The position numbers and the translations under genes were made by a program. Under the pieces are notes generated by a model. The model saw nothing but the letters and a program-made list of their open reading frames with translations. It was not told the DNA's origin and ran no database searches. This document shows, one piece after another, positions 1 to 57,716 of a DNA stretch of 57,716 nucleotides. Origin of the DNA: a virus; IMG/VR virus record IMGVR_UViG_3300044759_000129, positions 1 to 57,716 of that record; one strand, written 5' to 3'. Within the stretch, counting starts at the first letter, position 1. The number at the start of each line of letters is the position of its first letter.

Positions 1-127
1 GGTGGGGCGGGAACGGCGTCTGGGCAACCGACGAGACGAGACCACAGGGGTCCTCCGGCATAAGGTGCCAGGCTCCGGCCATCATGACCGCACACCCTGG
101 TACTTCCAGCCTACGCCGCCCAGACCT
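1..127. repeat. Terminal direct repeat, copy 1 (identical to 57590..57716); circular-assembly overlap
   Basis: The first 127 nt match the last 127 nt exactly when read by eye. 127 nt equals a common assembler k-mer, so this is most likely a circularisation signature. Confidence 0.9.
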
Positions 128-135
128 AATGTCAA
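108..135 (-). promoter_or_regulatory. Candidate sigma70-like promoter upstream of integrase (TTGACA-N16-TAGGCT)
   Basis: On the minus strand, TTGACA lies at 135..130 and TAGGCT at 113..108. The integrase start is at 57634, which equals position 45 of the repeat copy. Confidence 0.25.
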
Positions 136-162
136 GAACAAGTGTTCTATAGATGGTAGGCA

Positions 163-591
163 CTAGCGGGTGGCCAGGGCGGGCTGGCGCGAGCGGGCCA
201 CCGTCCAGAATGGCCCCTGCCATTCGGCCTCGGGTAGCATCCGGTCATGTCCCGGATGGCCGCCGTTCGAGGCCGGATGGCTGGCGGTTGCGGTCGGGTA
301 TCCGGACGGGGCGGACGGGTGGTCATCGTGAGTCCGCACGTAGGCATCCATGATCCGGATGGCTTCAGCCACCGTGACGGGCCGTTCCTCCTCTCCATAA
401 AAGGCGGAGGGCCGCACCCCTAGGACATTCGCAAAGCGCGGGAGCTGGTCACACTCGATCTGCCGAGCACCCCGTTCGTAGTGCGACAGCGCGGACTGTG
501 AGATGTGCAGCATCTCCGCCAATTCCTCCTGACTCAGCCGCCGCTCCCGCCTGATCTCTCGTAGCCGGTCACCTACCCGCTGGGCCGTCAT
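163..591 (-). CDS. XRE-family HTH repressor (cI-like)
   Basis: Internal ATG at 591 of ORF 163..636, preceded by GGAGGGA. HTH motif LSQEELAEMLHISQSALSHYERG. Divergent from the cro-like operon. Confidence 0.8.
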   Translation of the reverse strand: MTAQRVGDRLREIRRERRLSQEELAEMLHISQSALSHYERGARQIECDQLPRFANVLGVRPSAFYGEEERPVTVAEAIRIMDAYVRTHDDHPSAPSGYPTATASHPASNGGHPGHDRMLPEAEWQGPFWTVARSRQPALATR

Positions 592-731
592 TCCCTCGTC
601 CCTCCACCTGCTGCGCCATCTGCTTGAGTTTACCACGCAATGACATATTTCCTATGTACGTTTTTAGTACGAACTGTTATAATTCAAGGCCAGCGTGTTA
701 TGATTGCGGCGCTGGAGATTGGAGAGCAGAC
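592..731. promoter_or_regulatory. Divergent promoter/operator region of the lysogeny switch
   Basis: AT-rich gap between divergent HTH genes. Extended -10 boxes TGTTATAAT (675..683) and TGTTATGAT (696..704) on the plus strand; TGGTAAACT on the minus strand; repeated GTACG. Confidence 0.5.
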
Positions 732-920
732 ATGTCGCTGCTGGACCTCAAGCCGATCACCACCAACCTCGATCGCCGCCAGCTTGCCACCCTCAAGAAG
801 ATCGCGCGGGACCGAAGAATGACCCTCTCCGCGTGCATCCGTGACTTCCTTGAGCGGGGCCTGCACGACTGGCAGCGCGACGAAGCCCGACGTGCCAGCG
901 AGCGAGACGGTGTCGCATGA
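732..920 (+). CDS. Ribbon-helix-helix (CopG/Arc-like) protein
   Basis: Internal ATG of ORF 624..920 with GGAG upstream. Motif NLDRRQLATLKKIARDRRMTLSACIRDFLERGL. Confidence 0.7.
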   Translation: MSLLDLKPITTNLDRRQLATLKKIARDRRMTLSACIRDFLERGLHDWQRDEARRASERDGVA

Positions 921-1219
921 GCACCGTCCACACCCCCGGCGTTGGCGCCAGGCTGCGGGAATTCCGTACCCGCCGGGGCTGGTCCACCCGCAAGCTCGCA
1001 GCGGCACTCGGGATCTCTCAACCGATGATCAGCTACTACGAGCGTGGGCTCAGCAAGATCGACGCGGACTTCCTGCCCCAGATGGCGGATGTCCTGGGCG
1101 TGCAGCCCGGCGCTTTCTACGGGGAGGAAGAGCGGCCGATCAGTGTGGCGGAATTGCTTCGCCGCCTCGAAGAGGCCCTGCGCCAGCAGGATCAGCCCGT
1201 GCAGGAGCAGCCGACATGA
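917..1219 (+). CDS. XRE-family HTH protein (Cro-like), paralog of 163..591
   Basis: Motif WSTRKLAAALGISQPMISYYERG. Shares the tail FYGEEERPxSVAE with the repressor. ATGA overlap with the upstream gene. Confidence 0.8.
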   Translation: MSTVHTPGVGARLREFRTRRGWSTRKLAAALGISQPMISYYERGLSKIDADFLPQMADVLGVQPGAFYGEEERPISVAELLRRLEEALRQQDQPVQEQPT

Positions 1220-1356
1220 CCACCACCGACGTCGACCGCTTGATCAACGAAGCATTGTTGGCCTTGACCCGGGGCGATATGGCGAAGGCCGCCGCCCTCC
1301 TCGACGAAGCCGAGCACCTGATCCTCGAAGAGCAGGAAGAGGGGAAGGCCGCCTGA
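1216..1356 (+). CDS. Hypothetical small acidic protein (46 aa)
   Basis: ATG at 1216 overlaps the upstream stop, in the frame of ORF 841..1356. Confidence 0.4.
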   Translation: MTTTDVDRLINEALLALTRGDMAKAAALLDEAEHLILEEQEEGKAA

Positions 1357-1622
1357 TGGATACCTGGCAACGCTATCTGGCGCACGACCGCGAGAAGCGG
1401 GACATCTGGGACCGTGAACAAACGATCTGGATGGCCGAACAGGAGGACGTCGGGCACGCCACCACCGGCTTCACTGGCGCCGCCTGGGACGCCGTCACCG
1501 GCGATTACGCCGCGTGGCTCTGTGGCCATCGCCTGGGCTGGGCGAAGTCGCCGTCCGCCGCCGAGGACCTCATCCGTGCACAGCTGACCCGCGAGATCGA
1601 CCACCGCACCGTCACAACATGA
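1356..1622 (+). CDS. Hypothetical protein (88 aa)
   Basis: TGATG coupling at 1354..1358, in the frame of ORF 1044..1622. Confidence 0.5.
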   Translation: MDTWQRYLAHDREKRDIWDREQTIWMAEQEDVGHATTGFTGAAWDAVTGDYAAWLCGHRLGWAKSPSAAEDLIRAQLTREIDHRTVTT

Positions 1623-1626
1623 GCAC

Positions 1627-1663
1627 AAAAAAAGCCCCGACTGGTTGGAGCCAGGAGCGGGGC
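1627..1663 (-). terminator. Intrinsic-terminator-like hairpin oriented on the minus strand
   Basis: An A7 run (1627..1633) is followed by the hairpin GCCCCG-A-CTGG / CCAG-GAG-CGGGGC (1634..1663). Read on the minus strand this is a hairpin followed by T7. Confidence 0.4.
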
Positions 1664-1682
1664 GAGAAGGTGAAACACTGAA

Positions 1683-1940
1683 ATGATAGCGCCCACCCGG
1701 ATCCCCGTACCACCGTCCGCCGCGTCCCGCGTCAAATCCGCCGAGACCCACGAGCGCGAGCTCGACCTCGTCGTCGCCGCCCAGGCCTACGCCACCTGCC
1801 TGCGCCTGGCCGAGACCAAGCCCTCGGTCACCAACGAACAGCTCCTGCGCCACGCCGCCCACGTGCGCGGCTTCGCCAGTCAGCAGTACCTCGATTCCCT
1901 GTTCCGCGACATCCGAGACCGCCTGGAGCACCCGTCATGA
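1683..1940 (+). CDS. Hypothetical protein (85 aa)
   Basis: ORF track; ATGA overlap with the next gene. Confidence 0.5.
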   Translation: MIAPTRIPVPPSAASRVKSAETHERELDLVVAAQAYATCLRLAETKPSVTNEQLLRHAAHVRGFASQQYLDSLFRDIRDRLEHPS

Positions 1941-2206
1941 GCACCCGTCACGGAAGGCAGGTCACGCTACTCCTCGGCTCCGAGCTGGTTGCGCGGTTGG
2001 AGCAGGACGCCGAACAGCGTGCAATCCCGAGATCACAACTGGTGGACGAGATTTTGAGCCGCCACTACGGCGTCCCGATGACAAACCACATCCGTCGAAA
2101 GAGCGCCCGTTCGGCCGTTAAGGCCGCACTCCAGCAGGCGACACCCGAACAACTCGTTGCAATCCAGGAACTGCTCAACCTGACGCCGAACGGAGTGGGG
2201 AAATGA
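1937..2206 (+). CDS. Ribbon-helix-helix domain protein
   Basis: Motif VTLLLGSELVARLEQDAEQRAIPRSQLVDEILSRHY. Confidence 0.65.
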   Translation: MSTRHGRQVTLLLGSELVARLEQDAEQRAIPRSQLVDEILSRHYGVPMTNHIRRKSARSAVKAALQQATPEQLVAIQELLNLTPNGVGK

Positions 2207-2421
2207 CCACAGAGCCGCACGACGCCCTGGTCGCCGCCATCGGCGCCCGCCTCGACCTCGGGCAGGAGCTCCGCGCCGCCGACCGGCTGCCCCGCCTCGG
2301 GCAACGGAGCTACGGCTACGAAAGCTGGCTGTTGGCTGCCCGCGAGGAGCTGGCCGCAACCGTGGCCTACGTAAATGCCCTGGCTGCCCGCATTCGGGCC
2401 GAGAAGGGATACCCCGAATGA
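2203..2421 (+). CDS. Hypothetical protein (72 aa)
   Basis: ORF track; ATGA overlaps at both ends. Confidence 0.5.
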   Translation: MTTEPHDALVAAIGARLDLGQELRAADRLPRLGQRSYGYESWLLAAREELAATVAYVNALAARIRAEKGYPE

Positions 2422-2597
2422 AGATCACCGCGAAGGCCTATTGCGACCGCTGCGGCGACGAGATCCTGAGCGACCCCTGTAAGGGCAACGACTCCCCCTG
2501 CCTCGAGGGGAAGGACGGCCGGGCCCACTTCGCCTGCCTCCGCTGGGACCCCTACTGCTGTCGCTGTGGCCCGCGCTGGGCATTGGACCAGCTATGA
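2418..2597 (+). CDS. Small Cys-rich protein (59 aa, CxxC motifs)
   Basis: Hand-translated as MKITAKAYCDRCGDEILSDPCKG...CCRCGPRWALDQL. ATGA coupling at both ends. Below the ORF-track length cutoff. Confidence 0.4.
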   Translation: MKITAKAYCDRCGDEILSDPCKGNDSPCLEGKDGRAHFACLRWDPYCCRCGPRWALDQL

Positions 2598-2707
2598 GCC
2601 TGCTCGTCGCCTACGTCGTCCGCGTGCTGCTGCCCGTCGCCGTCGCCGCCGCCCTCGTGGTCGTCCTCTTGCGGCTCATCGCCCTCGCCTACTTTGGAGG
2701 ATCTTGA
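2594..2707 (+). CDS. Tiny single-pass membrane protein (37 aa)
   Basis: Hand-translated as MSLLVAYVVRVLLPVAVAAALVVVLLRLIALAYFGGS. Coupled starts and stops. Confidence 0.35.
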   Translation: MSLLVAYVVRVLLPVAVAAALVVVLLRLIALAYFGGS

Positions 2708-2883
2708 TGACGGAGTGCGTGCGCTGCCCAGCGCGACCACGACCAACCCCGTGCCACTCCTGCCGGCAGACCGGCCGCTTCCTGGATTTCGTCTGTGCGG
2801 AATGCCTCGGCAATGGCGTCCTCCTCACCTGTTGCAAAGACACCCCAGATGGGAGACCCATCGTTCGGGAGCACGCCTCATGA
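2707..2883 (+). CDS. Small Cys-rich zinc-ribbon-like protein (58 aa)
   Basis: MTECVRCPARPRPTPCHSCRQTGRFLDFVCAECLGNG, in the frame of ORF 2566..2883. Confidence 0.45.
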   Translation: MTECVRCPARPRPTPCHSCRQTGRFLDFVCAECLGNGVLLTCCKDTPDGRPIVREHAS

Positions 2884-3113
2884 AACCACCCAACGTCGAA
2901 GGCCTCGGCCTGCGCATCCTGGAGGCCGAGCAGCACCCCGCCCAGGTCCAGAACCCGAGACAGTCGAGCATTGAGCTCAAGATGTCGGTCAAGGGCGAGC
3001 GGTACTGGGACCTGAAGGCGTACTGCGATCACACCGACCCTGATGACGTGGCCGCTGCCACCGATTGGCTCCGCCAGATGGACGCCCTGCTGCGCCGAAC
3101 GTACCTCTCATGA
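2880..3113 (+). CDS. Hypothetical protein (77 aa)
   Basis: ATGA overlap at 2880, in the frame of ORF 2694..3113. Confidence 0.5.
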   Translation: MKPPNVEGLGLRILEAEQHPAQVQNPRQSSIELKMSVKGERYWDLKAYCDHTDPDDVAAATDWLRQMDALLRRTYLS

Positions 3114-3149
3114 TCCCCGCCAACAAATAAATTTGAAGGAGCGCCACTC

Positions 3150-3827
3150 ATGGCGACCGCTACCCCACGACCCCTCTCCAATGGCACCGTTCCGCAGGGT
3201 GCAACCATCACGATCAGTGCACCCAACTTTGAAACCCTCGCGTGCACCATTCGAGGCACGAGTCCCTATCTCCAGGCCCGCTTCGCCGAAAAAGCCATCG
3301 AGGCCATGAAGGCCAAGATGGCCGCTGGCTCAACCGCAAAGAAGGGGGCGAAGAAAGATCCCCGCGATTTCGACCTGGACTTCCGCCAGGCCCAGCACAT
3401 CAGCACCGAGGGCTGGAACGGGATTCCCGCTTCCGCCTTCCGCAATGCGGCCATCGATGTCTGCCGCATGACGGGCTACCAGATGACCCGGGCCAAGATG
3501 AGCCTGTTTGTCGAGGCCGATGGCTTTGATGCCATCGATGCCACCCCACTCATCCGCCTCGACGCCGCTGCCCCAGAACGAACCGAGATGCCGGTGCGCA
3601 ACAGCACCGGCGTGGTCGATATCCGCGTGCGGCCCATCTGGCGGGAGTGGAGCTGCCAGCTTCGCGTCCGCTACGACGCCGACCAGTTCACCGCCACCGA
3701 CGTCATGAACCTCATCCACCGGGCCGGGATGCAGGTCGGCATTGGGGAAGGGCGCCCCTTCAGTAAGGACTCGAACGGACTGGGCTTCGGCCTGTTCGCG
3801 ATCCAGAACGATGCCGAGGAGGCGTAA
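3150..3827 (+). CDS. Hypothetical early protein (225 aa)
   Basis: ORF track; GAAGGAG SD upstream; non-repetitive globular sequence. I cannot name a family. Confidence 0.7.
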   Translation: MATATPRPLSNGTVPQGATITISAPNFETLACTIRGTSPYLQARFAEKAIEAMKAKMAAGSTAKKGAKKDPRDFDLDFRQAQHISTEGWNGIPASAFRNAAIDVCRMTGYQMTRAKMSLFVEADGFDAIDATPLIRLDAAAPERTEMPVRNSTGVVDIRVRPIWREWSCQLRVRYDADQFTATDVMNLIHRAGMQVGIGEGRPFSKDSNGLGFGLFAIQNDAEEA

Positions 3828-3830
3828 CCC

Positions 3831-4328
3831 ATGGCTGACGTGCAACCAGGGACGATTGCCGGCATTCAAGCGGAGCAGGTGTCAGCTGAGCTCCTGCGCA
3901 TTCGGGAGGCGGGCGGTGTCCTGACACCACCGGCCGTCGTCGAGGCCGCCCGCCCTCCGGAGGCGCCCTTGCATCGAGCGTTCGAGTGGGACGACGGCCG
4001 CGCGGCGGAGCAGTACCGCCTCACACAAGCACGGCGGCTCATCCGCATGGTGATCCTGATCGATCCTCCAAGCGGGCGAACCGTCGCGCAATTCCACCAC
4101 GTCAACGTCCAAGCCGGCGGGCGGCGCTACGAGCCGATCGATTTCGTCGTCGCCACGCCCGACCTCTACGAAGCAGCCACGGGCGAGTTGTTGAGCAAGA
4201 TCAGGGGACTGCAGCACCGCCTCCGTGAGCTCGAAGGCTGGAGCGCCGCCGACCCCGCCCGGCAGCGGCAGCTCCGGCGCGCCGGCAAGGCCTTGCAGGA
4301 GGCCAGCACGGCACTGCAAGAACCGTAG
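3831..4328 (+). CDS. Hypothetical early protein (165 aa)
   Basis: ORF track. The motif FEWDDGRAAEQYRLTQARRLIRMV looks conserved and phage-like, but I cannot name a family. Confidence 0.65.
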   Translation: MADVQPGTIAGIQAEQVSAELLRIREAGGVLTPPAVVEAARPPEAPLHRAFEWDDGRAAEQYRLTQARRLIRMVILIDPPSGRTVAQFHHVNVQAGGRRYEPIDFVVATPDLYEAATGELLSKIRGLQHRLRELEGWSAADPARQRQLRRAGKALQEASTALQEP

Positions 4329-4890
4329 GCATGGCAGGCACGGCAACCCATGGCGAGGCATGCCTTGGCGCGGCGCGCGTGGCACGGCATGGCAGGCGAG
4401 GCGTGGATGGCACGGACCGGGAGGCACGGCTGGGCAAGGACCGGCCGGGCGCGGCGGGGATGAGGCATGGCATGGCAGGCGTGGCTTGCCGTGGCGTGGA
4501 CAGGACGGGCGAGGCGAGAGATTGGCGTGGCAAGGCAGGCATGGCATGGCCAGACCTGGCATGGCATGGCCGGGCGAGGCCGGGATAGGCAAGGCAGGCG
4601 TGGCTGGGCCTGGAAGGCCGGGCGAGGCGTGGCCTGGATTGGCAAGGCAGGCGAGGCCCGACGAGGCTGGGTGAGGCACGACGAGGCTCGACGCGACGAG
4701 GACCGGCATGGCAGGCGAGGCATGGCATGACCTGGCGGGACCTGGTTGGCACGCACCGGCGAGACGAGGCAAGGCGCGGCAGGCGGAGCGAGGAACGGCA
4801 GGGCCAGGCGGCGCAGGGCCAGGCGCGGCAGGCAAGGCGCGGATGGCATGGCCAGGCGCGGGTGGCACGGCAAGACGCGGCAAGGCATGA
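4329..4890 (+). repeat. Degenerate pentanucleotide (GGCNN)n tract, G-rich on the plus strand, non-coding
   Basis: Stepping 5 nt at a time gives GGCAT GGCAG GCACG and so on for more than 100 units. The core GGCATGGCA recurs. All six frames are open and encode only low-complexity peptides. Confidence 0.85.
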
Positions 4891-4916
4891 CAACAACGAG
4901 ACAAGGAGCACCCCAC

Positions 4917-5795
4917 ATGAGCACCGATATCGCGGTCCGATCCGTCGACCCGCCCGTCGGGCACGGGTTCAGCCACCAGAAGCGCGACCTCCTCAAAGCA
5001 ACCTATGCGCGCGGCACCAGCGACGACGAATTCGCCCTGTTCGTCGCCGTGTGCAATCGCACCGGCCTCGACCCCTTCTCCCGCCAGATTTACGCCATCC
5101 GCCGCTGGGACGCCCGCGAAGGGCGCGAGGTCATGACCATCCAGGTATCCATCGACGGCCTCCGCCTCCAGGCCGAGCGCTCCGGCAAGTACGAAGGCCA
5201 GACGTCCGTCATGTGGTGCGGTCCCGACGGCCAGTGGACCGACGTCTGGCTGCAGGACGACCCACCCGCAGCAGCGAAAGTCGGGGTGTACAAGACGGGT
5301 CACCGCGAGCCCACCTATGCCGTCGCCACCTATCGCAGCTACTGCCAGACCAAGAAGGGCGGCGGCCCCACCGTCATGTGGGGCAACATGCCCGACATCC
5401 TCCTCGCCAAGTGCGCCGAGGCCCTGGCCATTCGGAAGGTGTTCCCCGCCGAGACCAGCGGGTTGTACACCGGGGATGAGATGGCGCAGGCCGACAACGA
5501 GGTCATCCGCCAGGTCCTACCCGCCAGGTCCGAACCGATCGACACGGGCGACTCGGGTGAGATTCCCTTCGACGATTCCGACCCACCCGCACTCGATCCG
5601 CACCGCGTCGTGGCCTACAACCAGCTCATCCGCCGCGCCCTCATGGCCAACAACGCCGCCAACGTGGCAGGCCGCCCCGAACCCATTGACCTGGCCGCGT
5701 GGGAGATCCTGGCGGGTACGACGCTCGAGCAGTTGAACGACAAGGGCGCGCGGCTCAAGGCGAAGCTGCAGGAGATCGAAGCCGTCAGCGTCTAG
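4917..5795 (+). CDS. recT: RecT-family single-strand annealing recombinase
   Basis: AAGGAG SD plus ATG at 4917. Motifs [22 protein letters not shown] and [18 protein letters not shown]. Confidence 0.85.
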
Positions 5796-5806
5796 CACCA
5801 CATCTG

Positions 5807-5833
5807 GCCGGGCCCGCGCGCCCGGCTTTCTTT
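5807..5833 (+). terminator. Rho-independent terminator after recT
   Basis: Hairpin GCCGGGC-ccgcgc-GCCCGGC followed by TTTCTTT. Confidence 0.6.
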
Positions 5834-5862
5834 ATGTAGGGAATCGGTACAGGGAAGGGCTC

Positions 5863-6210
5863 ATGATCACCCACTTCGGCCCCGACCACCTCTGCCCCGA
5901 CTGCGACGAGGTGTTCATCTACTGGTGGGTCGGCACCCGGGGCGAGACCCGCTGCATGGAAGTGGAGCACTGCCGCCCCCATATGTGTGCCATCAGCCTG
6001 CAGCAGGCCGAGATCAGCAAGACGCGCTGCCCCGACTGTCGGCTCTCTGTCTATCAGTACCAGGACCAGCTCTACGACGAGGACGCCGCGCTGGTCCGCC
6101 ACCAGTGTGAACGCGCCAGCCAGCAGCAGCCAGCAGCCGTCCGCCCGCCCCCCGTCAAGGTGGCGCCCGTGCCCGCGCGACCCCTGCCCCCGCACGTTCC
6201 CACTCTCTAG
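5863..6210 (+). CDS. Cys/His-rich hypothetical protein (115 aa)
   Basis: ORF track; CPDCD...CRPHMC...CPDC motifs. Confidence 0.55.
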   Translation: MITHFGPDHLCPDCDEVFIYWWVGTRGETRCMEVEHCRPHMCAISLQQAEISKTRCPDCRLSVYQYQDQLYDEDAALVRHQCERASQQQPAAVRPPPVKVAPVPARPLPPHVPTL

Positions 6211-6224
6211 GTTAGGAAGCCACG

Positions 6225-7586
6225 GTGCAGATTGCCGAGCATAACACGGCCCTCGATGTTACGAAACCGTTTCGCCGGGACGGACTCGGCTTCCGCTACG
6301 CGCCGGTCGACGCCGCCGGGCACACCTACGGTGTCACCTTGAAGGTGGACTACATCCATCGCCGCTCCGACGAGATGACCGGCGAGGTCCTGGTCGAGGC
6401 CGACCTCCCCGGCATCCCCGCGCATGTGCATCAGGCCCGGCTCAACCTCACCTCCACCGTCAGCCGCGAGACCCTAGTCAAACATCTGCACCTTAAAACG
6501 AAGGACCGCGTGCCGTGGCGCGAGCTGATCGAGCTCTTCTGCGCCGCGGTGCTGCGCGCCGAGCGCGAGGGGGAGCCCTTCCTGCGCGTGGGCCAGATGC
6601 CCTACGCGGCGGACCCACCCGACCTGGTCAACCTCCTCGTGCCCGACCAGATGATCACCCTGCTCTACGCCGCCGGCGGCGTCGGCAAGGGCTGGATCGC
6701 CACGGCGGCCAGTGTCGCCGTCGAGAACGGCCTCAGCCTCGCCGGGCTCCCGGCCATGCAGCGCGAGACCCTCTACCTCGACTGGGAGGACACGCCGGCC
6801 CGCCTCAACCAGCGCGTGCAGATGGTCACCACCGGCCTGCGGCTCGAGGACTTCAAGCCCCTGCACTACCGCGCCTGTCGCGGGTCCCTGCCGCGCCAGA
6901 TCAACCAGGTGGCGCGCTACGTCACCGAGCACAACATCGGCTTTCTCGTCGTCGACTCGGTCGAGCTGGCCTGTGGCGCCAGCGCAGAACACCGCAGCTA
7001 CGAGGACAAGGCCCAGGAATTTTTCGAAGCGTTGCGCTATCTCGGCCCGATCGCGGTGCTCTGCATCGACCACATCAGCGCCGAGGCATCGCAGAACACC
7101 GGGGGCGCGAACAAAGCGTTCGGCTCCTTTCTCAAGATGGCGTGGGTGCGCTGCGCGTGGGAGGCGCGCAAGGATCAGATGACCGGCGCATCGACGACCC
7201 TGCTCGGCCTCTACAACACCAAGACGAATCACCGGAGCCAGGTGATGCCGCTGGGATTCGCCCTGGACTTTACCGAGAGACAGCAGGTGACCATCACACG
7301 GGCAGACGTCCGCGATTCAGACGAGCTCGTCAAACCCATGCCCACCGCCGAACGGATCGCCGCCGCGCTCTGGCACCGCACCAAGACGGTCAAGGAGATC
7401 GCGGAGGAGTCCGGCCTCAAGGAGGAGGTGGTGCGCACCACGCTCAATCGGGGGAAAGGGAAACGGTTCGAGACCGATCCCGTGGGCCGCTGGGGCCTCA
7501 TCAGCAACTCCCAGTCGAGAGCGCGCGACAACGGGTCAGACGCGAGGCTCGTCCAGCTAGATGACGGTAGCCATGTGTTCTTCTAG
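6225..7586 (+). CDS. RepA-like AAA_25 / RecA-fold replicative helicase-type ATPase
   Basis: GTG start. Walker A LLYAAGGVGKGW, Walker B FLVVDSVE. C-terminal HTH-like TVKEIAEESGL. Confidence 0.8.
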   Translation: MQIAEHNTALDVTKPFRRDGLGFRYAPVDAAGHTYGVTLKVDYIHRRSDEMTGEVLVEADLPGIPAHVHQARLNLTSTVSRETLVKHLHLKTKDRVPWRELIELFCAAVLRAEREGEPFLRVGQMPYAADPPDLVNLLVPDQMITLLYAAGGVGKGWIATAASVAVENGLSLAGLPAMQRETLYLDWEDTPARLNQRVQMVTTGLRLEDFKPLHYRACRGSLPRQINQVARYVTEHNIGFLVVDSVELACGASAEHRSYEDKAQEFFEALRYLGPIAVLCIDHISAEASQNTGGANKAFGSFLKMAWVRCAWEARKDQMTGASTTLLGLYNTKTNHRSQVMPLGFALDFTERQQVTITRADVRDSDELVKPMPTAERIAAALWHRTKTVKEIAEESGLKEEVVRTTLNRGKGKRFETDPVGRWGLISNSQSRARDNGSDARLVQLDDGSHVFF

Positions 7587-7592
7587 CTGTCG

Positions 7593-7730
7593 GCATAACA
7601 CGAGCATAACAGGGGCATAACACGGGGAAATTTCGTGCGTGGGAAGGGGCATAACACGGAGGGTATATATTACATATATACCCCCCTCCATGTTATGCGG
7701 TCCCTTCCTGGCAGACGTTATGTCAGGAGG
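7593..7730. promoter_or_regulatory. GCATAACA repeat array plus AT-rich palindrome (candidate origin or operator/promoter)
   Basis: GCATAACA at 7593, 7604, 7615 and 7649; inverted TGTTATGC at 7691; AT core at 7664..7680. Confidence 0.6.
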
Positions 7731-7739
7731 AACAGCGCT

Positions 7740-7928
7740 ATGTCCACCCTGGTTCCGGAAAAAAAAGAACGTCCTTCTGTCCTGTTCGAGCGGGCCGCTC
7801 ACCGGTGTGATGGCTGTCGGAAGGAGCGCACCGTCTGGAAGATCAGGCTCGGCTATCGCCCGGGCATCTTCCTGTGTGCGGACTGCCTCGTCTGGGCGGC
7901 ACGGCAGCTTACCGAGCAGCCGTCTTGA
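7740..7928 (+). CDS. Small ClpX-type C4 zinc-finger-like protein (62 aa)
   Basis: AGGAGG SD plus ATG at 7740. Motif CDGCRKE...FLCADCLVWAARQL. Confidence 0.55.
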   Translation: MSTLVPEKKERPSVLFERAAHRCDGCRKERTVWKIRLGYRPGIFLCADCLVWAARQLTEQPS

Positions 7929-8380
7929 CCACGTTCCTGGTGACCGCGCACCTGATCGCGGCCCTCAACCAGCACCCGACCCTCCCCTCCTGGACGCTCG
8001 AGGAGGAGGCGCCCGCCGAACAGCAGCCAACCCTGGGACCCGTCCGTACCGGGCGTGCCACCCGCTATGGGGACAGCCTCTTCGTCGGACGACCCCTGGG
8101 GTGTGGCGGTGTCTACCGCAGCGGCGACCCCAGCATCCTTGCCGTACCCGTGTCTCGTTATTCCGAATGGCCATGTGGGACGACCCTCCGCGTGACCGGC
8201 CCGTATGGGACCGTCGTCGGCACCCGGCGGGATAGCTGCCCCGGGTGTGATACCTACGGCATCCTGCTGGACATGGCGGACGCCGGGCATCGGATCGTCT
8301 GTGGTCCTGGTACCTGCACCGTCACGGTCCAGGAGGTGCTGAGCTCGGGCGGCCGGGGCTGGCGGGAGCTGGCCCTATGA
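7925..8380 (+). CDS. RlpA-like double-psi beta-barrel (DPBB) protein with N-terminal membrane anchor
   Basis: Motif GRATRYGDSLFVGRPLGCGG...CGTTLRVTG...DSCPGCDTYGILLDMADA. Putative TTG start at 7925 overlaps the upstream stop; the ORF track starts this ORF at 7874. Confidence 0.6.
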   Translation: MTTFLVTAHLIAALNQHPTLPSWTLEEEAPAEQQPTLGPVRTGRATRYGDSLFVGRPLGCGGVYRSGDPSILAVPVSRYSEWPCGTTLRVTGPYGTVVGTRRDSCPGCDTYGILLDMADAGHRIVCGPGTCTVTVQEVLSSGGRGWRELAL

Positions 8381-8469
8381 GCGTGGTCCAGATTGTCCTG
8401 CTCGGCGCCCTCGGCTGGCTGCTCAGCTGCGGCTGCACGGTGCTCTTCATCCGAGCCCTGACCCGATGA
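8377..8469 (+). CDS. Tiny membrane protein (30 aa)
   Basis: MSVVQIVLLGALGWLLSCGCTVLFIRALTR; ATGA coupling. Confidence 0.4.
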   Translation: MSVVQIVLLGALGWLLSCGCTVLFIRALTR

Positions 8470-8591
8470 ACAAGAACGTCGACGTGGTCGTCTGGCTGCT
8501 GGTCCTCCTGTTCCTGCTCGCCCTCGGCTGGGCCATCCGCCTGTGGAACGACAGCGCGCCCTGGCCCACGGCGCCCTGGCCCGCCCGATGA
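8466..8591 (+). CDS. Tiny membrane protein (41 aa)
   Basis: MNKNVDVVVWLLVLLFLLALGWAIRLWNDS...; ATGA coupling. Confidence 0.4.
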   Translation: MNKNVDVVVWLLVLLFLLALGWAIRLWNDSAPWPTAPWPAR

Positions 8592-8686
8592 CCCGCAACC
8601 ACTGGCTGCTGCTCGTCCTGGTCGCCCTGTCCGCGCTGCTCCTGACCTGCGGCGTGCGCCTCCTGCTGCCGGCGGTCGGCCGATGA
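8588..8686 (+). CDS. Tiny membrane protein (32 aa)
   Basis: MTRNHWLLLVLVALSALLLTCGVRLLLPAVGR; ATGA coupling. Confidence 0.4.
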   Translation: MTRNHWLLLVLVALSALLLTCGVRLLLPAVGR

Positions 8687-8934
8687 CCACCAACCGGGGC
8701 GAACTCCTCTACCGCAAGTCCACCGAGGCCCGTGGCACCTGGGCGGAGGTCACCTCACTTTGGGAAGAGCCGCCGCTCGACCCGGCCGAGGCCGCGCTCC
8801 TGCAGACGAAGCGCCCGCCCCGGTTCGACATCCCCAGCCGACGGCCCCAAACACCAGATGACCCAGACAACGGCCGCAGCGGACGTCAGGACGCGTCTGG
8901 TGCGCCATTAGCAGATCGTCCGGAGACACCATGA
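8683..8934 (+). CDS. Hypothetical protein (83 aa)
   Basis: ORF track; coupled to its neighbours. Confidence 0.5.
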   Translation: MTTNRGELLYRKSTEARGTWAEVTSLWEEPPLDPAEAALLQTKRPPRFDIPSRRPQTPDDPDNGRSGRQDASGAPLADRPETP

Positions 8935-9251
8935 GCACGGTGCGCGAGGTCCTGGTCCGGACCCGGGAGCGTATCGAGCGTCCCGATCACTGGTGCCAGC
9001 ATGTGGGCGCCCTCGCCGCCGACCGCCGCGTGGTCAGGCCCGCCGACCCGGACGCCTGCCGCTGGTGTCTGTCGTCAGCACTGTTTGACGATCGGGGAGC
9101 GGACCCGTATGGGAACGCCACCATCGGGGCCGGTGCGCTGCTGGCCCGGCTCGTTCCGGGGCGCGACGTCATCCGCTTCAACGACACCCACACCCACGCT
9201 GAGGTGCTCGCCCTTCTGGATTTCGCAATAGCGCAAACGGAGGGACCATGA
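8931..9251 (+). CDS. Hypothetical protein (106 aa)
   Basis: ORF track. The motif FNDTHTHAEVLALLDFAI is typical of a recurrent phage family that I cannot name with certainty. Confidence 0.6.
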   Translation: MSTVREVLVRTRERIERPDHWCQHVGALAADRRVVRPADPDACRWCLSSALFDDRGADPYGNATIGAGALLARLVPGRDVIRFNDTHTHAEVLALLDFAIAQTEGP

Positions 9252-9496
9252 TTTCGAGCAGGCGTATCTTCCGTTGTCTCCAGCCGGGCTGCACCCGCGA
9301 GGTCAGTGGGCCGGGCCACCGCTGCCGGTCCTGTGCACGCCGCTCCCGCTGGGACACCTATCACCGCGAGCACCGTGGGATTGACCCGGTCGCCGCCAAG
9401 CAGGAGGTGGTGCGGCTGGCGCTGGCCCCGGACCGCAGCCCCGCGTGGTTCACCCAATGGGAGACGGCGCTCGCTGCGTGGAGGAACGCGGCATGA
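9248..9496 (+). CDS. Zinc-ribbon-like hypothetical protein (82 aa)
   Basis: CLQPGC...HRCRSC. Confidence 0.5.
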   Translation: MISSRRIFRCLQPGCTREVSGPGHRCRSCARRSRWDTYHREHRGIDPVAAKQEVVRLALAPDRSPAWFTQWETALAAWRNAA

Positions 9497-9544
9497 CCCC
9501 ACACCATGCGCTGAGACGCGTTGTGGCGTACGGAGGGACGCGCA

Positions 9545-9778
9545 ATGGACGTGTATGACTATCGGGGCCAGCGCCAGGACGAGCCCGACAATCGGGACGA
9601 CGCGCTCTGGATGGCGGGCTACGAGCAGGGCGTCGCCGAGGGCGTCAAGATGGGGACGGCGCTCATGGACCAGGTGCGAGAGGCGGCCCGGGAGGTCTAT
9701 CGCTGGAAGGGCTCGCCCGATACGCCCTGGCACGCGGCCATCACCGCGCTCGAGGCCCTGCTCGAGGCGGAGGCATGA
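9545..9778 (+). CDS. Hypothetical protein (77 aa)
   Basis: GGAGGGA SD plus internal ATG of ORF 9521..9778. Confidence 0.5.
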   Translation: MDVYDYRGQRQDEPDNRDDALWMAGYEQGVAEGVKMGTALMDQVREAAREVYRWKGSPDTPWHAAITALEALLEAEA

Positions 9779-10068
9779 GCCTGCCGCCCGTCACGGAGAA
9801 GCAGCTTCAGGCGCAAGTCCTCGATCTCGCCCACGTGCTGGGCTGGATGACGTACCACTCCTGGATCTCGATCCGTAGTGCGCCAGGATGGCCGGACCTC
9901 GTCCTGCTGCGCCCACCCCGGATCATCTTCGCCGAGCTCAAGACGCAAAACGGCCGCGTCAACGTCGCGCAGCACCAATGGCTCGATGCGCTCGGCGACT
10001 GCCCCGGCGTCGAGGTGTTTTGTTGGCGCCCGTCCGACCTCGAAGCCATCGCCGAGCTCTTGCGGTGA
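9775..10068 (+). CDS. VRR-NUC domain nuclease
   Basis: Motif GWPDLVLL...IFAELKTQNGRVNVAQHQWLDAL. Confidence 0.8.
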   Translation: MSLPPVTEKQLQAQVLDLAHVLGWMTYHSWISIRSAPGWPDLVLLRPPRIIFAELKTQNGRVNVAQHQWLDALGDCPGVEVFCWRPSDLEAIAELLR

Positions 10069-10138
10069 ACCGGTGAGACGAAACTGGACCCGCGTGGTGG
10101 TTGCACGACTCGACCGCAGAACACGGGAGGTGATACCG

Positions 10139-10534
10139 ATGCGTGACGACTTTTCGACCCTATTACGGTCCTACCGCGAGCGCGCCGGGCGCTCCCGCAA
10201 CAACCTCGCCCACGAGATTGGCATCGACCCTTCCTATTTGACCAGGTGTGAGCACGGCGACCGCGACCCCCCGCGCCAGCACATCATCGAAGCCCTGGCC
10301 CGCGCGTTGCGCATGAGTGTGCCCGAGCGCAACCGGCTGCTCGTGTCTGCGGGATTCGCGCCGCTTAGCGTGATGCAGCTCGGGGCCTGGGATGATGCGC
10401 TCCAGGCGGTCACGGATGTGCTCAACGACGTTCACCTGTCGCCTGAGGAGCGCGATGAGTTCCGGAGTGTGGTGCGCCTCATCGCTGCCCGCTGGCGCGG
10501 CGGCGCGAAGCTCAGCCCGCGGTTCGCCTCGTGA
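10139..10534 (+). CDS. XRE-like HTH transcriptional regulator (131 aa)
   Basis: GGGAGG SD plus ATG at 10139. Motif RNNLAHEIGIDPSYLTRCEHGDR. Confidence 0.7.
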   Translation: MRDDFSTLLRSYRERAGRSRNNLAHEIGIDPSYLTRCEHGDRDPPRQHIIEALARALRMSVPERNRLLVSAGFAPLSVMQLGAWDDALQAVTDVLNDVHLSPEERDEFRSVVRLIAARWRGGAKLSPRFAS

Positions 10535-10704
10535 CCCAGCCGGCGCCGGATCCGCCGACGACGGCCCAGGACACCCGCGCCCAGGACGAGCTCTGGCTCC
10601 TGGTCAAGGAGGTGCGCCAGCGCAAGGGCCCCCGCCAGCGCACCTACGTCATCGACTTCGGCTCCGCCGTCGTCACCGTCACCATCCGAAGAACCAGCCC
10701 CTGA
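10531..10704 (+). CDS. Hypothetical protein (57 aa)
   Basis: GTGA overlap start; hand-translated. Confidence 0.3.
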   Translation: MTQPAPDPPTTAQDTRAQDELWLLVKEVRQRKGPRQRTYVIDFGSAVVTVTIRRTSP

Positions 10705-10717
10705 GCAGGAGGACGAT

Positions 10718-10942
10718 GTGCATCGGGTAACCGTGATGCTGAGTGATGAGGAGTGGGCGGCGGTGCGGGAGGAGGCGCGGCGCGAGATGCGCACGCCCGC
10801 CCACCAGGTGGTGTACTGGGTGCGGCGTGGGCTGGCGGTCCGGCACGCGGGCGTCGCCCGGGAACCCGGTGGGGAGCTGCGCGGGGGTCCCTCACCAGGC
10901 GAGGCGCTCGCAGATCGCCGTGAACTCGGCGAGTCCGGCTGA
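10718..10942 (+). CDS. Ribbon-helix-helix protein
   Basis: GTG start after GGAGGA. Motif VTVMLSDEEWAAVREEARREMRTPAHQVVYWVRRGL. The 3' end overlaps the convergent endolysin reading frame. Confidence 0.55.
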   Translation: MHRVTVMLSDEEWAAVREEARREMRTPAHQVVYWVRRGLAVRHAGVAREPGGELRGGPSPGEALADRRELGESG

Positions 10943-11146
10943 GCCGCCTTGCACCGCCTTTCTCGCCGCCGGCCAATCACCGGCCTCGCACATCGCCTTG
11001 ATGCCACGTTCTCTCCAGTAGCACGCGAACACCTCGGCCGCGATCCCCGCCTCGAGCGCTTTGTCGGGATTGTTGACGAGCTGGTCCCCGACCCCGATCA
11101 GGTTGCCGTAGGTTCTATAGTTCGACTCCCAAGTAAGCTGGATAAA
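10892..11146 (-). other. C-terminal part of GH19-like endolysin, in the -1 frame relative to 11098..11625 (no start codon of its own)
   Basis: Hand translation FIQLTWESNYRTYGNLIGVGDQLVNNPDKALEAGIAAEVFACYWRERG... continues the GH19 motif YYGRGxIQLT. Confidence 0.7.
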
Positions 11147-11625
11147 TAGCCCCTCCCGTAGTATGGCCAGTACCGTAAGTTTTCTTTACGCCACGCCTCG
11201 CCGACCCAGAACGCTTCGCGTACCGGCTCGAAGGTGGAGGCCGTCTCAATCTTGGTGGTGGCTACCACGCCCGCCGCACTCGGCTGCGACCACTGGTTGT
11301 AGAGGTGGAGGCTGGCGCTGATGCCAGGCCAGTGCAGCCGGATGTTCTCCAGCGGCACCTGGTCATTGCAGGCGGCGCGAATTTCTTCTGCAGACCAGAA
11401 CTGCCAAGGGTCGCCAAGGACGGACGGTGGTGGCGGGAGCGGCGCGGCGAGCAGATCGGCGACCGATGCCTCCGAAAAGGTGTAGCAGCCCGCGCCGGGC
11501 ACATCGACCAGCACCGCATTCGTGAACGCCTGATAGGTCCCGCCCATCGGATGGGGCAGCTCCTCGGTCAGCGGGTCACCAAGTCGGCCCTGCCACTGTT
11601 CAACCCGATCCGAGATGTTTGTCAT
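11098..11625 (-). CDS. GH19 (chitinase-like) endolysin, N-terminal and catalytic part as sequenced; interrupted by a frameshift
   Basis: AGGAGGAG SD plus ATG at 11625. Motif KIETASTFEPVRE...YWPYYGRGY, then premature divergence and a stop at 11098. Confidence 0.7.
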   Translation of the reverse strand: MTNISDRVEQWQGRLGDPLTEELPHPMGGTYQAFTNAVLVDVPGAGCYTFSEASVADLLAAPLPPPPSVLGDPWQFWSAEEIRAACNDQVPLENIRLHWPGISASLHLYNQWSQPSAAGVVATTKIETASTFEPVREAFWVGEAWRKENLRYWPYYGRGYLSSLLGSRTIEPTAT

Positions 11626-11779
11626 CCCGCTCCTCCTTCTCCTGGCAGATGGCGCAGCGGAGGATGAGCGCCAGCGCCCCCCGGAACTCGGAGTAGCACA
11701 CCAGGCACTGGCAGTCCGGCCGCGCGTTCCAGATGATCGACGGCCGGTCCAGCGTCCCCGCCACGGGCTGCCAGCCCAC
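11600..11779 (-). CDS. Possible small Cys-rich protein (59 aa)
   Basis: GTG start overlaps the upstream stop. CQCLVC...RCAICQ. Overlaps the endolysin start. Speculative. Confidence 0.2.
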   Translation of the reverse strand: MGWQPVAGTLDRPSIIWNARPDCQCLVCYSEFRGALALILRCAICQEKEERDDKHLGSG

Positions 11780-11780
11780 C

Positions 11781-11927
11781 CTACATGGTCCGCGTGACGA
11801 TCTCCGCCAGACACCAGAAGGCGAGACCAGCGGCGAGGAGACTGAACCGACCGCCCGGCAGTCCCAGACTGGCCAGGATCAGCAAGATCAGCCCGACGAT
11901 CAGAAACGCCAACGCAAAGACATTCAC
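11781..11927 (-). CDS. Small two-TM holin-like protein (48 aa)
   Basis: AAAGGAGGAG SD plus GTG. VNVFALAFLIVGLILLILASLGLPGGRFSLLAAGLAFWCLAEIV. Confidence 0.45.
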   Translation of the reverse strand: MNVFALAFLIVGLILLILASLGLPGGRFSLLAAGLAFWCLAEIVTRTM

Positions 11928-12027
11928 CGCATCTCCTCCTTTTGGACGACCGTCGTGTCCCTAAGACGGATGGCACCACCCTCCATCAAATGGACGAGGG
12001 GGCCGGTACGCGATCTGCCCCTCCTTC

Positions 12028-12132
12028 TCAGTAACCCATGGGCCGCCACCGGCTCAACCAGACCAGAAATACCCCAATCCCCAGGATGAACCCCACCGTG
12101 AGCCCAATCAGGAGCCCCACCATGCCCTCCAT
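12028..12132 (-). CDS. Tiny single-TM protein (34 aa)
   Basis: GGGAGGAGGGG SD. MEGMVGLLIGLTVGFILGIGVFLVWLSRWRPMGY. Confidence 0.35.
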   Translation of the reverse strand: MEGMVGLLIGLTVGFILGIGVFLVWLSRWRPMGY

Positions 12133-12147
12133 CAGCCCCTCCTCCCA

Positions 12148-12282
12148 CTAGGGATCCGTCCAATTATCCCCCCACCGGTGGAGCTCCCAGGCGTCGTGCA
12201 CCACCGTCGCCAATGCGAGCAGCCCCACCGCCGTCAGCAACCCCAGTGCGACGGCCAGCGGCACCTCCTGCCACCTAGCCAT
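12148..12282 (-). CDS. Small single-TM protein (44 aa)
   Basis: The ATG overlaps the upstream stop. MARWQEVPLAVALGLLTAVGLLALATVV... Confidence 0.4.
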   Translation of the reverse strand: MARWQEVPLAVALGLLTAVGLLALATVVHDAWELHRWGDNWTDP

Positions 12283-12490
12283 GCGGCACCTCATCTTTGG
12301 ACGCTGCCCTCCAGATGTATTCGACAAACGCGTTGGGGATGTTCGAATTGACGAGGCGCATGGCTATCTCAGCGATCCGAATGTCGTCTGGCAGCAGCCC
12401 CGGGATGCCGGAGCACGCCACCACCCGATCCCCCTCCGTGATGAGGAGGAACCCGTCCGTATGAAAGACACGGCTCTCTGGGTCATCCAT
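12275..12490 (-). CDS. Hypothetical protein (71 aa)
   Basis: GGAGG SD plus internal ATG of ORF 12275..12541. Confidence 0.55.
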   Translation of the reverse strand: MDDPESRVFHTDGFLLITEGDRVVACSGIPGLLPDDIRIAEIAMRLVNSNIPNAFVEYIWRAASKDEVPHG

Positions 12491-12692
12491 GCGGCACCTC
12501 CACCAGCGCCGGCGGCTCCGGTGCTGCGTTGGGGACCACATAGGCGGCGCCCACGGTCAGGATGGTGGTGAGCGCCACCACGACGGCCGGCGGCACCACG
12601 ACCTCCGGCCAGACCACGCCCGCGATCCAGACCACAATCGTGGCAATGGCGCCGGCCACCCCGGCGGCGGTGACTTTGCGTTCCGGCTGCAT
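12483..12692 (-). CDS. Two-TM holin-like membrane protein (69 aa)
   Basis: AAGGAG SD plus internal ATG of ORF 12483..12749; two hydrophobic segments. Confidence 0.55.
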   Translation of the reverse strand: MQPERKVTAAGVAGAIATIVVWIAGVVWPEVVVPPAVVVALTTILTVGAAYVVPNAAPEPPALVEVPHG

Positions 12693-12773
12693 CGTGCTGC
12701 TCCTTCCCGTCATCCTCCCGGTATACTGGCCCCGACCCGTCGCCGCCATCTCCTGGCCCAGCGACGGGTCGCC

Positions 12774-13073
12774 TCATGTCCGGCGCCGGCGGGCCCCGAC
12801 CCGGCGCCGCTCCTCGCGCAGCGCCTCCCGCTCGCGCTGGCATTCCTCGAGCGCTGCCCGCAATGCCACGACCTCGGCCCGCAATTCGGCGCGTAAGCCG
12901 TCGGCCTCCTTCATGACCCGCTCCTCCCGACTGTCGGTCAGCGTCACCGCCTGCTGCGCCTCGGCGGTCTTGCGCTGCTGGCGCCCGATCCAGGCCGCAC
13001 CGGCCTGGGCGATGACCGCCACCAGCACGACCTGGAACAGCGTGACCAGTGCCGGTTCCGCTTCGGGCGGCAT
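12774..13073 (-). CDS. Membrane-anchored coiled-coil protein (99 aa), possible lysis accessory
   Basis: N-terminal TM segment, then the coiled-coil stretch EADGLRAELRAEVVALRAALEECQREREALREE. Confidence 0.6.
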   Translation of the reverse strand: MPPEAEPALVTLFQVVLVAVIAQAGAAWIGRQQRKTAEAQQAVTLTDSREERVMKEADGLRAELRAEVVALRAALEECQREREALREERRRVGARRRRT

Positions 13074-13487
13074 CTAGGCGACGGTCGGCCGGCGCAGCCA
13101 GTCCCAGTACATGCGCCACAGCACCAGGCTGTGGGTCAGCACCAGCCAGAGGTAGAGCGCCAGCTCGGCCTTCCCGCCCTCGAGCTGCTGCCCGACCGCC
13201 CAGGCCAGGCTCACCAGGATGGCCCAGCCCACGATGCTGGCGCCGACCCCCACGACCTGCACCCGCCAATCGGCGAGCAGCAGCCCCACGAGCTGGAGGC
13301 CGCCGGCCAGCGCCATGTTGAGGCCAAACAGTCGGGCCGGCAGGTCGTTGGCCAGCGCCGTGCCCAGCGCGATGAGCAGCCCGAACCCGCACGTCAGGCT
13401 CCCTGTGGCGAGTGCCAGCGGCTCGACGTCATACAAGAGCACGATGCTGCGTACGCGGCGCAGCGGCGCGCTGAACGCGGTCTCCAT
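13074..13487 (-). CDS. Polytopic (about 4 TM) membrane protein (137 aa)
   Basis: ORF track; four hydrophobic stretches. Confidence 0.6.
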   Translation of the reverse strand: METAFSAPLRRVRSIVLLYDVEPLALATGSLTCGFGLLIALGTALANDLPARLFGLNMALAGGLQLVGLLLADWRVQVVGVGASIVGWAILVSLAWAVGQQLEGGKAELALYLWLVLTHSLVLWRMYWDWLRRPTVA

Positions 13488-13508
13488 CGCGGTCAGACGT
13501 CCCCTCCT

Positions 13509-14243
13509 TTAGAAGGTCTCCAGCAGCACGTGGAACGCCGTGAAGCCCAGGTTCCCGCTTGCCTGCCCGGTCACCTTCAGCGTCTTCGCCGCCGTCGAGT
13601 CCTCCCCGATGCTGCGGTGCGAGCTGGTCGCGGTCGCCGTGTTCAGCACGCCCGTATTCGGCGGGTCATTGCCGCTGTCCACGCCGCCCAGCGAGAACAG
13701 GAAGGCGCTGCGCTGCGCATTGGTGGCGCCGTGCGCCGCCAGGGTGCCCTGCAGCGTGAAGGCGTAGCCGTCGGCGCCGGTGGTCGAGGTCGCCAGGCCG
13801 GTCACGTGCATCCAGCCGATGAGCGTCGCCCCGTAGTAGACACGCACGTCGACCGTGTGCGACGCCCCGGTCACGTTGGCGATCTGGCCCTCGAGCGTCA
13901 GGCGCAGGATGGTGCCGGTGCCCAGCGTGCCGCCCGCCACCGCGTAGGCCCACCAGTCCGCCTCCGCGCCCGCCGTGAGCGACGCCCCGGTCGTGTTCTT
14001 GGTCAGCGTGGTGCTGGGCGTCGCGGCATCCTCATACGTAGGAGGGGCGTCGCCGTGCGCCGTAAGCACCTGTCCCTCAGTCCCGTTATCCACCCCCTGG
14101 GCGTAGCCATTGGCGTCGGTGTACGGCGTCTGCCAGGGCTCCTTCGGCAGCCCCTGCGTGCCCGGCGCCGCCTCGTTGGGCTTGCGCCCCAGACTGCGCG
14201 GGCCGACCTGGTGGGCGGGCTGGCCGATGAGCTGCGGCTCCAC
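13509..14243 (-). CDS. Tail fibre / receptor-binding-like structural protein (244 aa)
   Basis: GTG start coupled to the upstream stop; G/T/A-rich beta-type sequence at the distal end of the tail gene block. Confidence 0.55.
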   Translation of the reverse strand: MEPQLIGQPAHQVGPRSLGRKPNEAAPGTQGLPKEPWQTPYTDANGYAQGVDNGTEGQVLTAHGDAPPTYEDAATPSTTLTKNTTGASLTAGAEADWWAYAVAGGTLGTGTILRLTLEGQIANVTGASHTVDVRVYYGATLIGWMHVTGLATSTTGADGYAFTLQGTLAAHGATNAQRSAFLFSLGGVDSGNDPPNTGVLNTATATSSHRSIGEDSTAAKTLKVTGQASGNLGFTAFHVLLETF

Positions 14244-16325
14244 CTAGGTGCCCAGCACGTAGGACTGGCTGCCGTAGTTCGTCAGGTGCGGCTGGGTCTG
14301 GAGCAGCCGGAGCCGGATGGCCTCACGCCATTGGCCTTGCCCGCGCGGGTCCCAGGCGATGGTCTCCTCCCATTCCCAGAGCGAGACCCGCTGACCGCTC
14401 GTGCCCCCGTTCGGGAGGACGAGCAGGAAGTCCGTGGGGGTGGTGGCGAGCGCGAACAGATTGGTCCGGATCTGACTCGCCCCGATCTTGAGCGCGTGGC
14501 CGTCATTTGCCAGCAGCCCGTCCTCGCAGAGGATGTACAGGTCGTAGGCCAGGGTCACCACGGGCCGGATGGCAAAGCCAATGCCCCACCCCGTCATCAC
14601 CGGGCTGGCGGTGCTCACATTCGTGGTAAACGCCCACGCCCAGGCCAGGCTGAGGAAATCAATGCCGGTCGACGCATCCGTCTTCTGTCCCGGGGGATAG
14701 GCCCCGGCGACCCCGGTCGTGTTCCCGCCCCACCCGAGCGCGCCCTCGCCGGTGCCCCCGATCGCGGTGGGGAGCAGACTGTCGTCGTAGTAGCCGATCG
14801 AGCTGATCGACACGGCGCCGTTGAGGGTGCCGTCACTCACCACGACGGCGACCCAGTGGAGATGCTTCTGGTCCACCGAGAAATGCGCATCAAAGTTGCT
14901 GGTGTACAGGTAGCCCAGACTGCGGTAGCGGTAGCTGCTACACGCGTGCGGGTTGGGCACGCAGTTCAGCAGGTAGTGGCCAATGCGGCCATCGGCGAAG
15001 CCGAGGTAGACCCGCTCGTGGTTGGTGGCCGCCCCCGGGGTCACCCGGGCCAGGGCCGTGATCTTGGAGGTGTACTGCTCCGAGATGGCCCCGTGCCAGG
15101 CATCCAGCCGATGGGAGATGCCGTCATCCCCCGTTCTCCAGGCACCCCATTTTAGTAAGTGACTGGTCGCATTGTCCGCATCATCGCTCCAGATGCCGGC
15201 GACCAGCCCCCATGGCGTCGCGACGCTGGCCGTGAGGCGCCCGCGCACGTCGGTATTGTTCTCCGTCATCCGCTCGGGGCCGATAGGCCGCACGCTCCCA
15301 CCAGGCCCGATGGCATAGGTGCTCCCCGAGTACACGGCCACGATGTCATTTTCGAAGACGCTCTGGTAGCGCCCATTGTCCGCGTTGGGTTGGAAGTTGA
15401 GATTGCTCGACAGCTGGATGACCGAGGCATCCTCCAGGATCACGTACCAGCCGTCCGTCTTGAAGACGTACAACGTGCCATCGGGGTGCAGCACCATGCG
15501 CACAATCGGGCTGGTGGCATCGCCCACCCGCGCCACGTCGACATGATTGGCGAGCACAAAGGGATCCGCCGTGCCCAGGCATTTTGAAACGAGGTTGGTG
15601 CTGTAGGCGCGGAAGAGCGCATTCCCCGCCCCTTTACAGAAGCAGAGCGCCTGGATGTCCGCGCTCTGCGTCCAGGTGGTCGAGTTGGTGGCACCGTCGT
15701 AGCGCCAGATGAAGTCGCCGGCCCCGTCGCCGAGCGCCACGAAGGCGTAGGTCGTGCCGCCCGTCCCCGTGTTCTGCGCCCACACGACGACGTCGGTGGC
15801 GGCGTTCCCCGCCCCGAAGTCCTTGCTCGTGTCCCAGTCGCTCGCCGCATCCCCGTCGTTGCGCACCTTGGCGTACCGGCCATTGAGCGCGAACGTGCGG
15901 CGGGTGGTCCCCCCCACCACCTGGGTCCAGAAGTGGGAGATCCCATTGGTCGAATCAACATCACTGTCGGGCGTCACCACCGTAATCAGGGGCCCGAGCT
16001 GCACGGCGCCCTCGCAGGAGCAGTCCACGCCAATGGTCCAGTAGTAGCGCGTCAGATCATCACTGTGGTTGCGGATGTAGCGCTGGCCGTAGCCCCCATG
16101 GAACTCGGTCTGCGCGAACGTCGCCTCCACCTGCGGACTGAGCGCGCCGTATTTGAACTCAGTGGGGGACGCTTGCATCCCGGGCATGGTGGCGGCCGTC
16201 ACAAAGCTGCGGGACTCCTCGTCCTTGAAGCCGCACATGTAGCCGAACAGCGTGGCCGACGTGAGCCCCATCCGGACGTGGAAGGGCCAGGGGGATTCGC
16301 GCTTGTTGCCCGTGCGGAACGCCAT
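14244..16325 (-). CDS. Large virion structural protein (693 aa), possible tail or nozzle protein
   Basis: ORF track. Position within the tail block; beta-rich sequence. No family named. Confidence 0.65.
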   Translation of the reverse strand: MAFRTGNKRESPWPFHVRMGLTSATLFGYMCGFKDEESRSFVTAATMPGMQASPTEFKYGALSPQVEATFAQTEFHGGYGQRYIRNHSDDLTRYYWTIGVDCSCEGAVQLGPLITVVTPDSDVDSTNGISHFWTQVVGGTTRRTFALNGRYAKVRNDGDAASDWDTSKDFGAGNAATDVVVWAQNTGTGGTTYAFVALGDGAGDFIWRYDGATNSTTWTQSADIQALCFCKGAGNALFRAYSTNLVSKCLGTADPFVLANHVDVARVGDATSPIVRMVLHPDGTLYVFKTDGWYVILEDASVIQLSSNLNFQPNADNGRYQSVFENDIVAVYSGSTYAIGPGGSVRPIGPERMTENNTDVRGRLTASVATPWGLVAGIWSDDADNATSHLLKWGAWRTGDDGISHRLDAWHGAISEQYTSKITALARVTPGAATNHERVYLGFADGRIGHYLLNCVPNPHACSSYRYRSLGYLYTSNFDAHFSVDQKHLHWVAVVVSDGTLNGAVSISSIGYYDDSLLPTAIGGTGEGALGWGGNTTGVAGAYPPGQKTDASTGIDFLSLAWAWAFTTNVSTASPVMTGWGIGFAIRPVVTLAYDLYILCEDGLLANDGHALKIGASQIRTNLFALATTPTDFLLVLPNGGTSGQRVSLWEWEETIAWDPRGQGQWREAIRLRLLQTQPHLTNYGSQSYVLGT

Positions 16326-16328
16326 CGG

Positions 16329-17324
16329 CTACCAGCGATTCGCGTAGAAACTCAGGCGCCTGCGGAAGCGCCGGGGCGGCAGGTCCTCAAGGGCCTTCTG
16401 CTGTTCCGTGTTCCACTTGTGCGCCCAGGTATCCTGCATCGACTTGATGTGGTCCCCGGCGGCATCCGACAGCTCGTTCCGCGTGTTCCGGGCGATCTCC
16501 ACCAGGCTGCCCCAGGTCACCGCGTCGGTGCAGACCGGCGCCTCGTCGGTCTCCAGCACCAGCCCGCTCTGGCTCCCGAAGCTCCCGCCACTGGCCCGGC
16601 AGTGGTCGTAGGCCCGCTTCGCCGCCCGAACATAGATGCGCTCGTTCGTGGCAAAGGTGCGGGGTGAGTGATTGAGGTAGAGGGTGGCGCCGTCCCGCTC
16701 CCCCTCGGCGTCCAGGTGATGATGCCGATAGGGGTCCACATTGGCCCGGGTCTCGCTGGTCTGCAGGATGCCCACGTCCAGCACCTGGTCGAAGCTCCGG
16801 AGCCAGGTCTGCGAAGCGAGACTGTGGCGGATGGCGCCCGCCGTGGGGGTGATGGTGAACTCGACCGTCAGCCAGATCCGCTTCAGACAATCGTTGATGG
16901 CGTCGGTCCACGAGTAGGTGGTCAGATCATCGCTGTACGGCCAGCACAGGCCGTGGAGCTCGACGACCTTCTCGTCGGGCACCGTCGCCCCACTCCAGGC
17001 CCGATCGGGCACCACGGTCCCGGAGCTCGCCGTATAGCTGGCCACCACCCGCACTTTGTCGTTCGCGGCGGCCGCCGGCAGGTAGAGGTAGTACCCATCG
17101 ACGAGGGCATTCTGGGACAGCGTGGAGCCGAGCGCCCCGGTGGCGGTGAACACGATGCTGCTCGCACTATTCCCGCTCGCGGGCGCCGTCGCCATGTAGA
17201 AACGTCCGCCGGCCCGGGCGCCCGCCCGCCGCAGCGTGGTCAATGAGCAGCCCACTTCCACCTCCCCGCCACCGCCGCCACCGGACAGGAGACCGGCCCC
17301 AACCAGGATTGGTACGAGTGTCAT
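16329..17324 (-). CDS. Virion structural protein (331 aa)
   Basis: The ATG at 17324 overlaps the upstream TGA (TGATG). Confidence 0.6.
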   Translation of the reverse strand: MTLVPILVGAGLLSGGGGGGEVEVGCSLTTLRRAGARAGGRFYMATAPASGNSASSIVFTATGALGSTLSQNALVDGYYLYLPAAAANDKVRVVASYTASSGTVVPDRAWSGATVPDEKVVELHGLCWPYSDDLTTYSWTDAINDCLKRIWLTVEFTITPTAGAIRHSLASQTWLRSFDQVLDVGILQTSETRANVDPYRHHHLDAEGERDGATLYLNHSPRTFATNERIYVRAAKRAYDHCRASGGSFGSQSGLVLETDEAPVCTDAVTWGSLVEIARNTRNELSDAAGDHIKSMQDTWAHKWNTEQQKALEDLPPRRFRRRLSFYANRW

Positions 17325-18220
17325 CAGGGCACCCCCACAAATGGCCACGTCACTCCCGCCCCGCCCCCAAACAGGTTGGTCCGTTCGGTCGCGGTCAGGA
17401 TGCGGTGCCACAGGCCCACTTCATCGACCCGCCCGGTGAGGTGAAAGGTGGAGTCGCCGCTCGCGCCAATGGCGAAGGCGTTGGTCTCGCCGGTGCGCGG
17501 CGTGCCCGACCCGGTGTGGCTGTCGAGGGCACCGCCGTTTACCGCGATCCGCACCGTCATGGTCGCGCGGGTGAAGTCCATCAGCAGGAAGTACCAGGTG
17601 CTCGTCGCCGGCGCGCCGAAGGTGCTGGCCGTGACCCAGGGCGTCGTGCCGCCGCCGTCGACGGAGATAAACGCGCGGAAGCGGTCAGACGCGCCGTCGT
17701 AGTACAGCGCATACTCCCCGTTCGTGCCGTATTTGCCAACGATGATCTGCACCGCCGCCGTCTTGCTGGGCAGATAGGCCCAGGCAGCAATCGTCATATC
17801 CCCACTGCCGAGCGCGACTGCGGCGTTGTGGGCCACACTCAGGTACTCGCTGTCAGCCGCGACAAACACCGCAGCAGTGCCGACCTTGCCGGCGGTACTG
17901 GTCACCGTGTTGATGTCGGTCAGGTGGCTGGTCCCGACCACGTCCGAGCGCGTGCCCGAGCTTTCGTCGAGCGGCCAGTAGCCGTCGAGGTCGACGAGCA
18001 GGCCGCTCCCCGTGTCGACCACCGGCGCCACCGCCGTGACCGGGATCGCCAGTGGCCCCAGTGTGATATTGACGGGGATGCCCAGGCCAGAGACCACCGG
18101 TGCGACCGCCGTGAACGAGACGGCCACGGGGCCGAGGGTGAAGGCGACCGGCGTGGGGGGTGCGGCGGGTACGCTGCTGCCCTCGCGCCCACGCCAGTAA
18201 GACAGCGTCGCGGTCGGCAT
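17324..18220 (-). CDS. LamG / concanavalin-like lectin domain protein (298 aa)
   Basis: Motif YWPLDESSGTRSDVVGTSHLTD...DMTIAAWAY...GRVDEVGLWHRILT. Paralog of the C-terminus of 19668..21551 and of 22964..23734. Confidence 0.75.
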   Translation of the reverse strand: MPTATLSYWRGREGSSVPAAPPTPVAFTLGPVAVSFTAVAPVVSGLGIPVNITLGPLAIPVTAVAPVVDTGSGLLVDLDGYWPLDESSGTRSDVVGTSHLTDINTVTSTAGKVGTAAVFVAADSEYLSVAHNAAVALGSGDMTIAAWAYLPSKTAAVQIIVGKYGTNGEYALYYDGASDRFRAFISVDGGGTTPWVTASTFGAPATSTWYFLLMDFTRATMTVRIAVNGGALDSHTGSGTPRTGETNAFAIGASGDSTFHLTGRVDEVGLWHRILTATERTNLFGGGAGVTWPFVGVP

Positions 18221-18239
18221 CAGCAGCGTTCCCCCACCC

Positions 18240-19166
18240 TCACGAAATCTGCAAGAGGCCCTGCGCGTCTACCGGTGCGTACCCGATGTTCCGCGACCCA
18301 CAGTCGAGACAGCAGAGTCCATCGGTCGCACGAATACCGGCCGGCTGTCGCTTGATCCAGAGCTCCAGGTTCTCTGGGCGATTGTCATCACGCTTCCCAT
18401 TGAGGTGATGCACCTCTTCGTTGGACTGGAGCGGTCGTCCCATCATCTGCTCCATGACCAGGCGATGCTCAAAGACGACCTTTCGCTTGCGGCCCACGAC
18501 GGAATGGTGTTCCGGGTAATAGACATGCACGTACCCATGATGGTCAACCGTTTTCTTTCCCGGCTGGCCACCACGAGCAACACGCCGCTGTGCCGCATTG
18601 GACGCCGTGCGACAGGCATTCGAACACAAGCGGTGCGGTTGCGCTGGAGGAGTAGGGAAGGTCTTCCCACACCACTCGCACACCTTCTCGGTCGCACGGC
18701 CATAGGGTTTGCCGTGACGTAGCCGCCACCAGGCCCCATCCTCCGTACGTCCATAACACTTGACGACTTCGACCAAGACCGGCGTCGGATGCTGGAACTC
18801 CTGCGAACAGGCATTCGAGCAGAACCGTTGGCCCCGTCGAAGCCGGACGGGAAACTGTACCCCGCATTGTTCGCAGGCGATCTCTTCTCCACGAAGCCGC
18901 TGGCGTTCACCTTGATAGAACCACCAGCCGCCAACCGCATCCTGCTCCCAGCCTCGCACATGCGTGCGGTTCTTCTCCATCTGGATCTGTGGACGGGAGC
19001 GGTTCGCACAGGTGGTGGTACAGAACCGGGCACGAGCCGTCGGTAACGCCGGAAACCAGATGCCACAGCTCGCACATTGACGCTCGACCCCTCGGTATCG
19101 CTGCTTCGCATCGGTGTACCACCAGGTACCACTCGCATCTTGCTCCCACGTTCTCTTGACTCGCAT
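18240..19166 (-). CDS. HNH endonuclease with repeated N-terminal zinc-ribbon modules
   Basis: Motif [19 protein letters not shown]. Repeated C-x2-CG...RFCS-x2-C modules. Start chosen at ATG 19166 after GGAGG. Confidence 0.75.
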
Positions 19167-19212
19167 ACCCCCTCCACCACAGTAATATGGTGAGTGGAAT
19201 ATACTTTCCACA

Positions 19213-19623
19213 CTAACTTATGAAAAGGAGTCCCTCAGAGGCGACAGTAGCTGTTACATCGGTTCCGTTCCCGGTAAAGGAAGCGTCGAACCAGGCGATG
19301 GGCCGATCATTGGCGGCCGTCCCGTCGACGTGCTCATAGAGCAGGATGCCCGCCGCGGCGCGGGTGCCCGCCCCAAGGGCGGTCCACACAATGGGGCTGG
19401 TCACGGTGAACTCCGCCCGGTCGTTCGTCGCGTCCTGCGCAATGGCCTCGCCCCCCATGGTCTTGCGCACGTAGCCGCTGCCGTCGTACTCGTCGAGCGT
19501 GCCGATGGCCGACAGCGTGGCGGCATCCTCATCGGTATCCGCGGTCGTATTGGTCATGCAGATCAGCATGCGACTATCGACGGTCGACAGGTTAAGGAGC
19601 GCCGTGCCCAAACGGAGCTTCAT
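19213..19623 (-). CDS. Hypothetical structural-module protein (136 aa from first ATG; possibly starts at ATC 19647)
   Basis: ORF track. The only strong SD (GAGGAGG, 19662..19656) precedes the in-frame ATC at 19647. Confidence 0.6.
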
Positions 19624-19667
19624 TGGCGTATATACAAAATCGGTGATTTTCGTTACCTCCTCGCGGA

Positions 19668-21551
19668 TTACGCGAACGTCGGGTAGGTCACACCGGCCCC
19701 GCCGTTCCAGAGCGTGGCCAGTTCCCCCGTCGTCAGGCAGCGGGTCCAGTAGCCGACCTCGTCGATGCGCCCCGTGAACGGCAATGCCCCGTCGCGCGCG
19801 CCCATCTCGATGGGGGCAGTGCCGGCGAACACCCCGGTGCTGTGGGACGTCGTCTGGACCGTGCCGGCGTCCGCCTGCACGCGGATCTGGTTGGCGGCGG
19901 CGTCGTGGATCAGGGTAATGAGATGCCAGGCGCCGGTCGACGGCGTCCCGAAGCTGTTCATCGCGATGGGCACATCCGCCAGTCCGTCCGCCGAGATGAT
20001 CCAGAAATAGTAGCCCGCCCCGGCATCGTAATAGAGCGTGTAGGACGCCTGCGCCGACGCGTACTTGCTGATGATGATGGATGTCACCAGGTCGTCCGGA
20101 TAGACCCAGAGCGCGATGGTGAAGTCGAAGTTGCCAACCGCGATGGCCGCGCTGTGCGCCACCGTCAGCGACTCGGTGTTGGCGGCGGTGAACTGCGCCG
20201 CCGTCCCCGCGATGCCGGGGTTGCTGGTGACCGTATTGACGTCGGTCAGGTGGGCGCTCCCCACACTGTCGCTGCGCGTGCCACTGCTCTCGTCAAGCTT
20301 CCAGTAGGCGGCGAGGCCGGTCAAGAGCGAGGAGGGAGCCGCCCCACCGGTGATCACGAGTGGGACTGGCGTGAGGGCGACCGCGAGCGGACCGAGGTCG
20401 AGGTAGATGACATCTGCCAGGGCGGCGCCGCCGTCGATGCGAAAGCGCTCCCCACCCGCGTAGAACACCAGGTTGCGATTCCCCGTCCCCGCGTCCTCGA
20501 TCAGGAGACGGCCATCCTCGGCGGTGGCAGCGTCCGGCAGGCTGGCGGTCGCGACCACCTGGTGCTTCGTTTTGCCGTTGACGTTGACCCACACCGTGTC
20601 GGTGCCGGCGTCGTCGATGTCCCCGCCGCCGTTCGGGTCGGTCGTGATGTTGACCAGACGGACGTTGGTCGCGCCGGCGTCGATCTTGATGGTGAAGAGG
20701 GGCACACGTTCTGGCCCGTAGGGGAGAATCGTCGTGTCGTAGATCGTGATATGGTCAGAGGTTGCCCCGATGCGAATCGTCGACCCGCCGTCAGAGGCGA
20801 ACAGCACGGGACAGTGGAAGACCACATGGCCGCACGCCTCAAAGTACCAGCCACCAAAGGGGCCGGACTCGTCCTGCACCGGGCAGTCGATCAGCACGGT
20901 GTTGGTGCTGCCGTTCAGGCGCACGTTCGCCCCGGCAGAGCTATTGGCGAACAGGCTCGCCCGCAGATGAACCCCGCCACAGCCGTTCAGGAGCAGGCAA
21001 TTCGTCGTGCCATTGGTGATGTGGCAGTCGGTCAGGGAGACCCGGTTGCAGGCGGCAAGCTGGACCCCGTAGTTGAAGGAGGTCACGATGAGATTGTCGA
21101 TAACCAGGCCCGCGGCCGTCGACGCGTAGATCCCGATGCCGGTGGTGGTCGGCCCCACCAATTGCAGGTTCCGCAGCGCCACCCCCCGCGAGCCCGACGG
21201 GACCTGGAGGGCGATCGCGCTCCCGATGTCGGTGGCGTCGATGACCGTGCCCACCGTCTCTCCGATATACCCCGGCCCCACCCCCGTGAGCTGCGTGGCG
21301 GTCCCGAGCGTCACGGTCGAGGTGATGCGGTAGACGCCGGCCGGGAGGAACACCAGCCCGCCGTCCGCGCGGGCGTCAATGGCCGCCTGGATCGCCGTGG
21401 TGTCATCCGTCACGCCATCGCCCACCGCGCCGTAGGCGGTGACGTCAGCCCAGCCGCCAGCGGAGGTGATCCCCCCGGTAACCGTGAGGCTGCCGGTGAT
21501 GGTCTTGTCACCGGTGAAGGTGGCGGTCTCGCCGGGGGCAGAGAACGGCAT
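19668..21551 (-). CDS. Tailspike: pectate-lyase-like beta-helix plus C-terminal LamG domain
   Basis: Motif DVTAYGAVGDGVTDDTTAIQAAID. Repetitive beta-helix-like segments. C-terminal YWKLDESSGTRSD...GRIDEVGYW. Confidence 0.8.
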   Translation of the reverse strand: MPFSAPGETATFTGDKTITGSLTVTGGITSAGGWADVTAYGAVGDGVTDDTTAIQAAIDARADGGLVFLPAGVYRITSTVTLGTATQLTGVGPGYIGETVGTVIDATDIGSAIALQVPSGSRGVALRNLQLVGPTTTGIGIYASTAAGLVIDNLIVTSFNYGVQLAACNRVSLTDCHITNGTTNCLLLNGCGGVHLRASLFANSSAGANVRLNGSTNTVLIDCPVQDESGPFGGWYFEACGHVVFHCPVLFASDGGSTIRIGATSDHITIYDTTILPYGPERVPLFTIKIDAGATNVRLVNITTDPNGGGDIDDAGTDTVWVNVNGKTKHQVVATASLPDAATAEDGRLLIEDAGTGNRNLVFYAGGERFRIDGGAALADVIYLDLGPLAVALTPVPLVITGGAAPSSLLTGLAAYWKLDESSGTRSDSVGSAHLTDVNTVTSNPGIAGTAAQFTAANTESLTVAHSAAIAVGNFDFTIALWVYPDDLVTSIIISKYASAQASYTLYYDAGAGYYFWIISADGLADVPIAMNSFGTPSTGAWHLITLIHDAAANQIRVQADAGTVQTTSHSTGVFAGTAPIEMGARDGALPFTGRIDEVGYWTRCLTTGELATLWNGGAGVTYPTFA

Positions 21552-21955
21552 TACGTCCCCTCCGTGACGAGCATGGTTTTGCTGCCGGTGCTGGCGTGGA
21601 TCGCGTGGATGGCGCCGGTCGTGAGGTTCCCGAAGGGCGAGCTCATCTCGTACGCCACACCCACTCCCAGGGGAATGCCCGCGCTCGCCACGGCAGTCGC
21701 CCCGATGGCGAGGTAGATCGTGGCATCGGAGTCATTGACCAGCAACAGGTACTTGCGGTCCGCATTGGCGGCCACCGGTGTGGTGTCGCTGGTCGTCACC
21801 GCCGCGCTGGTATGGGTCGCGGTGTCGTAGGAGGGCAGCGCATAGAGCGCGATCTCCTCGATCTCGACGTCGTCGGCACCCCGCGTGATCTGCTGCGTGG
21901 CCATCTTTTTGGTCGGGCTGGCCGGCTCCTCGACGCCGACGTAGGAATCCACCAT
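21551..21955 (-). CDS. Hypothetical structural protein (134 aa)
   Basis: ORF track. Confidence 0.55.
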   Translation of the reverse strand: MVDSYVGVEEPASPTKKMATQQITRGADDVEIEEIALYALPSYDTATHTSAAVTTSDTTPVAANADRKYLLLVNDSDATIYLAIGATAVASAGIPLGVGVAYEMSSPFGNLTTGAIHAIHASTGSKTMLVTEGT

Positions 21956-21956
21956 G

Positions 21957-22964
21957 TCAATACCCCAGCGCGAATTGTCGGTGGGCCAGCCCCTCGACCG
22001 TGAGGGAGCCGTCCGACTGCACGAGATTCCCGTACCACCCGTCGGCAGAGCAGACCTGCTGGTGGCTGGCGAAATACAACGAGGTCACCACGCCCCTGGT
22101 CTGCATCCCGTTCAGCATGTCGCGGGTGTAGCGGGACCGACTCTGGTCACTGGCGCCAATCACCGAGCAGTCGGCATTCAGGCGCCGCAGCCCCCACTCC
22201 GTCACGTAGATGGGCTTCCCTTTTCTGCGATACCAGTTCTTCAGGCCGTCCACCTGGCGCAGGCCGTGGGCCGTGGCGTAGGTCCCCGGGTCAGACCAGG
22301 CCTGGTCGGTCCAGGGGTGGATCTGGAGCGCCCAGCCATCCGTCGGCGGGTCCTGCCAGCCGAACTGTTGGCGGTAGCTGTCGACGAACCAGTTCATCGC
22401 ATCCCGCCCCTGGGTGCAGCAGGAGGAGCCGCCGCCGTCCCAGTTCCAGGTGCTGGTCGGGATGACCTTCGCCGTCGGGTCGCCCGTCTTGATGGCCTCG
22501 CGGATGGTCCTGTACCAGCGGGCATAGACGGTGGCCTGCTCCCGGGTCTTGAGCGAGCAGTCCTGGGCGCAGAGATTGCCCTCGTTGCCGAGGATGTAGG
22601 TCAGGCCCCGGTGGGTGGCGGCGTACTGCGTAATCTGGGCGGGACAGGTGTTCCAGGCGTGGTACTGTTGCGTGCCGTTACAGTCCTGCTGCATTGGGCT
22701 ATGGCCGTTGGCGTTCACCAGGCGCAGCTTCTCCGGACCGGCATCCGACTGAAACGGGTGGTCGTAAGCCCGATACACCGTGCCGCCGAAGCGGGCGAGG
22801 GCTGATTGGGGTGTTTCAGTTGGAGGGAGGAAGCCGCTCGGTACCCAGTCCACTCCGACCTGCATGCCGGCAGCGAAAACGAAAGGGAGCGCGATGGCCC
22901 CCCAGAGGAGGGCGCCCAACCCACCCGCGATCACGAGGCCCCGCCAGAACCGGAGGTCATGCAT
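21957..22964 (-). CDS. Membrane-anchored or secreted clan GH-A-like glycoside hydrolase
   Basis: N-terminal TM segment. Candidate catalytic Glu motifs ILGNEGN and IYVTEWG. Confidence 0.6.
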   Translation of the reverse strand: MHDLRFWRGLVIAGGLGALLWGAIALPFVFAAGMQVGVDWVPSGFLPPTETPQSALARFGGTVYRAYDHPFQSDAGPEKLRLVNANGHSPMQQDCNGTQQYHAWNTCPAQITQYAATHRGLTYILGNEGNLCAQDCSLKTREQATVYARWYRTIREAIKTGDPTAKVIPTSTWNWDGGGSSCCTQGRDAMNWFVDSYRQQFGWQDPPTDGWALQIHPWTDQAWSDPGTYATAHGLRQVDGLKNWYRRKGKPIYVTEWGLRRLNADCSVIGASDQSRSRYTRDMLNGMQTRGVVTSLYFASHQQVCSADGWYGNLVQSDGSLTVEGLAHRQFALGY

Positions 22965-23734
22965 CAGGGGAGTCCAGTAAAGGGGTATGCGGCTCCGGAG
23001 CCACCCCCGTAAAGAGCAGCCCGCTCCGCTGCTGATAAGACTTTTTTCCAGTACCCGGCCTCATCGACCCGTCCATCCAGGGGGAGCACGCCGGCCCGCG
23101 CGCCCAGCTCAAACGGGGCGGTGCCCGCGAAGACCCCGGCGCTGTGGGCCACGACCTGCGCCGTCGTGGCATTCCCCTGCACGGTGATCTGGTTGGCCGC
23201 CGCGTCGTGAATCAGGGTCATGAAGTACCAGGTTGCGACGATTGGCGTTCCCAGCACATTCATCTGGATCGTCACATCGGTCGCGGTGCCGTCGGAAGAG
23301 AGCAGCCAGATGAAGTTCCCCGCCCCGCTGTCATAGTAGAGGGTGTAGGACGCCTGCCCGGCGCTCCACTTGCTTACGAAGATAGACGTGGTCACCGTGG
23401 TGAAATAGACCCAGCACGCGATGCTGAAGTCAAAGTTGCCGACGGCCAGCGCCGCGTTGTGCGCCACCGTCAATGACTCAGTATTCGCCGCCGTGAACTG
23501 CGCCGCCGTGCCCACCTTGCCCGGATTACTCGTGACGGTGTTGACATCGGTCAGATGGCTGGTGCCAACACTATCGTTGCGCGTGCCCGAGGCTTCGTCG
23601 AGCTTCCAGTAGCCGGCCAGGTCGGTGAGCAGGGACGACCCGCCCGGCACGCCGGCCCCCGGCGTCCCCCCGGTCGCGGCATACAGCGTGCCAAAGCGGC
23701 CGCCGAGCCGGGTGTGGCGCAGGTTCGTCGGCAT
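22964..23734 (-). CDS. LamG-domain protein (256 aa)
   Basis: The ATG at 23734 overlaps the upstream TGA. About two-thirds amino-acid identity by eye to the tailspike C-terminus. Confidence 0.75.
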   Translation of the reverse strand: MPTNLRHTRLGGRFGTLYAATGGTPGAGVPGGSSLLTDLAGYWKLDEASGTRNDSVGTSHLTDVNTVTSNPGKVGTAAQFTAANTESLTVAHNAALAVGNFDFSIACWVYFTTVTTSIFVSKWSAGQASYTLYYDSGAGNFIWLLSSDGTATDVTIQMNVLGTPIVATWYFMTLIHDAAANQITVQGNATTAQVVAHSAGVFAGTAPFELGARAGVLPLDGRVDEAGYWKKVLSAAERAALYGGGSGAAYPFTGLP

Positions 23735-24390
23735 CAGGCGAGCTGACTGCCGGAGCCGGCGGCCACGTTCACGATCAGGTTCGCCGTGCCCGCATCCGTC
23801 TTTGCTTCGATGCAGCCCATACCACCGGGCCCCTTGGAGACGCGGAGTTCGAAGACCTGCTCGGACAGGAGCTCGAAGTAGGCCGTTGAGCGGGCCATGG
23901 CGTTCATGGCCAGCACCGTGACGCTGGAGTCGAGCGCCACCGACACCTCCCAGCGCGTCCAATAGAGCGGCGCGGTGGAGCCGGCTACATTCTCTGGACG
24001 CGGGCTGGTGGTATCGACCAGTCGGGCTTTGAACCAGTCCGTCGGGACCGTCCAGGTGACGTTGCCGTCCACCGCGAGGGTGGCGCCGCCGCTGGCCGTG
24101 CCGTCGGTCGCGGTGATGGTGGCCCAGGTCGAGTCCGTCTTCCAGTATTTGACGGTGAGCACGCTGGCCGTGCCATTCGTGTTCCCCACATCGACGTTGA
24201 CGCCACGGAAGGGGATGTGGCTGCCGACGTAGAGGTAGTCGGCGTTGGCGGCCGTGCTCATGGAACTCAGGGTGAGGGACGTGGCGGTACTGGCGTCCTG
24301 CAGGCTGCCACTGCCGTCGGTTGCCGTGGCACCATCGTCGGCCGTCAAGAGCACGGTCAGGTAGGGGTTGATGGCGATCTGCGCCACCAC
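23734..24390 (-). CDS. Virion structural protein (218 aa from GTG; true start possibly upstream)
   Basis: ORF track. The in-frame open, coding-like extension reaches 24570 with no canonical start codon. Confidence 0.6.
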   Translation of the reverse strand: MVAQIAINPYLTVLLTADDGATATDGSGSLQDASTATSLTLSSMSTAANADYLYVGSHIPFRGVNVDVGNTNGTASVLTVKYWKTDSTWATITATDGTASGGATLAVDGNVTWTVPTDWFKARLVDTTSPRPENVAGSTAPLYWTRWEVSVALDSSVTVLAMNAMARSTAYFELLSEQVFELRVSKGPGGMGCIEAKTDAGTANLIVNVAAGSGSQLA

Positions 24391-24574
24391 GGCGGTGGCG
24401 AGGTTGCGCGGGCTGATAAAGAGGTGGTGCGTGCCGTCCGGAATCTGGACAAAGGCGGCTGTTGTGGTCAGGGCGCTGCCGCCCCCAGCGGTAGATACGC
24501 TGCGTAGTTCTCCTAATGGTCCGCTGTGGGTTTCGGTGGCGATGGCAGTACCCTCGCTTTCTCCTGGGCGCTAA

Positions 24575-24922
24575 CTACCCGGTCCGGCGCTCGATCATGG
24601 GCAGGAGATCGGACTCGTCTTTTTCAAAGTGCAGCGTGCAGTACGGTGCGATTCGTGGGTCTTCCAGATCGGCCTGGCTCGTGGGCCAGGAGCGACACAC
24701 CTCGGGCCGTGTCTCGTAGACCGTGCAGCGGTTATCCGCCCCGAGCGCCCCACAGGGAACGGGGATGTGGGCAAGGACCACCCCCCGATCCTCCCGTGTC
24801 GTAATGCCGTGAAGAGCCAGCCAGTGTCGGATGTCGGGCACCCGAAAATAGTCGTCGTGACACACCAGCTCCACGAAAGAGCAGCACACGCCACATTGGT
24901 TACAGGTCCCGGCCAGCTTCAC
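24575..24922 (-). CDS. YkgJ-family CxxCxxCC cysteine-cluster (Zn/Fe-binding) protein
   Basis: CNQCGVCC near the N-terminus plus downstream Cys residues. Confidence 0.7.
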   Translation of the reverse strand: MKLAGTCNQCGVCCSFVELVCHDDYFRVPDIRHWLALHGITTREDRGVVLAHIPVPCGALGADNRCTVYETRPEVCRSWPTSQADLEDPRIAPYCTLHFEKDESDLLPMIERRTG

Positions 24923-25101
24923 CCGGCGGGCTCCACGGTGGCCTGGTCCCGGACCTGCGATTCCAGGGCCGCCAGGCGCAGCTCCAGCCGGGCCAGCCGT
25001 TCCGAATAGAGCGTGACGGTCTGCTCGAGCAGGGCGCGCAGCTCGTCGACGGCGTGCGCCAGCTCGATCTCGTCAATGGCGATCAGACTCTCGGCGGTCA
25101 T
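24919..25101 (-). CDS. Small coiled-coil protein (60 aa)
   Basis: ORF track; ATGA coupling. Confidence 0.5.
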   Translation of the reverse strand: MTAESLIAIDEIELAHAVDELRALLEQTVTLYSERLARLELRLAALESQVRDQATVEPAG

Positions 25102-25463
25102 GACGGGCTCGTCCGTCGTGGCGGCGGATTGCTCTCCGTGGTCGTGGTGGTCGTGGAGGTCCCACTCGTCCGCGAGGTCGTGCTCTCGCTGCTCGGGGGC
25201 GCGGGCGGCGTCCCACCCGGCCGGGTGGCGGGTGCCGGGCTCTCGGCCGTCGCGGACGCACCGCCGCTGGTCTTCGGGCTACTCTCGGTGGTGGTCTCAC
25301 TGCCACTGGTGCGGGGGGCACGGGCGCTCGCCGCTGGTTTGAGCAGGGCGCAGTCGTCGTCGTGACCCGTGCTCCAGCTCAGTCCGTCCTCGCTCACCGT
25401 ACGGGTACAGCCACAGGGCGCTTTGCCCGTCTTGGTTGCGGTTGCCATCTCTTCAGGAGTCAT
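25098..25463 (-). CDS. Ser/Thr/Pro-rich low-complexity protein (121 aa)
   Basis: TSGSETTTESSPKTSGG...TSGTSTTTTTTESNPPP. Confidence 0.55.
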   Translation of the reverse strand: MTPEEMATATKTGKAPCGCTRTVSEDGLSWSTGHDDDCALLKPAASARAPRTSGSETTTESSPKTSGGASATAESPAPATRPGGTPPAPPSSESTTSRTSGTSTTTTTTESNPPPRRTSPS

Positions 25464-25797
25464 CGGTCAGTCCTTTCTCGAACGTCGGGTGGGCCGCCAG
25501 GATGGCCTTCCCCATGGCTTTCGGCAGCACCGCGCAGCCGTATTCGCCAGCGGGCTCGCCCTGCTCTTCGGCCATCCTGCGGCCCAGGTCCATGGTCTCA
25601 TCACAGATTTCGCGGTACAGCGCGTGGTTCCGCTCGGTGTTGAGCGGCGGTGGCCCAGGGACGCGGATGTTCACCCGGGGGGGCACCTTGACCAGGACCT
25701 GGTCACAGGTCCAGCACGTCAGGGTGGTGTCCCCCTGGTACTCCCGCATCAGCACCTCGTGGTCCCCGCAGGCGCAGCGCCACTGGTAAATGGGCAT
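25453..25797 (-). CDS. FmdB-family zinc-ribbon protein
   Basis: MPIYQWRCACGDHEV...LTCWTCDQ. Confidence 0.7.
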   Translation of the reverse strand: MPIYQWRCACGDHEVLMREYQGDTTLTCWTCDQVLVKVPPRVNIRVPGPPPLNTERNHALYREICDETMDLGRRMAEEQGEPAGEYGCAVLPKAMGKAILAAHPTFEKGLTDDS

Positions 25798-25799
25798 CG

Positions 25800-26606
25800 C
25801 TATGCGGTCCTCGTCGCCCGGTCCATGAACGCGACGATGTAGTCAACCGTGCTCGTCTTGGCGGCTGTCGTTCGCGTTCTGCACGCATGGAAGAAGCGCA
25901 GGAGCGTTCCCCCTTCTACGCGATGTGCAATCAGGCCGGTGCTGGTCGTCGTGAAACGTCCTCCATCGACACTGGCTACGGGGATATCGCCAGCGAGTGA
26001 TACCCGGTACGTGTGGAAGGTCGCCGCCGTGGGCGTGAACACCGGGGACAGCGTTGTCGCCGTGGCGTTCATATTGGTCGTCGACCCGTCCGTCAGGAAC
26101 GCCATGGTCGTGAGGGTCTGGGATTGGTCGATGTGGAGGACCGCCGCGTCCGAGGTGCCACCGGCGAAGGTCGGGGTATCGATGTCGGCGCCAACCGGCA
26201 GGGTCAGGTCCGAGGCGGCGTCGATGAAGCCGCACTCCATCATCAGGGTCGTCACGACGTCGACGGCGATGCGCATCTCCACGGCGCAGTTGTTGTCGCC
26301 GGCCCAGATGCGCGGCCCGTAGACGCTCTCCGAATTGCCGGAGGTGGTGCCGGTGACGCCTCGGATGGCGCCGCCGACAATCGCCGTGGCCGGCTGGGCG
26401 AAGGGCGTGCCGGTGCCGGTCTCGCCGGCGATGACGTTGTCCAGGTTGATGGTGTCGCCGAGGAAGTCGTCGAAAAAGAAGATGAAATCCTGCACCGCGA
26501 GGGGGGCCAGCACGCTGCGGCCGCTGCCGCCCTTGAAGCGGTCGAGCTCCCGAAAGGAGAAGGGGAAACGCTTCCGCGCGATGGAATCCGCGTAGCCGGT
26601 GGGCAT
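25800..26606 (-). CDS. Virion-module protein (268 aa), predicted beta-sandwich/jelly-roll type
   Basis: AGGAAGGAA SD. FFFDDFLGD motif; beta-rich sequence. Confidence 0.6.
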   Translation of the reverse strand: MPTGYADSIARKRFPFSFRELDRFKGGSGRSVLAPLAVQDFIFFFDDFLGDTINLDNVIAGETGTGTPFAQPATAIVGGAIRGVTGTTSGNSESVYGPRIWAGDNNCAVEMRIAVDVVTTLMMECGFIDAASDLTLPVGADIDTPTFAGGTSDAAVLHIDQSQTLTTMAFLTDGSTTNMNATATTLSPVFTPTAATFHTYRVSLAGDIPVASVDGGRFTTTSTGLIAHRVEGGTLLRFFHACRTRTTAAKTSTVDYIVAFMDRATRTA

Positions 26607-26706
26607 CTGTCATTCCTTCCTGCGGCCGGAGCCGCCTCCGAGCATTTTGGGACTCGGCTCCCGTTGGCGGGGGGAGGCAGGAATGCTGCACGCCCCCTGG
26701 TTGTCG

Positions 26707-27084
26707 CTACGCGGCCACGGCCTCCTTGACGGCGGGCGGGCCCCACTCCAGGAAGTGCTCGACATAGGTGTCGTATTCGTTCAACTGCCAGCGGATGCCC
26801 GTCAGCCAGCGCCCCCACTCCACGCGGAACCCGTCGACGCTCGCGGTTGTGCACCAGACCACGTGCTGCTGGGTAAGCCGGTCATCCCGGCGCAGCCACG
26901 CCCAGCGCACCACGCCGTCCCGCAGCCCGACGAGCACGACCTGGGCCACCCCGCCCAGGGGCGCGATCGCGGCGGGGACCTTGTCCTGCTCCTTCGCCGG
27001 GAGCGGCTCGAGACCAGCGGCCAGCGGCGCGATATCCTCGGGCAGATCCTGGCCCACGAAGAAGAGCTCGGGCAGCTGGGTCAT
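26707..27084 (-). CDS. Hypothetical protein (125 aa)
   Basis: ORF track; ATGA coupling with the glycosyltransferase gene. Confidence 0.55.
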   Translation of the reverse strand: MTQLPELFFVGQDLPEDIAPLAAGLEPLPAKEQDKVPAAIAPLGGVAQVVLVGLRDGVVRWAWLRRDDRLTQQHVVWCTTASVDGFRVEWGRWLTGIRWQLNEYDTYVEHFLEWGPPAVKEAVAA

Positions 27085-27914
27085 GCGCCGACCTTCTCCC
27101 GCTGGCGCTCGGCGTGGCGGCGCTGCTGACGAGAGATGGGCGGCGCCTGCACCTCGGTGCCCTTGACCAGGGGGGTCAAGGCAGGCGGCACCTGGGCGAA
27201 GCGGATGCCCTGATTCGAAAGGGTGAGCGGCACGATGGGCGGCTGCCGCCAGATCAGGTGCTCCAGCCGAAAGACCTGCTGCCCGATGTGGCCGAGCCTG
27301 ACGGCGGGGTTGACGTAGGTGTCGATGCCAACCTGCGCCGCTTTGCTGCAGATGTCAAAGTCCTCGGACATTCCTATGGGCTGGCCGTCGGGCGCTTCGC
27401 CACGGGGCGCCTCGTAGAAGGGATAGAACTGCATGCGGCGGTCGGCCTTCGGGTGGAGGAGCGGCAAGTCGAGCTGGTCCCGCATGCGCTCGAGGGCCAC
27501 GCGCGGGATGGCCATGAAGCCACTGGCGCCGTAGAGAATCGGCACGGGCGTCGGGTCCTCGCCGAAGACGATCTCCCGGTCGCCCAGCATGCTGCTCACC
27601 TGGCCGTCGCCCCAGGCCCGCGTCGGGTAGGCGCCCACCACGATGGCCTGCAAGTCGTGGGCCTGCTCGGCAACCTGCATGAACGGTTCCGGGTCAAAGA
27701 GGATGTCGCTATCCACGGTGACGAGCAGGTCGGCCGCCGTGTCTCGCAGGAATCTGGTGGCCAGGGTGCTGCGCGCCCGCGTAATGAGCGCGTCGCCCTG
27801 TTGGATCTCGAGGGAGACGTTCGGATACGCCCGGGCCACCGACCAGAGGGACGCGGTCGTTCCCGCTTCGATCGAGCGCCACACACACATACCTAAAACC
27901 ACCGAGGGGGTCAC
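27081..27914 (-). CDS. GT-A fold (family-2-like) glycosyltransferase
   Basis: DxD-type motif LLVTVDSDILF; downstream SEDFDICSKA. Confidence 0.7.
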   Translation of the reverse strand: MTPSVVLGMCVWRSIEAGTTASLWSVARAYPNVSLEIQQGDALITRARSTLATRFLRDTAADLLVTVDSDILFDPEPFMQVAEQAHDLQAIVVGAYPTRAWGDGQVSSMLGDREIVFGEDPTPVPILYGASGFMAIPRVALERMRDQLDLPLLHPKADRRMQFYPFYEAPRGEAPDGQPIGMSEDFDICSKAAQVGIDTYVNPAVRLGHIGQQVFRLEHLIWRQPPIVPLTLSNQGIRFAQVPPALTPLVKGTEVQAPPISRQQRRHAERQREKVGA

Positions 27915-28687
27915 TGCGGGTCGACCCGGTAGGTGGGCTCGCCCTGTTTGGCGGCCTCCACCCGCGCGGCCTTCTCCCGCGCCGCCTGCACGCTCGGGGA
28001 GATGGGCACGCCGGCCCCGGCCGTCTCGATGACGGGCGCGGTGTAGACCTCCTCCGGCGGCTCCTCGGGGAGGTCGTCGAAGGTGATGGTGACGACCGAG
28101 CGGTCGCGGAGCCGGTCGCCGAAGTCGATGCCCATCTGCCGGCCCCAGGCGAAGATGTCCTCCGGCTTCATGCTGTGGTGCACCGTCATGTGCTGGAACA
28201 AGCCCTGCGGCTCGAGGAACACGCGGTTGTGGCAGTTGGGACAGCCGAACTCCTGGATGCGCAACCCCGGCTCCCGCAGCTGGGGGAAGAGCCGCGCGAG
28301 CTGGGCGTCCTGCTGGTACTCGGCGGGCAGCGTCGGCCAGTCGTGGCGCAGGTTCGTGACCCGGTGCCAGTGGTAGGCCAGGATCTGGGAGAGCGGGAAA
28401 AGGGCGCGGCCCTCCGGGTGGGTGAGGATGTTGTGCCAGTGGTTCTTGCTGTCCGGGCCGGTGGAGCCGAACTGGTCGAGCGGCGTCCAGCCGGTGCGCA
28501 TGAAGCCGATGGCGGCGGTGTCGGAGCTATCGCGCGGCTGGATCCAGCCGGCCTGCGCGTAGGGCTCGCCGGTGTGGCGTACGATGTCCGGCGCCTTCCA
28601 GTAGATGACTTTCTCCCACCGCGAATTGTTCAAGGGGCGGAAGAGGTCAGCGTGCTGCGGGTCGTAGGGAATGGGCGTCAGCGGCAT
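27911..28687 (-). CDS. Hypothetical protein with C2H2-like zinc finger (258 aa)
   Basis: CPNCHNRVFLEPQGLFQHMTVHH. Confidence 0.6.
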   Translation of the reverse strand: MPLTPIPYDPQHADLFRPLNNSRWEKVIYWKAPDIVRHTGEPYAQAGWIQPRDSSDTAAIGFMRTGWTPLDQFGSTGPDSKNHWHNILTHPEGRALFPLSQILAYHWHRVTNLRHDWPTLPAEYQQDAQLARLFPQLREPGLRIQEFGCPNCHNRVFLEPQGLFQHMTVHHSMKPEDIFAWGRQMGIDFGDRLRDRSVVTITFDDLPEEPPEEVYTAPVIETAGAGVPISPSVQAAREKAARVEAAKQGEPTYRVDPQ

Positions 28688-28690
28688 GAC

Positions 28691-29233
28691 TCAGTGGTTC
28701 CTCAGTGATTTCTCGCGGGCGATGCGCTCGGCCTCCCGCCACAGGTCGAAGGACACCGCCTGCACCTTCTGGGCCTCGGCCTCGTCGTCCATCCACTCCA
28801 CCAGGTGGCCGTACTCGGCCAGGAACGTGCCGGTGATGTGGAAGTCGAGACACTCGGGATGGAGGATCTCGTCCTGCTGGAAGCCGACCGGCTTCGGGGT
28901 GACGGTGTCCCGATGCTGGTACGGTCCACGAATCACCAGGTTCCCTTCCTGGGTGACGAGCTGATAGCGGGCCCGTTTCTTCGCCATCTCTTCGACGAAC
29001 TTCCGGGCGCAGCGCAGGGTGAACGCCCGGAAGTGGGACTCCGGTGGCAGCGGCGACAGGTCGTTGATGCGCTCGTTCCAGACCTGGCCGGCCTCCAGCC
29101 AGACGCCATGGACCCGCCGGGCCGGCCGGGCAGCCATGACGGGGTAGGCCATGTCCCAGTCGACGACGTAGTTGCCGGTCAGCTCGACCGGCTCCCACAG
29201 GCGCGGCGACTGGGGGGTTTCGATGAGGTGCAT
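28691..29233 (-). CDS. Hypothetical protein (180 aa)
   Basis: Internal ATG at 29233 of the long ORF 28691..30019, with AAGGA upstream. The upstream part of that ORF is antisense to the HNH gene. Confidence 0.55.
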   Translation of the reverse strand: MHLIETPQSPRLWEPVELTGNYVVDWDMAYPVMAARPARRVHGVWLEAGQVWNERINDLSPLPPESHFRAFTLRCARKFVEEMAKKRARYQLVTQEGNLVIRGPYQHRDTVTPKPVGFQQDEILHPECLDFHITGTFLAEYGHLVEWMDDEAEAQKVQAVSFDLWREAERIAREKSLRNH

Positions 29234-29282
29234 CCGAACGTCCTTGTATCCACTTAAGTCGAAGCCATTATTTCGGGTGTAT

Positions 29283-29332
29283 ATGGTTGCGCTACCTGCC
29301 ATGGTTGCGCTAGCATAGGTGGGTAGCGCAAC
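29283..29332. promoter_or_regulatory. Repeat element upstream of the plus-strand HNH cassette
   Basis: ATGGTTGCGCTA at 29283..29294 and 29301..29312; inverted TAGCGCAAC at 29324..29332. Confidence 0.45.
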
Positions 29333-29343
29333 GGGAGGATGAG

Positions 29344-29472
29344 ATGGCTGGGAAGAAGCTGGGCAAGGTGCCGTGTCCGAAGTGCGGCAAGCCGATGTAC
29401 CGACGGGCGCTTCTGTGCCGGGACTGCTACCTGAAAGAAGCGACGAAGTGGGTCGAGAAGAAGGAGAGCTGA
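29344..29472 (+). CDS. Small zinc-ribbon protein (42 aa)
   Basis: GGGAGG SD. MAGKKLGKVPCPKCGKPMYRRALLCRDCYLKE. Confidence 0.45.
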   Translation: MAGKKLGKVPCPKCGKPMYRRALLCRDCYLKEATKWVEKKES

Positions 29473-29475
29473 CCG

Positions 29476-30411
29476 ATGGAACGACGGAGCAAGAGCAAGC
29501 AATGCTCCCAGTGCGGGAAACCGCTGTCCTATGGAGCCGGCACGGTCTGCCGCGATTGTTGGCGGGCCAACACCGTGAAGGAGATGCCCCATTGTCTCGA
29601 CTGCGGGATTGAACTCTCGACCCGCAGAAGCACCCGATGTCTGGTTTGTATGCGACGGTACCGGGCGGAACACGCTGCTGAGCATCGGTGTATCGAGTGC
29701 GGTGCTCCCGTCGAACACCGCGCGATCCTGTGCCTGGCCTGCCACACGAAGAAGGTGAGCCGGGAAGCCAAGCACTGCACCGATTGCGGCGTGCAGTTGC
29801 AATCCCGTCGTACGACCCAGTGTCGGGAGTGCTTTCGGAAGAGTCATATGGTGCTGGGCGAACTGCCCTCCTGCAAGAAGTGCGGCGTACGACTGCGCAG
29901 CCACAAGGCGAAGCTTTGCCGTGTCTGTTGGCGGGCCGAGCGAAGCGACAATCGCCCCTCGTGTTCCGTGTGCGGCAAGCCCCTGGCGCTCTACCATGGA
30001 GGATCGGTCTGCCGTGCATGCCTGCTGCAGCAAAGCGACGAGTCGTGGCCGCACTGCCTTGACTGCGGAAAGAAGCTGTCCCACCGAGGCGCTACGCGAT
30101 GTGGCCCCTGCTACCGCAAACGACAACACGAAATCGCACTCGCGGGTGGCAATCGCAATCTCTTCAACTCGCAGAGTGTGCGGCGATTGCTGAAGGGCGT
30201 GCCCTGCATGGTCTGTGGCGTGGTGAAGGCACACGAGTCCCTGTACGAAATCCACAAAGTGGACCCGCCCAAGGGCTATGTACGAGGCAACGTCCTGAAA
30301 GCATGCCTCGACTGCCACAAGCTTCATCATCGCCACTTACTCGCCATGCCCGATACCAGTATCATGGAGACACATTGGGATGTGGCTATGCGGCACGAAG
30401 ACCAACGTTGA
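29476..30411 (+). CDS. HNH-type endonuclease with tandem array of CxxC...CxxC zinc ribbons
   Basis: About nine C-x2-CG-x(8-12)-C-x2-C modules, then CMVCG...EIHK...CLDCHKLHH. Antisense to the late operon. GC looks lower than the flanks. Confidence 0.7.
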   Translation: MERRSKSKQCSQCGKPLSYGAGTVCRDCWRANTVKEMPHCLDCGIELSTRRSTRCLVCMRRYRAEHAAEHRCIECGAPVEHRAILCLACHTKKVSREAKHCTDCGVQLQSRRTTQCRECFRKSHMVLGELPSCKKCGVRLRSHKAKLCRVCWRAERSDNRPSCSVCGKPLALYHGGSVCRACLLQQSDESWPHCLDCGKKLSHRGATRCGPCYRKRQHEIALAGGNRNLFNSQSVRRLLKGVPCMVCGVVKAHESLYEIHKVDPPKGYVRGNVLKACLDCHKLHHRHLLAMPDTSIMETHWDVAMRHEDQR

Positions 30412-31285
30412 ATCTGTCGTCCGATGCTCCCCCACCGAGAGTAGAAGGTGCAATAAGTCTCTCAGCGAAGTTATAAATTACATCGACAAGTACTCCCCAT
30501 CCCGTTTCCAGGATTTCGTACCTCACGTGCGTCTGGGGCTTGCGCTGCATGATGAGGGCCACGCCGCGCTTGTGACCGAACCACGAATAGGACTGGTTGG
30601 CCGCTGCGGGGTTGTTATTGGCCAGGCTGGATTCGTAGACGGGGGCGCCGTAGACCTTGCCGATCATCGCCTCGGTGATGGCGCGGGTGGCCCGGTCCTG
30701 GCCGACGTAGAGCTGACTGACGAACTTGTCGATCTTCAGCAGCCCAATGTGGAACGCGGGACTGACGTACCAGAAGCGCTCCGACTGCGGGACGTCGCCG
30801 TCATTGAAGTACTGGACGGCACGGAGGAGGTCGTCATCAGTCGGGTCGGCGCCGAGGGTGCCGACGAGCTGGGAGAAGGACGACGGGAGCGACGCCAGGC
30901 CGCTCGTTATGTCTCCTTCGATATAGGACGTCAGGGAGTAGCCGCACGCCCCGGTGTACTCGGCACGCAGGTCGATATTGGCCTGCAATTCGGCGATATC
31001 CTCAACCAAAAACGCGACATATGCTTGCCGGCTAATGGTGATTTGCTGGCGCGTCTCGGTGATGTTCGCCCACGTTGCCGACGCGTCCTCGGTCTTCACC
31101 CGTACGGCCGGGTTGCTGCGGTCCTGGATGTTCAGCACGCGGCCCATGCGCATCTCGGCCTCGTACTTCCTGTCCACTTTTTCTGACAGCACGGTGGCCG
31201 CTTCGGTCGCATCCGAGACATGTCGGGACCAGATAGTTGGCAGGAAGTTCGCAGCTGGGCTAACGCCAGTCGTGTTTACCGCGAT
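30386..31285 (-). CDS. T7-like (HK97-fold) major capsid protein; proposed ATC start at 31285 (first canonical start is GTG 31192)
   Basis: AYVAFLVEDIAELQANIDLRAEYT resembles T7 gp10 DIEDAMNHYDVRSEYT. The capsid N-terminal motif FLPTIWS lies upstream of the GTG. Confidence 0.75.
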   Translation of the reverse strand: MAVNTTGVSPAANFLPTIWSRHVSDATEAATVLSEKVDRKYEAEMRMGRVLNIQDRSNPAVRVKTEDASATWANITETRQQITISRQAYVAFLVEDIAELQANIDLRAEYTGACGYSLTSYIEGDITSGLASLPSSFSQLVGTLGADPTDDDLLRAVQYFNDGDVPQSERFWYVSPAFHIGLLKIDKFVSQLYVGQDRATRAITEAMIGKVYGAPVYESSLANNNPAAANQSYSWFGHKRGVALIMQRKPQTHVRYEILETGWGVLVDVIYNFAERLIAPSTLGGGASDDRFNVGLRAA

Positions 31286-31333
31286 TGTGGGCCACCTTTC
31301 TGCGCCTTTCGGCGTCTAACGTGTCTGTTCGCG

Positions 31334-32338
31334 TTAGCGACGCCGCCCGTTGGCGCTCGCCATGGCCACCTGGTCATACAACCGGGGATTTTTCTTCAGC
31401 TCCTCCAGCCGTTTCTCCAGCGGCCAGTTGTCCACCTCCTGGGCGGACGGGATGCGACCACGTCCACCACCACCACCAGACTGGATGATGGGCGTGTTCT
31501 GGGCATCGACCAGCCCGCGTTGGGCGTTCACGGCCCGCTCTTCGCGCCGCGCCTTCGTGCGGGCCGCCGTCTCGTCCTTCTCCATCTGGCGGCCGTGGGC
31601 CTCAGCGGCTTTCCACCACTCCTTCAAGTGTTGGTACATGCCGTCGTCAAAGGTGCCCGGGTAGCTCTTGTCGGACAGATCCTTCCGCACCGTGGGCGGC
31701 ATGTCGCTGTCGTGGAAGCGCTGGAAGGCCCGCATCGCGGCCGCTTCGGCACTGGCTTTGGTCCGCGCCACCGCCTGGTAGGTCTGCAGCTCGCGGCCGT
31801 AATACGCCTGCGCGTTCTGCCACCCGGCATCCTGATTAGCCCAGTAGTCGTGCCACTGCTGGCGCAATTGCTGCGCCGCGATGACGTCGGTCTCGCCGTA
31901 GTCGTGGAGCTGCTGCTCGATGCCGGGTCGGCTCGCCAGGTCCTGCTGGTAGGCCGCCTGCGCCGCCTTCATGTTGGCCTGCAGGTTCTGGTAGGCCGCC
32001 TGCTCCTGCTGCTGCTGCAGGCGCTGGTTCGCCGCTGTCTGCGCCCGCTGCTCGGTGAGGGCGCTGAGCTCGGCCGCCAGCTTCGGGTTGCCCTTGACCA
32101 GGTCCTCGAGGGTCGGCTCGGGTACCACCGCCGCCGTGGGAGATTCCTCGGATGCGGAGGGAGGTTCCTCCGCGTCCTCGGTATCCGTGTCCTCGTCCTC
32201 GTCGTCGGGAGCGTTGAGCGCGAGGTCGTCCTCGAACTCAGCCTGCTCCAGCGCGTCCGAAGGCGTGACGACCTCTTCGGCTTCGGGGGCCGCTGCTGAC
32301 TCTTCGGTGGGTTGCAGCTCTTCGGGCTCGTCGGGCAT
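31334..32338 (-). CDS. Scaffolding-like protein (acidic N-terminus, Q/A-rich coiled coil)
   Basis: Lies immediately upstream of the capsid gene; composition. Start chosen at ATG 32338, downstream of a terminator. Confidence 0.6.
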   Translation of the reverse strand: MPDEPEELQPTEESAAAPEAEEVVTPSDALEQAEFEDDLALNAPDDEDEDTDTEDAEEPPSASEESPTAAVVPEPTLEDLVKGNPKLAAELSALTEQRAQTAANQRLQQQQEQAAYQNLQANMKAAQAAYQQDLASRPGIEQQLHDYGETDVIAAQQLRQQWHDYWANQDAGWQNAQAYYGRELQTYQAVARTKASAEAAAMRAFQRFHDSDMPPTVRKDLSDKSYPGTFDDGMYQHLKEWWKAAEAHGRQMEKDETAARTKARREERAVNAQRGLVDAQNTPIIQSGGGGGRGRIPSAQEVDNWPLEKRLEELKKNPRLYDQVAMASANGRRR

Positions 32339-32356
32339 GCATCTGTTCCCGAGGCA

Positions 32357-32404
32357 ACGAAAAAGCGCCTTCCCCATCCCCGGCCGGGATAGAAGAAGGC
32401 GCTT
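32357..32404 (-). terminator. Rho-independent terminator/attenuator upstream of the scaffold gene
   Basis: On the minus strand: AAGCGCCTTC, a 22-nt loop, GAAGGCGCTT, then TTTCGTT. Confidence 0.55.
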
Positions 32405-32442
32405 CGCCGCTTGCCGTTGAAATTGTTGGTGTTAGTTTACAC

Positions 32443-32646
32443 CTATACTCTCACGTTCCGTTTGAGACGGGACAGCTCCCGGCGGCCGACGTCGAAGAGG
32501 ACGTAGTTCCCATCACGGAGGCGGCGCACTTCCACGACACACAGCATCCCGCTCTGGCTCCGCAGGTGGGTAATGATGTCGTCCACCATCATGCGCTCGG
32601 TGGCGGTCAGGTGCTCGCCCCAGACCCGTGGCTCGGCCGTCCTCAC
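32443..32646 (-). CDS. Hypothetical small protein (67 aa)
   Basis: The GTG at 32646 overlaps the stop of the giant gene (GTGA). Confidence 0.45.
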   Translation of the reverse strand: MRTAEPRVWGEHLTATERMMVDDIITHLRSQSGMLCVVEVRRLRDGNYVLFDVGRRELSRLKRNVRV

Positions 32647-35600
32647 TCGCCGCCCCCGCCCAGCCGCTCGCGGCGCGTCCGCTGAAACTCCCGTCGCTCG
32701 CGGCTTCCCTCGCCGCGCTCCTCCCGCCGGGTATTCGCCCACTCGCCGTACGGGTCGGTTTCCTCATACTGGTCCCGCATGCGCTCCTGCGCCGGGGTCA
32801 GGGGCTCGCCCTTCCGCCACCGCTCGTAGTTCCGCGTGATCTGCTGCTCCAGCTCGACCGACTCCACCGCCTTACCGGTCTGGACATTCATCCAGCGCCA
32901 GGGCTGGCCGGGCTCACGGCGCATGGGCAATTCCAGCCGCGCTTTCTCCCCTTCCCGTTGCGTCTCCCGCATCTTGTTGATACGGTCGATGCGGGCAGCC
33001 GGCCCCAGCCGCTCCCACTCCGGGGTGCCGAGCTGACTGGCCAGCCAGACCCGGAACAGCTCACCAGACTCCTGCTGGAAGGCGCGGAACGCCTCGCGCG
33101 GGATCCGATTCGGCTCGACCCCTTGCGGCAGCCGGTCCTCCGGGAAGCCGGGCTGCGGGCCCCGCACCCGATTGGCATCGGCCCACTGCTGCAGCTTCGC
33201 CAGCTCGATCTCGGCCGGGTCCGTCGTCTCGGCCGAGGGACGGGTGATGTCCAATGCCCGCAGCCCACGCTGTCCCTCCGGACGCTGGACTTCCTGGCCA
33301 ACCGCATTCAGCTTGGCCGGGACCCGACCCGTCAAGCCCGGGATACTGGCGAGCACCCCCTCGACGGGACCTTCCGGGTCACGGATCACCTGGTCGCTGG
33401 CACGCGCCAGGAAGCGCAGGAACGCACTGGCCGGGAGCAGCATGGAGGGCGGCGTGCGCTCGGCATAGTCCTGGAATGCCTTCGGCCACTGGTCGGCGGG
33501 GCGCTCGAGGATGTTGAGCACGTCGGCCAGGCCCTGCGTAAATGGTTGATCGAGCACGCTGCGCGCCAACCCGAGCACCCAGATCCCCAGCAGCTCCTGC
33601 GCCTCCTGGGTCTGGCCCTTCTGCGCCAGATCGGCAGCAGTCGCGGCCCCCGCCAGGAGGGCGGAGAAGGGCTGCGCCCACTGATAACTGTGCCACTCGT
33701 CCCCGACCTTGATGCTGTAGGGCTGCTTCCCCTGCCGATAGAAGGCGTCCCGCTCCGCATCGTTGCGTGGCGGCGCCCCGGTAATCAGCCCCTGCTCTGC
33801 CATGCCCTTGACCCCGAGCAGGATGCCCGTACCGATCGAGAGCCGTCCCATATAGTCGGCGAACTCGCCCTGGGTCATCGTGCCGCGCGCCATGTCGATG
33901 ATCTTCGCTGGCAGCGTGGCCAGGGCCAGCGGGCTCCGCTCGGCCATGTATTTGGTCAGGTTCCACGGCGTCTGATGGAACGGCACGAGCACGCGCAGCC
34001 CGGGGCTCTGCTCCTTGAGCCGGGAGAAGCCCTCGACAAAGGTGCCCCCCTGCTGAAAGGTGTGATACTTCCCGGCCTCCATGGCACGGGCAATCATCTC
34101 CTCGGTCGGATTCGCCCGCAGGTCCGCGATGCGCTCGGCCAGCGCCTCCCCCGTCTTGCCTTCCATCTTTGCGATGCGGTACGCCTCGCCGTACAGCTCG
34201 GACATGCGCCCCATGGTGCTGTAGAACGCATCATTGGCGCGCAGCAGCCGACTGTGGATGTTGGGGACCAGGCCACGCACGTCATCCGGGATCTCTACGG
34301 GTCCCACCCGACCGGGCAGCCGCACCGGCTCCCGCAGCACCGCCCCCATGTCCTGACGCCCGACGATCTCCCCTTCGGTGAAGCCCTGCTTCAAGATGTG
34401 CAGCGCCTGCTTCGACGCATCCGGCAGCGCAGTCAGAGCGCCAATCAGCCGCTCCGGCACCTCACGCGCATAGCGCTCCTGCGGTGTACGCGTCACCACC
34501 GCTAGGGCCTTGCTGTACGGCGCCGCCGCCGCTGGCTCCACGATGCTCCCGGCCAGCGCCAGCCCCGAGGAGGCGAAGTCCCGGATCCGACCGACCGGAG
34601 AGGTCAGCAGATTGAAGTACAGATACCAGTTGAAGTAGTCCTTCGGGGTTGGACTGAAGAGCGCGCGGGCGGCGCCGGCCACGGCGTGGGGATCCTCCAG
34701 GTCGATGTCACGGAGCAGGCGGGCCAGGTCGTCGGTCTTGCCGGCTTTGCCCGCCATGCGGGTCAGCTCGTCCAGACGGCGAACGACCACACCGGCCGGG
34801 TCCTCCCCCACCACGGGCTGGCGGAACTGGCGGAGCGCGCGGCCCGCTTCCGCCGTCACACCGGAGACCACCTCCTGGAGTCCGCGGAAGCGCAGCAGCT
34901 CCTCGCCGAGGCGGAGCATATCGCCGCTCGCGGCGGCCGGGTCGGCGGTCCGGAAGGCCTGCTGCGCCTCCTGCACGGCCCGCGCCTGGGTGCCGAGGGC
35001 TTCCCGCAGGGCCAGCGCGGTCTCGGCGTTGACCGCATCGCCCGGCTTCCAGCGATCGGCAACACGCTGCGCGTCGATGCCGGAGTAGCGAGAAAGATCA
35101 CGAACCACGTCGTCGGGAATCACGCCCCGGCGGGCTTCCTCGAAGAGCTGCGGGTTGGCGTCGTACTCACGGAGAATCTGCTGCTGGATCTCCTCGGGGT
35201 ACTTGCGGAGCAGGATGTTGCCGGCAAACTCGGGGACGTCCTCGGTCGGCATGGGGCCGAGACCGGCGCGGAACGGACGATTGGCCCCACCGAGGGTGTC
35301 GGCCAGGTCCTCGAACTGGCGCCCGGCCCGGCCAAGGGCGCGAGCGGCGCCGTAGCCACCGGCGGCCCCGAGCGCGGCCCGGGCCAGCCGCTCCTGCAGG
35401 GTGGTGTTCTCGTCGGTGCCGAGCTGGGAGGCCCCGGCCCCGGCGGCGGCGCTGCCGAGTTCAGCGGCGAAGCGCGGGTCGGCGCGGCCGTAGAGCGCAT
35501 GGCCCCGGGTGAGGGAGGACTCGCGCATCCGGGGGGTGATGTCCATGCTGTGGACGGCCTGGGTCACCTCCTGCCCGGTGAGCGGGTCGATGGCGGGCGC

Positions 35601-38600
35601 CAACCGGGTCTCGCCGGGCGTCGCGCCGAAGGCTTTGCCGATGCGGCGCGCGGTGTTGGTCAGGATGTTGTCGTAGAAGGAACGCATCCCGGTCTGGGCA
35701 CGCCATGCGCTCTCCTCGAGGTCGGGGATACCAGCCGGACCCGCACCCATGATCTCGTCCTCGACACCGGCGTAGTAGCGCTGGTACTGCTGGTCGCCGG
35801 TGGTCCAGGCAATGCGGTCGTAGCCGTTTTCCGACGCCCAGCGCACCATGCGGTTCATGGCGAGGTCCGGCCACGACTTCGAGAAGGGGGCGGCGGGCAC
35901 AGCACCGGTGGGACGAAACTGCGCCGGCGTACGCTGGGACGGATCGAGCGGATCGAAGTAGCCGCTCTGGCGGCCGGCCTGGTGCCAGTCGCTCTGGATC
36001 TCCTCGATCATGAGCACCTTCGCACCGTCCTGCGCGGTGTGGTCCGAGAAGCGGACGTGGGCGAGGATGTTCTCCTGCGGGTAGTGCGGCGAGGTGTAGA
36101 CGTCCGGGCCGACGTCTGGCGTGCGCAGCAGCAGCTCGCGGTAGTTCTGACCACCGGGGAGGCGGTAACTCTGGTACTCGTATGAGGGTTGGAAGTTGTA
36201 GGCAGTCTGTTGGGCCGCATCCTGTGCGGCCTCCAGGGAGGGATACAGATCCCGGGTACCACCGGGCGAACGAACCACGTACCCGGAGGGGACCTGATCT
36301 ATGTCGAACCGCTGCCCACCAGGGAGCTCGGCACTCCACGCGGCGTTGCCGCCATACTGCCCTCGGCCACCACGCCAGTCGAGCATGGCTGAACCACGCG
36401 GGTCCACCTCCTCAACGGTGACGGCGTTGTTGCGCAGGTACTCCAGCACGTCGTCCTTCTGCAGCGGCGCGCCCGTCTCCCGAGCCCGGTCGAGCAGGAC
36501 GTCCATGCCGCTCCAGCGGCGCTCGTCCTCTTTGACCGGGCTATTGCGCAGCAGGCCCTCGATCTGGTCAGGGGTGGCGCGCTCGGGCATGCGCTGCTGC
36601 AGGGTCTCCTCGAGCCGCGAGAAGTAGACCGGGACGGTGGGCTCGGCGGGTTGCGCGTGCGGGAAGCGCTCGGCGCGCTCGGGTAAACCCGGTGGGAGCA
36701 GGCCCGCAATGTCGGGCTGCGTGAGCTGACGAGGGGCCGGCGGGATATCGGGGACGCGAGGAGTCGGGGCCATCTGCGCCGCACGACCCAGCGCCCCCAG
36801 GCCACGCACGCCAGCGACGGCCCCTTCCCCAGCCAGACCCACCGCATTGGTCGGGTCAATTCCGAGGCCGATCACGTTTCGGGTCACACCGGCCGCAGCA
36901 CTCGGTGCTACCCCGTAGGCCAGCGCCGCGCTGGCGAGACCCGTCGCCAGCTCGCTGGCCCCGAAGGCGGGGTGGCGCTCCGCGGCCCGGAACCCGGTGT
37001 CCTCGCCACGAGACCCGGCGGCAGCGGCGTTGTAGGCATCGGCGGCCGCCAGGGTCCGCGGATCCTCATAGCCATAGTCCGTGATCGCCTGCTGGAGCGC
37101 GTTCCACTCGGCCTGTGTTTCGGAGGCGATGACGTCCTCGGCCATGCCCGCTCGCGCCGCACCCGTCAGGGGGCCAGCCGCCGCGCCGACGATCTCCCGC
37201 AGGTTGGTCTGGCCACCGGGGACGGGAACTTCCACACTCCCCAGATTCCAGGCCGCCTCGCCCACGGCATTTGCCGCACCGCCGAGCGTCTGGCCGGCCT
37301 GATCCCAGAAGGTTTGCGGCTCGGCCGGCCCCTGCAATTCACTGACGGCGTCCTCGGCCCACTGCCGGTACAGCGCTTCCTCGTTCTCCGGTACCTGCGG
37401 AGCCGGCGTCTCCCGGGTCGGCAGGTTCAGTCCCTGGAGAGCCTCCCGGGTGGCGGGGCCGGTGATGACCTCCCGATTCTCACTCGTGTTCCCCTCGAGG
37501 GTGGCGACGCTCGGGACGGGCGACGCCGGGTTGTCCAGGTAGAGCACGCCGTTGATGCCGCTCCCGGCCAGACGACGGCTCGCCTCGTTCATCTGGCCTA
37601 TCGTCATCCAGTCACTGCCCCCGTACCGGGAGACGACCGTGCCACTGGTTCCGACGTGGTAGCGGCCATCCCGATAGGCGTCGGCCACGAAGTAGTGGCC
37701 CGCCGAGGAGATGGTGACCGGGTTGCCGCCCTGGATGTCCCGAATGATGGGGGCCTCGTCGGGCCGCTCGCCGGTGACGACGACGCGGTTCGGGATGCCC
37801 ATGCGGTCGAGCAGCCGACCCTGGTTGGCGATGCCGTTCATGCCGCCACCGGGGGTCCAGTTCACCTGTTTCGCCAGGTCGAGGGCCTCCCGCAGGGTGG
37901 GGTTCCGCCCCATGGCGCGGGCAAAGGCGACCGCTGCCGCCGGACCGCACGCGGCCGCACTTTCGGATGCACTCAGCGTGCGGTCGGCGTACTGGTTGGG
38001 CACGAGGTCCGGGTTGCCGACGGTGCCGGGGGCGTTGACCGCCGGGATGGTGCCGCGCTCCTGGATCTCCTGCTGCGGCGCCGGCTCCGGGAAGACGAAG
38101 TCCTCGGGGACCTGTGGGCCAAGGGTCTCGGGCCATTGCTCGGGTGGCGGCGGGGCGGGTGGGCCGAGGATCTCCAACCCCTGCTGGGGCTGCGCCACCG
38201 GCTCGAAGTCCTCGGGCATGGGGGGGCCAATGAATGGCTCGGGCTCCGGCTCGGCGATGCCCTGGGCGCCGAAGTTGATGTCGGTCCCCCAGTCGCTGCC
38301 ACCGGCCTGCGCCATGACCGGGTAGCGCATGCCGCCAAACGTGACGTAGTCGCCCTCGTCATTCTGGGCGACGACGGGTGGCGGCGCCTCTGCGCGGGGC
38401 GGTGGCTCCGGGGTGCGGCCCTGAAGGATGCGGTCCAGGTAGGTCCGGGTCTCCTGGAAGGGACGGCCCGAGCGGAGGGCGTCTACTGCACGGGGGCCAC
38501 CGTTGTAGGCCGTGAGCGCCAGGCGGTAGTCGCCACCGTACTGGGTGAGCAGGTCCCGCATGTGGAAGGCAGCAGCGTCGAGGCCGTGCTGCGGGTCGGT

Positions 38601-39320
38601 CATGATGCGGTTGGCGTCGGTCTGATAGCCGGCCCGGTTCATCTGATTGGCTACGGCAGAAGCGGTGGATGGGATGAACTGGCCGATACCCGTGGCGCCA
38701 GCCGAGCTGCGGCGCTGGCCGGTGATGACGTCCTGGGACCAGCCCGATTCCTGGCCGATCTGGCGCAGAAAGACGTCGGGCTCGAGCCCGTGGCGGGTCG
38801 CCGTCTGCCAGGCATAGTCCTGCAGTGGGTTCAGGGCTGGCCGTGATGGAGGGATCGGCGCCGGCTCGGGTTCGGGCTGCCACTGCTGGACGGGCTCAGG
38901 TTTGGGCTGGTCGCGGTACTGCTCCCAGGCCTGCTGCTGCTCGCGCCAGTCATACGGCATGGTCTGGGTGGGCTGCGTGAGGGTGCCGCCGCTCCTGGCG
39001 TCGTAGATGCTGGGCGTGGGGGCCTGGTTCTGCCAGGAGGTCCAGCCGATGTTCTCGTACGGGGGCGGCGGCTCGGGCTGCCAGAGCTCGGGGGGCGGCG
39101 GTTCGTACGCGGCGGCGGCCTGGGCGGCGATCTCGGCCCGTTCGGCTTCGATCTCGTCCAGCCAGCGCTCGTATTCGCGCTGTTCGGCCTCGGCGGCGGC
39201 TTGGCGTTCCGCTTCCTCCTGCTGACGGCGTTCCTCTTCCTGCTTTTCCCATTCCTCGAACGAGCTATCGAACTCGTCAGCAGTCCACTCGGAATACAGG
39301 TCTTCTGGCACCAGGACCAT
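32643..39320 (-). CDS. Giant polyvalent virion protein (2225 aa): SLT lytic transglycosylase plus C39-like Cys peptidase plus large uncharacterised regions
   Basis: SLT motif RQIGQESGW...GATGIGQF...AYNGG. Peptidase motif AAACGPAAAVAF...AGHYFVADAY. Also IEEIQSDWHQAG. Confidence 0.85.
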   Translation of the reverse strand: MVLVPEDLYSEWTADEFDSSFEEWEKQEEERRQQEEAERQAAAEAEQREYERWLDEIEAERAEIAAQAAAAYEPPPPELWQPEPPPPYENIGWTSWQNQAPTPSIYDARSGGTLTQPTQTMPYDWREQQQAWEQYRDQPKPEPVQQWQPEPEPAPIPPSRPALNPLQDYAWQTATRHGLEPDVFLRQIGQESGWSQDVITGQRRSSAGATGIGQFIPSTASAVANQMNRAGYQTDANRIMTDPQHGLDAAAFHMRDLLTQYGGDYRLALTAYNGGPRAVDALRSGRPFQETRTYLDRILQGRTPEPPPRAEAPPPVVAQNDEGDYVTFGGMRYPVMAQAGGSDWGTDINFGAQGIAEPEPEPFIGPPMPEDFEPVAQPQQGLEILGPPAPPPPEQWPETLGPQVPEDFVFPEPAPQQEIQERGTIPAVNAPGTVGNPDLVPNQYADRTLSASESAAACGPAAAVAFARAMGRNPTLREALDLAKQVNWTPGGGMNGIANQGRLLDRMGIPNRVVVTGERPDEAPIIRDIQGGNPVTISSAGHYFVADAYRDGRYHVGTSGTVVSRYGGSDWMTIGQMNEASRRLAGSGINGVLYLDNPASPVPSVATLEGNTSENREVITGPATREALQGLNLPTRETPAPQVPENEEALYRQWAEDAVSELQGPAEPQTFWDQAGQTLGGAANAVGEAAWNLGSVEVPVPGGQTNLREIVGAAAGPLTGAARAGMAEDVIASETQAEWNALQQAITDYGYEDPRTLAAADAYNAAAAGSRGEDTGFRAAERHPAFGASELATGLASAALAYGVAPSAAAGVTRNVIGLGIDPTNAVGLAGEGAVAGVRGLGALGRAAQMAPTPRVPDIPPAPRQLTQPDIAGLLPPGLPERAERFPHAQPAEPTVPVYFSRLEETLQQRMPERATPDQIEGLLRNSPVKEDERRWSGMDVLLDRARETGAPLQKDDVLEYLRNNAVTVEEVDPRGSAMLDWRGGRGQYGGNAAWSAELPGGQRFDIDQVPSGYVVRSPGGTRDLYPSLEAAQDAAQQTAYNFQPSYEYQSYRLPGGQNYRELLLRTPDVGPDVYTSPHYPQENILAHVRFSDHTAQDGAKVLMIEEIQSDWHQAGRQSGYFDPLDPSQRTPAQFRPTGAVPAAPFSKSWPDLAMNRMVRWASENGYDRIAWTTGDQQYQRYYAGVEDEIMGAGPAGIPDLEESAWRAQTGMRSFYDNILTNTARRIGKAFGATPGETRLAPAIDPLTGQEVTQAVHSMDITPRMRESSLTRGHALYGRADPRFAAELGSAAAGAGASQLGTDENTTLQERLARAALGAAGGYGAARALGRAGRQFEDLADTLGGANRPFRAGLGPMPTEDVPEFAGNILLRKYPEEIQQQILREYDANPQLFEEARRGVIPDDVVRDLSRYSGIDAQRVADRWKPGDAVNAETALALREALGTQARAVQEAQQAFRTADPAAASGDMLRLGEELLRFRGLQEVVSGVTAEAGRALRQFRQPVVGEDPAGVVVRRLDELTRMAGKAGKTDDLARLLRDIDLEDPHAVAGAARALFSPTPKDYFNWYLYFNLLTSPVGRIRDFASSGLALAGSIVEPAAAAPYSKALAVVTRTPQERYAREVPERLIGALTALPDASKQALHILKQGFTEGEIVGRQDMGAVLREPVRLPGRVGPVEIPDDVRGLVPNIHSRLLRANDAFYSTMGRMSELYGEAYRIAKMEGKTGEALAERIADLRANPTEEMIARAMEAGKYHTFQQGGTFVEGFSRLKEQSPGLRVLVPFHQTPWNLTKYMAERSPLALATLPAKIIDMARGTMTQGEFADYMGRLSIGTGILLGVKGMAEQGLITGAPPRNDAERDAFYRQGKQPYSIKVGDEWHSYQWAQPFSALLAGAATAADLAQKGQTQEAQELLGIWVLGLARSVLDQPFTQGLADVLNILERPADQWPKAFQDYAERTPPSMLLPASAFLRFLARASDQVIRDPEGPVEGVLASIPGLTGRVPAKLNAVGQEVQRPEGQRGLRALDITRPSAETTDPAEIELAKLQQWADANRVRGPQPGFPEDRLPQGVEPNRIPREAFRAFQQESGELFRVWLASQLGTPEWERLGPAARIDRINKMRETQREGEKARLELPMRREPGQPWRWMNVQTGKAVESVELEQQITRNYERWRKGEPLTPAQERMRDQYEETDPYGEWANTRREERGEGSRERREFQRTRRERLGGGGE

Positions 39321-39323
39321 AGG

Positions 39324-39530
39324 CTAGTTCGCCTTCTTCTGCTGGCGCCGGGCGCGCTGCTGCTCCCGATACCGCTGCTCTACGACCAGCTCGGCCAGAC
39401 CGATGGAGTTCTGCGGCGTCATGACGATCTCGATACAGGGGGCGTCGGGGTCGATTGGGGCGTCCCGCAGCGCCCGGTACGCCCGCAGGAACTGCCGGTC
39501 GGTGAGCTTCCCCCAGCCCAGCGCAGTCAT
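39324..39530 (-). CDS. Hypothetical protein (68 aa)
   Basis: ORF track; ATGA coupling. Confidence 0.5.
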   Translation of the reverse strand: MTALGWGKLTDRQFLRAYRALRDAPIDPDAPCIEIVMTPQNSIGLAELVVEQRYREQQRARRQQKKAN

Positions 39531-39685
39531 GACTTCTTCTTCGGCTTGACCTTCTTCGGGAGGTCACGGGTCGGGTAGCCGGAGACGAACTCCTTGGCCT
39601 CCTTCTTGGAGAGACCCGGCGCCTTCGCCTTGCCCGCTGCGACCGACCGAAAGAACTTCGCCTGTTGTTGTGACTTCGGCGGCAC
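39527..39685 (-). CDS. Small basic DUF3008-like protein (52 aa)
   Basis: GAAGGAGAAG SD plus GTG at 39685. PKSQQQAKFFRSVAAGKAKAPGLSKKEAKEF. Confidence 0.5.
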   Translation of the reverse strand: MPPKSQQQAKFFRSVAAGKAKAPGLSKKEAKEFVSGYPTRDLPKKVKPKKKS

Positions 39686-39686
39686 G

Positions 39687-39977
39687 TTACTTCTCCTTCG
39701 GCGGGGGCTTCGGCATTTTCGTCGGCATGACGTGGACCGCCGATTCATCTCGTGGGACCCCGCGCGTGGTCCGCATCGGCGTGGTTCTCGGCTCGGCTGG
39801 TGTCGCCATGACCACCTCCTCAACCAGGAATGCTCCATATTGCTCCGGCATACCCGTCTCCGGAATCGGGTCCAACCCGACAAGCATCCGCGTCATGGGA
39901 GAAAGCGTATCGAGCGCGTCGTCGGCAACCTCGATGAGCTCCTCCCACCCAGGGCCAAGGGCAACGCAGATTTTCAT
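39687..39977 (-). CDS. Hypothetical protein (96 aa)
   Basis: AGGAAGAAG SD plus ATG at 39977. Confidence 0.5.
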   Translation of the reverse strand: MKICVALGPGWEELIEVADDALDTLSPMTRMLVGLDPIPETGMPEQYGAFLVEEVVMATPAEPRTTPMRTTRGVPRDESAVHVMPTKMPKPPPKEK

Positions 39978-40176
39978 GGGGCTTCTTCCTGAGCCGCATA
40001 GCAATTGTCAAACCTAGCAAATTTCATATAGGATGGGTGACGCGTAGTTTGCCTGCGTTGTCGATATGAAGTGGGGAGCATCAGTGGATCAGATAGTTGG
40101 TAGAGCGTCGGTCCACGTTCTACCATTTTCCACCATCCACATCTCTGTGATCCTGCCAGCAGTCCCGTCTCCTACA

Positions 40177-40425
40177 CTAAAGGCTGACCGAAGAAACGAG
40201 ACACTTCGGCTGATCGAAAACAGCACAGCTCAGACCCGTATCGTTTCGGCGCCACCGCCGACTCTCGCTTTTTAGCCCTGATTCCAGTCTGAGTCTGGAA
40301 GAAGAACGCTCTTTCTTTTTGGGCGTGGTCTTCCCCTTGACGGGCCGCGAGCTCAGCTTCCTGAGGGGGATGGGAAGCCCCTTCTTCACGGGCTCCTTCT
40401 GGTCGAAGGGGAACCGCTTCGGCAT
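40177..40425 (-). CDS. Lys/Pro-rich basic protein (82 aa; 3' extent uncertain)
   Basis: GGAGG SD. MPKRFPFDQKEPVKKGLPIPLRKLSSRPVKGKTTPKKKE. Confidence 0.45.
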   Translation of the reverse strand: MPKRFPFDQKEPVKKGLPIPLRKLSSRPVKGKTTPKKKERSSSRLRLESGLKSESRRWRRNDTGLSCAVFDQPKCLVSSVSL

Positions 40426-40434
40426 GGGGGCCTC

Positions 40435-40590
40435 CTACTTCTTGCGCGGGGTGACCTTCACCTTGACCAGGGCGGGCTTCACCGTGGTCAGCGGCTTGCC
40501 GGTGGCTTTGGCCGTGCGAGCGGCGGCCACGCGACCCGCCGGGGTATAGGGAAAGTGAGCTTTCTTGCTGCCGGTTCCAACAGTAGGCAT
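40435..40590 (-). CDS. Small basic protein (51 aa)
   Basis: AAGGAGGAA SD. MPTVGTGSKKAHFPYTPAGRVAAARTAKATGKPLTTVKPALVKVKVTPRKK. Confidence 0.5.
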   Translation of the reverse strand: MPTVGTGSKKAHFPYTPAGRVAAARTAKATGKPLTTVKPALVKVKVTPRKK

Positions 40591-40612
40591 GGGTTCCTCC
40601 TTCGCGTTGTAA

Positions 40613-41851
40613 TCAGTACCAGCTGGGGCCGGGGAACACCGTGTTGCCGTTATTGACGGCGCCCGAGATTTGATACGGATTCTGCGGGTTCGCGTTGAAG
40701 CGATCGTAGAGCTGCTGCTGGGTGGGGACGGGCTGGCCGGGGATGCCCGAGCCGAAGGCGCCGTAGAAGTCGGTCATGCTGGTGGCGACGGGACTGCGGC
40801 CCGCGCCAAATGCTTCCGGGCCGCCCCCCCACAAATGGCCCGCGATGGGGGAGACCGGTGGGGCTGGCGGGACCATGGCGGCATTCCGGGCGCCGGCCTC
40901 GGCGGCGCGGTCGATGGCGACCCACTGCCCGGTCTGGGCGTTCCACCAGTGGTTGCCGGGCGCGCCGGGTTCCGGCGTGGTCGGGGTGGGCGAGGGGGCG
41001 GCGGCCACGGCTGGTGGCGGCGGGGGTGCGGGGGCCGCGACGGGCGCGGGTTGGGGCACCCCGACCCCGACGTTGTCATTCCCGTACGGGGTGCCTCGAA
41101 ATGGCACCGCGCCCGTCTCGGGGCGGTAGCGCGTGTCCACCGGACGGGTGCCGACGGCTGGGCCATACCCGGGCTGCGGTGCGGGCTGCTGGCGCTGCTG
41201 CTCCATCTGGTGCTGGCGCATGGCATCTCGGCCACCACGGCGAGACACCACTTCATCGAAGAGTCGTTGTGCTCCAGCGCGGTCGCCGTTGCCGATCAGC
41301 ACATTGATCCGATCCTGCGCGTCATCCCGCCCGGTCTGCGGGTTCATACCGAAGTTAGGATCGATGACGGGCTGATTGGCGGGGCCACCCTGCGGCTGTG
41401 GCGCACGGGCCTGCAACCGCTGCTGGAGGCTGCCCAGCAGGGACCGTGGCATGGGGCCGAAGCCCGGCACGTCCACCATGTCGGCAGCGGTGACGCCACC
41501 AGCAGCAGCGGGCCGTTGGAAGGCCGCGTTCGGGTTGGCGTTCGCATAGGCGGGGCCGGCCGGCTGGCCATAGGTGAAGGACGGCTCGATGCGTGCGGTT
41601 GCCGTCGCCGGGTTGAGCTGCTGACGGAGTTGGGCCTGCTGCGCCTGGACCGGTGGCATGGGGGGCCGGGCCATGGCAGTGGGTGCCCGCTGGAAGGACG
41701 CGTTGGGGTTAGCACTCGCATACGCCTGCTGGGCTGGCGCCCGAGGTGGGGCGGGTGGCGGCATGGGCGGACGGCGGCCGTAGGTGCGGCCGGACGCGGT
41801 GGACACCTGCCCGCTGGCATTGGCCACATCGGCGAAGCGCGTTGGTGGCAT
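40613..41851 (-). CDS. Pro/Gln/Ala-rich low-complexity virion protein (412 aa)
   Basis: ORF track; GGAGGG SD. Shares the PYGNDNVG motif with the 1384-aa protein. Confidence 0.65.
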   Translation of the reverse strand: MPPTRFADVANASGQVSTASGRTYGRRPPMPPPAPPRAPAQQAYASANPNASFQRAPTAMARPPMPPVQAQQAQLRQQLNPATATARIEPSFTYGQPAGPAYANANPNAAFQRPAAAGGVTAADMVDVPGFGPMPRSLLGSLQQRLQARAPQPQGGPANQPVIDPNFGMNPQTGRDDAQDRINVLIGNGDRAGAQRLFDEVVSRRGGRDAMRQHQMEQQRQQPAPQPGYGPAVGTRPVDTRYRPETGAVPFRGTPYGNDNVGVGVPQPAPVAAPAPPPPPAVAAAPSPTPTTPEPGAPGNHWWNAQTGQWVAIDRAAEAGARNAAMVPPAPPVSPIAGHLWGGGPEAFGAGRSPVATSMTDFYGAFGSGIPGQPVPTQQQLYDRFNANPQNPYQISGAVNNGNTVFPGPSWY

Positions 41852-41897
41852 CAGTTACCCTCCATGGATACGGCTTCTTCCTTTAGAAGAACCCTAC

Positions 41898-44800
41898 TCA
41901 CCGACCTATCCCTGCATATCCGCCAGAATAAGCCCCCTGGGCTTTTGACAGTCGGTTTCGCTCGATCAAATCGAGAATATCCGGCACGTAGTACCCTTGT
42001 CGGGTCCACTCACCAATGGCGAGTTCTCGTTCCGAAGGGGACAAGTCGGTCGCCCACGTTCGGTACGAGACCTGTTGGGGCGAAGGGAGCCGGGCCATGA
42101 GGGCGGTCATGGCCGGGTTGGTGGTGGCCGGCGGCGGCGTGCTGGTGGGTGCGGTGAAGCCGCCCCAGGTGAACGGTGGCGTCGGCGTGAACCCGGCCCC
42201 CGGGCTCCCGGGCGTCGGCTGGGGAGCCACGGCCGGGAGGCCGGCCATGGTGCGGGCCTGGGCCAGCGACAGCTGCCCGTAGCCGGGGACGTTGACCAGG
42301 TTCGGATTGGCGGTGGGTGTCCAGGTGGCCTGAGCCGGGAAGCCGGCGGTGTAGATGGTGGCGTTCGGCGGGCTGGTCGGCTGGGCGTGCTGCGGCTCGC
42401 GCGGCACCGGCTGCGGCGCCATGGGGTTCTGGGCCTGCTGGTTCGGCGCCTGCTGCTGCTGCTGCGGGGTGAGCGGCTGTTGTGGATTGGTCAGACTGTT
42501 CAGGTTGGCGGGGGCGGCCGGTGGCGGCGCCTGCTGCACCTGGGGCTGCTGGTTGGACGTGGGGGCGGAGAAGGCCGCGTCCTGCTCCTGCTGGGCGAAG
42601 AGCCGGGCCATGTGCTGGTTGTACTCGTCGCCGAAGCCGTAGTCGATGGGCGCGGCCGGGTTATTCGGGTTCTGGGCGGCTGGCACGATGGCCTCGCCCT
42701 GATGGACGATAGCGGGGCCGGTCTGCGGAACGTAATTGGTGCCAGTCGCGTATTCAGGCCAGCCGGTGCCCTGCGGCCAGGTACCGTAGCCCGGATTCGC
42801 CGTGGGGGAGCCGAAGTCGGCGTGCTGGCCGGTGACGGCGGGACTGTTCTCCCACGACAGCGGCTGGGCGGCACTCTGCGTCGGCTGGGCATAGTTCGGA
42901 TTGGTCCACTGCGGGATCGTAGGCTCCCCACGCAGATAGTCGAGCTGGGCCTGGGTGTGGCCGGTGCCCGGGCCGGTGTTGCGCTGGATGCCGGTGGTGG
43001 CGTTGGCCGAGGTCGGGGCCCCCGCCAGCGCGGCTTTGGCCGCGTCGACCGAGCTGCGCACCTTGGTCTGGATGTACTGCGTGGCGGGGGCGCCGCCGGC
43101 CTCGCCGGGGCGGATGTGGGCCCCCGCCACGTCGGCGTTGGCCCCGGTGCGGTAGACGCCGGGCGAGTCGGGCTGCCAGCTCGAGACGGCCGGCATGCCG
43201 TAGCCGCCGCTGTAGTACATGCTGTTCGGCTCGTAGCCCGGCATCCAGTTCGGGTTGCCGGTGGTGTTGCCGGGCTGGATGCCCCCGCCGTAGGGGGTAT
43301 ACGGGGTGTAGGGCTGCTGCCCGGTCGGCGGGGCTCCGGTGGGGGGCGGGGTCGTGCCGGTGGGCGGCGGTGGCGTGGTGACGGCGGGCTGCTGTTGCTG
43401 CGCCTGCTGCATCATCGCCATGACGTACTGCATCGCGTTCTGACCCTGCGGGCTCTGCTGCGCCTGCGGCGTCGGGAAGGACTGCAGGTAGGCCTGGTAC
43501 ATCTGCGCCACGATCGACGGGCCGCCGCTCTGGTAGGGGGCCGCGCCGATCTGGGGCACCGCCGGGATGGGGATGCCCATGAAATTGCCCGTCATGGCCG
43601 GCATCCCGGGGAGCCCGCTCAAGGTCGGCGCCTGGAAACTGCCACCGAACCCGCCGAAGCTCATGGCTTGCGACTGCTGCCCAGATGCGGGTGCAGCAGC
43701 AGGTGCGGGAGTCTGAGACGGACGGACCGAGCCGTCCGGCATCGTGACTGAGCCGTCGGCCTGAATGACCGGCTCCCCCCTGGCTGCTGCCGAGCCCTCC
43801 TGCACCCATTGGCCCTGCATATTCTGGACCTGATACTGCGGGGTATCGGAGATGAGCTGATCGTTCGGGTTCTGCGGCCCGGCCCAGTGCGGCACGGCGT
43901 AGGTGGAGCCGTCCGCTGCCCGGTAGTTCTTCTGCGTCGGCAGCATCCACTCGGTTCCAACCGGGTTGCCCAGCGCGTCGACATCACGAAAGTCCTGGTG
44001 GATCACGCCAGCCGCATCCATGTAGGAGCCGCCGGACTGCTTGATCGGCACCAGGTAGCGCTGCCCCTCCCGCTCATACATGCGGAGCCGCCGCCCGTCG
44101 GGGGCCATCACGTCCGTCGCCCCCTGCACCGGGAAGCCGCCGGCGGGGTCGTTCGCAATAAACATCCCCGCCGCCGCCATCTCCGGGATCTTGGCGATCT
44201 CCGCCTGAATGCGGGCTTTCTCGGTGGTGATCGCCTGATCCATCTGTTCCTGGGTCATATGGCCCCGTGCCACCATGCTCTGCCAGCGGGCCATGTTCTC
44301 ACCCAGCTGATCCTCGGCAAACTGGGCTGGGCGATTCGGGTCGCCGTAGACCTGGAGACCCAGCGCAGCGAAGTCGAGACGCCCATCCGCCCCGTACGGA
44401 CCGGGCTGCTGTGGGGGTGGGGGGCCGCCGGGCTGACCACCAGGCGCGGGGACGCCCTGCCCGACGTTGTCATTCCCGTACGGCGCCGCCGGCGGAACCT
44501 GGCCGGCGGCGGTCGTCCCACCACTCTGACCGGTGATCTGCTGGTAGATGGTGTTCCAGTCCAGGGCGCCGCCCTGCTGGGGGATATTCATGCCGCTCCA
44601 GGGGTTGCCGGCCGGGGACTGGAAGCCGCCGGCGGTCATCTGCTGCCAGGGGGTGTTGTTGAAGTTGAACCCCTGGAAGTTCTGGAAGCCGTTGTCGGCA
44701 AGAAAACTGTCGAGGGTGAGGGGTTCGGAGGGGCCGCCGACCTCGCCGGCGAGCTGGCCGGCACCGGGGGCGAGGGCCGCGAAGGGATTCTGGCCGCCCG

Positions 44801-46052
44801 CGCCCATCATGCGGCGCATCTCGACGGCTTTGGCCCAGTCGCGGGGGCCGGTGAGGGTCGACGCGATACGCTGCTGCTCGACCTGGGCGTTGAGCTGGGC
44901 GATGTCCCGTCGCGTTTGCTGGTCGCTGATGCCGAGCATGCGGTCGTTGGCCAACTTTTCTCGGGAGACGTTGATGCCCTCGATGCCGAGCAGGGTCTGC
45001 AGGGCCAGGTCCTGGGTGGCGATTTTGTCCTTGAGGCCGAGCTCTTCGCGGGCGATCATGTTCTGCTCGAGGCCGAGCGCCATGGCGTCGCGGGTCTTCT
45101 GCCAGCCCAATTCCAGGTTCCCTTCGCCCAGCTGCAATTCCACTTCGACGGCGCGCAGCGCCGCCTGGGCGCGGGCGGCGTCGGCGGCGGCCTGCTGGGA
45201 GAGGGCGGCGGCCTGGCCGGAGGCGACCTGCTGGTCGAGGGCGAGCTTGGCGCGCTGGATCTCGGCGGACAGGTTGGCCTGGTACAGGTCGATGCCGAGC
45301 CGGGCCATCTCGGCCTGGATCTGCGCCTGGCTCTTGAGGACGTCGTTCTGGCCGAGGTACATGCGCAGATCGTGGTCCTCCTCGGCGAGGGCCATCTGCG
45401 CCCAGCCGCGAGCGTCGTCGCCCATGCCAAGCTGGCGCGAGAGGTCGATGCGCTGCTGGTCGAGATACTGCTGGGTATCAATCTGGTTGGCGTTGAGGCC
45501 GAGCTGGGCCCACTGGTAGGGGGTGCCCTGCGACTGCATGGCGAATTGGGCCAGGTCCAACCCGTAGTTCTGCTGAAATTGGCCGCCCTGTTGACCGAGC
45601 TGGGCATAGTTGAACCCGAGATTGCCAGCCGCGATGTTGGCCTGGTTATTGAGGGTCGCCATGAACTGTTGCTGGTCCTGGTAGAGCTGCTGCTGGGACA
45701 GGCCAAGCTGGGCTTGCTGGTAGGCGGTCATGGCGGTGGACGGGTCGTAGGCGCCACCGGTGGCAGCGGAGTAGGCAGACTGGGAGGTGGACATGGAGGA
45801 GGACGGGTTACGCGCCGCAGCCCCGCCGTTTGCGCCCCGGGCGTTGAGGGCGGCCTGGGCGGCGGCGAGCTGCTGTTCCCGCCGGTCGATGGCATCGGCT
45901 GGACCGGTCGGCACGTCGACCTTCGGGCCATACGGATCGAAGGACGCGTTCGGGTCGTAGGCGCCGGTGTCCCAGGAGGAGCCGCCGGGCGAGGACGCGC
46001 CGCCGTAGGTCGGGTAGTAGTTGCCATCCTCGTCATACGGCATAGAAGTCAC
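41898..46052 (-). CDS. Large Q/G/P/A-rich protein with central coiled-coil (1384 aa), putative internal/ejection protein
   Basis: ORF track. GGAGGTGA SD before the ATG at 46043. Confidence 0.7.
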   Translation of the reverse strand: MTSMPYDEDGNYYPTYGGASSPGGSSWDTGAYDPNASFDPYGPKVDVPTGPADAIDRREQQLAAAQAALNARGANGGAAARNPSSSMSTSQSAYSAATGGAYDPSTAMTAYQQAQLGLSQQQLYQDQQQFMATLNNQANIAAGNLGFNYAQLGQQGGQFQQNYGLDLAQFAMQSQGTPYQWAQLGLNANQIDTQQYLDQQRIDLSRQLGMGDDARGWAQMALAEEDHDLRMYLGQNDVLKSQAQIQAEMARLGIDLYQANLSAEIQRAKLALDQQVASGQAAALSQQAAADAARAQAALRAVEVELQLGEGNLELGWQKTRDAMALGLEQNMIAREELGLKDKIATQDLALQTLLGIEGINVSREKLANDRMLGISDQQTRRDIAQLNAQVEQQRIASTLTGPRDWAKAVEMRRMMGAGGQNPFAALAPGAGQLAGEVGGPSEPLTLDSFLADNGFQNFQGFNFNNTPWQQMTAGGFQSPAGNPWSGMNIPQQGGALDWNTIYQQITGQSGGTTAAGQVPPAAPYGNDNVGQGVPAPGGQPGGPPPPQQPGPYGADGRLDFAALGLQVYGDPNRPAQFAEDQLGENMARWQSMVARGHMTQEQMDQAITTEKARIQAEIAKIPEMAAAGMFIANDPAGGFPVQGATDVMAPDGRRLRMYEREGQRYLVPIKQSGGSYMDAAGVIHQDFRDVDALGNPVGTEWMLPTQKNYRAADGSTYAVPHWAGPQNPNDQLISDTPQYQVQNMQGQWVQEGSAAARGEPVIQADGSVTMPDGSVRPSQTPAPAAAPASGQQSQAMSFGGFGGSFQAPTLSGLPGMPAMTGNFMGIPIPAVPQIGAAPYQSGGPSIVAQMYQAYLQSFPTPQAQQSPQGQNAMQYVMAMMQQAQQQQPAVTTPPPPTGTTPPPTGAPPTGQQPYTPYTPYGGGIQPGNTTGNPNWMPGYEPNSMYYSGGYGMPAVSSWQPDSPGVYRTGANADVAGAHIRPGEAGGAPATQYIQTKVRSSVDAAKAALAGAPTSANATTGIQRNTGPGTGHTQAQLDYLRGEPTIPQWTNPNYAQPTQSAAQPLSWENSPAVTGQHADFGSPTANPGYGTWPQGTGWPEYATGTNYVPQTGPAIVHQGEAIVPAAQNPNNPAAPIDYGFGDEYNQHMARLFAQQEQDAAFSAPTSNQQPQVQQAPPPAAPANLNSLTNPQQPLTPQQQQQAPNQQAQNPMAPQPVPREPQHAQPTSPPNATIYTAGFPAQATWTPTANPNLVNVPGYGQLSLAQARTMAGLPAVAPQPTPGSPGAGFTPTPPFTWGGFTAPTSTPPPATTNPAMTALMARLPSPQQVSYRTWATDLSPSERELAIGEWTRQGYYVPDILDLIERNRLSKAQGAYSGGYAGIGR

Positions 46053-47898
46053 CTCCGCCGTAGTCGTTCAGGTTGTATGGGTCGGCGTAGGGATCTTCCT
46101 CTTCTTCGTCCCAGGGCGATGCCAGGTCGTAGGTCAGGCCGAAGGGGCCGAAGGCGTAGTCGATCTCCTCGCGGAGCACGCGCTCCGGGTCAAGGGCCAC
46201 GTCGTCGCGGGCGGCGAGGCCGGCGATGACGTTGATGGCGAGCGGCACGAATTCGTCGGGGGCGGCGTCCAGCACCGGCTGGTAGTGGCGCATGTCGGCC
46301 TCGAGGTCGTAGTCGGCCATGGGGTTCGGGTTGGGGTCCAGCATGGGGCCGAGTTCGGGCTCGGGGAGCGGGGTGAGGTCCGGGGTGACCTGGTCCTCAT
46401 AGAGGTCGGCGTAGGGGTCGGGCTCCTGCATGAAGTCCTTGAGCCCCTGCCAGGACGGGTCGGAGAGCGGCGGTTGGCCGCCGGAGGTCGGTGCGGAGAA
46501 GCTGCCGGGGGTGGCGCCGGTGATGGCGGCGCGGGGGTCGAGGGGGGTGAAGCCCTCCTGGCCGGGCAGGTGCGAGGTGTCCGGCTGGGGGAAGAGCTCG
46601 CCGCGCAGGGCGGCGGCGAGGTTGGTCTGGTTCTCGGTCTGCTGGTCGCGGAGGGTGGTGGGCAAGGGCGCCGGTGGGGCGGGGCGCTCGGGCTCGCGGA
46701 GGGGACGCCAGTTGGGCTCCGGCATGGGGCCGAAGAGGCCCATGGTCTGCTCGTAGAACTCCTTCAGTTTGGCGGGGTCGGCGTTTGGGTGCTGCATCAT
46801 GGCGCGGAGGCCGGGCAGCTCGTGGCGGTAGGCCTGCGACTGGGCGGCCCGCTGGAAGGCCTGGAACCAGCCCTCGGGGAGGCTGTAGACCTTCTGCAAA
46901 TCTTTGGTGTAGTCCTCGTAGAGCTTGGCGGCGACCTGCATGGCGCGGTCCTCGCGTTTGGTGCCGCGCTCCATCTGAGCGGTGAACGCCGCCCGGTCCT
47001 GGGCGCCCTGCTCGCTGTTGTAGGCGGAGATGGCGGTCCGGAAGGAGGCGAGGTCCTCCTGGGCGAGGCCGGCGTGTTCGACGAACTGCTCCAGCCAGAC
47101 CTGTTCGTTCTTGTTGCTGTCGGCGACGAGCTGTTTGGCGACCTCGGCGGTCTTCTCGGCGTGGGTATTCCGCAGCGTGGTGATCTGGTCCATGATCTTG
47201 ACGCCCTGCTCGAGGGTGGTGTCGGCCGACTTGGCCTTGATCTCGAGGAGGCGGGCGTCGGCGACGGTGCGGGCGCGGTCGGCGTTGATCTGGGCGATCG
47301 CCTGGTTGGCCGTGGCCCGTCGCTCTTCGCGGACGAGGCCGATATTGGCCACGTCGCGCTGGGTCTGGCCCTGGGCCGCGATGTTGGTGGCGGTCGCGCT
47401 CCGGTTGAGGGCGGCCTGCTCGACCCGGGAGCGCTGATCGGGACTGATGGCATCCAGGTTGATGGGGGCGCCGTCGGGGTTGTTGGGGTTGACGTACAGG
47501 CCGGAGGGCTGGCCGTCGGGACCGAGGAGCGGCGTGAGCTGCTGGCGGACGGACGTGCCGCCGGTCGTGGTGATGCGCTTATCGATCTTGTCGAGCACGG
47601 TGTGATAGGCGTTCAGGTTACCGCGCCGGGTCGCCAGCTCGTCGGCCTGATCGGGATTGAGATTGGGCCGCCCACCCAGACGGGCAATGCGCTCGGTCTC
47701 CTGCTGGATGAGGTTCAGAATATTGATGCGGTGCCGCTCGGCCAGCTCGCGGTTCATGGCCTGGTACTGGTCGTCGGTAGGCGCGGTCACCCCGGCCGGG
47801 TTGCGCAGGTATTCGTCCAGGTTAAAGGGGGCGATGTTGTTCCGCTCGACGTCGGTGGGGTCGACACCCAGTTGCGAATAGGGGGCGCGAAAGGCCAT
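46033..47898 (-). CDS. Helical virion-internal-type protein (621 aa)
   Basis: ORF track; GGAGGGA SD. Confidence 0.65.
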   Translation of the reverse strand: MAFRAPYSQLGVDPTDVERNNIAPFNLDEYLRNPAGVTAPTDDQYQAMNRELAERHRINILNLIQQETERIARLGGRPNLNPDQADELATRRGNLNAYHTVLDKIDKRITTTGGTSVRQQLTPLLGPDGQPSGLYVNPNNPDGAPINLDAISPDQRSRVEQAALNRSATATNIAAQGQTQRDVANIGLVREERRATANQAIAQINADRARTVADARLLEIKAKSADTTLEQGVKIMDQITTLRNTHAEKTAEVAKQLVADSNKNEQVWLEQFVEHAGLAQEDLASFRTAISAYNSEQGAQDRAAFTAQMERGTKREDRAMQVAAKLYEDYTKDLQKVYSLPEGWFQAFQRAAQSQAYRHELPGLRAMMQHPNADPAKLKEFYEQTMGLFGPMPEPNWRPLREPERPAPPAPLPTTLRDQQTENQTNLAAALRGELFPQPDTSHLPGQEGFTPLDPRAAITGATPGSFSAPTSGGQPPLSDPSWQGLKDFMQEPDPYADLYEDQVTPDLTPLPEPELGPMLDPNPNPMADYDLEADMRHYQPVLDAAPDEFVPLAINVIAGLAARDDVALDPERVLREEIDYAFGPFGLTYDLASPWDEEEEDPYADPYNLNDYGGGDFYAV

Positions 47899-47901
47899 GG
47901 G

Positions 47902-48552
47902 CTACATCCCTCCGGGCGGGAGTGGCGGGGCGGGCATGGGCGGCGGTGGCCCCGGGGGCACCGGCTGCGGTGGGGCAATCTGGGGCATCGGCATGGGGGG
48001 TGGGGCGGCCATCCCCGGGACCATGGCCTGGGGCGGCATCGGCATGGGCATGGCGGGTGGGACCGGTGGCAGCGGCCCGGCGGTCGGCGCGGAGGTCGGG
48101 GCCAGGAACCCCCCCGGCCGGGGGGCTTCTTCTAAAGGAAGGAGGGGGGGTGCTGGGACGGGAGGGATGGCGATGTCCGGGTTGCGGTAGAGGCGTTCGG
48201 CCTGGTGGATCTGCTCGGCGAGGGTCATGGCCTCCTCGTAGGGGATGCCGCCCTCCAGCATGGTCATGAAGTCGTCCTTGACCACGGGGGAGAGGGTGGT
48301 GAGGTGGTCGAGGGCCAGGCGCAGGAAGTCGTCGGGCATCATGGCGTCCTTCAGCTTCTGGAGCTGGTCGGGCTTGGTGACCCAGACGTCCTGCAGGAAG
48401 CGGGGCAGCTCGGCCTCCGGGATCAGGGCGGCGCCGACGGAGAGGTCGCCGCCCTGGAGGTGGCGGGCCATGCGCTCGGTGTCGCGGTCGAGCTCGGCCT
48501 CCATGCGGGCGGCCATTCTTTCTATGAGTGGCTGGTGGTCCCGCTCAGGCAT
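47902..48552 (-). CDS. Hypothetical protein with Pro/Met-rich C-terminus (216 aa)
   Basis: AGGAGGG SD plus internal ATG at 48552 of ORF 47902..48723. Confidence 0.6.
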   Translation of the reverse strand: MPERDHQPLIERMAARMEAELDRDTERMARHLQGGDLSVGAALIPEAELPRFLQDVWVTKPDQLQKLKDAMMPDDFLRLALDHLTTLSPVVKDDFMTMLEGGIPYEEAMTLAEQIHQAERLYRNPDIAIPPVPAPPLLPLEEAPRPGGFLAPTSAPTAGPLPPVPPAMPMPMPPQAMVPGMAAPPPMPMPQIAPPQPVPPGPPPPMPAPPLPPGGM

Positions 48553-48649
48553 TGAACCCTCCTGAACGGCTATGCATGGTAAAATAGGTAACCCGGCAGG
48601 TGCTGCTAACACCCCCGGGCACGGCACCCAACCTTGTATGGAGGTCGAG

Positions 48650-49240
48650 ATGCACCCCAATCGTATCACGCGGATCTGTGAACACTGCGGATCTGAGTTC
48701 CACATCCAGGCCAACGTCCTCAAACGCCCTGGACGAGGAACGTTCTGCGGACGAAATTGCTACGCCCTCTCCAAGCAGTTCGACCCCCGTAGGGATTTCT
48801 GGCCCAGGGTTGATAGAAGCGGAGACTGCTGGCTCTGGCCGGGACGCCGCGACGCCAGCGGGTACGCTCGGGTTGAGGTCAAGGGCGAAAAAATCTTCGT
48901 GCATCGGTATGCCTGGGAACTCCACCATGGCCCCATTCCTGAGGGCCTGTTTGTCTGCCATACCTGTGATTGCCGAATCTGTGTAAATCCCGGACACCTG
49001 TGGCTCGGAACCGCCGCAGAGAACACGGCAGACATGGTGGCGAAGGGAAGGGGGACCAGGGGGGTTCAGTTCTACAACGCCAAATTGACGGACGACACGG
49101 TACGCGCCATCCGTGCCGAGTATCAGACGGGCAGCATCAGCCACAGAAAGTTGGCGCAGCGGTATGGCGTGTCCGAACCGGCGATCCAACACATGCTGAC
49201 TGGCAAAACCTGGCGTCATGTCACTGACCCAGATTCATAA
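48650..49240 (+). CDS. HNH homing-endonuclease-type protein with C-terminal HTH
   Basis: CWLWPGRRDASGYARV...HRYAWELHHGPIPEGLFVCHTCDCRICVNPGHLWLGTAAEN. Antisense to the late operon. Confidence 0.8.
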   Translation: MHPNRITRICEHCGSEFHIQANVLKRPGRGTFCGRNCYALSKQFDPRRDFWPRVDRSGDCWLWPGRRDASGYARVEVKGEKIFVHRYAWELHHGPIPEGLFVCHTCDCRICVNPGHLWLGTAAENTADMVAKGRGTRGVQFYNAKLTDDTVRAIRAEYQTGSISHRKLAQRYGVSEPAIQHMLTGKTWRHVTDPDS

Positions 49241-51290
49241 CGCCGGCCATGGCAGCCTGTTGTGGAACAATGGCGCCCGCCCCGATTCCCGCATTAGGCC
49301 CGATGCCAAATCCGTAGGGGTTGCCGTTCTGTGGGATAGCAGCGCCACCACCGGGAGCGGCGGTGAGGGCACCCTGGTCCGGCATGATGGGTGCGCCCGG
49401 GGCAGAACCCGGCGGGAGCGCCATGGGTGGTCCGAAGCCGCCGGGCATGCCGCCGTTCCGGGCCTGGGCCGCCATGCCAGCAAGCATCGGATCTTGACCA
49501 GGGAGCAAGCCGCTCTGGGCCGCCGCGTCGGCGGCGACTTTGAGGAGGTCGCCGCGCTGGAGGCGGCGGGTGAGGCGGTCGTCGACGGCCTTGGTGTACC
49601 AGGGCTCTTTGCGGATGCGGTCCATGGCCTTGCCCTCGCGGACCTCGTCCGGGTTGAAGCCGAGGTGGGCCATGGCCTGGTCCTCGGAGAGGAGGCCGGC
49701 GTTGACGAGCTCGATGACCCAGCGGGACTCGACGATCTTGGAGGTGGCGGGCTCGGGGTCGAGGGTCCAGCGGATGCCGACGGCCTGCTGCATATCGTCG
49801 GGGCCCATGCCGATCCACTGGGCCTCCGGGGTGGCGACGGCGCCGGGCGCGAGCGACCTTCTGACCCAGATGGTCTCCTTGACCTTGGTCTGGATCAGCT
49901 CCATGACGAAGTAGGTTTCCTGCATGAGGCACTGCTCGATGTTGTAGACGAAGGGGTGGAGCTGGAGCTTGGCCTCGGCGAGGTAGGACTGGATGGCGAA
50001 GCCGGCGCCGGCCAAGTCGCCGGCGCCGATGGGGCCGAGCTTGGCGGACATGCTGGCGGAGGCCAGCCAGTTACTGACCATGCCGTACATCTCCTGCAGG
50101 CCGTCTGGGATACCGGGGTGCTCGACCTGTTTCATGTCGTCCTCGGTGCCCATGGTGACGACGGAGGCGTAGGGGATGTCGTAGGAGGGGGCTTTGGCGG
50201 GGTCGCGGTCCTGGCCCTCCATGGACTCGGCGGGGACGGCCTCTTTGCGGGCGATGGGCATGGCGGCCTGCATGACGGCCATGTTGAGCATGGCGGTGGC
50301 GAGGAAGGACTGGAAGCGGGTCATGTCGAGCTTGTTACTGGCGACGGAGTAGCCGACCTTGCGGTCGTTCATGTAGTTGTGGAGGATGCCCGGCGCGAAG
50401 AAGTAGGGGACGCCGGGGTAGCCGTGCTCGATCTGCTTGACGAGCTTGCTGTGTTTCCCGGCATGCACCATGTACGAACACCAGCGGCTGTCCCAGTGCT
50501 CGACGAACTCGATGGTGCTGGGGTACTTCTGGCCCTCCTCCTCGGAGAGGGGGCGGCCGAGGCGTTCGCCGAAGCCGAGGTCGTCGGAGTAGTCGAGGTC
50601 GAGCTCGCGCAGCAGCGGGTAGGTCTGGCGGTGAGAAATTTCCATGATTTCCGCCAAATGATCCGCTTCCCACAATGGATAAACCGTTGCGGTATCTATA
50701 TGGATTCTGGCGAGGGGGACGCCGCGTCGGCGTTTCTCGGCGTCGACCTCCTCGTCGTCGACGTCGGGGTCGAGGCTTTTCTGGAAGACGGGCTCCCAGC
50801 GCTCGGCGTCGTAGACCCACTTGACCCAGCCGCCGCCCTCGACGCAGGCGTCGGTGAGGGCCATCTGGGCGTCCTGGCCGGGCACGCGCTGGGAGGCGGC
50901 TTTGAAGAGCTCCTCGAGGAAGTGTTCGAGGTCGGTGGTGTACTCCTGGCCGAGGTCGGCGGCCTGGTCGCCGGGCATGGCGGTGCAGGTGGGCCAGCGG
51001 AGGGTGAGGGTGGCGACGACGCGGGCAATCTCGTCTCGTACCACGGTCGACTGCATGGTTGTCTCTACGATCCGAAGCCACTCCGGAAGCGATGGCGGAT
51101 CCTCGAGGTCGCGGTTGCGGCGGAGGTCGTCGAGCTGCCCGTCCTGCTCGGTGTAGGCGGTTTCGAGGTGGGACTTGAGGCGGTCGAGGTACGCGGTGTC
51201 GGGGGCCCCGGCGACCTCCTGGGTGCGCAGTGCGACGGCCACAGCCCCACCTCTCGCGAACGGTTCAGGCCTAAACCATGATGGGGTCAT
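49221..51290 (-). CDS. Portal protein (putative; alternative GTG start at 51242)
   Basis: Size (689 aa) and position directly after TerL. Gly/Pro/Met-rich C-terminal tail. Confidence 0.6.
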   Translation of the reverse strand: MTPSWFRPEPFARGGAVAVALRTQEVAGAPDTAYLDRLKSHLETAYTEQDGQLDDLRRNRDLEDPPSLPEWLRIVETTMQSTVVRDEIARVVATLTLRWPTCTAMPGDQAADLGQEYTTDLEHFLEELFKAASQRVPGQDAQMALTDACVEGGGWVKWVYDAERWEPVFQKSLDPDVDDEEVDAEKRRRGVPLARIHIDTATVYPLWEADHLAEIMEISHRQTYPLLRELDLDYSDDLGFGERLGRPLSEEEGQKYPSTIEFVEHWDSRWCSYMVHAGKHSKLVKQIEHGYPGVPYFFAPGILHNYMNDRKVGYSVASNKLDMTRFQSFLATAMLNMAVMQAAMPIARKEAVPAESMEGQDRDPAKAPSYDIPYASVVTMGTEDDMKQVEHPGIPDGLQEMYGMVSNWLASASMSAKLGPIGAGDLAGAGFAIQSYLAEAKLQLHPFVYNIEQCLMQETYFVMELIQTKVKETIWVRRSLAPGAVATPEAQWIGMGPDDMQQAVGIRWTLDPEPATSKIVESRWVIELVNAGLLSEDQAMAHLGFNPDEVREGKAMDRIRKEPWYTKAVDDRLTRRLQRGDLLKVAADAAAQSGLLPGQDPMLAGMAAQARNGGMPGGFGPPMALPPGSAPGAPIMPDQGALTAAPGGGAAIPQNGNPYGFGIGPNAGIGAGAIVPQQAAMAGVMNLGQ

Positions 51291-51354
51291 GATACAGGGA
51301 ACCGGGGCGGCGGGGGTTTTCGGGGGGGGGCTGCTTCCTTTTAAATAACCCCTT

Positions 51355-52791
51355 CTAGCGGGGGACGAAGCGCCAGGGCTGGGGGCGGGGCCTGGCGGAG
51401 CGGGCGGCGGCGGCGCCCATTAATAAATAGCGCATCGCGTCGCCGGAATCGTCGCGCCAGCCGTCCTGGTTACTCGCCTCCTTGATATCCATGAAGTCGT
51501 GGGGGTCGCGCTGGGCGGTTTCCAGGAAGGCGATGAGGTTGGTGCAGTTGGGGCTGATGGTGAGCTCCGGCGGGACGGCGGTGGTCATGCCGCGGAAGAG
51601 GGCTTTCTGGATACGGGACCAGCCCTCGTGGCGTTTGTTACTGGCCTTCTGGAGGAGGAGGCCGCCGGCGCGGTACTCGTCCTCGAAGGAGGGGCCGCTG
51701 ATGCCCTTCTTGCCGTTCTTCCAGATGGAGGGGTCGGCCCAGGTGGTGCGGCAGGAGGGGTAGCTTTCGGAGAGGGAGAGGATGATTTTGGCCTGCATCT
51801 GGGGGGGGATGCCGGGCTCGAAGAGCTCCTGGAAGATGTAGGTGTTGGGGTAGGGCTTGCTGGGGTCGGTAGCGGCCCAGAGACAGCAGGCCGGGGCGGC
51901 TTCGCCGTAGTCGAGGCCGCGCCAGACGCGCCAGTCGGGTGGCGGCTCGCGGTGTTCCGGGAGGACGTGGACGTCGCGGCGGAAGCCGGAGAAGAAGGAC
52001 CCGACGTTCAGGTCCCAGGACCCGGTGGCCATACTTTTTCTGAGCTCCGGGTCGGCGATCGAGAGCTGGGCCGCCTTGGTCTGGGCCCAGTTGACCGAGG
52101 GGTTGTCGGCGGTGGCGATGGGGATCCAGCCGATGCGGCGGGGTTCGTCCAGCTCCGGGAACTCCGGGTGCGTGATGCGGACCTCCCAGGTGTCGTCGCC
52201 GGTGCGGCCCGCGACGAAGAAGGTCTTGTGCTCCATGTGGCTGATGCCGATGGAGTTGGTGGTCAGCAGGACGATGGGCCAGCGCCTCGGATCGGAGGGG
52301 ATGACGCGGGACCAGAGGAAGGTGATCTGCGGCCAGAGGAACTCGGTCGACTCCTCGAAGATGACGACGTCCCAGAGATGGGAGCGGTAGCTCTCATGGG
52401 AGTCCTCCTCGACGCAGTGGTGGAACCGCGTCTGGGAGCCGTTTTTCCAGAAGAACGTCTTCTCGGTGTCGTTGTAGGTGCCGAGCTCGGGGGGCACCTC
52501 GCTGCGGAAGGGGATGATCTGCGTCTTGCGGATGTCGTCGGTGACGCGGCGGAAGATGGCCCCGATGGACCCCGGGAACATGAGCGCCACCCGGCTGGCC
52601 AGGATGCGGGCCAGGTGGCTCTTGCCCCCCTGGCTTTCTCCGGCATAGAGCAGGATGTTGACGGGGATACCATCGGGCGGCGGGTCGTCCGGCAGGAGGC
52701 CCAGGTAGCGCAGGGCCTGGTACTGCTTCGGGTGCGGCGCGTACGGCCACTTCGGCGTGACCAGGCCTGGTGGGGTGAGGAGCTCCGTCAT
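51355..52791 (-). CDS. terL: Terminase large subunit
   Basis: Walker A-like GESQGGKSH, Walker B VVIFEEST. C-terminal nuclease-type region. Position within the packaging module. Confidence 0.85.
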   Translation of the reverse strand: MTELLTPPGLVTPKWPYAPHPKQYQALRYLGLLPDDPPPDGIPVNILLYAGESQGGKSHLARILASRVALMFPGSIGAIFRRVTDDIRKTQIIPFRSEVPPELGTYNDTEKTFFWKNGSQTRFHHCVEEDSHESYRSHLWDVVIFEESTEFLWPQITFLWSRVIPSDPRRWPIVLLTTNSIGISHMEHKTFFVAGRTGDDTWEVRITHPEFPELDEPRRIGWIPIATADNPSVNWAQTKAAQLSIADPELRKSMATGSWDLNVGSFFSGFRRDVHVLPEHREPPPDWRVWRGLDYGEAAPACCLWAATDPSKPYPNTYIFQELFEPGIPPQMQAKIILSLSESYPSCRTTWADPSIWKNGKKGISGPSFEDEYRAGGLLLQKASNKRHEGWSRIQKALFRGMTTAVPPELTISPNCTNLIAFLETAQRDPHDFMDIKEASNQDGWRDDSGDAMRYLLMGAAAARSARPRPQPWRFVPR

Positions 52792-52800
52792 GGGTGGATT

Positions 52801-53043
52801 TTAGCCGCAGTACCGTGCGATGTCCGCCTCGATCGGCTGCCGCACCCGGACGTACTCCGGCTCCCGCTCGTCCCAGTAATCCGCGCGGAGCCGCTGCACC
52901 AGGTACGTCCGCTGCTGCAACGCCTCCTGACACACCGAGGTCGCCCGGGCCGCGCTGGCCGCCCGCTCCGTGATCAGGAGGATCCCCCCAACAATGACCA
53001 GCGCCAGCAGGGTGGCGGCCAGGATCGTCAGGATGCGCGTCAC
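52801..53043 (-). CDS. Small membrane-anchored protein (80 aa)
   Basis: ORF track. N-terminal TM segment ILTILAATLLALVIVGGILLI. Confidence 0.5.
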   Translation of the reverse strand: MTRILTILAATLLALVIVGGILLITERAASAARATSVCQEALQQRTYLVQRLRADYWDEREPEYVRVRQPIEADIARYCG

Positions 53044-53309
53044 GCTCCTCCCCCGTCCGTTCGCCGCAGCTCCTCATCCGGGGCCTCCGTCACATTCGGA
53101 ATCTCCTTGCGCCACCCGCCGAACTCCCGGTTCATCAGGTCCAGCTTCTCCCGGATCGCCTGCCGGATGAACCACGCCCGCGACCGCTCCAGTTCCTGCG
53201 CCCACGCGTCCAGGCTCTCGACCATCTCCTCCGTCAGCCACAGGTCCACATGCCTCGGGTACCGCACCCCCCGCCGCTCGTTCGTTTCCGCTTGCCGGTC
53301 ATTCCGCAT
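53040..53309 (-). CDS. Ribbon-helix-helix protein (89 aa)
   Basis: VDLWLTEEMVESLDAWAQELERSRAWFIRQAIREKL. Confidence 0.65.
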   Translation of the reverse strand: MRNDRQAETNERRGVRYPRHVDLWLTEEMVESLDAWAQELERSRAWFIRQAIREKLDLMNREFGGWRKEIPNVTEAPDEELRRTDGGGA

Positions 53310-53550
53310 CCTGCACCCCTCCCCGCTCCTCCGTTCGGTTGTCGCTGCGCGTCACGTACGCCAGCCGGTGGATCGCACAGAGCGCAACGCCCGGCCCCGC
53401 ATACGGCGCCGGCGGCGGAACCCCGGTCGTCGCCAACCGGTTGCAGCGCTGCTTCGGCATCCCCAACATCCCGGACAGGTGGTACCACTGGCACCGCAGC
53501 CCGCTCCGCATCCCCAACCCCTCGTTCTTTTCCATACTGGAATGATACAT
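53299..53550 (-). CDS. Possible excisionase/AlpA-like (HTH_17-type) DNA-binding protein
   Basis: The pattern WYHLSGMLGMPKQRCNRLATTGVPPP resembles MerR/Xis-type HTH. The start is uncertain. Confidence 0.3.
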   Translation of the reverse strand: MYHSSMEKNEGLGMRSGLRCQWYHLSGMLGMPKQRCNRLATTGVPPPAPYAGPGVALCAIHRLAYVTRSDNRTEERGGVQDAE

Positions 53551-53599
53551 GAAGCGTGCATGTGCCGTACTGGTGGTTTCTTTTTTCTGCTCTCGCCTG

Positions 53600-54001
53600 G
53601 GTGGGAGTGACTACAGGGTGACACCGGCCCTACGCCCCAGCAAGACATGGACGGCACCCGGTGGCCACCCCCCACCCCCACCGGTGGGACGGATACCGGT
53701 ACCGTGGGTGCGCCAGACGGCTACGCTCCCTCCCTGGTGGGAGAACCCGATACCCGTAGGTACCGTGCGTAGGTACGCAGTATGACGTCGGCTGTCCCTA
53801 TGTAGTGGTCACCGTGTTGGTCGGTTGGAGGTGATGGTAAAGATAATCCGCATTATAGGTAGCCCCATGTTGGCTGTCTGCCACGCGTGCCAACTGCCAG
53901 AGACGGAACGGGTGCGCATAACAGACGGCCCGCGTGTTATGCGGGTGTTATGCCGGCCAGGGGGAGGGAGGAGACTACAGGGTATAGAGGGGGAAAGCGG
54001 A
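53600..54001. promoter_or_regulatory. Non-coding repeat-rich region in the late-operon leader (candidate late promoter/operator and/or pac-cos region)
   Basis: GCATAACA/TGTTATGC at 53916..53953. GACTACAGGGT twice, CGTAGGTAC twice, palindrome CCCACCGGTGGG. Minus-strand TATAAT at 53857..53852. Confidence 0.5.
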
Positions 54002-54415
54002 CTACCGTACGGGAGAATCTGGGAGGATGGAGCCATCGTCGGGAACGTCGTCTACCGGTGAAGGGGTAGCGGAGCCATTGATGGCCAGACCGATAGCCTG
54101 TTGGCGGGCCTCTTTGGCTTGTTGGTGGGTCGCGTTCCACCAGGGGAGGAGGTCGCCGAGGATAAGGGACTGGTTGATAGTGGTGGAGTTATCGGTAAAG
54201 GACTCGGACTCTTTAGGTTTGGCGCCGAGGATCCAGGGGGTGAGCCAGTTAAGGGCGTCGAGGTCGCCGGCGAGGGCCTTGGAGACCTGTTGGGAGACGA
54301 TGGATTCCCAGTGGGGGTCGGCGAGGCGCCGGACGGTATGGCGTTGTTTTTCGAGGTAGAGGACGTCCCGATCGGAAGGGTGGCCAGCGCCGGGGCGTCT
54401 ACCGCCGGGAGGCAT
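54002..54415 (-). CDS. Small-terminase-like protein (137 aa)
   Basis: GGAGG SD plus ATG at 54415. MPPGGRRPGAG... and ALAGDLDALNWLTPWILG resemble TerS motifs. First gene of the late block. Confidence 0.45.
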   Translation of the reverse strand: MPPGGRRPGAGHPSDRDVLYLEKQRHTVRRLADPHWESIVSQQVSKALAGDLDALNWLTPWILGAKPKESESFTDNSTTINQSLILGDLLPWWNATHQQAKEARQQAIGLAINGSATPSPVDDVPDDGSILPDSPVR

Positions 54416-54745
54416 GAGGAACCTCCGCTGAATAAGACCAATCGTGATTGTACCTATCAAGGAAGGGTTTTGGGGAAAAGGTGGGGATAACTGGGGGAGA
54501 AGTCCTGCCGCCTGGCGGGAGGACAGAGTCCGGCCAAACGTCGTCTCGGCATGGGTGGTGTGTTCAGCTCCGCCATGCTGACGCGCTTCGTGAACACACC
54601 CAGCAACGGTGACCCAGCGGGACGTGGACGGGGTACGAGCATTTTACGGGAGACCCCCTACTGTCGGGAAGACCGGACCTGGCTAGGTTTACTCGCTACG
54701 CGTTGGTATACTACTGCGTAGAGCATCTGCTGCTAGGGAGGGGAC

Positions 54746-55054
54746 GTGCTGAGTGAGGCCATGTACTACATCCTGGTGTCTCTGGCCTATGGGCCCCAAC
54801 ACGGGTACGGGATACGGACGCATCTGTTGGGGTTAACGGAAGGCGTGGTGGATCTCCCCACCGGGACCCTGTATCCCGCCATCCGCAGTCTCGTCACGTC
54901 CGGGTACGTCGCGGGAGTTGTGGACGGGGAGCAGACCATCTACACGCTGACGGCGACCGGCGAGCAGCAGCTCGGGACGGAGACCACCGGGCGCATCCGG
55001 CAGGTTGCCGACGGCGAGCAAGCCATCGCGTTCCTGCTGGGGCGGCGGTCCTGA
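54746..55054 (+). CDS. PadR-family winged-helix regulator
   Basis: YYILVSLAYGPQHGYGI...GTLYPAIRSLVTSGYV. GTG start after GGGAGGGGA. Confidence 0.8.
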   Translation: MLSEAMYYILVSLAYGPQHGYGIRTHLLGLTEGVVDLPTGTLYPAIRSLVTSGYVAGVVDGEQTIYTLTATGEQQLGTETTGRIRQVADGEQAIAFLLGRRS

Positions 55055-55055
55055 C

Positions 55056-55526
55056 ATGCCGGGGTACGTCTATCAGATCACGAATAAACGGACGGGCGCC
55101 CGCTACATCGGCTGCACCATGCAGACCGTTGCCCAGCGGCAGCACGGCCATCTCCGCGACCTCATGAACGGCACCCACCATTGCCAGGCGTTCCAGAAGG
55201 CGTGGAACATCGGGCGCCGCGCGGACTTCACCATCAAGACCCTGAGCACCCACGGCGATGTCGGCGCCACCTACCAGGCGGAGCAACAGGCATACGACGA
55301 GGCCAAAGCTGCCGGCGCCAAGCTCTATAACTCGGTCCGCCCCCACGGGACCGCATCCCCCCTCCTGGCATGGCTTGCCGACCTCACCAGGGCCCGGCGC
55401 GCTGCCCGCCGGGGGCGGCCCCGCGTCATCGTCGTGGGCTCCACCGCCGCCGAGTGGATGTCCATCCAGCCCGGCTTCAAGCCCTCCGACATTCAGGAAG
55501 TGCACATCACCCACGTCGGCTACTAG
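55056..55526 (+). CDS. GIY-YIG nuclease-domain protein
   Basis: GYVYQITNKRTGARYIGCT...R..H...E...N. Its ATG lies 1 nt after the PadR stop. Confidence 0.75.
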   Translation: MPGYVYQITNKRTGARYIGCTMQTVAQRQHGHLRDLMNGTHHCQAFQKAWNIGRRADFTIKTLSTHGDVGATYQAEQQAYDEAKAAGAKLYNSVRPHGTASPLLAWLADLTRARRAARRGRPRVIVVGSTAAEWMSIQPGFKPSDIQEVHITHVGY

Positions 55527-55639
55527 CACCCGTTTGTGACCAGCGTTCCCGGGTCAACCACCGTTCACCCGGGGCCGGTGGCCAGAAGCCACCACCGGGC
55601 GTTGGGCGTGAGCAGGGCGCCAGCCCAAAGGATTCCCTC

Positions 55640-55945
55640 GTGACCCAGTATCGACCCCGCTCCCGCACCCTCGCCGCTACCGTCGCCCTCGCCGTCAGTA
55701 CCCTCATGGCAGCCAGCCAACCGGCCCCGGCGGCCGCCTACTGCTACGAGAGCACCGTGATGAGTCCACGCCCGTATCAGGGCAACCACGGCGAACGCTT
55801 CCGGCTCGACGACGGCTCCGTCTGGCAGGACACCTCCTACCGGTACGACTACCGCTACGAGTACTACCCGACCGTCACGGTGTGCCCCTCCGAGAGCACC
55901 ATTCGGCTCCGCGATACCGAGCACGACGTCTGGCGCCTGCGCTAG
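55640..55945 (+). CDS. Small secreted protein with signal peptide (101 aa)
   Basis: GTG start. RSRTLAATVALAVSTLMAASQPAPAAAY, then a Tyr/Cys-containing mature part. Confidence 0.5.
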   Translation: MTQYRPRSRTLAATVALAVSTLMAASQPAPAAAYCYESTVMSPRPYQGNHGERFRLDDGSVWQDTSYRYDYRYEYYPTVTVCPSESTIRLRDTEHDVWRLR

Positions 55946-55958
55946 CTACCCAATAGAC

Positions 55959-55991
55959 CGGCGCCCGGGTGGTTTCCGCACCCGGGCGCCG
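55959..55991 (+). terminator. Perfect 13-bp GC hairpin after the secreted-protein gene
   Basis: CGGCGCCCGGGTG, a 7-nt loop, CACCCGGGCGCCG. No U-tract follows. Confidence 0.45.
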
Positions 55992-56019
55992 ACGAGCCCC
56001 ATGAGAGGAGTACACACCC

Positions 56020-56238
56020 ATGGCACCCGCCCCCATTCTGCCACGCCACCGCCAGGCCTACGCCCAGGAGCACACCACCGGCCGCGTCAAACGCTTCCCC
56101 AATGCCTACGAACGCGACGAATTCTGCTTCGATACCCCGGGGTGGGCGAAGGTCTCCGGCCAGTGCGCCGGCGCCCAGCGCATCCGTCTCTACCAGCACC
56201 GCCAGCAGTCCCGTAATCGCGTTCCAGACGCGTCGTAG
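56020..56238 (+). CDS. Hypothetical protein (72 aa)
   Basis: ORF track; GAGAGGAG SD. Confidence 0.45.
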   Translation: MAPAPILPRHRQAYAQEHTTGRVKRFPNAYERDEFCFDTPGWAKVSGQCAGAQRIRLYQHRQQSRNRVPDAS

Positions 56239-56318
56239 CGCCCGCAGCGGCGTTTTCTGGCGGCGGACGACCAAACAGACCTACGGCCCTAATCCGTCAC
56301 ACAATGAGGAGGAAAATC

Positions 56319-56480
56319 ATGGCCAGTGAACCGCTCTACCTCCGCGTCCCTACCGAGACCAGGGCCTACCTCGTCGCCGAGGCCGACCGCCAGGGGCGCC
56401 CGCTCGCCAACCTCGCCGCCCACATCCTCACCCAGTGGGTCCAGCACCAACAGGACCAGGCGGGGAAGGCGAACACCTAG
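56319..56480 (+). CDS. Arc/CopG-like RHH protein (53 aa), possible excision or immunity regulator
   Basis: GAGGAGGAA SD. MASEPLYLRVPTETRAYLVAEADRQGRPLANLAAHILTQW. Confidence 0.55.
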   Translation: MASEPLYLRVPTETRAYLVAEADRQGRPLANLAAHILTQWVQHQQDQAGKANT

Positions 56481-56496
56481 GATGGCGGATGCACCA

Positions 56497-56538
56497 CAAA
56501 AAACCGCAGCCCCCGGACATCACGTCCGGGGACTGCGG
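56497..56538 (-). terminator. Rho-independent terminator downstream of the integrase gene
   Basis: On the minus strand: CCGCAGTCCCCGGAC, loop, GTCCGGGGGCTGCGG, followed by TTTTTTGTGG. Confidence 0.65.
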
Positions 56539-56599
56539 GAGACCCAACCGCACACGGCACCAGGCCAGGCGCCTCACGGTACCCCTATCCTACCACCCT

Positions 56600-57634
56600 T
56601 CACCTGACCAGGCGGGCGATCCCCAGCCGATCCACGACGGATGGGCCCTCGAGCGGTTCGCGCACCGCCGCCACTTTGGCATAGATGTGCGTCACACTCA
56701 GATTGGTGTGTCCCAGCAGCGCCTGCAAGTGAAAGAGCGCCCCCGGGTGATTCTCCAGATAGGTGGTCGCAAAACAATGACGAAGGAGGTGCGGTGTCAG
56801 CCGTACCCCTTGCTTGCCGAGACCACTCTCCAGCCCCCATACCGTGAAGAGATGCCGCATGCCATCCTCCGTCAGCGGCGTCCCCTGCCAGGTCAGGAAG
56901 AGCTCGCGGCTCAGCGTCTCCGGCCGCTGCCCGCTCCACCGCACCAGCAGCTTCGCCGTCACCGCGTCGAACTCCACATACCGCTCCTTGTTCCCCTTCC
57001 CTAATACCTTGGCCCGCTTCCCTTTCAGGTCCACATCCTGCAGCTGGAGGCGGCACAGCTCCGCGACCCGGACCCCCGTGGCCAGCATGAAATAGACGAT
57101 CGCCAGATTGCGGTCGCGCAGTGGGCGATGCTCGATTACCTGGAGGATCGCCTTGATCTGCTCGCCCGTCAGCACCGTCATCACCCGCTCCACCACCTTC
57201 GGCAGCTTCAGCCCCTGCAGCACGTTGGTGCTGAGCAGCCCCTGCTCGTGGCAGTAGCTGGAAAAGGCTTTGAGGGCTTTGGCATGGGCGTGCAGGGTTT
57301 TGGGACTGCGCATCACCGTCGAGCCCGTGCGGGGACTCACCGCCGGCGTCTCTTTGACCCACACCATGAACGTGCGCGCCTGCTCCAGGGTAAGACAGGT
57401 GATGGGGGCGCTGTCGGCGTCGGGGATGAGCTGTTGCTCGAGGAGATAGGCCAGGTAGCGGGTCGTCACCAGCTTGTACCACTTGCGGGTGGTCTCAGCG
57501 CGACTGCCAATCTCTAAATCGAGCTGGTGCTGCGCCTGGGCACTGCGGTAGGTGGGGACGGCGGGGGGCCGCTTAGCCGGCATGGCGGAGGTGGGGCGGG
57601 AACGGCGTCTGGGCAACCGACGAGACGAGACCAC
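56600..57634 (-). CDS. int: Tyrosine recombinase / phage integrase
   Basis: HLLRHCFATTYL and LLGHTNLSVTHIYAKV catalytic motifs. The start lies inside the terminal repeat. Confidence 0.9.
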   Translation of the reverse strand: MVSSRRLPRRRSRPTSAMPAKRPPAVPTYRSAQAQHQLDLEIGSRAETTRKWYKLVTTRYLAYLLEQQLIPDADSAPITCLTLEQARTFMVWVKETPAVSPRTGSTVMRSPKTLHAHAKALKAFSSYCHEQGLLSTNVLQGLKLPKVVERVMTVLTGEQIKAILQVIEHRPLRDRNLAIVYFMLATGVRVAELCRLQLQDVDLKGKRAKVLGKGNKERYVEFDAVTAKLLVRWSGQRPETLSRELFLTWQGTPLTEDGMRHLFTVWGLESGLGKQGVRLTPHLLRHCFATTYLENHPGALFHLQALLGHTNLSVTHIYAKVAAVREPLEGPSVVDRLGIARLVR

Positions 57635-57716
57635 AGGGGTCCTCCGGCATAAGGTGCCAGGCTCCGGCCATCATGACCGCACACCCTGGTACTTCCAGCC
57701 TACGCCGCCCAGACCT
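57590..57716. repeat. Terminal direct repeat, copy 2 (identical to 1..127)
   Basis: Identical to the window start. Confidence 0.9.

Follow-up and report, generated by a model that had tools for sequence, protein, structure and literature searches.

The window analysed here, that is, the whole 57,716-nucleotide stretch of the IMG/VR virus record IMGVR_UViG_3300044759_000129, contains an early operon in which a gene for a RAMP protein (vipr), a second small gene and a long pentanucleotide tract follow one another without gaps. All three run rightward, divergent from a CI-like repressor gene, and are followed by recT. The features of the region are the following.

Positions 163 to 636, minus strand: CI-like HTH repressor gene (PHROG repressor/regulator families, E about 1e-13 to 1e-14), part of the context and outside the system discussed here.
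Positions 3150 to 3827, plus strand: vipr, encoding a 225-aa minimal Cas7/Csm3-like RAMP (phrog_4652), predicted to be a vrRNA-binding effector.
Positions 3831 to 4328, plus strand: candidate vap (vipr accessory protein) gene, 165 aa (phrog_15946).
Positions 4329 to 4893, plus strand: putative vrRNA array, (GGCNN)n, about 112 pentanucleotide steps in about 9 modules, of the 'staggered' kind, matching a published architecture.
Positions 4917 to 5795, plus strand: recT, downstream in the same operon (Pfam RecT, E=1.8e-27; PHROG RecT-like, E=1.2e-67).
Positions 5806 to 5827, plus strand: terminator-like GC-rich hairpin with a T run, 11 nt past the recT stop codon.
Positions 6225 to 7586: helicase-like AAA_25 gene.

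No terminator-like signal was found between the array and recT, and a promoter scan of positions 1 to 6300 yielded no sigma-70-like site.

The tract proper (4329–4890, 562 nt) is composed of 47% G, 26% C, 18% A and 8.5% T, being 73% GC without an AT-rich flank; its GC skew is +0.29, the flanks having about -0.1. Its sense strand contains 82 GGC and only 13 GCC triplets, and successive GGCs are found at distances of 5 nt (44 instances), 10 nt (14) and 4 nt (9). Identity at a lag of 5 nt reaches 0.55 where composition predicts 0.33; the top Fourier peak falls at 4.89 nt, and repeat analysis with TRF reported only 5-nt units along with higher-order periods of 24–29 nt. The G-skewed (GGCNN)n tract of the original prediction is thus borne out, and its count of 30 G against 14 C within 4561–4620 is exact. 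Copies of GGCATGGCA start at 4328, 4386, 4464, 4469, 4538, 4558, 4705 and 4719, and none is found elsewhere in the window; the positions previously listed for a core motif are right within a few bases, except for 4843, where the match is only partial. A search of Rfam over 3800–5400, at E up to 10, returned nothing inside the tract and a single sub-threshold match outside it.

The tract is degenerate: its longest strictly perfect GGCNN run spans 5 units, and about one quarter of the units are non-canonical, featuring GAC, GGA, GGT or GCC, along with irregular 4-nt and 6-nt units, so that individual modules may have decayed. It had been described as more than 100 units with occasional phase slips: the number of steps is correct, about 112, but only about 82 of them carry a canonical GGC, and the slips are recurring GGCAGGC junctions rather than random events. 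Nine such junctions, at 4333, 4391, 4474, 4534, 4593, 4646, 4710, 4778 and 4827, divide the tract at spacings of 58, 83, 60, 59, 53, 64, 68 and 49 nt. As only 3 further copies of GGCAGGC are found in the remaining 57 kb, this is not a genome-wide oriented motif. The resulting module plan is about 59 nt long, 11 GGCNN units plus one 4-nt GGCA unit, and the modules abut directly, ending in GGCA(T/A)GGCAG. They are listed below, all on the plus strand.

Positions 4337 to 4395: module 1, degenerate, between the junctions at 4333 and 4391.
Positions 4395 to 4478: module 2, 83 nt long and irregular, containing additional units of 4 and 6 nt.
Positions 4478 to 4538: module 3, 12 units, with NN dinucleotides GT TT GT GT CA CG GA GA .. 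GT AA AG.
Positions 4538 to 4597: module 4, 12 units in 59 nt and better formed than any other, with NN dinucleotides AT AT CA CT AT AT CG GA CG TA AA AG.
Positions 4597 to 4650: module 5, 4 + 7 units.
Positions 4650 to 4714: module 6, 13 units, with GAC replacing GGC in many of them.
Positions 4714 to 4782: module 7, 7 + 7 units.
Positions 4782 to 4831: module 8, 10 units.
Positions 4831 to 4893: terminal modules, the array ending 24 nt before the recT start codon.

The product of the 3150–3827 gene belongs to phrog_4652 (E=1.9e-18) and has no match in Pfam, NCBIfam or PADLOC. Its AF2 model (pLDDT 79.7, pTM 0.73) was compared with the PDB by Foldseek: the top 46 matches are all Cas7-family proteins (Csm3, type VII Cas7, Cmr4 and a type I-E Cascade chain), the best one being 6xn3_F (E=1.6e-5, probability 1.00). 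A C-terminal glycine-rich loop, GIGEGRPFSKDSNGLGFG (G-loop GIGEGRPF..GLGFG), is invariant across 40 homologues. The family HMM matches the experimentally characterised Vipr of phage SUSP1 with E=9.3e-46, and alignment of the window clade with SUSP1 Vipr by hhalign gives a probability of 95.6% and E=1.3e-8, over the C-terminal 55 columns only. The protein is a Cas7/Csm3-like RAMP protein homologous to SUSP1 Vipr, and has the make-up of a minimal RAMP: an RRM core, the loop rich in glycine and a thumb, with no second RRM.

The protein encoded by the following gene, 3831–4328, belongs to phrog_15946 (E=1.9e-19) and has 103 homologues, all unnamed except for one carrying the JGI label 'Mor family'. 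In its AF2 model (pLDDT 95.6) the N-terminal part resembles a winged helix and leads into a long helical hairpin. A PDB fold search with this model gave nothing significant, the best match being the MarR-like winged helix 1ku9_A (E=0.05); a DNA-binding fold is only weakly indicated by the model. Pfam, NCBIfam and PADLOC searches with both proteins were empty or returned noise, such as Csm3 at E=0.0095 for the accessory protein of Mycobacterium phage DRBy19. A fold search of BFVD matched uncharacterised viral proteins only.

A syntenic homologous tract is found in L124, an independent metagenome contig from a close relative of the phage, and cleaner versions are present in finished genomes of cultured phages, which disposes of an assembly artefact, one of the conditions under which the original prediction was to be abandoned. 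The two phages share 94% identity in Vipr and 78% in the accessory protein. Within the tract, identity amounts to 90.5% at GGC positions but to only 37% at NN positions, so that a conserved GGC scaffold carries hypervariable dinucleotides. Indels between the two tracts measure 9, 24, 1, about 50, 10, 47 and 5 nt, and are not multiples of 3. At least 4 modules are retained almost unit for unit: module 4 is kept in L124 at 6741–6794, with one GGCAT unit fewer and one NN change (21 of 24 NN positions match), module 7 at 6795–6857, and the last units of the array are also kept. Module 5 is found at 6562–6619, before and not after the counterpart of module 4, so that the order of modules has been rearranged. 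As for phage context, a CI-like repressor, RecT and AAA_25 are encoded in the window, an integrase and an HTH repressor in L124; the latter two occupy the same position as the window repressor.

Tracts of this kind are found in many other phages. By using the DNA pattern (GGCNN)7GGC alone, at least 120 loci were collected from IMG/VR, 114 of which contain a tract by the criteria adopted. A vipr homologue adjoins the tract in 88 of these 114 loci and, with two exceptions, shares its strand; a phrog_15946 homologue lies beside vipr and tracts in 30. With A for vipr, B for the accessory gene and T for the tract, the gene orders are A-T (25 loci), T-A-T (16), A-B-T (14), T-A (12), T-A-B (5) and A-T-B (5). 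Linkage of the tract to vipr on the same strand is therefore nearly obligate: across about 140 tracts the constant partner is the Cas7-like RAMP gene, not recT, a helicase or Rep. The G-rich strand is the mRNA strand: the upstream gene shares it in 114 cases and not in 18, the downstream gene in 98 and not in 31. Among Mycobacterium phages, all 25 records encoding the RAMP protein are included in the 27 with a tract detectable by BLAST.

Anatomy of the units is equally uniform. Of 4291 units, 94% have C and 6% have T in the third position, while the entropy of the fourth and fifth positions amounts to 1.89 and 2.00 bits, respectively; junction spacings across all loci peak at 39, 44, 49, 54, 59 and 64 nt, corresponding to 8–13 units. 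Arrays of this high-GC clade reach up to 1.6 kb. The trio of vipr, accessory gene and tract also occurs in cluster F mycobacteriophages, in Gordonia phages and in Cy-LDV1; in Cy-LDV1 and in the Gordonia phages Pipp and Ecliptus, whose sequences were read directly, the tract lies beside the RAMP gene. In DRBy19 the GGCAGGC junctions are spaced by 60, 59 and 59 nt, perfect runs comprise 9–12 units, and the order is tract-A-B-xis. Vipr proteins of the phrog_4652 type include DRBy19 gp52 (YP_009956290.1) and DAZ90908.1 of Cy-LDV1; both DRBy19 and Brocalys belong to cluster F. In GenBank, CDSs are annotated inside the equivalent tracts of DRBy19 (gp51) and Pipp (gp43).

This combination matches that of a published system. 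VIPR (Viral Interference Programmable Repeat), a phage weapon resembling CRISPR and first reported by a preprint of 2026, pairs the protein Vipr, a minimal RAMP, with vrRNAs made of GGY/NN pentanucleotide repeats (9–16 YNNGG repeats), whose NN dinucleotides read double-stranded DNA (bioRxiv 10.64898/2026.04.26.720920). The loci, mostly viral or proviral, consist of two genes, vipr and vap, with long flanking intergenic regions; accessory proteins vap1-6 are predicted to interact with DNA, seven types (I–VII) are distinguished, and the characterised type II systems are those of Escherichia phage SUSP1 and of a Pseudomonas fulva prophage (bioRxiv 10.64898/2026.04.26.720920). Staggered arrays, with vrRNAs overlapping by 1 nt, are mentioned in the legend to fig. 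S18 of the same preprint. A search of the literature on mycobacteriophage pentanucleotide repeats, GGCNN and standalone Cas7 gave nothing relevant besides this preprint.

The tract is, very probably, the vrRNA (guide-RNA) array of a phage VIPR system composed of vipr, the candidate vap and the array itself; the RAMP and accessory genes just upstream explain it. The original prediction had regarded it as a strand-specific element for which no gene in the list could account; the element is indeed strand-specific and functional, but the explanation lies in these two neighbours.

By analogy with the type II systems of SUSP1 and P. fulva, the array transcript would be cut into vrRNAs of roughly 50–65 nt. 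Each GGCA/GGC junction would represent the one-G overlap of two vrRNAs phased by 5 nt, as in the staggered arrays of that figure legend, and would thereby produce a 5k-1 spacing; the observed junction spacings fit this rule, that is, a 1-nt overlap, with vrRNA ends as predicted from the sequence. Following the type II model, Vipr subunits would coat the repeat, each holding a GGY, and the NN dinucleotides would pair with double-stranded DNA, one base being skipped between them (xNNxNN...), usually at the wobble position of a codon. Binding would then repress transcription of a competing phage, satellite or prophage, an effect which the accessory protein may enhance.

Natural VIPR targets are to be expected in competing mobile elements, with a match of at least 80% of the NN bases under a 1-nt skip rule, and no self-targets have been reported for the published systems (bioRxiv 10.64898/2026.04.26.720920). 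No self-target was found here under this rule either, the best self match, 0.73–0.75, being equal to that obtained with control skip rules. Exact-match scans of IMG/VR, GTDB genomes and metagenomes revealed no natural target of the array. Exact 10-unit patterns from two modules of the window and two of DRBy19 gave 0 matches in IMG/VR. The 9-unit core of module 4 gave 8 matches in GTDB genomes, all in unrelated taxa, the five inspected ones falling in unrelated host-type or short ORFs, and 1 match in metagenomes, on the contig of one of those 8; three modules were also scanned in IMG/VR as 8-unit cores, with 5, 12 and 14 matches, none of which reaches an 80% NN match. The 9-unit and 8-unit core matches are at chance level.

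A different skip rule or target class would explain the absence of found targets, and would belong to a broader, rather doubtful proposal, that the high-GC clade is a VIPR variant (phrog_4652 Vipr, phrog_15946, tail-less staggered GGC arrays, location in the early lytic operon of temperate phages, cluster F mycobacteriophages among them) with a biology unlike that of type II, including turnover of guides by recombination between modules. As context for module recombination, module order differs between phages with 94% identical Vipr, and the window array abuts recT.

The same lack of targets, together with the roughly 82 canonical steps out of 112, the irregular 4-nt and 6-nt units and perfect runs of at most 5 units against 9–12 in DRBy19, would also fit a VIPR array in decay, largely non-functional, in which the GGC units have been worn away under relaxed selection and the majority of modules have ceased to work as guides. 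We consider this unlikely: conservation with respect to L124 is concentrated in the GGC positions while NN positions are near random, modules are retained there almost unit for unit, and the two protein genes, vipr and accessory, are conserved and intact.

Three further proposals, put forward in the original prediction, do not involve a guide RNA, and for each of them the conserved GGC with free NN, the sense orientation and the 5k-1 modules, which are the signature of a VIPR vrRNA array, point away from an iteron, Chi or G-quadruplex element. A replication origin, either iteron-like or primed by an R-loop, and served by the AAA_25 helicase encoded downstream, might be suggested by the G-rich transcript, whose composition and skew favour R-loops in general. 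It is nevertheless very improbable: the conserved neighbour of the 114 tract loci is the RAMP gene, the module of Ecliptus is found between tail genes, and the cumulative GC-skew profile shows only the local excursion of the tract itself. Moreover, the unit is 5 nt long, with three fixed bases and a free NN, whereas iterons are about 17–22 bp long and are accompanied by a cognate Rep and an AT-rich unwinding element.

Comparably poor are the chances of a two-tetrad G-quadruplex, or other non-B structure, tuning read-through into recT or its translation. GG doublets every 5 nt could indeed form such a structure, and the array comes close to the recT start codon. A G-quadruplex, however, needs no C, and 94% of units keep the C of GGC; many unrelated genes have a tract upstream, tracts also occur past the last gene, and the predicted RNA fold of 4478–4714 is unremarkable (z = -1.84). 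R-loops or G-quadruplexes may still arise as a secondary side effect of the G-rich transcript.

Still less credit can be given to a one-strand array of Chi-like or recombination hot-spot motifs, serving RecT or blunting RecBCD/AddAB. The motif is strongly strand-asymmetric, and a syntenic tract beside recT, which the original prediction proposed to look for in relatives, is found in L124; but recT adjoins the tract only there and in the window, and is not a recurrent neighbour in other phages, DRBy19 having the order tract-A-B-xis and Cy-LDV1 having bet 2.5 kb from the tract. The position of the array beside recT is incidental. Three fixed bases per unit are, in addition, too degenerate for a Chi site, and orientation tracks the transcription of adjacent genes.

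A low-complexity protein-coding region, finally, is next to impossible, notwithstanding the long ORFs which cross the tract (4225–4674 on the plus strand, 3882–5303 on the minus strand, for example) and the GenBank CDSs mentioned above, since the 5-nt period rotates through all frames, indels with respect to L124 disregard the codon and conservation is confined to GGC whatever the frame. The tract had already been read as non-coding, correctly, on the ground that all six frames stay open: this holds for the three minus frames, which contain no stops, but not for the plus frames, which carry 2, 2 and 1.

As a VIPR array, the tract belongs to a newly reported way of reading DNA by RNA, a gapped dinucleotide code on a pentanucleotide scaffold, of which the window provides a clear example from an uncultured phage, in the tail-less staggered form. 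Cluster F mycobacteriophages, which are cultured and genetically tractable, carry the same module, and so do Gordonia phages; parts of the array are annotated there as hypothetical proteins. In such phages, processing, the targeting rule and exclusion between phages of actinobacteria could be tested directly. A simple annotation rule follows: where a sense-strand (GGYNN)n tract adjoins a gene of some 200 aa that lacks a Pfam match and encodes a C-terminal G.G..RP...G.F motif, the annotation should be a VIPR locus, and neither a CDS nor an origin nor a simple repeat.

Some likeness to other RNA-based systems is also evident. Targets of TRAP contain (G/U)AG triplets, spaced by 2–3 nt around an 11-mer ring, and serve attenuation of a single operon, the spacers carrying no information. 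As in the window tract, a conserved triplet is followed by two free bases, there are about 11–12 repeats, and one protein subunit is, or in the tract would be, engaged per unit; the protein fold is unrelated, however, and the NN bases of the tract would themselves be the information. Type III toxin-antitoxin systems (ToxIN, CptIN, TenpIN) similarly feature a repetitive non-coding RNA beside the gene of its binding protein, on mobile elements and in phage conflict; their repeat, in contrast, is a 34–45 nt pseudoknot rather than a 5-nt unit, their protein a ToxN/Kid-like RNase rather than a RAMP, and their repeats always lie upstream, with a terminator between repeats and gene. Both a TRAP-like ring-binding RNA and a type III toxin-antitoxin RNA were discarded in view of the RAMP linkage and of the homology to SUSP1 Vipr, as were arrays of RecT nucleation sites, primase sites or transcription-pause motifs and a Rho-resistant spacer.

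Class 1 CRISPR-Cas systems are closer, VIPR having been proposed as the ancestor of CRISPR effector proteins. The Cas7/Csm3/Cmr4 fold is shared, as is the principle that each RAMP subunit binds a fixed number of nucleotides and interrupts pairing periodically. The period is 5 nt here and 6 in CRISPR-Cas, and the conserved bases lie inside every unit instead of forming a repeat-derived handle. No repeat-spacer array (repeats of about 25–40 nt) is present, and PADLOC and NCBIfam gave no CRISPR-family matches among the window proteins. Near the array, where the neighbours are recT and AAA_25, no Cas1/Cas2, Cas5, Cas6, Cas8, Cas10 or Cas11 was found. Lacking repeat-spacer array, adaptation genes and large and small subunit genes, the locus was not assigned to class 1 CRISPR-Cas.

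The closest counterpart is the VIPR locus of SUSP1, which we read directly and which shows the same layout with GGTNN repeats. Both encode homologous, minimal single-RRM RAMP proteins with G-loop and thumb; in both, GGY/NN repeats with hypervariable NN occupy intergenic DNA flanking the vipr and accessory locus, on the same strand, in a phage and with no self-target. The window array differs in its GGC units, as expected for a genome of 67% GC, and has neither a separate leader nor a discrete conserved 3' tail, while SUSP1 vrRNAs carry a pseudoknot tail of roughly 40 nt. Its approximately 9 modules form one 562-nt block, compared with 1 + 3 separate vrRNAs in SUSP1, and its phrog_15946 accessory protein is unrelated to SUSP1 vap1, no homology having been found between the two. 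The spacing of its junctions, in turn, is compatible with published staggered VIPR arrays, as far as the legend to fig. S18 describes them, in fitting a 1-nt overlap. VIPR itself is already known, although very recently described, and the window adds a further member.

The G-rich tract between the early genes and recT is very probably the vrRNA array of a VIPR (Viral Interference Programmable Repeat) system, a reading that rests on the anatomy of the repeats, on RAMP fold and Vipr homology, on a near-obligate same-strand linkage and on the pattern of substitutions. In the published systems (bioRxiv 10.64898/2026.04.26.720920), a minimal RAMP protein, Vipr (~20 kDa), is encoded together with one accessory gene, vap; the guide, vrRNA, consists of 9-16 YNNGG (GGY/NN) repeats, encoded in the long intergenic stretches that flank vipr. 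Double-stranded DNA is read by pairing with the NN dinucleotides under a "1-nt skip rule", PAM-free, and competing phages, satellites and prophages are repressed; the carriers are mostly phages and prophages, and seven types are defined. Array architectures include "staggered arrays", in which neighbouring vrRNAs share 1 nt. The features concerned are the following.

163-636, minus strand: CI-like repressor, a context gene
3150-3827, plus strand: vipr, family A, matching phrog_4652 (as do DRBy19 gp52 and Cy-LDV1 g34)
3831-4328, plus strand: accessory gene, family B, matching phrog_15946 (as do DRBy19 gp53 and Cy-LDV1 g33)
4333, 4391, 4474, 4534, 4593, 4646, 4710, 4778 and 4827, plus strand: GGCAGGC junctions, from a motif scan of the window
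4917..5795, plus strand: recT (Pfam RecT, E=1.8e-27)
5806-5827, plus strand: terminator-like hairpin, GC-rich and followed by a T run, 11 nt past the recT stop codon

The periodic tract at 4329-4890 is real: lag-5 identity is 0.55 versus 0.33 expected from composition, GGC outnumbers GCC by 82 to 13, and Fourier analysis peaks at 4.89 nt. G accounts for 47% of the bases, C for 26%, A for 18% and T for 8.5%, and GC skew stands at +0.29, an excursion limited to the tract; the count of 30 G versus 14 C in 4561-4620 proved exact, and the earlier list of GGCATGGCA cores essentially correct. The original prediction rightly took the tract as non-coding, strand-specific and without explanation in the gene list, but the plus frames, supposed to be open like all six, hold 2, 2 and 1 stops. 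Successive GGC are spaced by 5 nt (n=44), 10 nt (n=14) or 4 nt (n=9). The window copy is degenerate, its longest perfect GGCNN run being of 5 units, and Tandem Repeats Finder did see arrays, yet only weak ones, with periods of 5, 10, 24 and 29.

Phase slips are indeed present but, rather than occasional, are regular, and correspond to a recurring junction, GGCAGGC, in which GGC comes after a 4-nt unit, GGCA. Junctions are separated by 58, 83, 60, 59, 53, 64, 68 and 49 nt, and outside the tract the motif is found just three times in the other 57 kb. From this regular spacing, one module corresponds to ~11 GGCNN units plus GGCA, usually ending with GGCA(T/A) GGCA and restarting with GGC(G/A)N. 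Pooled over all collected loci, junction spacings peak at 39, 44, 49, 54, 59 and 64 nt, equal to 8-13 units, and 244 of 304 junctions (80%) have A as their base. The GGCA/GGC junction and its 5k-1 spacing are exactly what a 1-nt overlap of two 5-nt-phased vrRNAs would give, if the RNA ends are as we infer from the legend of fig. S18 of the preprint. In 144 pooled tracts N4, the earlier of the two variable bases, favours purines (A 33%, G 36%, T 18%, C 13%) and N5 is even; N4 bias and junction A may stem from Vipr contacts or, alternatively, from target composition.

Similar tracts are found in other phages, as blastn of the tract alone confirmed, with matches of ~220-250 nt in 27 cluster F Mycobacterium phage records (Cheoctovirus) and one in Cyanophage Cy-LDV1. 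By direct reading, the tracts of Mycobacterium phages DRBy19 and Brocalys are much cleaner, with perfect runs of 12, 11 and 9 units, and share the GGCAGGC junctions, at spacings of 60, 59 and 59 nt. Scanning IMG/VR for (GGCNN)7GGC returned at least 120 contigs, of 39-76% GC; among the matches listed, tracts are 60-1600 nt long, and 4-nt junctions 5k-1 nt apart are found in some and absent from others. Very long arrays lie in L072 (3155-4788, minus orientation; ~1.6 kb, 233 GGC units) and L041 (875-2430, minus orientation; ~1.5 kb), and also in L009 (6301-7019; 719 nt). Those of L009 and L041 are nearly devoid of 4-nt junctions, so that guide boundaries must there be marked otherwise. In L099 (468-968) a conserved 11-nt insert, GGCTACCTCA(G/A), replaces the GGCA junction every 12-17 units, perhaps serving that lineage as another kind of processing signal or tail. 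Two GenBank "hypothetical protein" CDSs, DRBy19 gp51 (YP_009956289.1, L001 3039-3203) and gp43 of Gordonia phage Pipp (QFG09710.1, L125 3117-3386), lie wholly within (GGCNN)n arrays and are almost certainly spurious, because stops are scarce in every frame of the tract; no annotation is present at this position in other cluster F records.

Genes flanking the tracts were called with a crude, purpose-made gene caller. Among the loci listed, upstream genes have the G-rich strand as their coding strand in 114 cases versus 18, and downstream genes in 98 versus 31; the tract typically starts a few tens of nt past a stop codon, and the following gene usually begins no more than ~100 nt from its end. 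Clustering of the flanking proteins yielded two recurrent families, A and B, to which Pfam, NCBIfam and PADLOC searches gave no assignment; none of the 3972 database homologues of family A is named. HMMs built from tract neighbours, searched in 114 loci chosen by DNA pattern alone, found, among the matches listed, family A in 88 and family B in 30; in several of the 26 loci lacking family A, the tract is at a contig end. Family A adjoins the tract on the same strand, with two exceptions among the matches listed, and the gene orders of the loci listed (T, tract) are A-T (25), T-A-T (16), A-B-T (14), T-A (12), T-A-B (5) and A-T-B (5). In the cultured-phage collection, tblastn with family A identified 31 records: 25 of Mycobacterium phages, all among those with a BLAST-detectable tract, 5 of Gordonia phages, and Cy-LDV1. 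In Pipp and Ecliptus, both Gordonia phages, a tract missed by BLAST lies directly 3' of the family A gene. In IMG/VR loci that lack family B (L024, L055, L118, L071, L074, L108, L014, L028, L069 and L008), the gene that adjoins a tract or lies between two often encodes another protein, 160-190 aa long, whose "..GYR(I/V)VE.." motif is winged-helix-like and resembles phage SUSP1 vap1. Accessory genes appear to be interchangeable.

The AF2 model of the 3150-3827 product (pLDDT 79.7, pTM 0.73) retrieved Cas7-family RAMP subunits as all 46 of its best 46 Foldseek PDB matches, including Csm3 of five type III-A complexes, type VII Cas7, Cmr4 and a type I-E Cascade chain; 6xn3_F ranked first (E=1.6e-5, probability 1.00), with TM values of 0.40-0.45. 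A C-terminal GIGEGRPF...GLGFG, a typical RAMP glycine-rich loop, is invariant in 40 homologues. The family B model is confident (pLDDT 95.6); it shows a domain resembling a winged helix and, after it, a helical hairpin, and has no significant match in the PDB. DRBy19 gp53 (L001 4006-4461) weakly matches the PADLOC Csm3 model (E=0.0095, 14 bits), which is probably noise; its window homologue gave no PADLOC match.

A syntenic tract beside recT, one of the signs to be sought in relatives, does exist: in the closest relative, metagenome contig L124 (Vipr 94% and accessory protein 78% identical), an array of ~420 nt lies between the accessory gene and recT. The two tracts differ by indels of 9, 24, 1, ~50, 10, 47 and 5 nt; GGC positions are identical in 172 of 190 cases and NN positions in 25 of 67, in a repeat alignment that itself favours GGC matching. 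Modules at 4538-4596, 4597-4649 and 4714-4781 are kept almost unit for unit, some of the others are present in the window or L124 alone, and the order differs, the counterpart of module 4 (L124 6741-6794) lying downstream of that of module 5 (L124 6562-6619). Such module-scale turnover and shuffling resembles spacer turnover. Of 4291 units taken from 144 tracts, 94% have C at position 3 and 6% have T; entropy is 1.89 bits at N4 and 2.00 bits at N5. A conserved GGC scaffold with a hypervariable NN code excludes a protein-coding reading. As for the functions originally proposed, a replication origin, an array of Chi-like or recombination hot-spot motifs and G-quadruplex or other non-B DNA find no support: the conserved partner is a RAMP gene, the C of GGC is conserved, and the variable NN behave as an information-carrying code.

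Targets of the putative vrRNAs were sought by parsing modules into NN strings and scanning the window and collected loci under skip rules 0-3. Perfect matches were trivial self matches under skip 3 only; under skip 1 the best NN match of long modules was 0.73-0.75, not above the control rules, hence no self-target in the window under the 1-nt skip rule. Published VIPR systems likewise lack self-targets (bioRxiv 10.64898/2026.04.26.720920). IMG/VR, GTDB and a metagenome collection were scanned for exact matches only. Two window modules and two of DRBy19, searched as ten-unit patterns, had 0 matches in IMG/VR; 8-unit cores had 5, 12 and 14, with 0 at 80% NN match or more. The 9-unit core of the conserved module 4 had 8 matches in GTDB genomes, of unrelated taxa, five of which, on inspection, proved to lie in unrelated host-type ORFs (acyltransferase-like, glycosyltransferase-like, alpha/beta-hydrolase-like) or short ORFs, and had one metagenome match, on a contig shared with one of the 8. 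All these counts are within the chance range. Missing targets are no argument against VIPR membership, because the scans covered exact matches only.

The plus-strand early operon runs from small genes through vipr, the accessory gene and the array to recT. Within the first 6.3 kb, the hairpin at 5806-5827 is the sole terminator-like site on the plus strand, none being found in the scan between array and recT, which suggests that a transcription unit ends with the vipr-array-recT block. In DRBy19 and Cy-LDV1 the vipr-array module occupies an equivalent early-operon point, upstream of xis; in Ecliptus (OP820472.1 9099-11950; L126 1241-4092) the vipr-array-accessory module, which has its own two HTH genes, forms an island outside the early operon, bordered by the genes for the tail assembly chaperone and the tape measure, and looks like a mobile, self-contained cassette. 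Given these other placements, recT adjacency is specific to the window lineage. Two very long minus-strand ORFs in a mechanical ORF list, of 2225 aa (32643-39320) and 1384 aa (41898-46052), may be tail or tape-measure genes, or else antisense artefacts due to high GC. By vipr, the nearest relative of the window phage in the cultured collection is Cy-LDV1 (BK059895.1 31484-32080; 62% protein and 69% DNA identity), a "cyanophage" assembled from a Cylindrospermopsis culture; the high GC (67% in the window phage) suggests, as host of both, a heterotrophic bacterium living in such cultures rather than the cyanobacterium.

By analogy with the preprint, the array transcript would be cut at the junctions into vrRNAs, which Vipr subunits would coat; DNA would be recognised with a 1-nt skip and competing elements repressed, the accessory protein possibly playing a part in this action. 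The VIPR kind itself is very recently described, and the window lineage is possibly unlisted there; that cultured phages, of Mycobacterium (cluster F) and of Gordonia, carry the same module is of practical value.

Comparison with a published carrier, phage SUSP1 (KT454805.2), supports the assignment. Its 195-aa gene (28474-29061, minus strand) has GGTNN arrays on its flanks, in agreement with the publication, and the product matches the family A HMM with E=9.3e-46; hhalign of the window-clade alignment with SUSP1 Vipr gave a probability of 95.6% (E=1.3e-8) over the thumb-to-G-loop region. The repeats are GGTNN in SUSP1 and GGCNN in the window, and, in contrast to the homologous Vipr proteins, no relationship was found between SUSP1 vap1 and the window accessory family. 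The conserved scaffold and hypervariable code of published VIPR arrays recur in the window array.

Follow-up and report, generated by a model that had tools for sequence, protein, structure and literature searches.

We identified positions 7587-7740 of a temperate phage genome as its probable origin of replication, with the helicase encoded just upstream as the initiator, and we place the probability of this reading at about three in four. The window is the whole stretch of viral DNA that was analysed, 57,716 nucleotides in length (IMG/VR record IMGVR_UViG_3300044759_000129), and the genome is a 57.6-kb circle with about 66% G+C. The reading builds on the statistics of a short repeat, the conserved position and layout of such repeats among relatives, a winged helix predicted in the helicase, a correlation between recognition helix and repeat, and the joint exchange of helicase and repeats as a cassette. 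From these observations we infer that the array is most likely an origin of the iteron type, and that its binder would be a self-loading initiator-helicase that melts the DNA, loads itself and starts replication there.

The repeat GCATAACA was found in nine exact copies genome-wide, while dinucleotide-preserving shuffles gave an expectation of 0.57 +/- 0.67 and none of them reached nine. Copies begin at 7593, 7604, 7615, 7649, 6239 and 53916 on the plus strand and at 7691, 53935 and 53946 on the minus strand, and two clusters, 7593-7698 and 53916-53953, take in every copy except one. A preliminary description of this DNA had placed four direct copies and one inverted copy behind the helicase gene and three more in the late-operon leader. 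All of these coordinates hold, and the genome-wide count of the 8-mer did not bear out a scatter at chance frequency. Allowing one mismatch to GCATAACAC gave 15 genome matches against 5.5 expected, the surplus consisting of scattered GCAGAACAC-type matches. Tandem copies are spaced by 11 bp in both clusters. Since both clusters are identical in L008 and L027, which are independent assemblies of other samples, they are not assembly artefacts. The main array begins 7 nt past the helicase stop codon and occupies the 154-bp gap between that stop (7586) and the next ATG (7741). As in classical iteron origins, the three direct repeats are in helical phase and the AT-richest 17-mer lies 41 bp away. 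Iterons of opposite direction flank 7664-7680, with four plus-strand copies on the left and one copy plus one degenerate copy, both on the minus strand, on the right. The degenerate copy reported near 7717 is present but weak, and the single good iteron on the right side was counted against an origin. The further copy reported within the helicase gene also exists, but it cannot be counted within the system because its score in a leave-one-out matrix scan (12.2 bits) lies within the range of the top-scoring chance matches from shuffled genomes (maxima 11-20). A role for that copy as an autoregulatory site was rejected as statistically inseparable from chance. Table 1 lists the features.

Table 1. 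Positions of the putative origin, its neighbouring genes and the remote repeat cluster in the window.
Feature	Position	Strand	Basis
115-aa Cys/His-rich (zinc-ribbon-like) protein, Pro-rich tail	5863..6210	+	upstream of helicase
Cassette exchanged in sister phage	6108..7745		blastn of L295 against window: 83-90% homology ends at 6107, restarts at 7746
453-aa putative initiator-helicase gene	6225..7586	+	Pfam AAA_25, E=2.6e-17
Solitary GCATAACAC, 14 nt inside helicase ORF	6239..6247	+	motif count, matrix scan
Predicted winged-helix DNA-binding domain (residues 372-426), recognition helix EEVVRTTLNRGKGK	7338..7502	+	AF2, family alignment
Iterons 1-3 (GCATAACAC, GCATAACAG, GCATAACAC)	7593..7623	+	exact 11-bp spacing
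Extended imperfect palindrome GGGAAGG..GCATAACAC..core..GTGTTATGC..CCTTCCC	7639..7710		fold, inverted repeats I2 and I5
Iteron 4, left outer arm of palindrome	7649..7657	+	motif count, inverted-repeat search
Core hairpin GGGTATATAT-TAC-ATATATACCC, containing AT core 7664-7680; proposed melting/loading site	7661..7683		
Iteron 5 (GCATAACAT on minus strand), right outer arm, facing iteron 4	7690..7698	-	
Degenerate copy GTTATGTC (GACATAAC on minus strand), doubtful member	7717..7724	-	2 mismatches to motif
62-aa CxxC...CxxC ORF, kept in sister phage, outside cassette	7741..7928	+	comparison with sister phage
Terminase large subunit	51355-52791	-	PHROG 2, E=1e-23
Sigma-70-like promoter match CAGACA-17-TATAAT, facing terminase operon	53852..53880	-	consensus match only
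Remote cluster: GCATAACAG 53916 (+); GCATAACAC 53934-53942 (-) and 53945-53953 (-)	53916..53953		

The imperfect palindrome previously noted at 7649..7698 is real. Its arms are 93% complementary at 7649-7663 / 7684-7698 and 92% at 7658-7670 / 7674-7686, and folding of 7632-7715 as single-stranded DNA yielded -23 kcal/mol (z = -5.8). At its heart a TAC loop closes a perfect stem of 10 bp, which was unequalled in 172 other 330-bp windows of the genome. The centre TATATATTACATATATA (7664-7680) contains one G/C in 17 positions, as had been reported, and is the AT-richest 17-mer genome-wide (the runner-up has 3). An easily melted AT core is not, however, what the relatives conserve: most high-GC ones have at the centre a hairpin with a G/C stem and a T-rich loop of 3-4 nt, or else an AT tract adjoining such a hairpin. 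Across relatives the hairpin loops are strand-biased, 13 being T-first and 1 not.

The putative initiator-helicase begins with an N-terminal beta/alpha domain (residues 16-115), continues with an ATPase core of RecA fold and a predicted C-terminal winged helix, and has an acidic tail; the AAA_25 match spans residues 131-285. Its profile matched RadA/Rad51 in the PDB and, weakly and in the ATPase core only, RSF1010 RepA (1g8y, E=1.5e-4); the AF2 model (pLDDT 78) was matched by Foldseek to Rad51/KaiC/RadA folds. In that model the winged helix is built from helices 374-381, 389-396 and 400-409 and a beta hairpin (415-417, 423-425), in a block of pLDDT about 86-93, and it is conserved in the family alignment. 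The family numbers 3,345 clusters at 50% identity (E<=1e-30), and in these phages current annotation of the helicase reads only 'hypothetical' or 'AAA ATPase'. Near-identical DNA was absent from 50,697 phage records, where the helicase protein matched Lactococcus 936-type phages alone (27% over one third of the length), and none of 72,556 plasmid records matched the helicase. The small zinc protein upstream keeps its place beside the helicase in relatives, and in L153 this position is taken by a protein with a DnaG zinc ribbon. There is no recognisable primase gene beside the helicase, only this small protein. The early-region proteins scanned included no separate initiator of the Rep_3 or lambda O type and no helicase loader, and neither a separate RepC iteron binder nor a RepB' primase was recognised near the helicase.

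The same layout was observed in relatives of the helicase at 25-50% identity, where about 30 of some 47 evaluable loci carry their own 7-10-nt repeats right after the helicase stop. These repeats are direct and inverted, surround a short hairpin or AT-rich core, and reach a density 14- to more than 100-fold above the rest of each locus, while the gene downstream of the array varies. Their sequences differ from locus to locus (CGGGACA in L005, GCGCAAC in L009, GCATAAC in L154, CCGGACA in L311, GCTAAAT ten times in L019, AGGAGAC ten times in L313, TGATACGC in L150 and L152, CGAAACAT in L153 and GCGCTGCA in L295). By exact 7-mer count about one in three of these loci has no clear array, and most of those without one belong to the remotest relatives or to low-GC ones. 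Scanning viral contigs for three tandem GCATAACA copies returned only an unrelated AT-rich giant-virus repeat, and for GCGCAAC..GTTGCGC, which might have revealed second clusters in relatives, the matches listed were unrelated contigs. A metagenome scan for GCATAACAnnnGCATAACA gave at least 120 loci, with a helicase relative in none among the matches listed, and a scan of genome contigs gave only a weak match, in a Microthrixaceae MAG.

On these comparisons the repeat sequence tracks the recognition helix of the adjacent protein. P0003 and P0005 have near-identical recognition helices and a common repeat, TGATACGC, and this sharing was predicted before the DNA was read. The helix of the window, RTTLNRGKGK, and that of L014, CTTLNRGKGN, go with a common TAACA core at only 32% overall identity. 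L005, at 42% the closest relative with DNA compared (P0002-P0005 are slightly closer), has the helix RKAANRYRAK and the repeat CGGGACA. In a partial Mantel test controlling for core identity, repeat similarity correlated with helix identity at r=0.26 (permutation p=0.003), a modest partial correlation obtained with repeat consensus sequences picked by eye.

A natural swap was found in a sister phage (L295), whose TerL is 87% identical and whose DNA flanking the helicase is 83-90% identical to the window. Between these flanks the exchanged segment runs from the final ~34 codons of the gene for the zinc protein through the helicase gene and the whole array to the ATG of the next gene. The sister's helicase, its region located by a narrower helicase alignment, is only 40% identical, and its array has changed from GCATAACA to GCGCTGCA around a new AT core. 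Sequence comparison therefore indicates that helicase and array were exchanged together as one cassette. The sister retains the gene for a ribbon-helix-helix protein (RHH, a small DNA-binding fold), the late leader and the downstream genes, and its homologous late leader (77% identical) has neither GCATAACA nor the sister's own repeats. The preliminary description had held that an origin and a phage operator fitted the array equally well. The equal standing does not hold, given the same layout in about 30 divergent phages and the co-exchange of the cassette. Because the layout follows the helicase whatever gene comes next, and because helicase and array swap jointly, the tie is broken towards a helicase-linked origin. 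The 115-aa zinc protein, whose tail swaps along with the helicase, could instead be the true iteron binder, a point counted against our reading.

In the mechanism that we propose, the C-terminal winged helix of the helicase would recognise the GCATAACA(C) iterons, and the three copies phased at 11 bp would present it on the same face of the DNA. The fourth copy and the inverted fifth would bracket a palindrome whose centre is predicted to melt more easily than any other part of the genome. From both flanks, bound protein could then assemble around the palindrome centre, which would open or extrude as a hairpin or cruciform, and the helicase would load itself onto the single-stranded DNA in place of a separate loader, possibly assisted by the small upstream zinc protein. 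Host replisome components would be recruited thereafter, a step that we propose because no DNA polymerase gene was found in the phage. The copies at 53916-53953 would provide the same protein with a second, accessory binding site. Two further observations were counted against an origin: GC skew has no inflection at 7.6 kb, although in phages it mainly tracks transcription, and the array lies inside an operon, where it may have a transcriptional role.

The remote cluster is probably such an accessory binding site for the helicase protein. It lies 11.3 kb from the main array on the 57.6-kb circle and, read on the minus strand, consists of a direct pair spaced by 11 bp and then a single inverted copy, 36-73 bp upstream of the -35 hexamer of the promoter match. 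No strong AT-rich core, tight hairpin or DNA-unwinding element was found at this cluster, and the late leader gave no Rfam match. Its interpretation as a general late-operon operator fails, since the sister keeps the leader and the RHH gene but has no such repeats. It is conceivable, at somewhat less than even odds, that bound helicase protein would regulate late transcription here, so that the packaging operon responds to initiator levels or to replication, and that the site would have no part in replication itself. The leader has a single promoter-like match, with the sites directly upstream of it, and no strong AT core or tight hairpin adjoins them. Plasmid initiators use operator-type inverted repeats, which the arrangement of two direct copies and one inverted copy resembles. 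In L016, likewise, a second cluster of four direct copies and one inverted copy occupies an apparently non-coding stretch upstream of the helicase region. Against this, the promoter is a consensus match only, a repressor would seldom act from so far away as these sites, whose centres precede the predicted start by roughly 70-110 bp, and the late promoter must be independent of them because the sister's homologous leader has none.

With the same odds, the remote cluster may instead serve replication as a second weak origin, as a fork barrier for the switch from circle-to-circle to rolling-circle replication, or as a 'handcuffing' partner of the main array. P4 needs ori plus crr, both with the same repeats, and so offers a precedent for the same iteron in two clusters, here 11.3 kb apart. 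In SPP1, whose oriR together with P4 crr would be the nearest parallels, oriL and oriR lie about 13 kb apart and both are bound by gp38 (PMC6316719). The phage also encodes RecT (4746-5795) and a VRR-NUC nuclease. A replication role is disfavoured by the missing DNA-unwinding element and hairpin and by the absence of the cluster from the sister.

For the main array, we regard transcriptional control as unlikely. The repeats would then be operators through which an HTH, RHH or PadR regulator governs a promoter in the AT core, and at the late leader the same regulator would work the middle/late switch. Alternatively, the hairpin would terminate or attenuate transcription between the helicase gene and the genes downstream. 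The motif does recur 36-73 bp upstream of the CAGACA-17-TATAAT match that points at the terminase operon, the AT core includes hexamers of -10 type (TATATT, for instance), and several candidate regulators are encoded (a CI-like HTH protein at 163-591(-), HTH at 917-1219, HTH_31 at 9878-10534, RHH at 53040-53309(-) and PadR at 54746-55054). However, a scan of 7400-7900 gave no sigma-70-type promoter and no intrinsic terminator, and a promoter is not the conserved feature because the centre is usually G/C-rich in relatives. The hairpin is followed by GCGGTCCCTTCC and not by the T run of an intrinsic terminator. Hairpin terminators lacking a U tract are said to operate in high-GC bacteria, which would leave room for a terminator here. 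The array matched no Rfam family, the sole match in Rfam 15 being a 21-bit miRNA hairpin against a threshold of 90. It is the helicase gene that the array accompanies, neither the downstream gene nor the distant regulators. The sister keeps the late leader, RHH and downstream genes, and its leader carries neither repeat.

Iterons beside a hairpin with a conserved loop are a hallmark of rolling-circle double-strand origins, and an HUH-type nuclease in the helicase N-domain could in principle nick the loop of the hairpin, with the iterons positioning the nuclease in the style of geminiviruses or pT181. An H-x-H motif does fall on a predicted beta strand of the N-domain (HVHQ, residues 67-70), and the strand bias of the loops also speaks for this reading. 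We nevertheless consider this very improbable and dropped it after comparing a separate N-domain model with the PDB: the model (pLDDT 85) had no significant fold match, HUH nucleases included (best E=0.07). The histidines are not invariant (P0007 lacks the first, P0008 and P0009 the second), the N-domain has no conserved tyrosine, and loops of 3-4 nt are too small for known nick sites, so that the sequence data largely refute the idea. A partition (centromere-like) or packaging site is scarcely credible: plasmid centromeres also show phased short direct and inverted repeats, and the second cluster lies near the terminase operon, the usual place of cos/pac sites, but the phage has an integrase (56600-57634(-), Pfam Phage_integrase, twin contig) and no ParA/ParB-type gene beside the array among the proteins scanned, and 46 kb separate the main array from the terminase genes. 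The array changes in step with the helicase and not with the terminase, whose sequence is 87% conserved in a sister with other repeats.

The layout is common to many uncultured phages, and its underlying principle is already known. In the literature on AAA_25 proteins with iterons, and on RepA-like helicases with adjacent phage origins, we found no description of the module. We regard it as possible, if rather doubtful, that this phage is the first recognised case of a large undescribed class, in which self-loading RecA-fold (AAA_25) initiator-helicases (the 3,345 clusters) would recognise their own iterons through a C-terminal winged helix, with loading at a hairpin that stands right after their own gene and shows strand bias (T(T)A(C) in the loop, sense strand). 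Helicase and origin would form one exchangeable cassette that sets replication specificity, and here a remote site at the packaging operon would also link replication to late functions. If the origin reading is true, a simple rule would locate origin and initiator in many uncultured, mostly high-GC phages, namely to search the first 150-400 bp past the helicase stop. The roughly 30 matched pairs of recognition helix and iteron would make a natural series for the evolution of DNA specificity. A swap of helicase and origin between nearly identical phages is of the kind that would set replication incompatibility or allow escape from competitors, and vectors for high-GC hosts might use the 1.9-kb unit 5863-7740 as a minimal replicon.

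Mycobacteriophage RepA systems involve a different protein family (PMC7157519). SPP1 has one protein each for origin binding (gp38), loading (gp39) and unwinding (gp40, a DnaB-type helicase), and its oriL is situated within gene 38. A proposed role of gp38 at oriR is to halt forks and thereby set off the replication switch, aided by a RecT-type annealing protein (PMC6316719). The window resembles SPP1 in having two repeat clusters (11.3 kb apart here), one of them in the late region, and in encoding a RecT-type protein; it differs in that SPP1 divides binding, loading and unwinding among three proteins and places oriL within a gene. RSF1010 (IncQ) enters the comparison through its RepA, which is the nearest solved helicase by sequence, if a weak match. 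In its oriV, iterons stand together with an AT-rich stretch and with palindromic sites for single-strand initiation, and there a separate RepC binds the iterons and RepB' primes at ssiA and ssiB. RepA is not known to have a winged helix like the one predicted in the present helicase.

The origin of pRN1 is a stem-loop 3' of a winged-helix helicase gene, conserved in structure and not in sequence (PMC4234260), and the post-helicase hairpins described here likewise keep structure rather than sequence among relatives. The differences are that pRN1 is an archaeal plasmid whose ORF904 joins a prim-pol to an SF3 helicase, and that its stem-loop is about 100 nt long with no iterons found (PMC2777425, PMC4234260). 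In P4 alpha a single polypeptide holds a C-terminal winged-helix origin-binding domain, an SF3 helicase and a DnaG-type primase domain (PMC2777425). The phage protein likewise unites a helicase and a predicted C-terminal winged helix, whereas a DnaG-type primase domain and SF3 helicase are absent from it. P4 carries the same short repeat in two cis elements kilobases apart, ori and crr, as the window carries its repeat in two separate clusters, whereas the sister phage lacks the remote one.

The likeness to SaPI/PICI elements is found in several features at once. SaPI Rep, an AAA+ (SF3/MCM-like) helicase, binds 6-12 iterons immediately downstream of rep via its C-terminal winged helix, with a specificity that differs between related elements, and the SaPI ori has an AT-rich centre with iterons of opposite orientation on each side, at least two per side (PMC9371898). 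Here, too, the proposed initiator is itself the helicase and has a predicted C-terminal winged helix, element-specific iterons lie just downstream of its ORF, and they face opposite ways around an AT-rich centre, the right side falling below SaPI's two. The present system differs in its RecA-fold AAA_25 motor (with RadA, Rad51, KaiC and RSF1010 RepA as matches) and its other N-domain in place of AAA+, in the tight hairpin at the centre in most relatives in place of a plain AT-rich spacer, and in belonging to a full 57.6-kb temperate phage, not a satellite. If our reading is true, the principle that the initiator is the helicase and the origin lies next to its gene would extend from the AAA+ systems of SaPI, P4 and pRN1 to a RecA-fold helicase, which suggests that this design arose more than once.

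Copies of the repeat GCATAACA number nine on both strands of the window, against 0.57 expected from dinucleotide-preserving shuffles, none of which reached nine, and eight of the nine fall into two clusters: a main array, which occupies all 154 bp from the helicase stop to the following ATG, and a remote cluster in the leader of the late operon. The preliminary description had located every repeat correctly, and its observation is confirmed. One copy that it had counted in, at 6239, is indeed present at that position; it drops out of the repeat system, since a leave-one-out matrix scan did not separate it from chance matches. In both clusters the tandem copies follow one another at a spacing of 11 bp. 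An imperfect palindrome has the fourth and fifth copies of the main array as its outer arms; no other perfect hairpin in the genome is as good as the one at its core, GGGTATATAT-TAC-ATATATACCC (7661-7683), and as single-stranded DNA, 7632-7715 folds with -23 kcal/mol (z = -5.8). Assemblies made independently from other samples contain both clusters with identical sequence. Unrelated high-GC contigs that lack this helicase (L241, L201, L186, L192, L204, L218 and L235) also carry GCATAACA in pairs or clusters, spaced by 10-12 bp, mostly 11 bp, with up to six copies (L241) among the matches listed; in L201 and L186 the pairs adjoin sequences like tRNA 3' ends, an arrangement known from the edges of integrated elements.

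The first 127 bp of the window recur exactly as its last 127 (1-127 = 57590-57716), a direct overlap which shows that the assembly is circular and the genome therefore 57,589 bp long. The same phage is present in two other assemblies, of 57,621 and 57,570 bp, broken at different points. It is a temperate phage of a poorly charted lineage, and the phage and plasmid collections searched held no close relatives. Its terminase is recognised by PHROG 2 only, and several large late proteins (689, 621, 273 and 347 aa) matched neither Pfam nor PHROG. The high G+C content, a DUF6197 protein and a single weak match to a Microthrixaceae MAG do no more than hint at a host among the Actinomycetota.

Positions of the repeats and of the main genes in the window
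Feature	Position	Strand	Remark
Integrase and CI-like repressor	window ends		
Early genes	~0.9 to 11 kb	+	include RecT and helicase
RecT	4746-5795	+	
Zinc protein	5863-6210		115 aa; Cys/His-rich (two CxxC..HxC units), Pro-rich tail
Helicase	6225-7586	+	Pfam AAA_25
GCATAACA, main array	7593, 7604, 7615, 7649	+	
GCATAACA, main array	7691	-	
GCATAACA, remote cluster	53916	+	
GCATAACA, remote cluster	53935, 53946	-	
Remote cluster	53916-53953		between 137-aa ORF and CAGACA-17-TATAAT match facing terminase operon
Long late operon	~53.5 to 11.6 kb	-	small genes first (one RHH protein), then terminase large subunit
Very large late ORF	32643-39320	-	2,225 aa
Very large late ORF	41898-46052	-	1,384 aa

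We compared the DNA surrounding helicase relatives (25-50% identity), taken from contigs of viruses and metagenomes. About 30 of the ~47 evaluable loci have the layout of the window within the 100-400 bp that follow the helicase stop: a locus-specific repeat of 7-10 nt in 4-10 copies, direct and inverted and often spaced by 10-12 bp, which encloses a short hairpin and/or an AT-rich tract. The repeat sequence varies by locus (CGGGACA, GCGCAAC, TGCAACA, TCTAACC, CGTAACG, GCGCACC, CCGGACA, GCTAAAT, TGATACGC, CGAAACAT, GCGCTGCA, AGGAGAC, ACAGACA), as does the gene downstream of the array, and repeat density after the helicase is 14- to >100-fold above that of the rest of each locus. In L005, the closest relative among the loci compared (helicase 42% identical), the skeleton is nearly that of the window in other letters, GCGGGACAC-GACGGGTACTAC-TTAC-GTAGTACCCG..CCGTC-GTGTCCCGC. 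The AT-rich centre had been proposed as an easily melted core. It has the highest AT content of any 17-mer in the genome (7664-7680; one G/C vs three in the runner-up), but in most high-GC relatives this place is taken by a G/C stem whose loop has 3-4 nt, instead of an AT-rich tract; what has been conserved is therefore a hairpin-forming palindrome, not a low melting temperature. Across window 7661-7683, L005, L009-L018, L024, L026, L153 and L154, the loop reads TAC, TTAC, TT(T)A or TTC in the helicase sense in 13 loci and the complement in one (L012); L295, the helicase region of the sister phage IMGVR_UViG_3300044461_000112, is a further exception. This bias suggests that the element acts single-stranded, on one particular strand, and possibly serves as a priming or loading signal. 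In locus L150 (2900-3610), the gene called directly after the helicase (236 aa) overlaps both with the iteron array and with a long stretch rich in pyrimidines; the equivalent region of L152 has no gene call, and the 5' part of the L150 call is probably spurious.

The repeats vary with the helicase that precedes them. The recognition helix, R(T/S)DLARRK(E/D)R, is nearly the same in two relatives, P0003 and P0005, and these two share the iteron TGATACGC, the outcome expected beforehand from the helices. Helix TTLNRGKG and repeat core TAACA are common to the window and locus L014 despite an overall identity of only 32%, and L005, a closer relative than L014, differs from the window in helix and repeat alike. 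Over 171 locus pairs, repeat similarity correlated with recognition-helix identity when ATPase-core identity was controlled (partial r = 0.26, permutation p = 0.003), a modest effect obtained with repeat consensus sequences of the analyst's choice. In the sister phage, whose terminase is 87% identical to that of the window and whose DNA flanking the helicase is 83-90% identical, the segment corresponding to 6108-7745 has been replaced. The sister helicase is just 40% identical, and (A/C)GCGCTGCA stands about 10 times in the sister's intergenic region, where a pair of copies converges on a new AT core, ATATATACAAAACCATT. Of the zinc-protein gene only the last ~34 codons (6108-6210) were exchanged; from there the swapped segment extends as far as the start codon, ATG, of the gene downstream. 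These limits indicate that helicase and array behave as one functional cassette, independent of neighbouring genes and of regulators encoded elsewhere.

The AlphaFold2 model of the helicase (pLDDT 78) comprises an N-terminal beta/alpha domain, a RecA-fold core and a C-terminal winged helix, the last predicted with high confidence as a three-helix bundle and beta hairpin (residues 372-426). Fold and sequence searches returned RadA, Rad51 and KaiC, and RSF1010 RepA weakly. Modelled alone, the N-domain (residues 16-115; 6270-6570) forms a five-stranded sheet with two helices (pLDDT 85), for which Foldseek found no significant match among solved structures in the PDB (best E = 0.07). A profile search yielded 3,345 family clusters at 50% identity (E<=1e-30); nearly all of the best 150 of these match almost the whole profile, winged helix included. 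Many relatives end in an acidic (D/E)-x-(I/V/P)-P-F motif (DEIPF, EDIPFD, PDEPF; EQIPFS in L295; alignment A1), and the tail of the window helicase (7503-7586) terminates in LDDGSHVFF. The relatives' tail resembles the C-terminal tip of bacterial SSB, which recruits replisome partners. The zinc protein keeps its position upstream of the helicase in L005, L150 and L152, and in L153 a protein with a DnaG zinc ribbon occupies it.

The proposal that the main array is a replication origin is thus well supported by comparative genomics. The putative origin would work by binding of the helicase winged helix to the phased iterons and assembly of the helicase on both flanks of the palindrome, whose centre would melt or extrude; the helicase would then load itself and the host replisome would be recruited. 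Sequence comparison suggests that the zinc-protein tail contacts the helicase, and the zinc protein may take part in initiation, because its tail was exchanged together with the helicase and a DnaG zinc-ribbon protein stands in its place in L153. A partition or packaging site was rejected, since an integrase is present and the repeats differ in the sister phage despite the conserved terminase. We also rejected a rolling-circle nick site with an HUH nuclease: the N-domain lacks a significant fold match, its His residues are not invariant and there is no conserved Tyr. Also among the rejected ALTERNATIVES were a sigma-70 promoter or an intrinsic terminator within the array, since a scan of 7400-7900 found neither, and a known RNA family, since the array gave no Rfam match.

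The remote cluster shows no hairpin or marked AT core at its site. The late leader of the sister phage is 77% identical over window 53606-53910; the blastn alignment stops just short of the iteron segment, and in a global alignment conserved sequence flanks a replaced stretch of similar length, with neither GCATAACA nor the sister's own GCGCTGCA. The remote sites therefore go with the specificity of the window helicase and are dispensable for the conserved late promoter and the conserved RHH protein; they represent a lineage-specific addition. Such secondary clusters are not unique to the window: in L016, four direct GCACCAC-type copies of the locus's own iteron and an inverted copy (5378-5430) make up a second cluster, which lies some 0.55 kb upstream of the point where the helicase match begins, in DNA that is apparently non-coding. 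It is possible, at rather less than even odds, that the initiator regulates late transcription from these sites. We consider just as tentatively an accessory role in replication, for example as a fork barrier or pairing site, of the type proposed for SPP1 oriR (PMC6316719). The ~300-nt leader from the promoter-like site to the first late gene (53551-54001, minus strand; locus L275, 380-480) contains blocks conserved in the sister phage, such as GGTGGGGGTGGGGGGTGGCCACCGG and CCGTCCATGTCTTGCTGGGGCGT; it gave no Rfam match, and a cos/pac site or a leader RNA could lie within it.

The main value of these observations lies in a large unannotated helicase family and a clean natural cassette swap; the literature searched held no description of the helicase-array module. 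Closest in layout is SaPI Rep/ori, in which iterons immediately 3' of rep, in opposite-orientation sets around an AT-rich centre, are read by a C-terminal winged helix (PMC9371898). P4 alpha and pRN1 ORF904 likewise join a helicase with a winged helix; in pRN1 the origin, located 3' of the gene, is a stem-loop conserved in structure (PMC2777425, PMC4234260). The motor is AAA+ (SF3-type) in all three, whereas that of the window is a RecA-fold AAA_25 protein, so the module, which would be SaPI-like in its working, lies outside the SaPI family.

Follow-up and report, generated by a model that had tools for sequence, protein, structure and literature searches.

Probable ATC start codons for the major capsid protein and two further virion proteins of a temperate phage, with recurrent ATC and ATA starts in its capsid family

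The major capsid gene and two other virion genes of the temperate phage in the window (the whole 57,716-nucleotide stretch analysed here) almost certainly start at ATC, judging from homolog alignments and the sequence around each codon. As read from the capsid tree, ATC and ATA capsid starts were acquired several times independently, in at least four clades, and were kept within clades. The window contig is a circularly closed genome of 57.6 kb with a terminal overlap of 127 bp and a G+C content of 67%, and ATC starts account for three of its approximately 60–70 genes. Genes were predicted with a codon-usage model; a GC3-based finder, which picked antisense frames, was dropped. The first-pass annotation of this DNA had proposed ATC initiation for the capsid gene; the two additional ATC genes and the recurrence in other capsid clades go beyond it.

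The major capsid gene and its start codon

The capsid ORF lies on the minus strand. Its earliest canonical start in the ORF listing is GTG at 31192, giving a protein of 268 aa. Upstream of this GTG the frame is open as far as a TAG at 31318–31316, and the 41 codons between the TAG and the GTG (TPKGAERWPTIAVNTTGVSPAANFLPTIWSRHVSDATEAAT) include no ATG, GTG or TTG. They include an ATC at 31285–31283, with GAAAGG (31300–31295) 9 nt on its 5′ side. The first-pass annotation had described the sequence in these terms, and we confirmed each of them. AAGGTGG at 31298–31292, with a spacer of 6 nt, is on its sequence a better candidate Shine-Dalgarno (SD) element than GAAAGG. The duplex energy with the anti-SD was −7.5 kcal/mol at the ATC and −2.5 at the GTG; random positions averaged −3.3, and only 8% of them reached −7. 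In the predicted mRNA fold, the SD was paired with codons 16–19 (z = −2.3), which would lower capsid initiation further.

More than 100 capsid homologs of about 299 aa have the N-terminus MAVNTTG(I/V)(T/S)PAANF(L/I)P, and their Met1 column corresponds exactly to the window ATC, a match that chance does not explain. About 110 of the best 120 homologs were 296–302 aa long, covered 96–97% of the 309-aa open frame and had their N-terminus exactly at the ATC, so that homolog alignment, one of the checks suggested in the first-pass annotation, supported ATC initiation. The conserved N-terminal motif described there proved to be real: the homolog alignment and a 61-sequence alignment gave the family consensus MAxNTTGITPAANFxPxxW. 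The phrog_267 major head protein profile (E = 2.4e-29) matched residues 18–273 of the extended ORF and thus begins 24 residues upstream of GTG 31192. The residue aligned with this GTG is an internal Val in most homologs. A product made from the GTG would begin at residue 32, with MLSEKVDR.

Pfam gave no match to the window capsid protein at E 0.1; PF19821 (Phage_capsid_2) is precomputed on many of the homologs. An AlphaFold2 model (pLDDT 83.6, pTM 0.78) placed residues 1–31 before the first helices, as did the PDB search with this model. The best matches in that search were the capsids of cyanophage A4 and mycobacteriophage Che8, and the top matches, 9jwb, 8e16, 8zdh and the T5, T7 and HK97 capsid proteins, had a probability of 1.00. 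The profile and the model point to an HK97-fold major capsid protein of the phrog_267/PF19821 family. It shares fold and family with the capsids of the A4/Pf-WMP4-type podoviruses and Che8 (Foldseek E = 1e-18, TM 0.74–0.76), although its sequence similarity to them is distant (26–29% tblastn identity).

The capsid gene belongs to a head module and adjoins a scaffold-like gene on the same strand (31334–32377, ATG 32377 or 32338; called as 334–347 aa), the position of which is conserved. The order large SLT/LPD38 protein, small ORF, scaffold-like gene and capsid is found in the window and in three related contigs (L002, L133 and L168). The scaffold-like gene ends with TAA at 31336–31334, 49 nt before the capsid ATC. 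An intercistronic hairpin on the minus strand at 31310–31345 (−17.1 kcal/mol, z = −2.7) holds this TAA and the in-frame TAG in its arms. L003 retains this hairpin with two nucleotides inserted in its loop, and L002 forms it from a different sequence. Rfam yielded no matches over the whole window, and a promoter and terminator scan around the capsid gene found nothing relevant.

Comparison with a related 58.3-kb genome from sample 3300044461 (L003/L133), whose capsid protein is 98% identical, provides codon-level evidence. This genome keeps the ATC together with 24 identical nucleotides on its 5′ side, and its capsid frame opens only seven codons upstream of the ATC. In the 31-codon stretch from the ATC to the GTG, 12 codons differ synonymously and 3 non-synonymously; the other 268 codons of the gene contain 76 and 3 such differences, respectively, making 88 and 6 over the whole gene. 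The ratio in the extension and the retention of the ATC indicate that the extension is translated and that the ATC does not stem from faulty sequencing. The protein sequence of the extension is also conserved among lineages that are only 57–62% identical. These comparisons show the 31 codons to behave as coding sequence under purifying selection, and they show no usable start upstream in the frame other than the ATC. The features of an AUH-start gene are found together here, namely an AUH codon at the ortholog start, proper SD spacing and purifying selection downstream, across the extension. The same ATC occurs in a JGI contig (L001) that is 100% identical to the window over 6.8 kb and possibly represents the same population. 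The closest full-length relative starts its capsid gene with TTG and further relatives with GTG, suggesting that start-codon turnover is common at this site.

Taken from the genomic comparisons, capsid translation very probably starts at AUC 31285–31283. The revised CDS would occupy 30386–31285 (minus strand; 299 aa and stop), its first 31 codons (31193–31285) encoding the N-arm segment that the GTG call dropped. The predicted N-terminal peptide is AVNTTGVSPAANFLPTIWSR, with or without Met.

Other ATC genes and recurrence in the capsid family

Two other genes on the minus strand show the same arrangement. The second ATC gene (23734–24543) encodes a 269-aa virion-module protein whose homologs begin MATE..GPLGELRAASTAGGG, with their Met1 column at ATC 24543–24541. 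It is preceded by the SD GAGGG at 24555–24551 (7-nt spacer, energy −8.6), and its earliest canonical start, GTG 24390, is 51 codons downstream of the ATC. The codon is conserved in L133, L134 and L135, L134 being from a third sample. Across this gene family ATH starts were found only in the window lineage, the other members having ATG. The third ATC gene (19213–19647, 144 aa) directly follows a tailspike-like gene. Its homologs begin MA(D/S/N)F(V/W)YTPAK, with Met1 at ATC 19647–19645, and the codon in L133 matching this ATC is GTG. The SD GAGGAGGT at 19662–19655, again with a 7-nt spacer, gave an energy of −12.9, compared with +0.3 at ATG 19623. The N-terminal peptides predicted from the ATC codons are ATETHSGPLGELR for the second gene and TDFVYTPMK for the third; a product of the third gene made from the later start would begin MKLRLG. 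The starts chosen by standard gene finders remove 31 residues from the capsid protein, 51 from the second protein and 8 from the third.

Across the capsid family as a whole, four distinct clades of the tree have ATC or ATA at the start position. In L086 and L119 the sequence reads TAA GGT ACC ATC; their own ATC is only the third codon of the open frame, leaving no room for an alternative start in this second clade, and the differences between the two in capsid codons 2–7 are mostly synonymous. L109 starts with ATC and its sister L112, at a distance of 0.08, with ATG. L083–L085 and L167 start with ATA, with TAAGGAGG-type SDs upstream. ATH starts are retained across diverged clade members, as in L086 with L119 and L083 with L167. 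The independent ATC and ATA cases come from unrelated assemblies from ENA, Logan and JGI.

In two unselected collection scans, 3 of about 40 distinct capsid sequences (about 7%) had an ATH start. The count rises to 8 of 43 when shortened proteins are included, a census enriched for ATH since shortened database proteins were deliberately looked up. Such versions in public databases include P0001, P0121, P0241, P0111, P0116 and P0027. SDs at ATH capsid starts were not stronger than those at ATG capsid starts, and no compensation was visible. Several other candidates were rejected: P0021 has a missed TTG start, L113 has a 47-aa N-terminal extension, and the capsid genes of P0060, P0109, P0017 (L091) and the split loci L126/L127 are interrupted by an intron or insertion. 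P0022 and P0084 share in the homolog alignment the variant N-terminus of P0017. In the ATA clade, the DUF5672 gene of L168 (ATC 9504–9510) was a candidate for a further ATH start but was not confirmed; its Pfam domain starts downstream. The only match in a scan of genome collections was an 11-kb Gemmatimonadales MAG contig carrying a relative that starts with ATG, which is uninformative on the host.

Alternative readings of the ATC codons

In the window and several relatives, gene callers predicted a capsid protein of 268 aa (P0001, P0111 and P0116), which would fit a start at GTG 31192, a capsid without the N-terminal arm and an untranslated leader upstream. This reading is highly improbable in view of the coding-type evolution of the 31 upstream codons, the conservation of their product in the diverged lineages, the lack of an SD at the GTG and its alignment with an internal Val. 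Were the ATC a rare variant or a mistake of sequencing or assembly, a single base change from ATG would account for it, and near 11150 in the same contig a lysin-like gene probably contains a 1-nt homopolymer error. The identical ATC in the JGI contig argues against an error, though that contig may be from the same population; the clearly diverged genome from sample 3300044461 also has the ATC, the third sample bears out the second ATC gene, and the ENA, Logan and JGI assemblies supply independent cases. Error is thus extremely improbable.

The scaffold-like and capsid ORFs share one frame, separated by TAA, five codons and TAG, as the first-pass annotation had reported. A scaffold-capsid fusion by read-through of both stops is therefore conceivable, as is initiation at an upstream near-cognate codon (ACG 31315 or AGG 31297), but the probability of either is practically negligible. 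The L003 spacer contains 2-nt and 1-nt insertions and its second stop is TAA, so that the frame is not conserved; the L002 spacer is unrelated in sequence, both stops lie within the arms of the conserved hairpin, and neither a conserved frame nor coding-type conservation was found across the stops. The non-triplet indels and the hairpin bear out the earlier judgement that double read-through is much less likely than ATC initiation. As for upstream near-cognate codons, the L003 frame opens past the position of the ACG, and in L086 and L119 the open frame has just GGT and ACC before the ATC. Finally, the phage could be a defective or decaying prophage in which mutation to ATC has inactivated the start codons and silenced the genes. 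An integrase (56603–57592) and cI/Cro-like genes mark the element as temperate, its lysin-like gene seems frameshifted, and relaxed selection could account for the three weak starts of this genome. Decay is nevertheless very unlikely, given the 88 synonymous against 6 non-synonymous differences in the capsid gene since the split from L003, the retention of the ATC and the translation initiation region in both genomes, the closed 57.6-kb contig with its terminal overlap, and the ATH starts kept in the diverged pairs L086/L119 and L083/L167.

Initiation at AUH codons and its possible role

Near-cognate initiation by initiator tRNA is a known process. The alternative starts of genetic code table 11 include ATT, ATC, ATA and CTG, ATC being recognised but very rare, and some organisms tolerate ATC far more; in Mycoplasma gallisepticum, AUU and AUC starts are frequent. 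What distinguishes the window from these is the occurrence of three such genes among about 60–70 in one phage genome of 67% G+C. By analogy with established bacterial near-cognate initiation, the SD AAGGUGG, 6 nt upstream, would position the 30S subunit at the capsid AUC, and the initiator fMet-tRNA (anticodon CAU) would read it with a third-position mismatch. The product would be (M)AVNTTGVSPAANFLPTIWS..., 299 aa, including the N-terminal arm of the HK97-fold protein. AUC-initiated GFP in E. coli has an N-terminal Met (10.1101/063800).

The closest known systems are E. coli infC (IF3) and pcnB, in which a near-cognate AUH behind a Shine-Dalgarno is likewise read by initiator tRNA. However, these are host genes with regulatory or enzymatic roles and products of low abundance, whereas the window genes are late structural phage genes and include that of the most abundant virion protein. 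In addition, the weak codon of infC is the sensor of IF3 autoregulation. The infC start is AUU or AUC across bacteria (PMC5499595; 10.1101/063800). Translation of phage genes from AUH has also been seen with an AUG-to-AUA change in T4 rIIB and with a shortened phage HB-3 murein hydrolase made in E. coli, AUA, AUU or AUC giving 5–15% of the AUG level (PMC5499595). Those are mutations or constructs with reduced output, whereas the AUH codons described here are natural, conserved and recurrent. The mechanism itself is known; what is unusual is its apparent use for the most abundant virion protein, the clustering in one genome and the recurrence across the family.

AUC initiation in E. coli reaches only about 1–2% of AUG (10.1101/063800), a level hard to reconcile with the most abundant protein of the virion unless host or context differs. 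We infer that AUH is tolerated or useful in the hosts of these phages. Most likely, an operon-internal AUH behind a good SD would give adequate output in this phage-host system, and G+C-biased mutation in a 67% G+C genome would then turn ATG into ATC. No phage tRNA decoding AUC as a start was found in the window by ARAGORN, and Pfam on 50 predicted proteins detected no translation factors (IF3-like or bS21), only HTH/RHH regulators, RecT, AAA_25, VRR_NUC, GIY-YIG, PadR and integrase. By analogy with infC, a regulatory role of the capsid ATC, with an IF3-sensitive output favouring late genes, is also possible.

We tentatively consider, as a minority possibility, that the ATC and ATA starts have been selected for in the expression of late or structural genes and do not represent neutral drift, reflecting host tolerance or IF3-type control. 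The recurrent origins of the capsid starts, their retention within clades and the presence of three ATC genes in one structural module fit selection better than accident. Possibly the hosts discriminate poorly against AUH, a property of the host lineage that would be visible only via its phages. It is also possible, again by analogy, that weak codons tie virion-protein synthesis to the initiation machinery, for example through falling IF3 per mRNA late in infection; if so, they would act as a translational timer or dosage control for the capsid and other virion proteins.

Standard gene callers shorten these proteins, the capsid losing its whole N-arm, and from the shortened database entries structure prediction, family profiles and N-terminal mapping begin with the wrong sequence. 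The affected phage group is widespread in freshwater, groundwater and soil. That a major capsid protein should be made from such a codon, with 1–2% of the AUG output in E. coli, is unexpected. The recurrence in four clades is a natural comparative system for the tolerance or exploitation of AUH in bacteria and phages, with ready pairs in the near-isogenic ATG and ATC capsid starts of L112 and L109 and in the GTG and ATC starts of the third gene in L133 and the window.

The start of the major capsid gene

The first canonical start codon of the capsid ORF, on the minus strand, is GTG at 31192, giving a product of 268 aa. The frame is open upstream of this codon as far as TAG at 31318-31316, and translation of the 41 intervening codons yielded TPKGAERWPTIAVNTTGVSPAANFLPTIWSRHVSDATEAAT with no ATG, GTG or TTG among them. 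Reading of the same strand places an in-frame ATC at 31285-31283, preceded by GAAAGG (31300-31295); a better ribosome-binding reading is AAGGTGG (31298-31292), with a 6-nt spacer to the ATC. The Shine-Dalgarno (SD) energy was -7.5 kcal/mol for the ATC, compared with -2.5 kcal/mol for GTG 31192, equivalent to no SD, and a mean of -3.3 kcal/mol at random positions. The first-pass annotation had proposed initiation at this ATC, and all its coordinates were confirmed by strand reading, ORF listing and translation.

The capsid protein matched PHROG 267 (major head protein; E 2.4e-29), with a match beginning 24 residues ahead of the GTG. Of 5.8 billion proteins searched, 248 matched, and about 110 of the best 120 were 296-302 aa long, spanning 96-97% of the 309-aa open frame. 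The aligned N-terminus of the homologs is MAVNTTG(I/V)(T/S)PAANF(L/I)P(T/E)(I/V)W. At the same place the window has IAVNTTGVSPAANFLPTIW, and the ATC therefore aligns exactly with Met1. The homolog alignment called for in the first-pass annotation thus placed their N-termini at the ATC and not at GTG 31192. An AlphaFold2 model built from 61 sequences (pLDDT 83.6) had its best PDB matches among HK97-fold capsids (cyanophage A4, mycobacteriophage Che8, Douge, T5 and T7). The segment ahead of the first helices (residues 1-31) was modeled with low confidence, as expected for an N-arm that acquires order only on shell assembly.

A sequence error at the ATC was rejected, since the codon is also present in a 57,621-bp JGI contig (L001), identical to the window across 6.8 kb, and in a genome of 58,329 bp (L003, also L133; 98% capsid identity) that comes from another sample. 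In the latter, the 24 nt before the ATC are identical to the window and the frame opens just 7 codons upstream. Codons that differ between the window and L003 number 12 (synonymous) and 3 (non-synonymous) in the 31-codon stretch between ATC and GTG, and 76 and 3, respectively, in the other 268 capsid codons. Judged by these differences, the substitution pattern of the 31-codon extension is that of translated sequence. The position of the start, its SD and the translation of the extension are shown by these comparisons. With Met1 of the homologs at the ATC, its retention in L003 and an extension evolving as coding sequence, it is very probable that capsid translation starts at this codon.

The scaffold-like ORF lies in the same frame and ends at TAA 31336-31334 (minus strand). 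Fusion of the two products by double read-through, already doubted in the first-pass annotation, was rejected: the spacer in L003 carries 2-nt and 1-nt insertions and its second stop differs, and in L002, which at 84% identity is the closest relative of full length, the spacer is unrelated in sequence. A hairpin is predicted at 31345-31310 (minus strand; L003:2960-2996; L002:2935-2982), spanning the scaffold stop shortly before the ribosome binding site of the capsid gene, with TAA and TAG in its two arms. It is retained in L003 with a loop insertion and in L002 with a different sequence, and no U-tract was found on its 3′ side. The spacing of TAA, five codons and TAG is therefore attributed to RNA structure rather than coding. 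The scaffold:capsid ratio may be set by this hairpin, acting as an attenuator, a processing site or an mRNA-stability element.

Start codons across the capsid family

Relatives' DNA was gathered from viral, metagenome and genome collections and by looking up truncated database proteins, and the codon aligned with Met1 was read in 43 distinct capsid start regions. This codon was ATG in 24 regions, GTG in five, TTG in five (L002 among them), ATC in five and ATA in three, and one region had an N-terminal extension instead; looking up truncated proteins enriches this census for ATC, ATA or ATT starts (ATH; AUH in mRNA), which made up about 3 of 40 in unselected scans. At least four ATH-truncated protein clusters were found among the 120 best.

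The ATH starts fall into four separate clades of a neighbor-joining tree, to which two loci (L119 and L167) were assigned from their sequence comparisons, outside the tree. The window and L003 (ATC) have L002 (TTG) as sister; L086 and L119 form a second ATC clade; L109 (ATC) has L112 (ATG) as sister at a distance of 0.08; and L083-85 and L167 use ATA. In L086 and L119, the sequence TAA GGT ACC ATC opens the frame two codons upstream of the ATC, and of the differences between the two in codons 2-7, four are synonymous and one is conservative; therefore, these loci offer no alternative start. An SD-like purine run lies 5-9 nt ahead of the start in all ATH cases.

Some relatives' capsid genes are interrupted. 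L126 (1256-1491; also L127) contains a group I intron (Rfam RF00028, 51.1 bits) ahead of capsid residue about 111. In L087 (about 1040-1300), MAVSTQGITPANV is followed by about 250 nt and then SVIPEVW. An unrelated ORF, by eye resembling a LAGLIDADG homing endonuclease, takes the position of the capsid N-terminus in L088 and L091 (upstream of 1501). Rfam gave no match in L087, L088 or L091.

Other non-canonical starts and the phage genome

When the window was scanned for ATH codons that follow an SD and precede the first canonical start, two more genes emerged, both confirmed by homology. Gene 2 (24543-23734, minus strand; 269 aa) encodes a virion-module protein without known function. Its homologs (264-281 aa) begin with MATE..GPLGELRAASTAGGG and the window reads IATETHSGPLGELRSVSTAGGG, in which I is encoded by ATC 24543, preceded by an SD, at the homologs' Met1. 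This ATC is kept in L133, L134 and L135 (two other samples) despite many substitutions downstream. The database entry has 236 instead of 269 aa, a loss of at least 33 residues. Gene 3 (19647-19213, minus strand; 144 aa) follows the tailspike-like gene. Its homologs begin with MA(D/S/N)F(V/W)YTPAK, and the aligned I of the window is ATC 19647, preceded by GAGGAGGT (SD energy -12.9 kcal/mol). The equivalent codon in L133 is GTG, and the start codon therefore changed recently. The database entry begins at an ATG without SD, 8 codons downstream of the ATC. The capsid gene, gene 2 and gene 3 are all operon-internal, and the stop codon before each lies 49, 31 and 20 nt away, respectively.

Two early-region ORFs on the plus strand may also have non-canonical starts: ahead of the first canonical start of each is a CTG codon (7835 and 9703) preceded by a strong SD (-8.6 and -11.0 kcal/mol). 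In a phage of the ATA clade (L168:9396-10157), a DUF5672 gene after the capsid gene is called from an ATG without SD, 159 nt past the capsid stop. Its true start could be among three in-frame ATC codons (9504-9510) that follow a strong hairpin and a G-run; the Pfam domain begins only past these codons.

The window is a circularly closed genome of about 57.6 kb (about 57,589 bp; 67% G+C), marked by a 127-bp direct terminal repeat (1-127 and 57590-57716). It encodes RecT, a tyrosine integrase (56603-57592, minus) and cI/Cro-like HTH regulators (166-531, minus; 917-1216, plus); the integrase and regulators indicate a temperate phage. The structural module is otherwise minus-strand, but directly after the capsid gene it contains a plus-strand gene (29476-30411) for a Cys-rich zinc-ribbon (DZR) repeat protein of 311 aa. 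L002 also has plus-strand genes directly after the capsid gene, and L133 has at the DZR position a 246-aa opposite-strand gene with no Pfam match. A lysin-like gene appears split (about 11098-11625 and 10892-11185, minus; junction near 11150) by a frameshift at GGCTATTTATCC, where one frame ends ...RYWPYYGRGYLSS...* and the other goes on ...FIQLTWESNYRTYG; one additional T in the T-run would make YYGRGYFIQLTWESNY continuous. Possible explanations are an assembly error in the homopolymer, a pseudogene and slippage. Neither half matched Pfam.

Probable initiation at AUC

From established knowledge, the initiator tRNA would read AUC by a third-position mismatch, inserting fMet. For AUC-initiated GFP in Escherichia coli, mass spectrometry agrees with fMet insertion by the initiator tRNA, and initiation from AUA, AUC, AUU and CUG is 1-2% of that from AUG (10.1101/063800). 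These four codons account for 0.004-0.024% of annotated starts, and the AUU or AUC start of infC is the target of IF3 autoregulation (PMC5499595). No phage tRNA or Rfam element was found in the window, and no recognizable translation factor among 50 of its predicted proteins searched with Pfam. The capsid family comparison did not reveal stronger SDs compensating for ATH starts, and the predicted local mRNA fold around the capsid start tends, if it has any effect, to sequester the SD. The most economical interpretation would be a host or context in which AUH is well tolerated, with ATC supplied by G+C-biased mutation. An IF3-sensitive regulatory role of ATC starts in late genes is possible.

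The mechanism is of a known kind, near-cognate AUH initiation, as in the alternative starts of translation table 11 and their use in infC and pcnB. What is new is an AUH start in a major capsid gene, whose product is the most abundant virion protein, the presence of three AUH-start genes within one phage structural module, and the independent recurrence and retention of such starts across a capsid family. The phenomenon is thus broader than the single capsid case first proposed.
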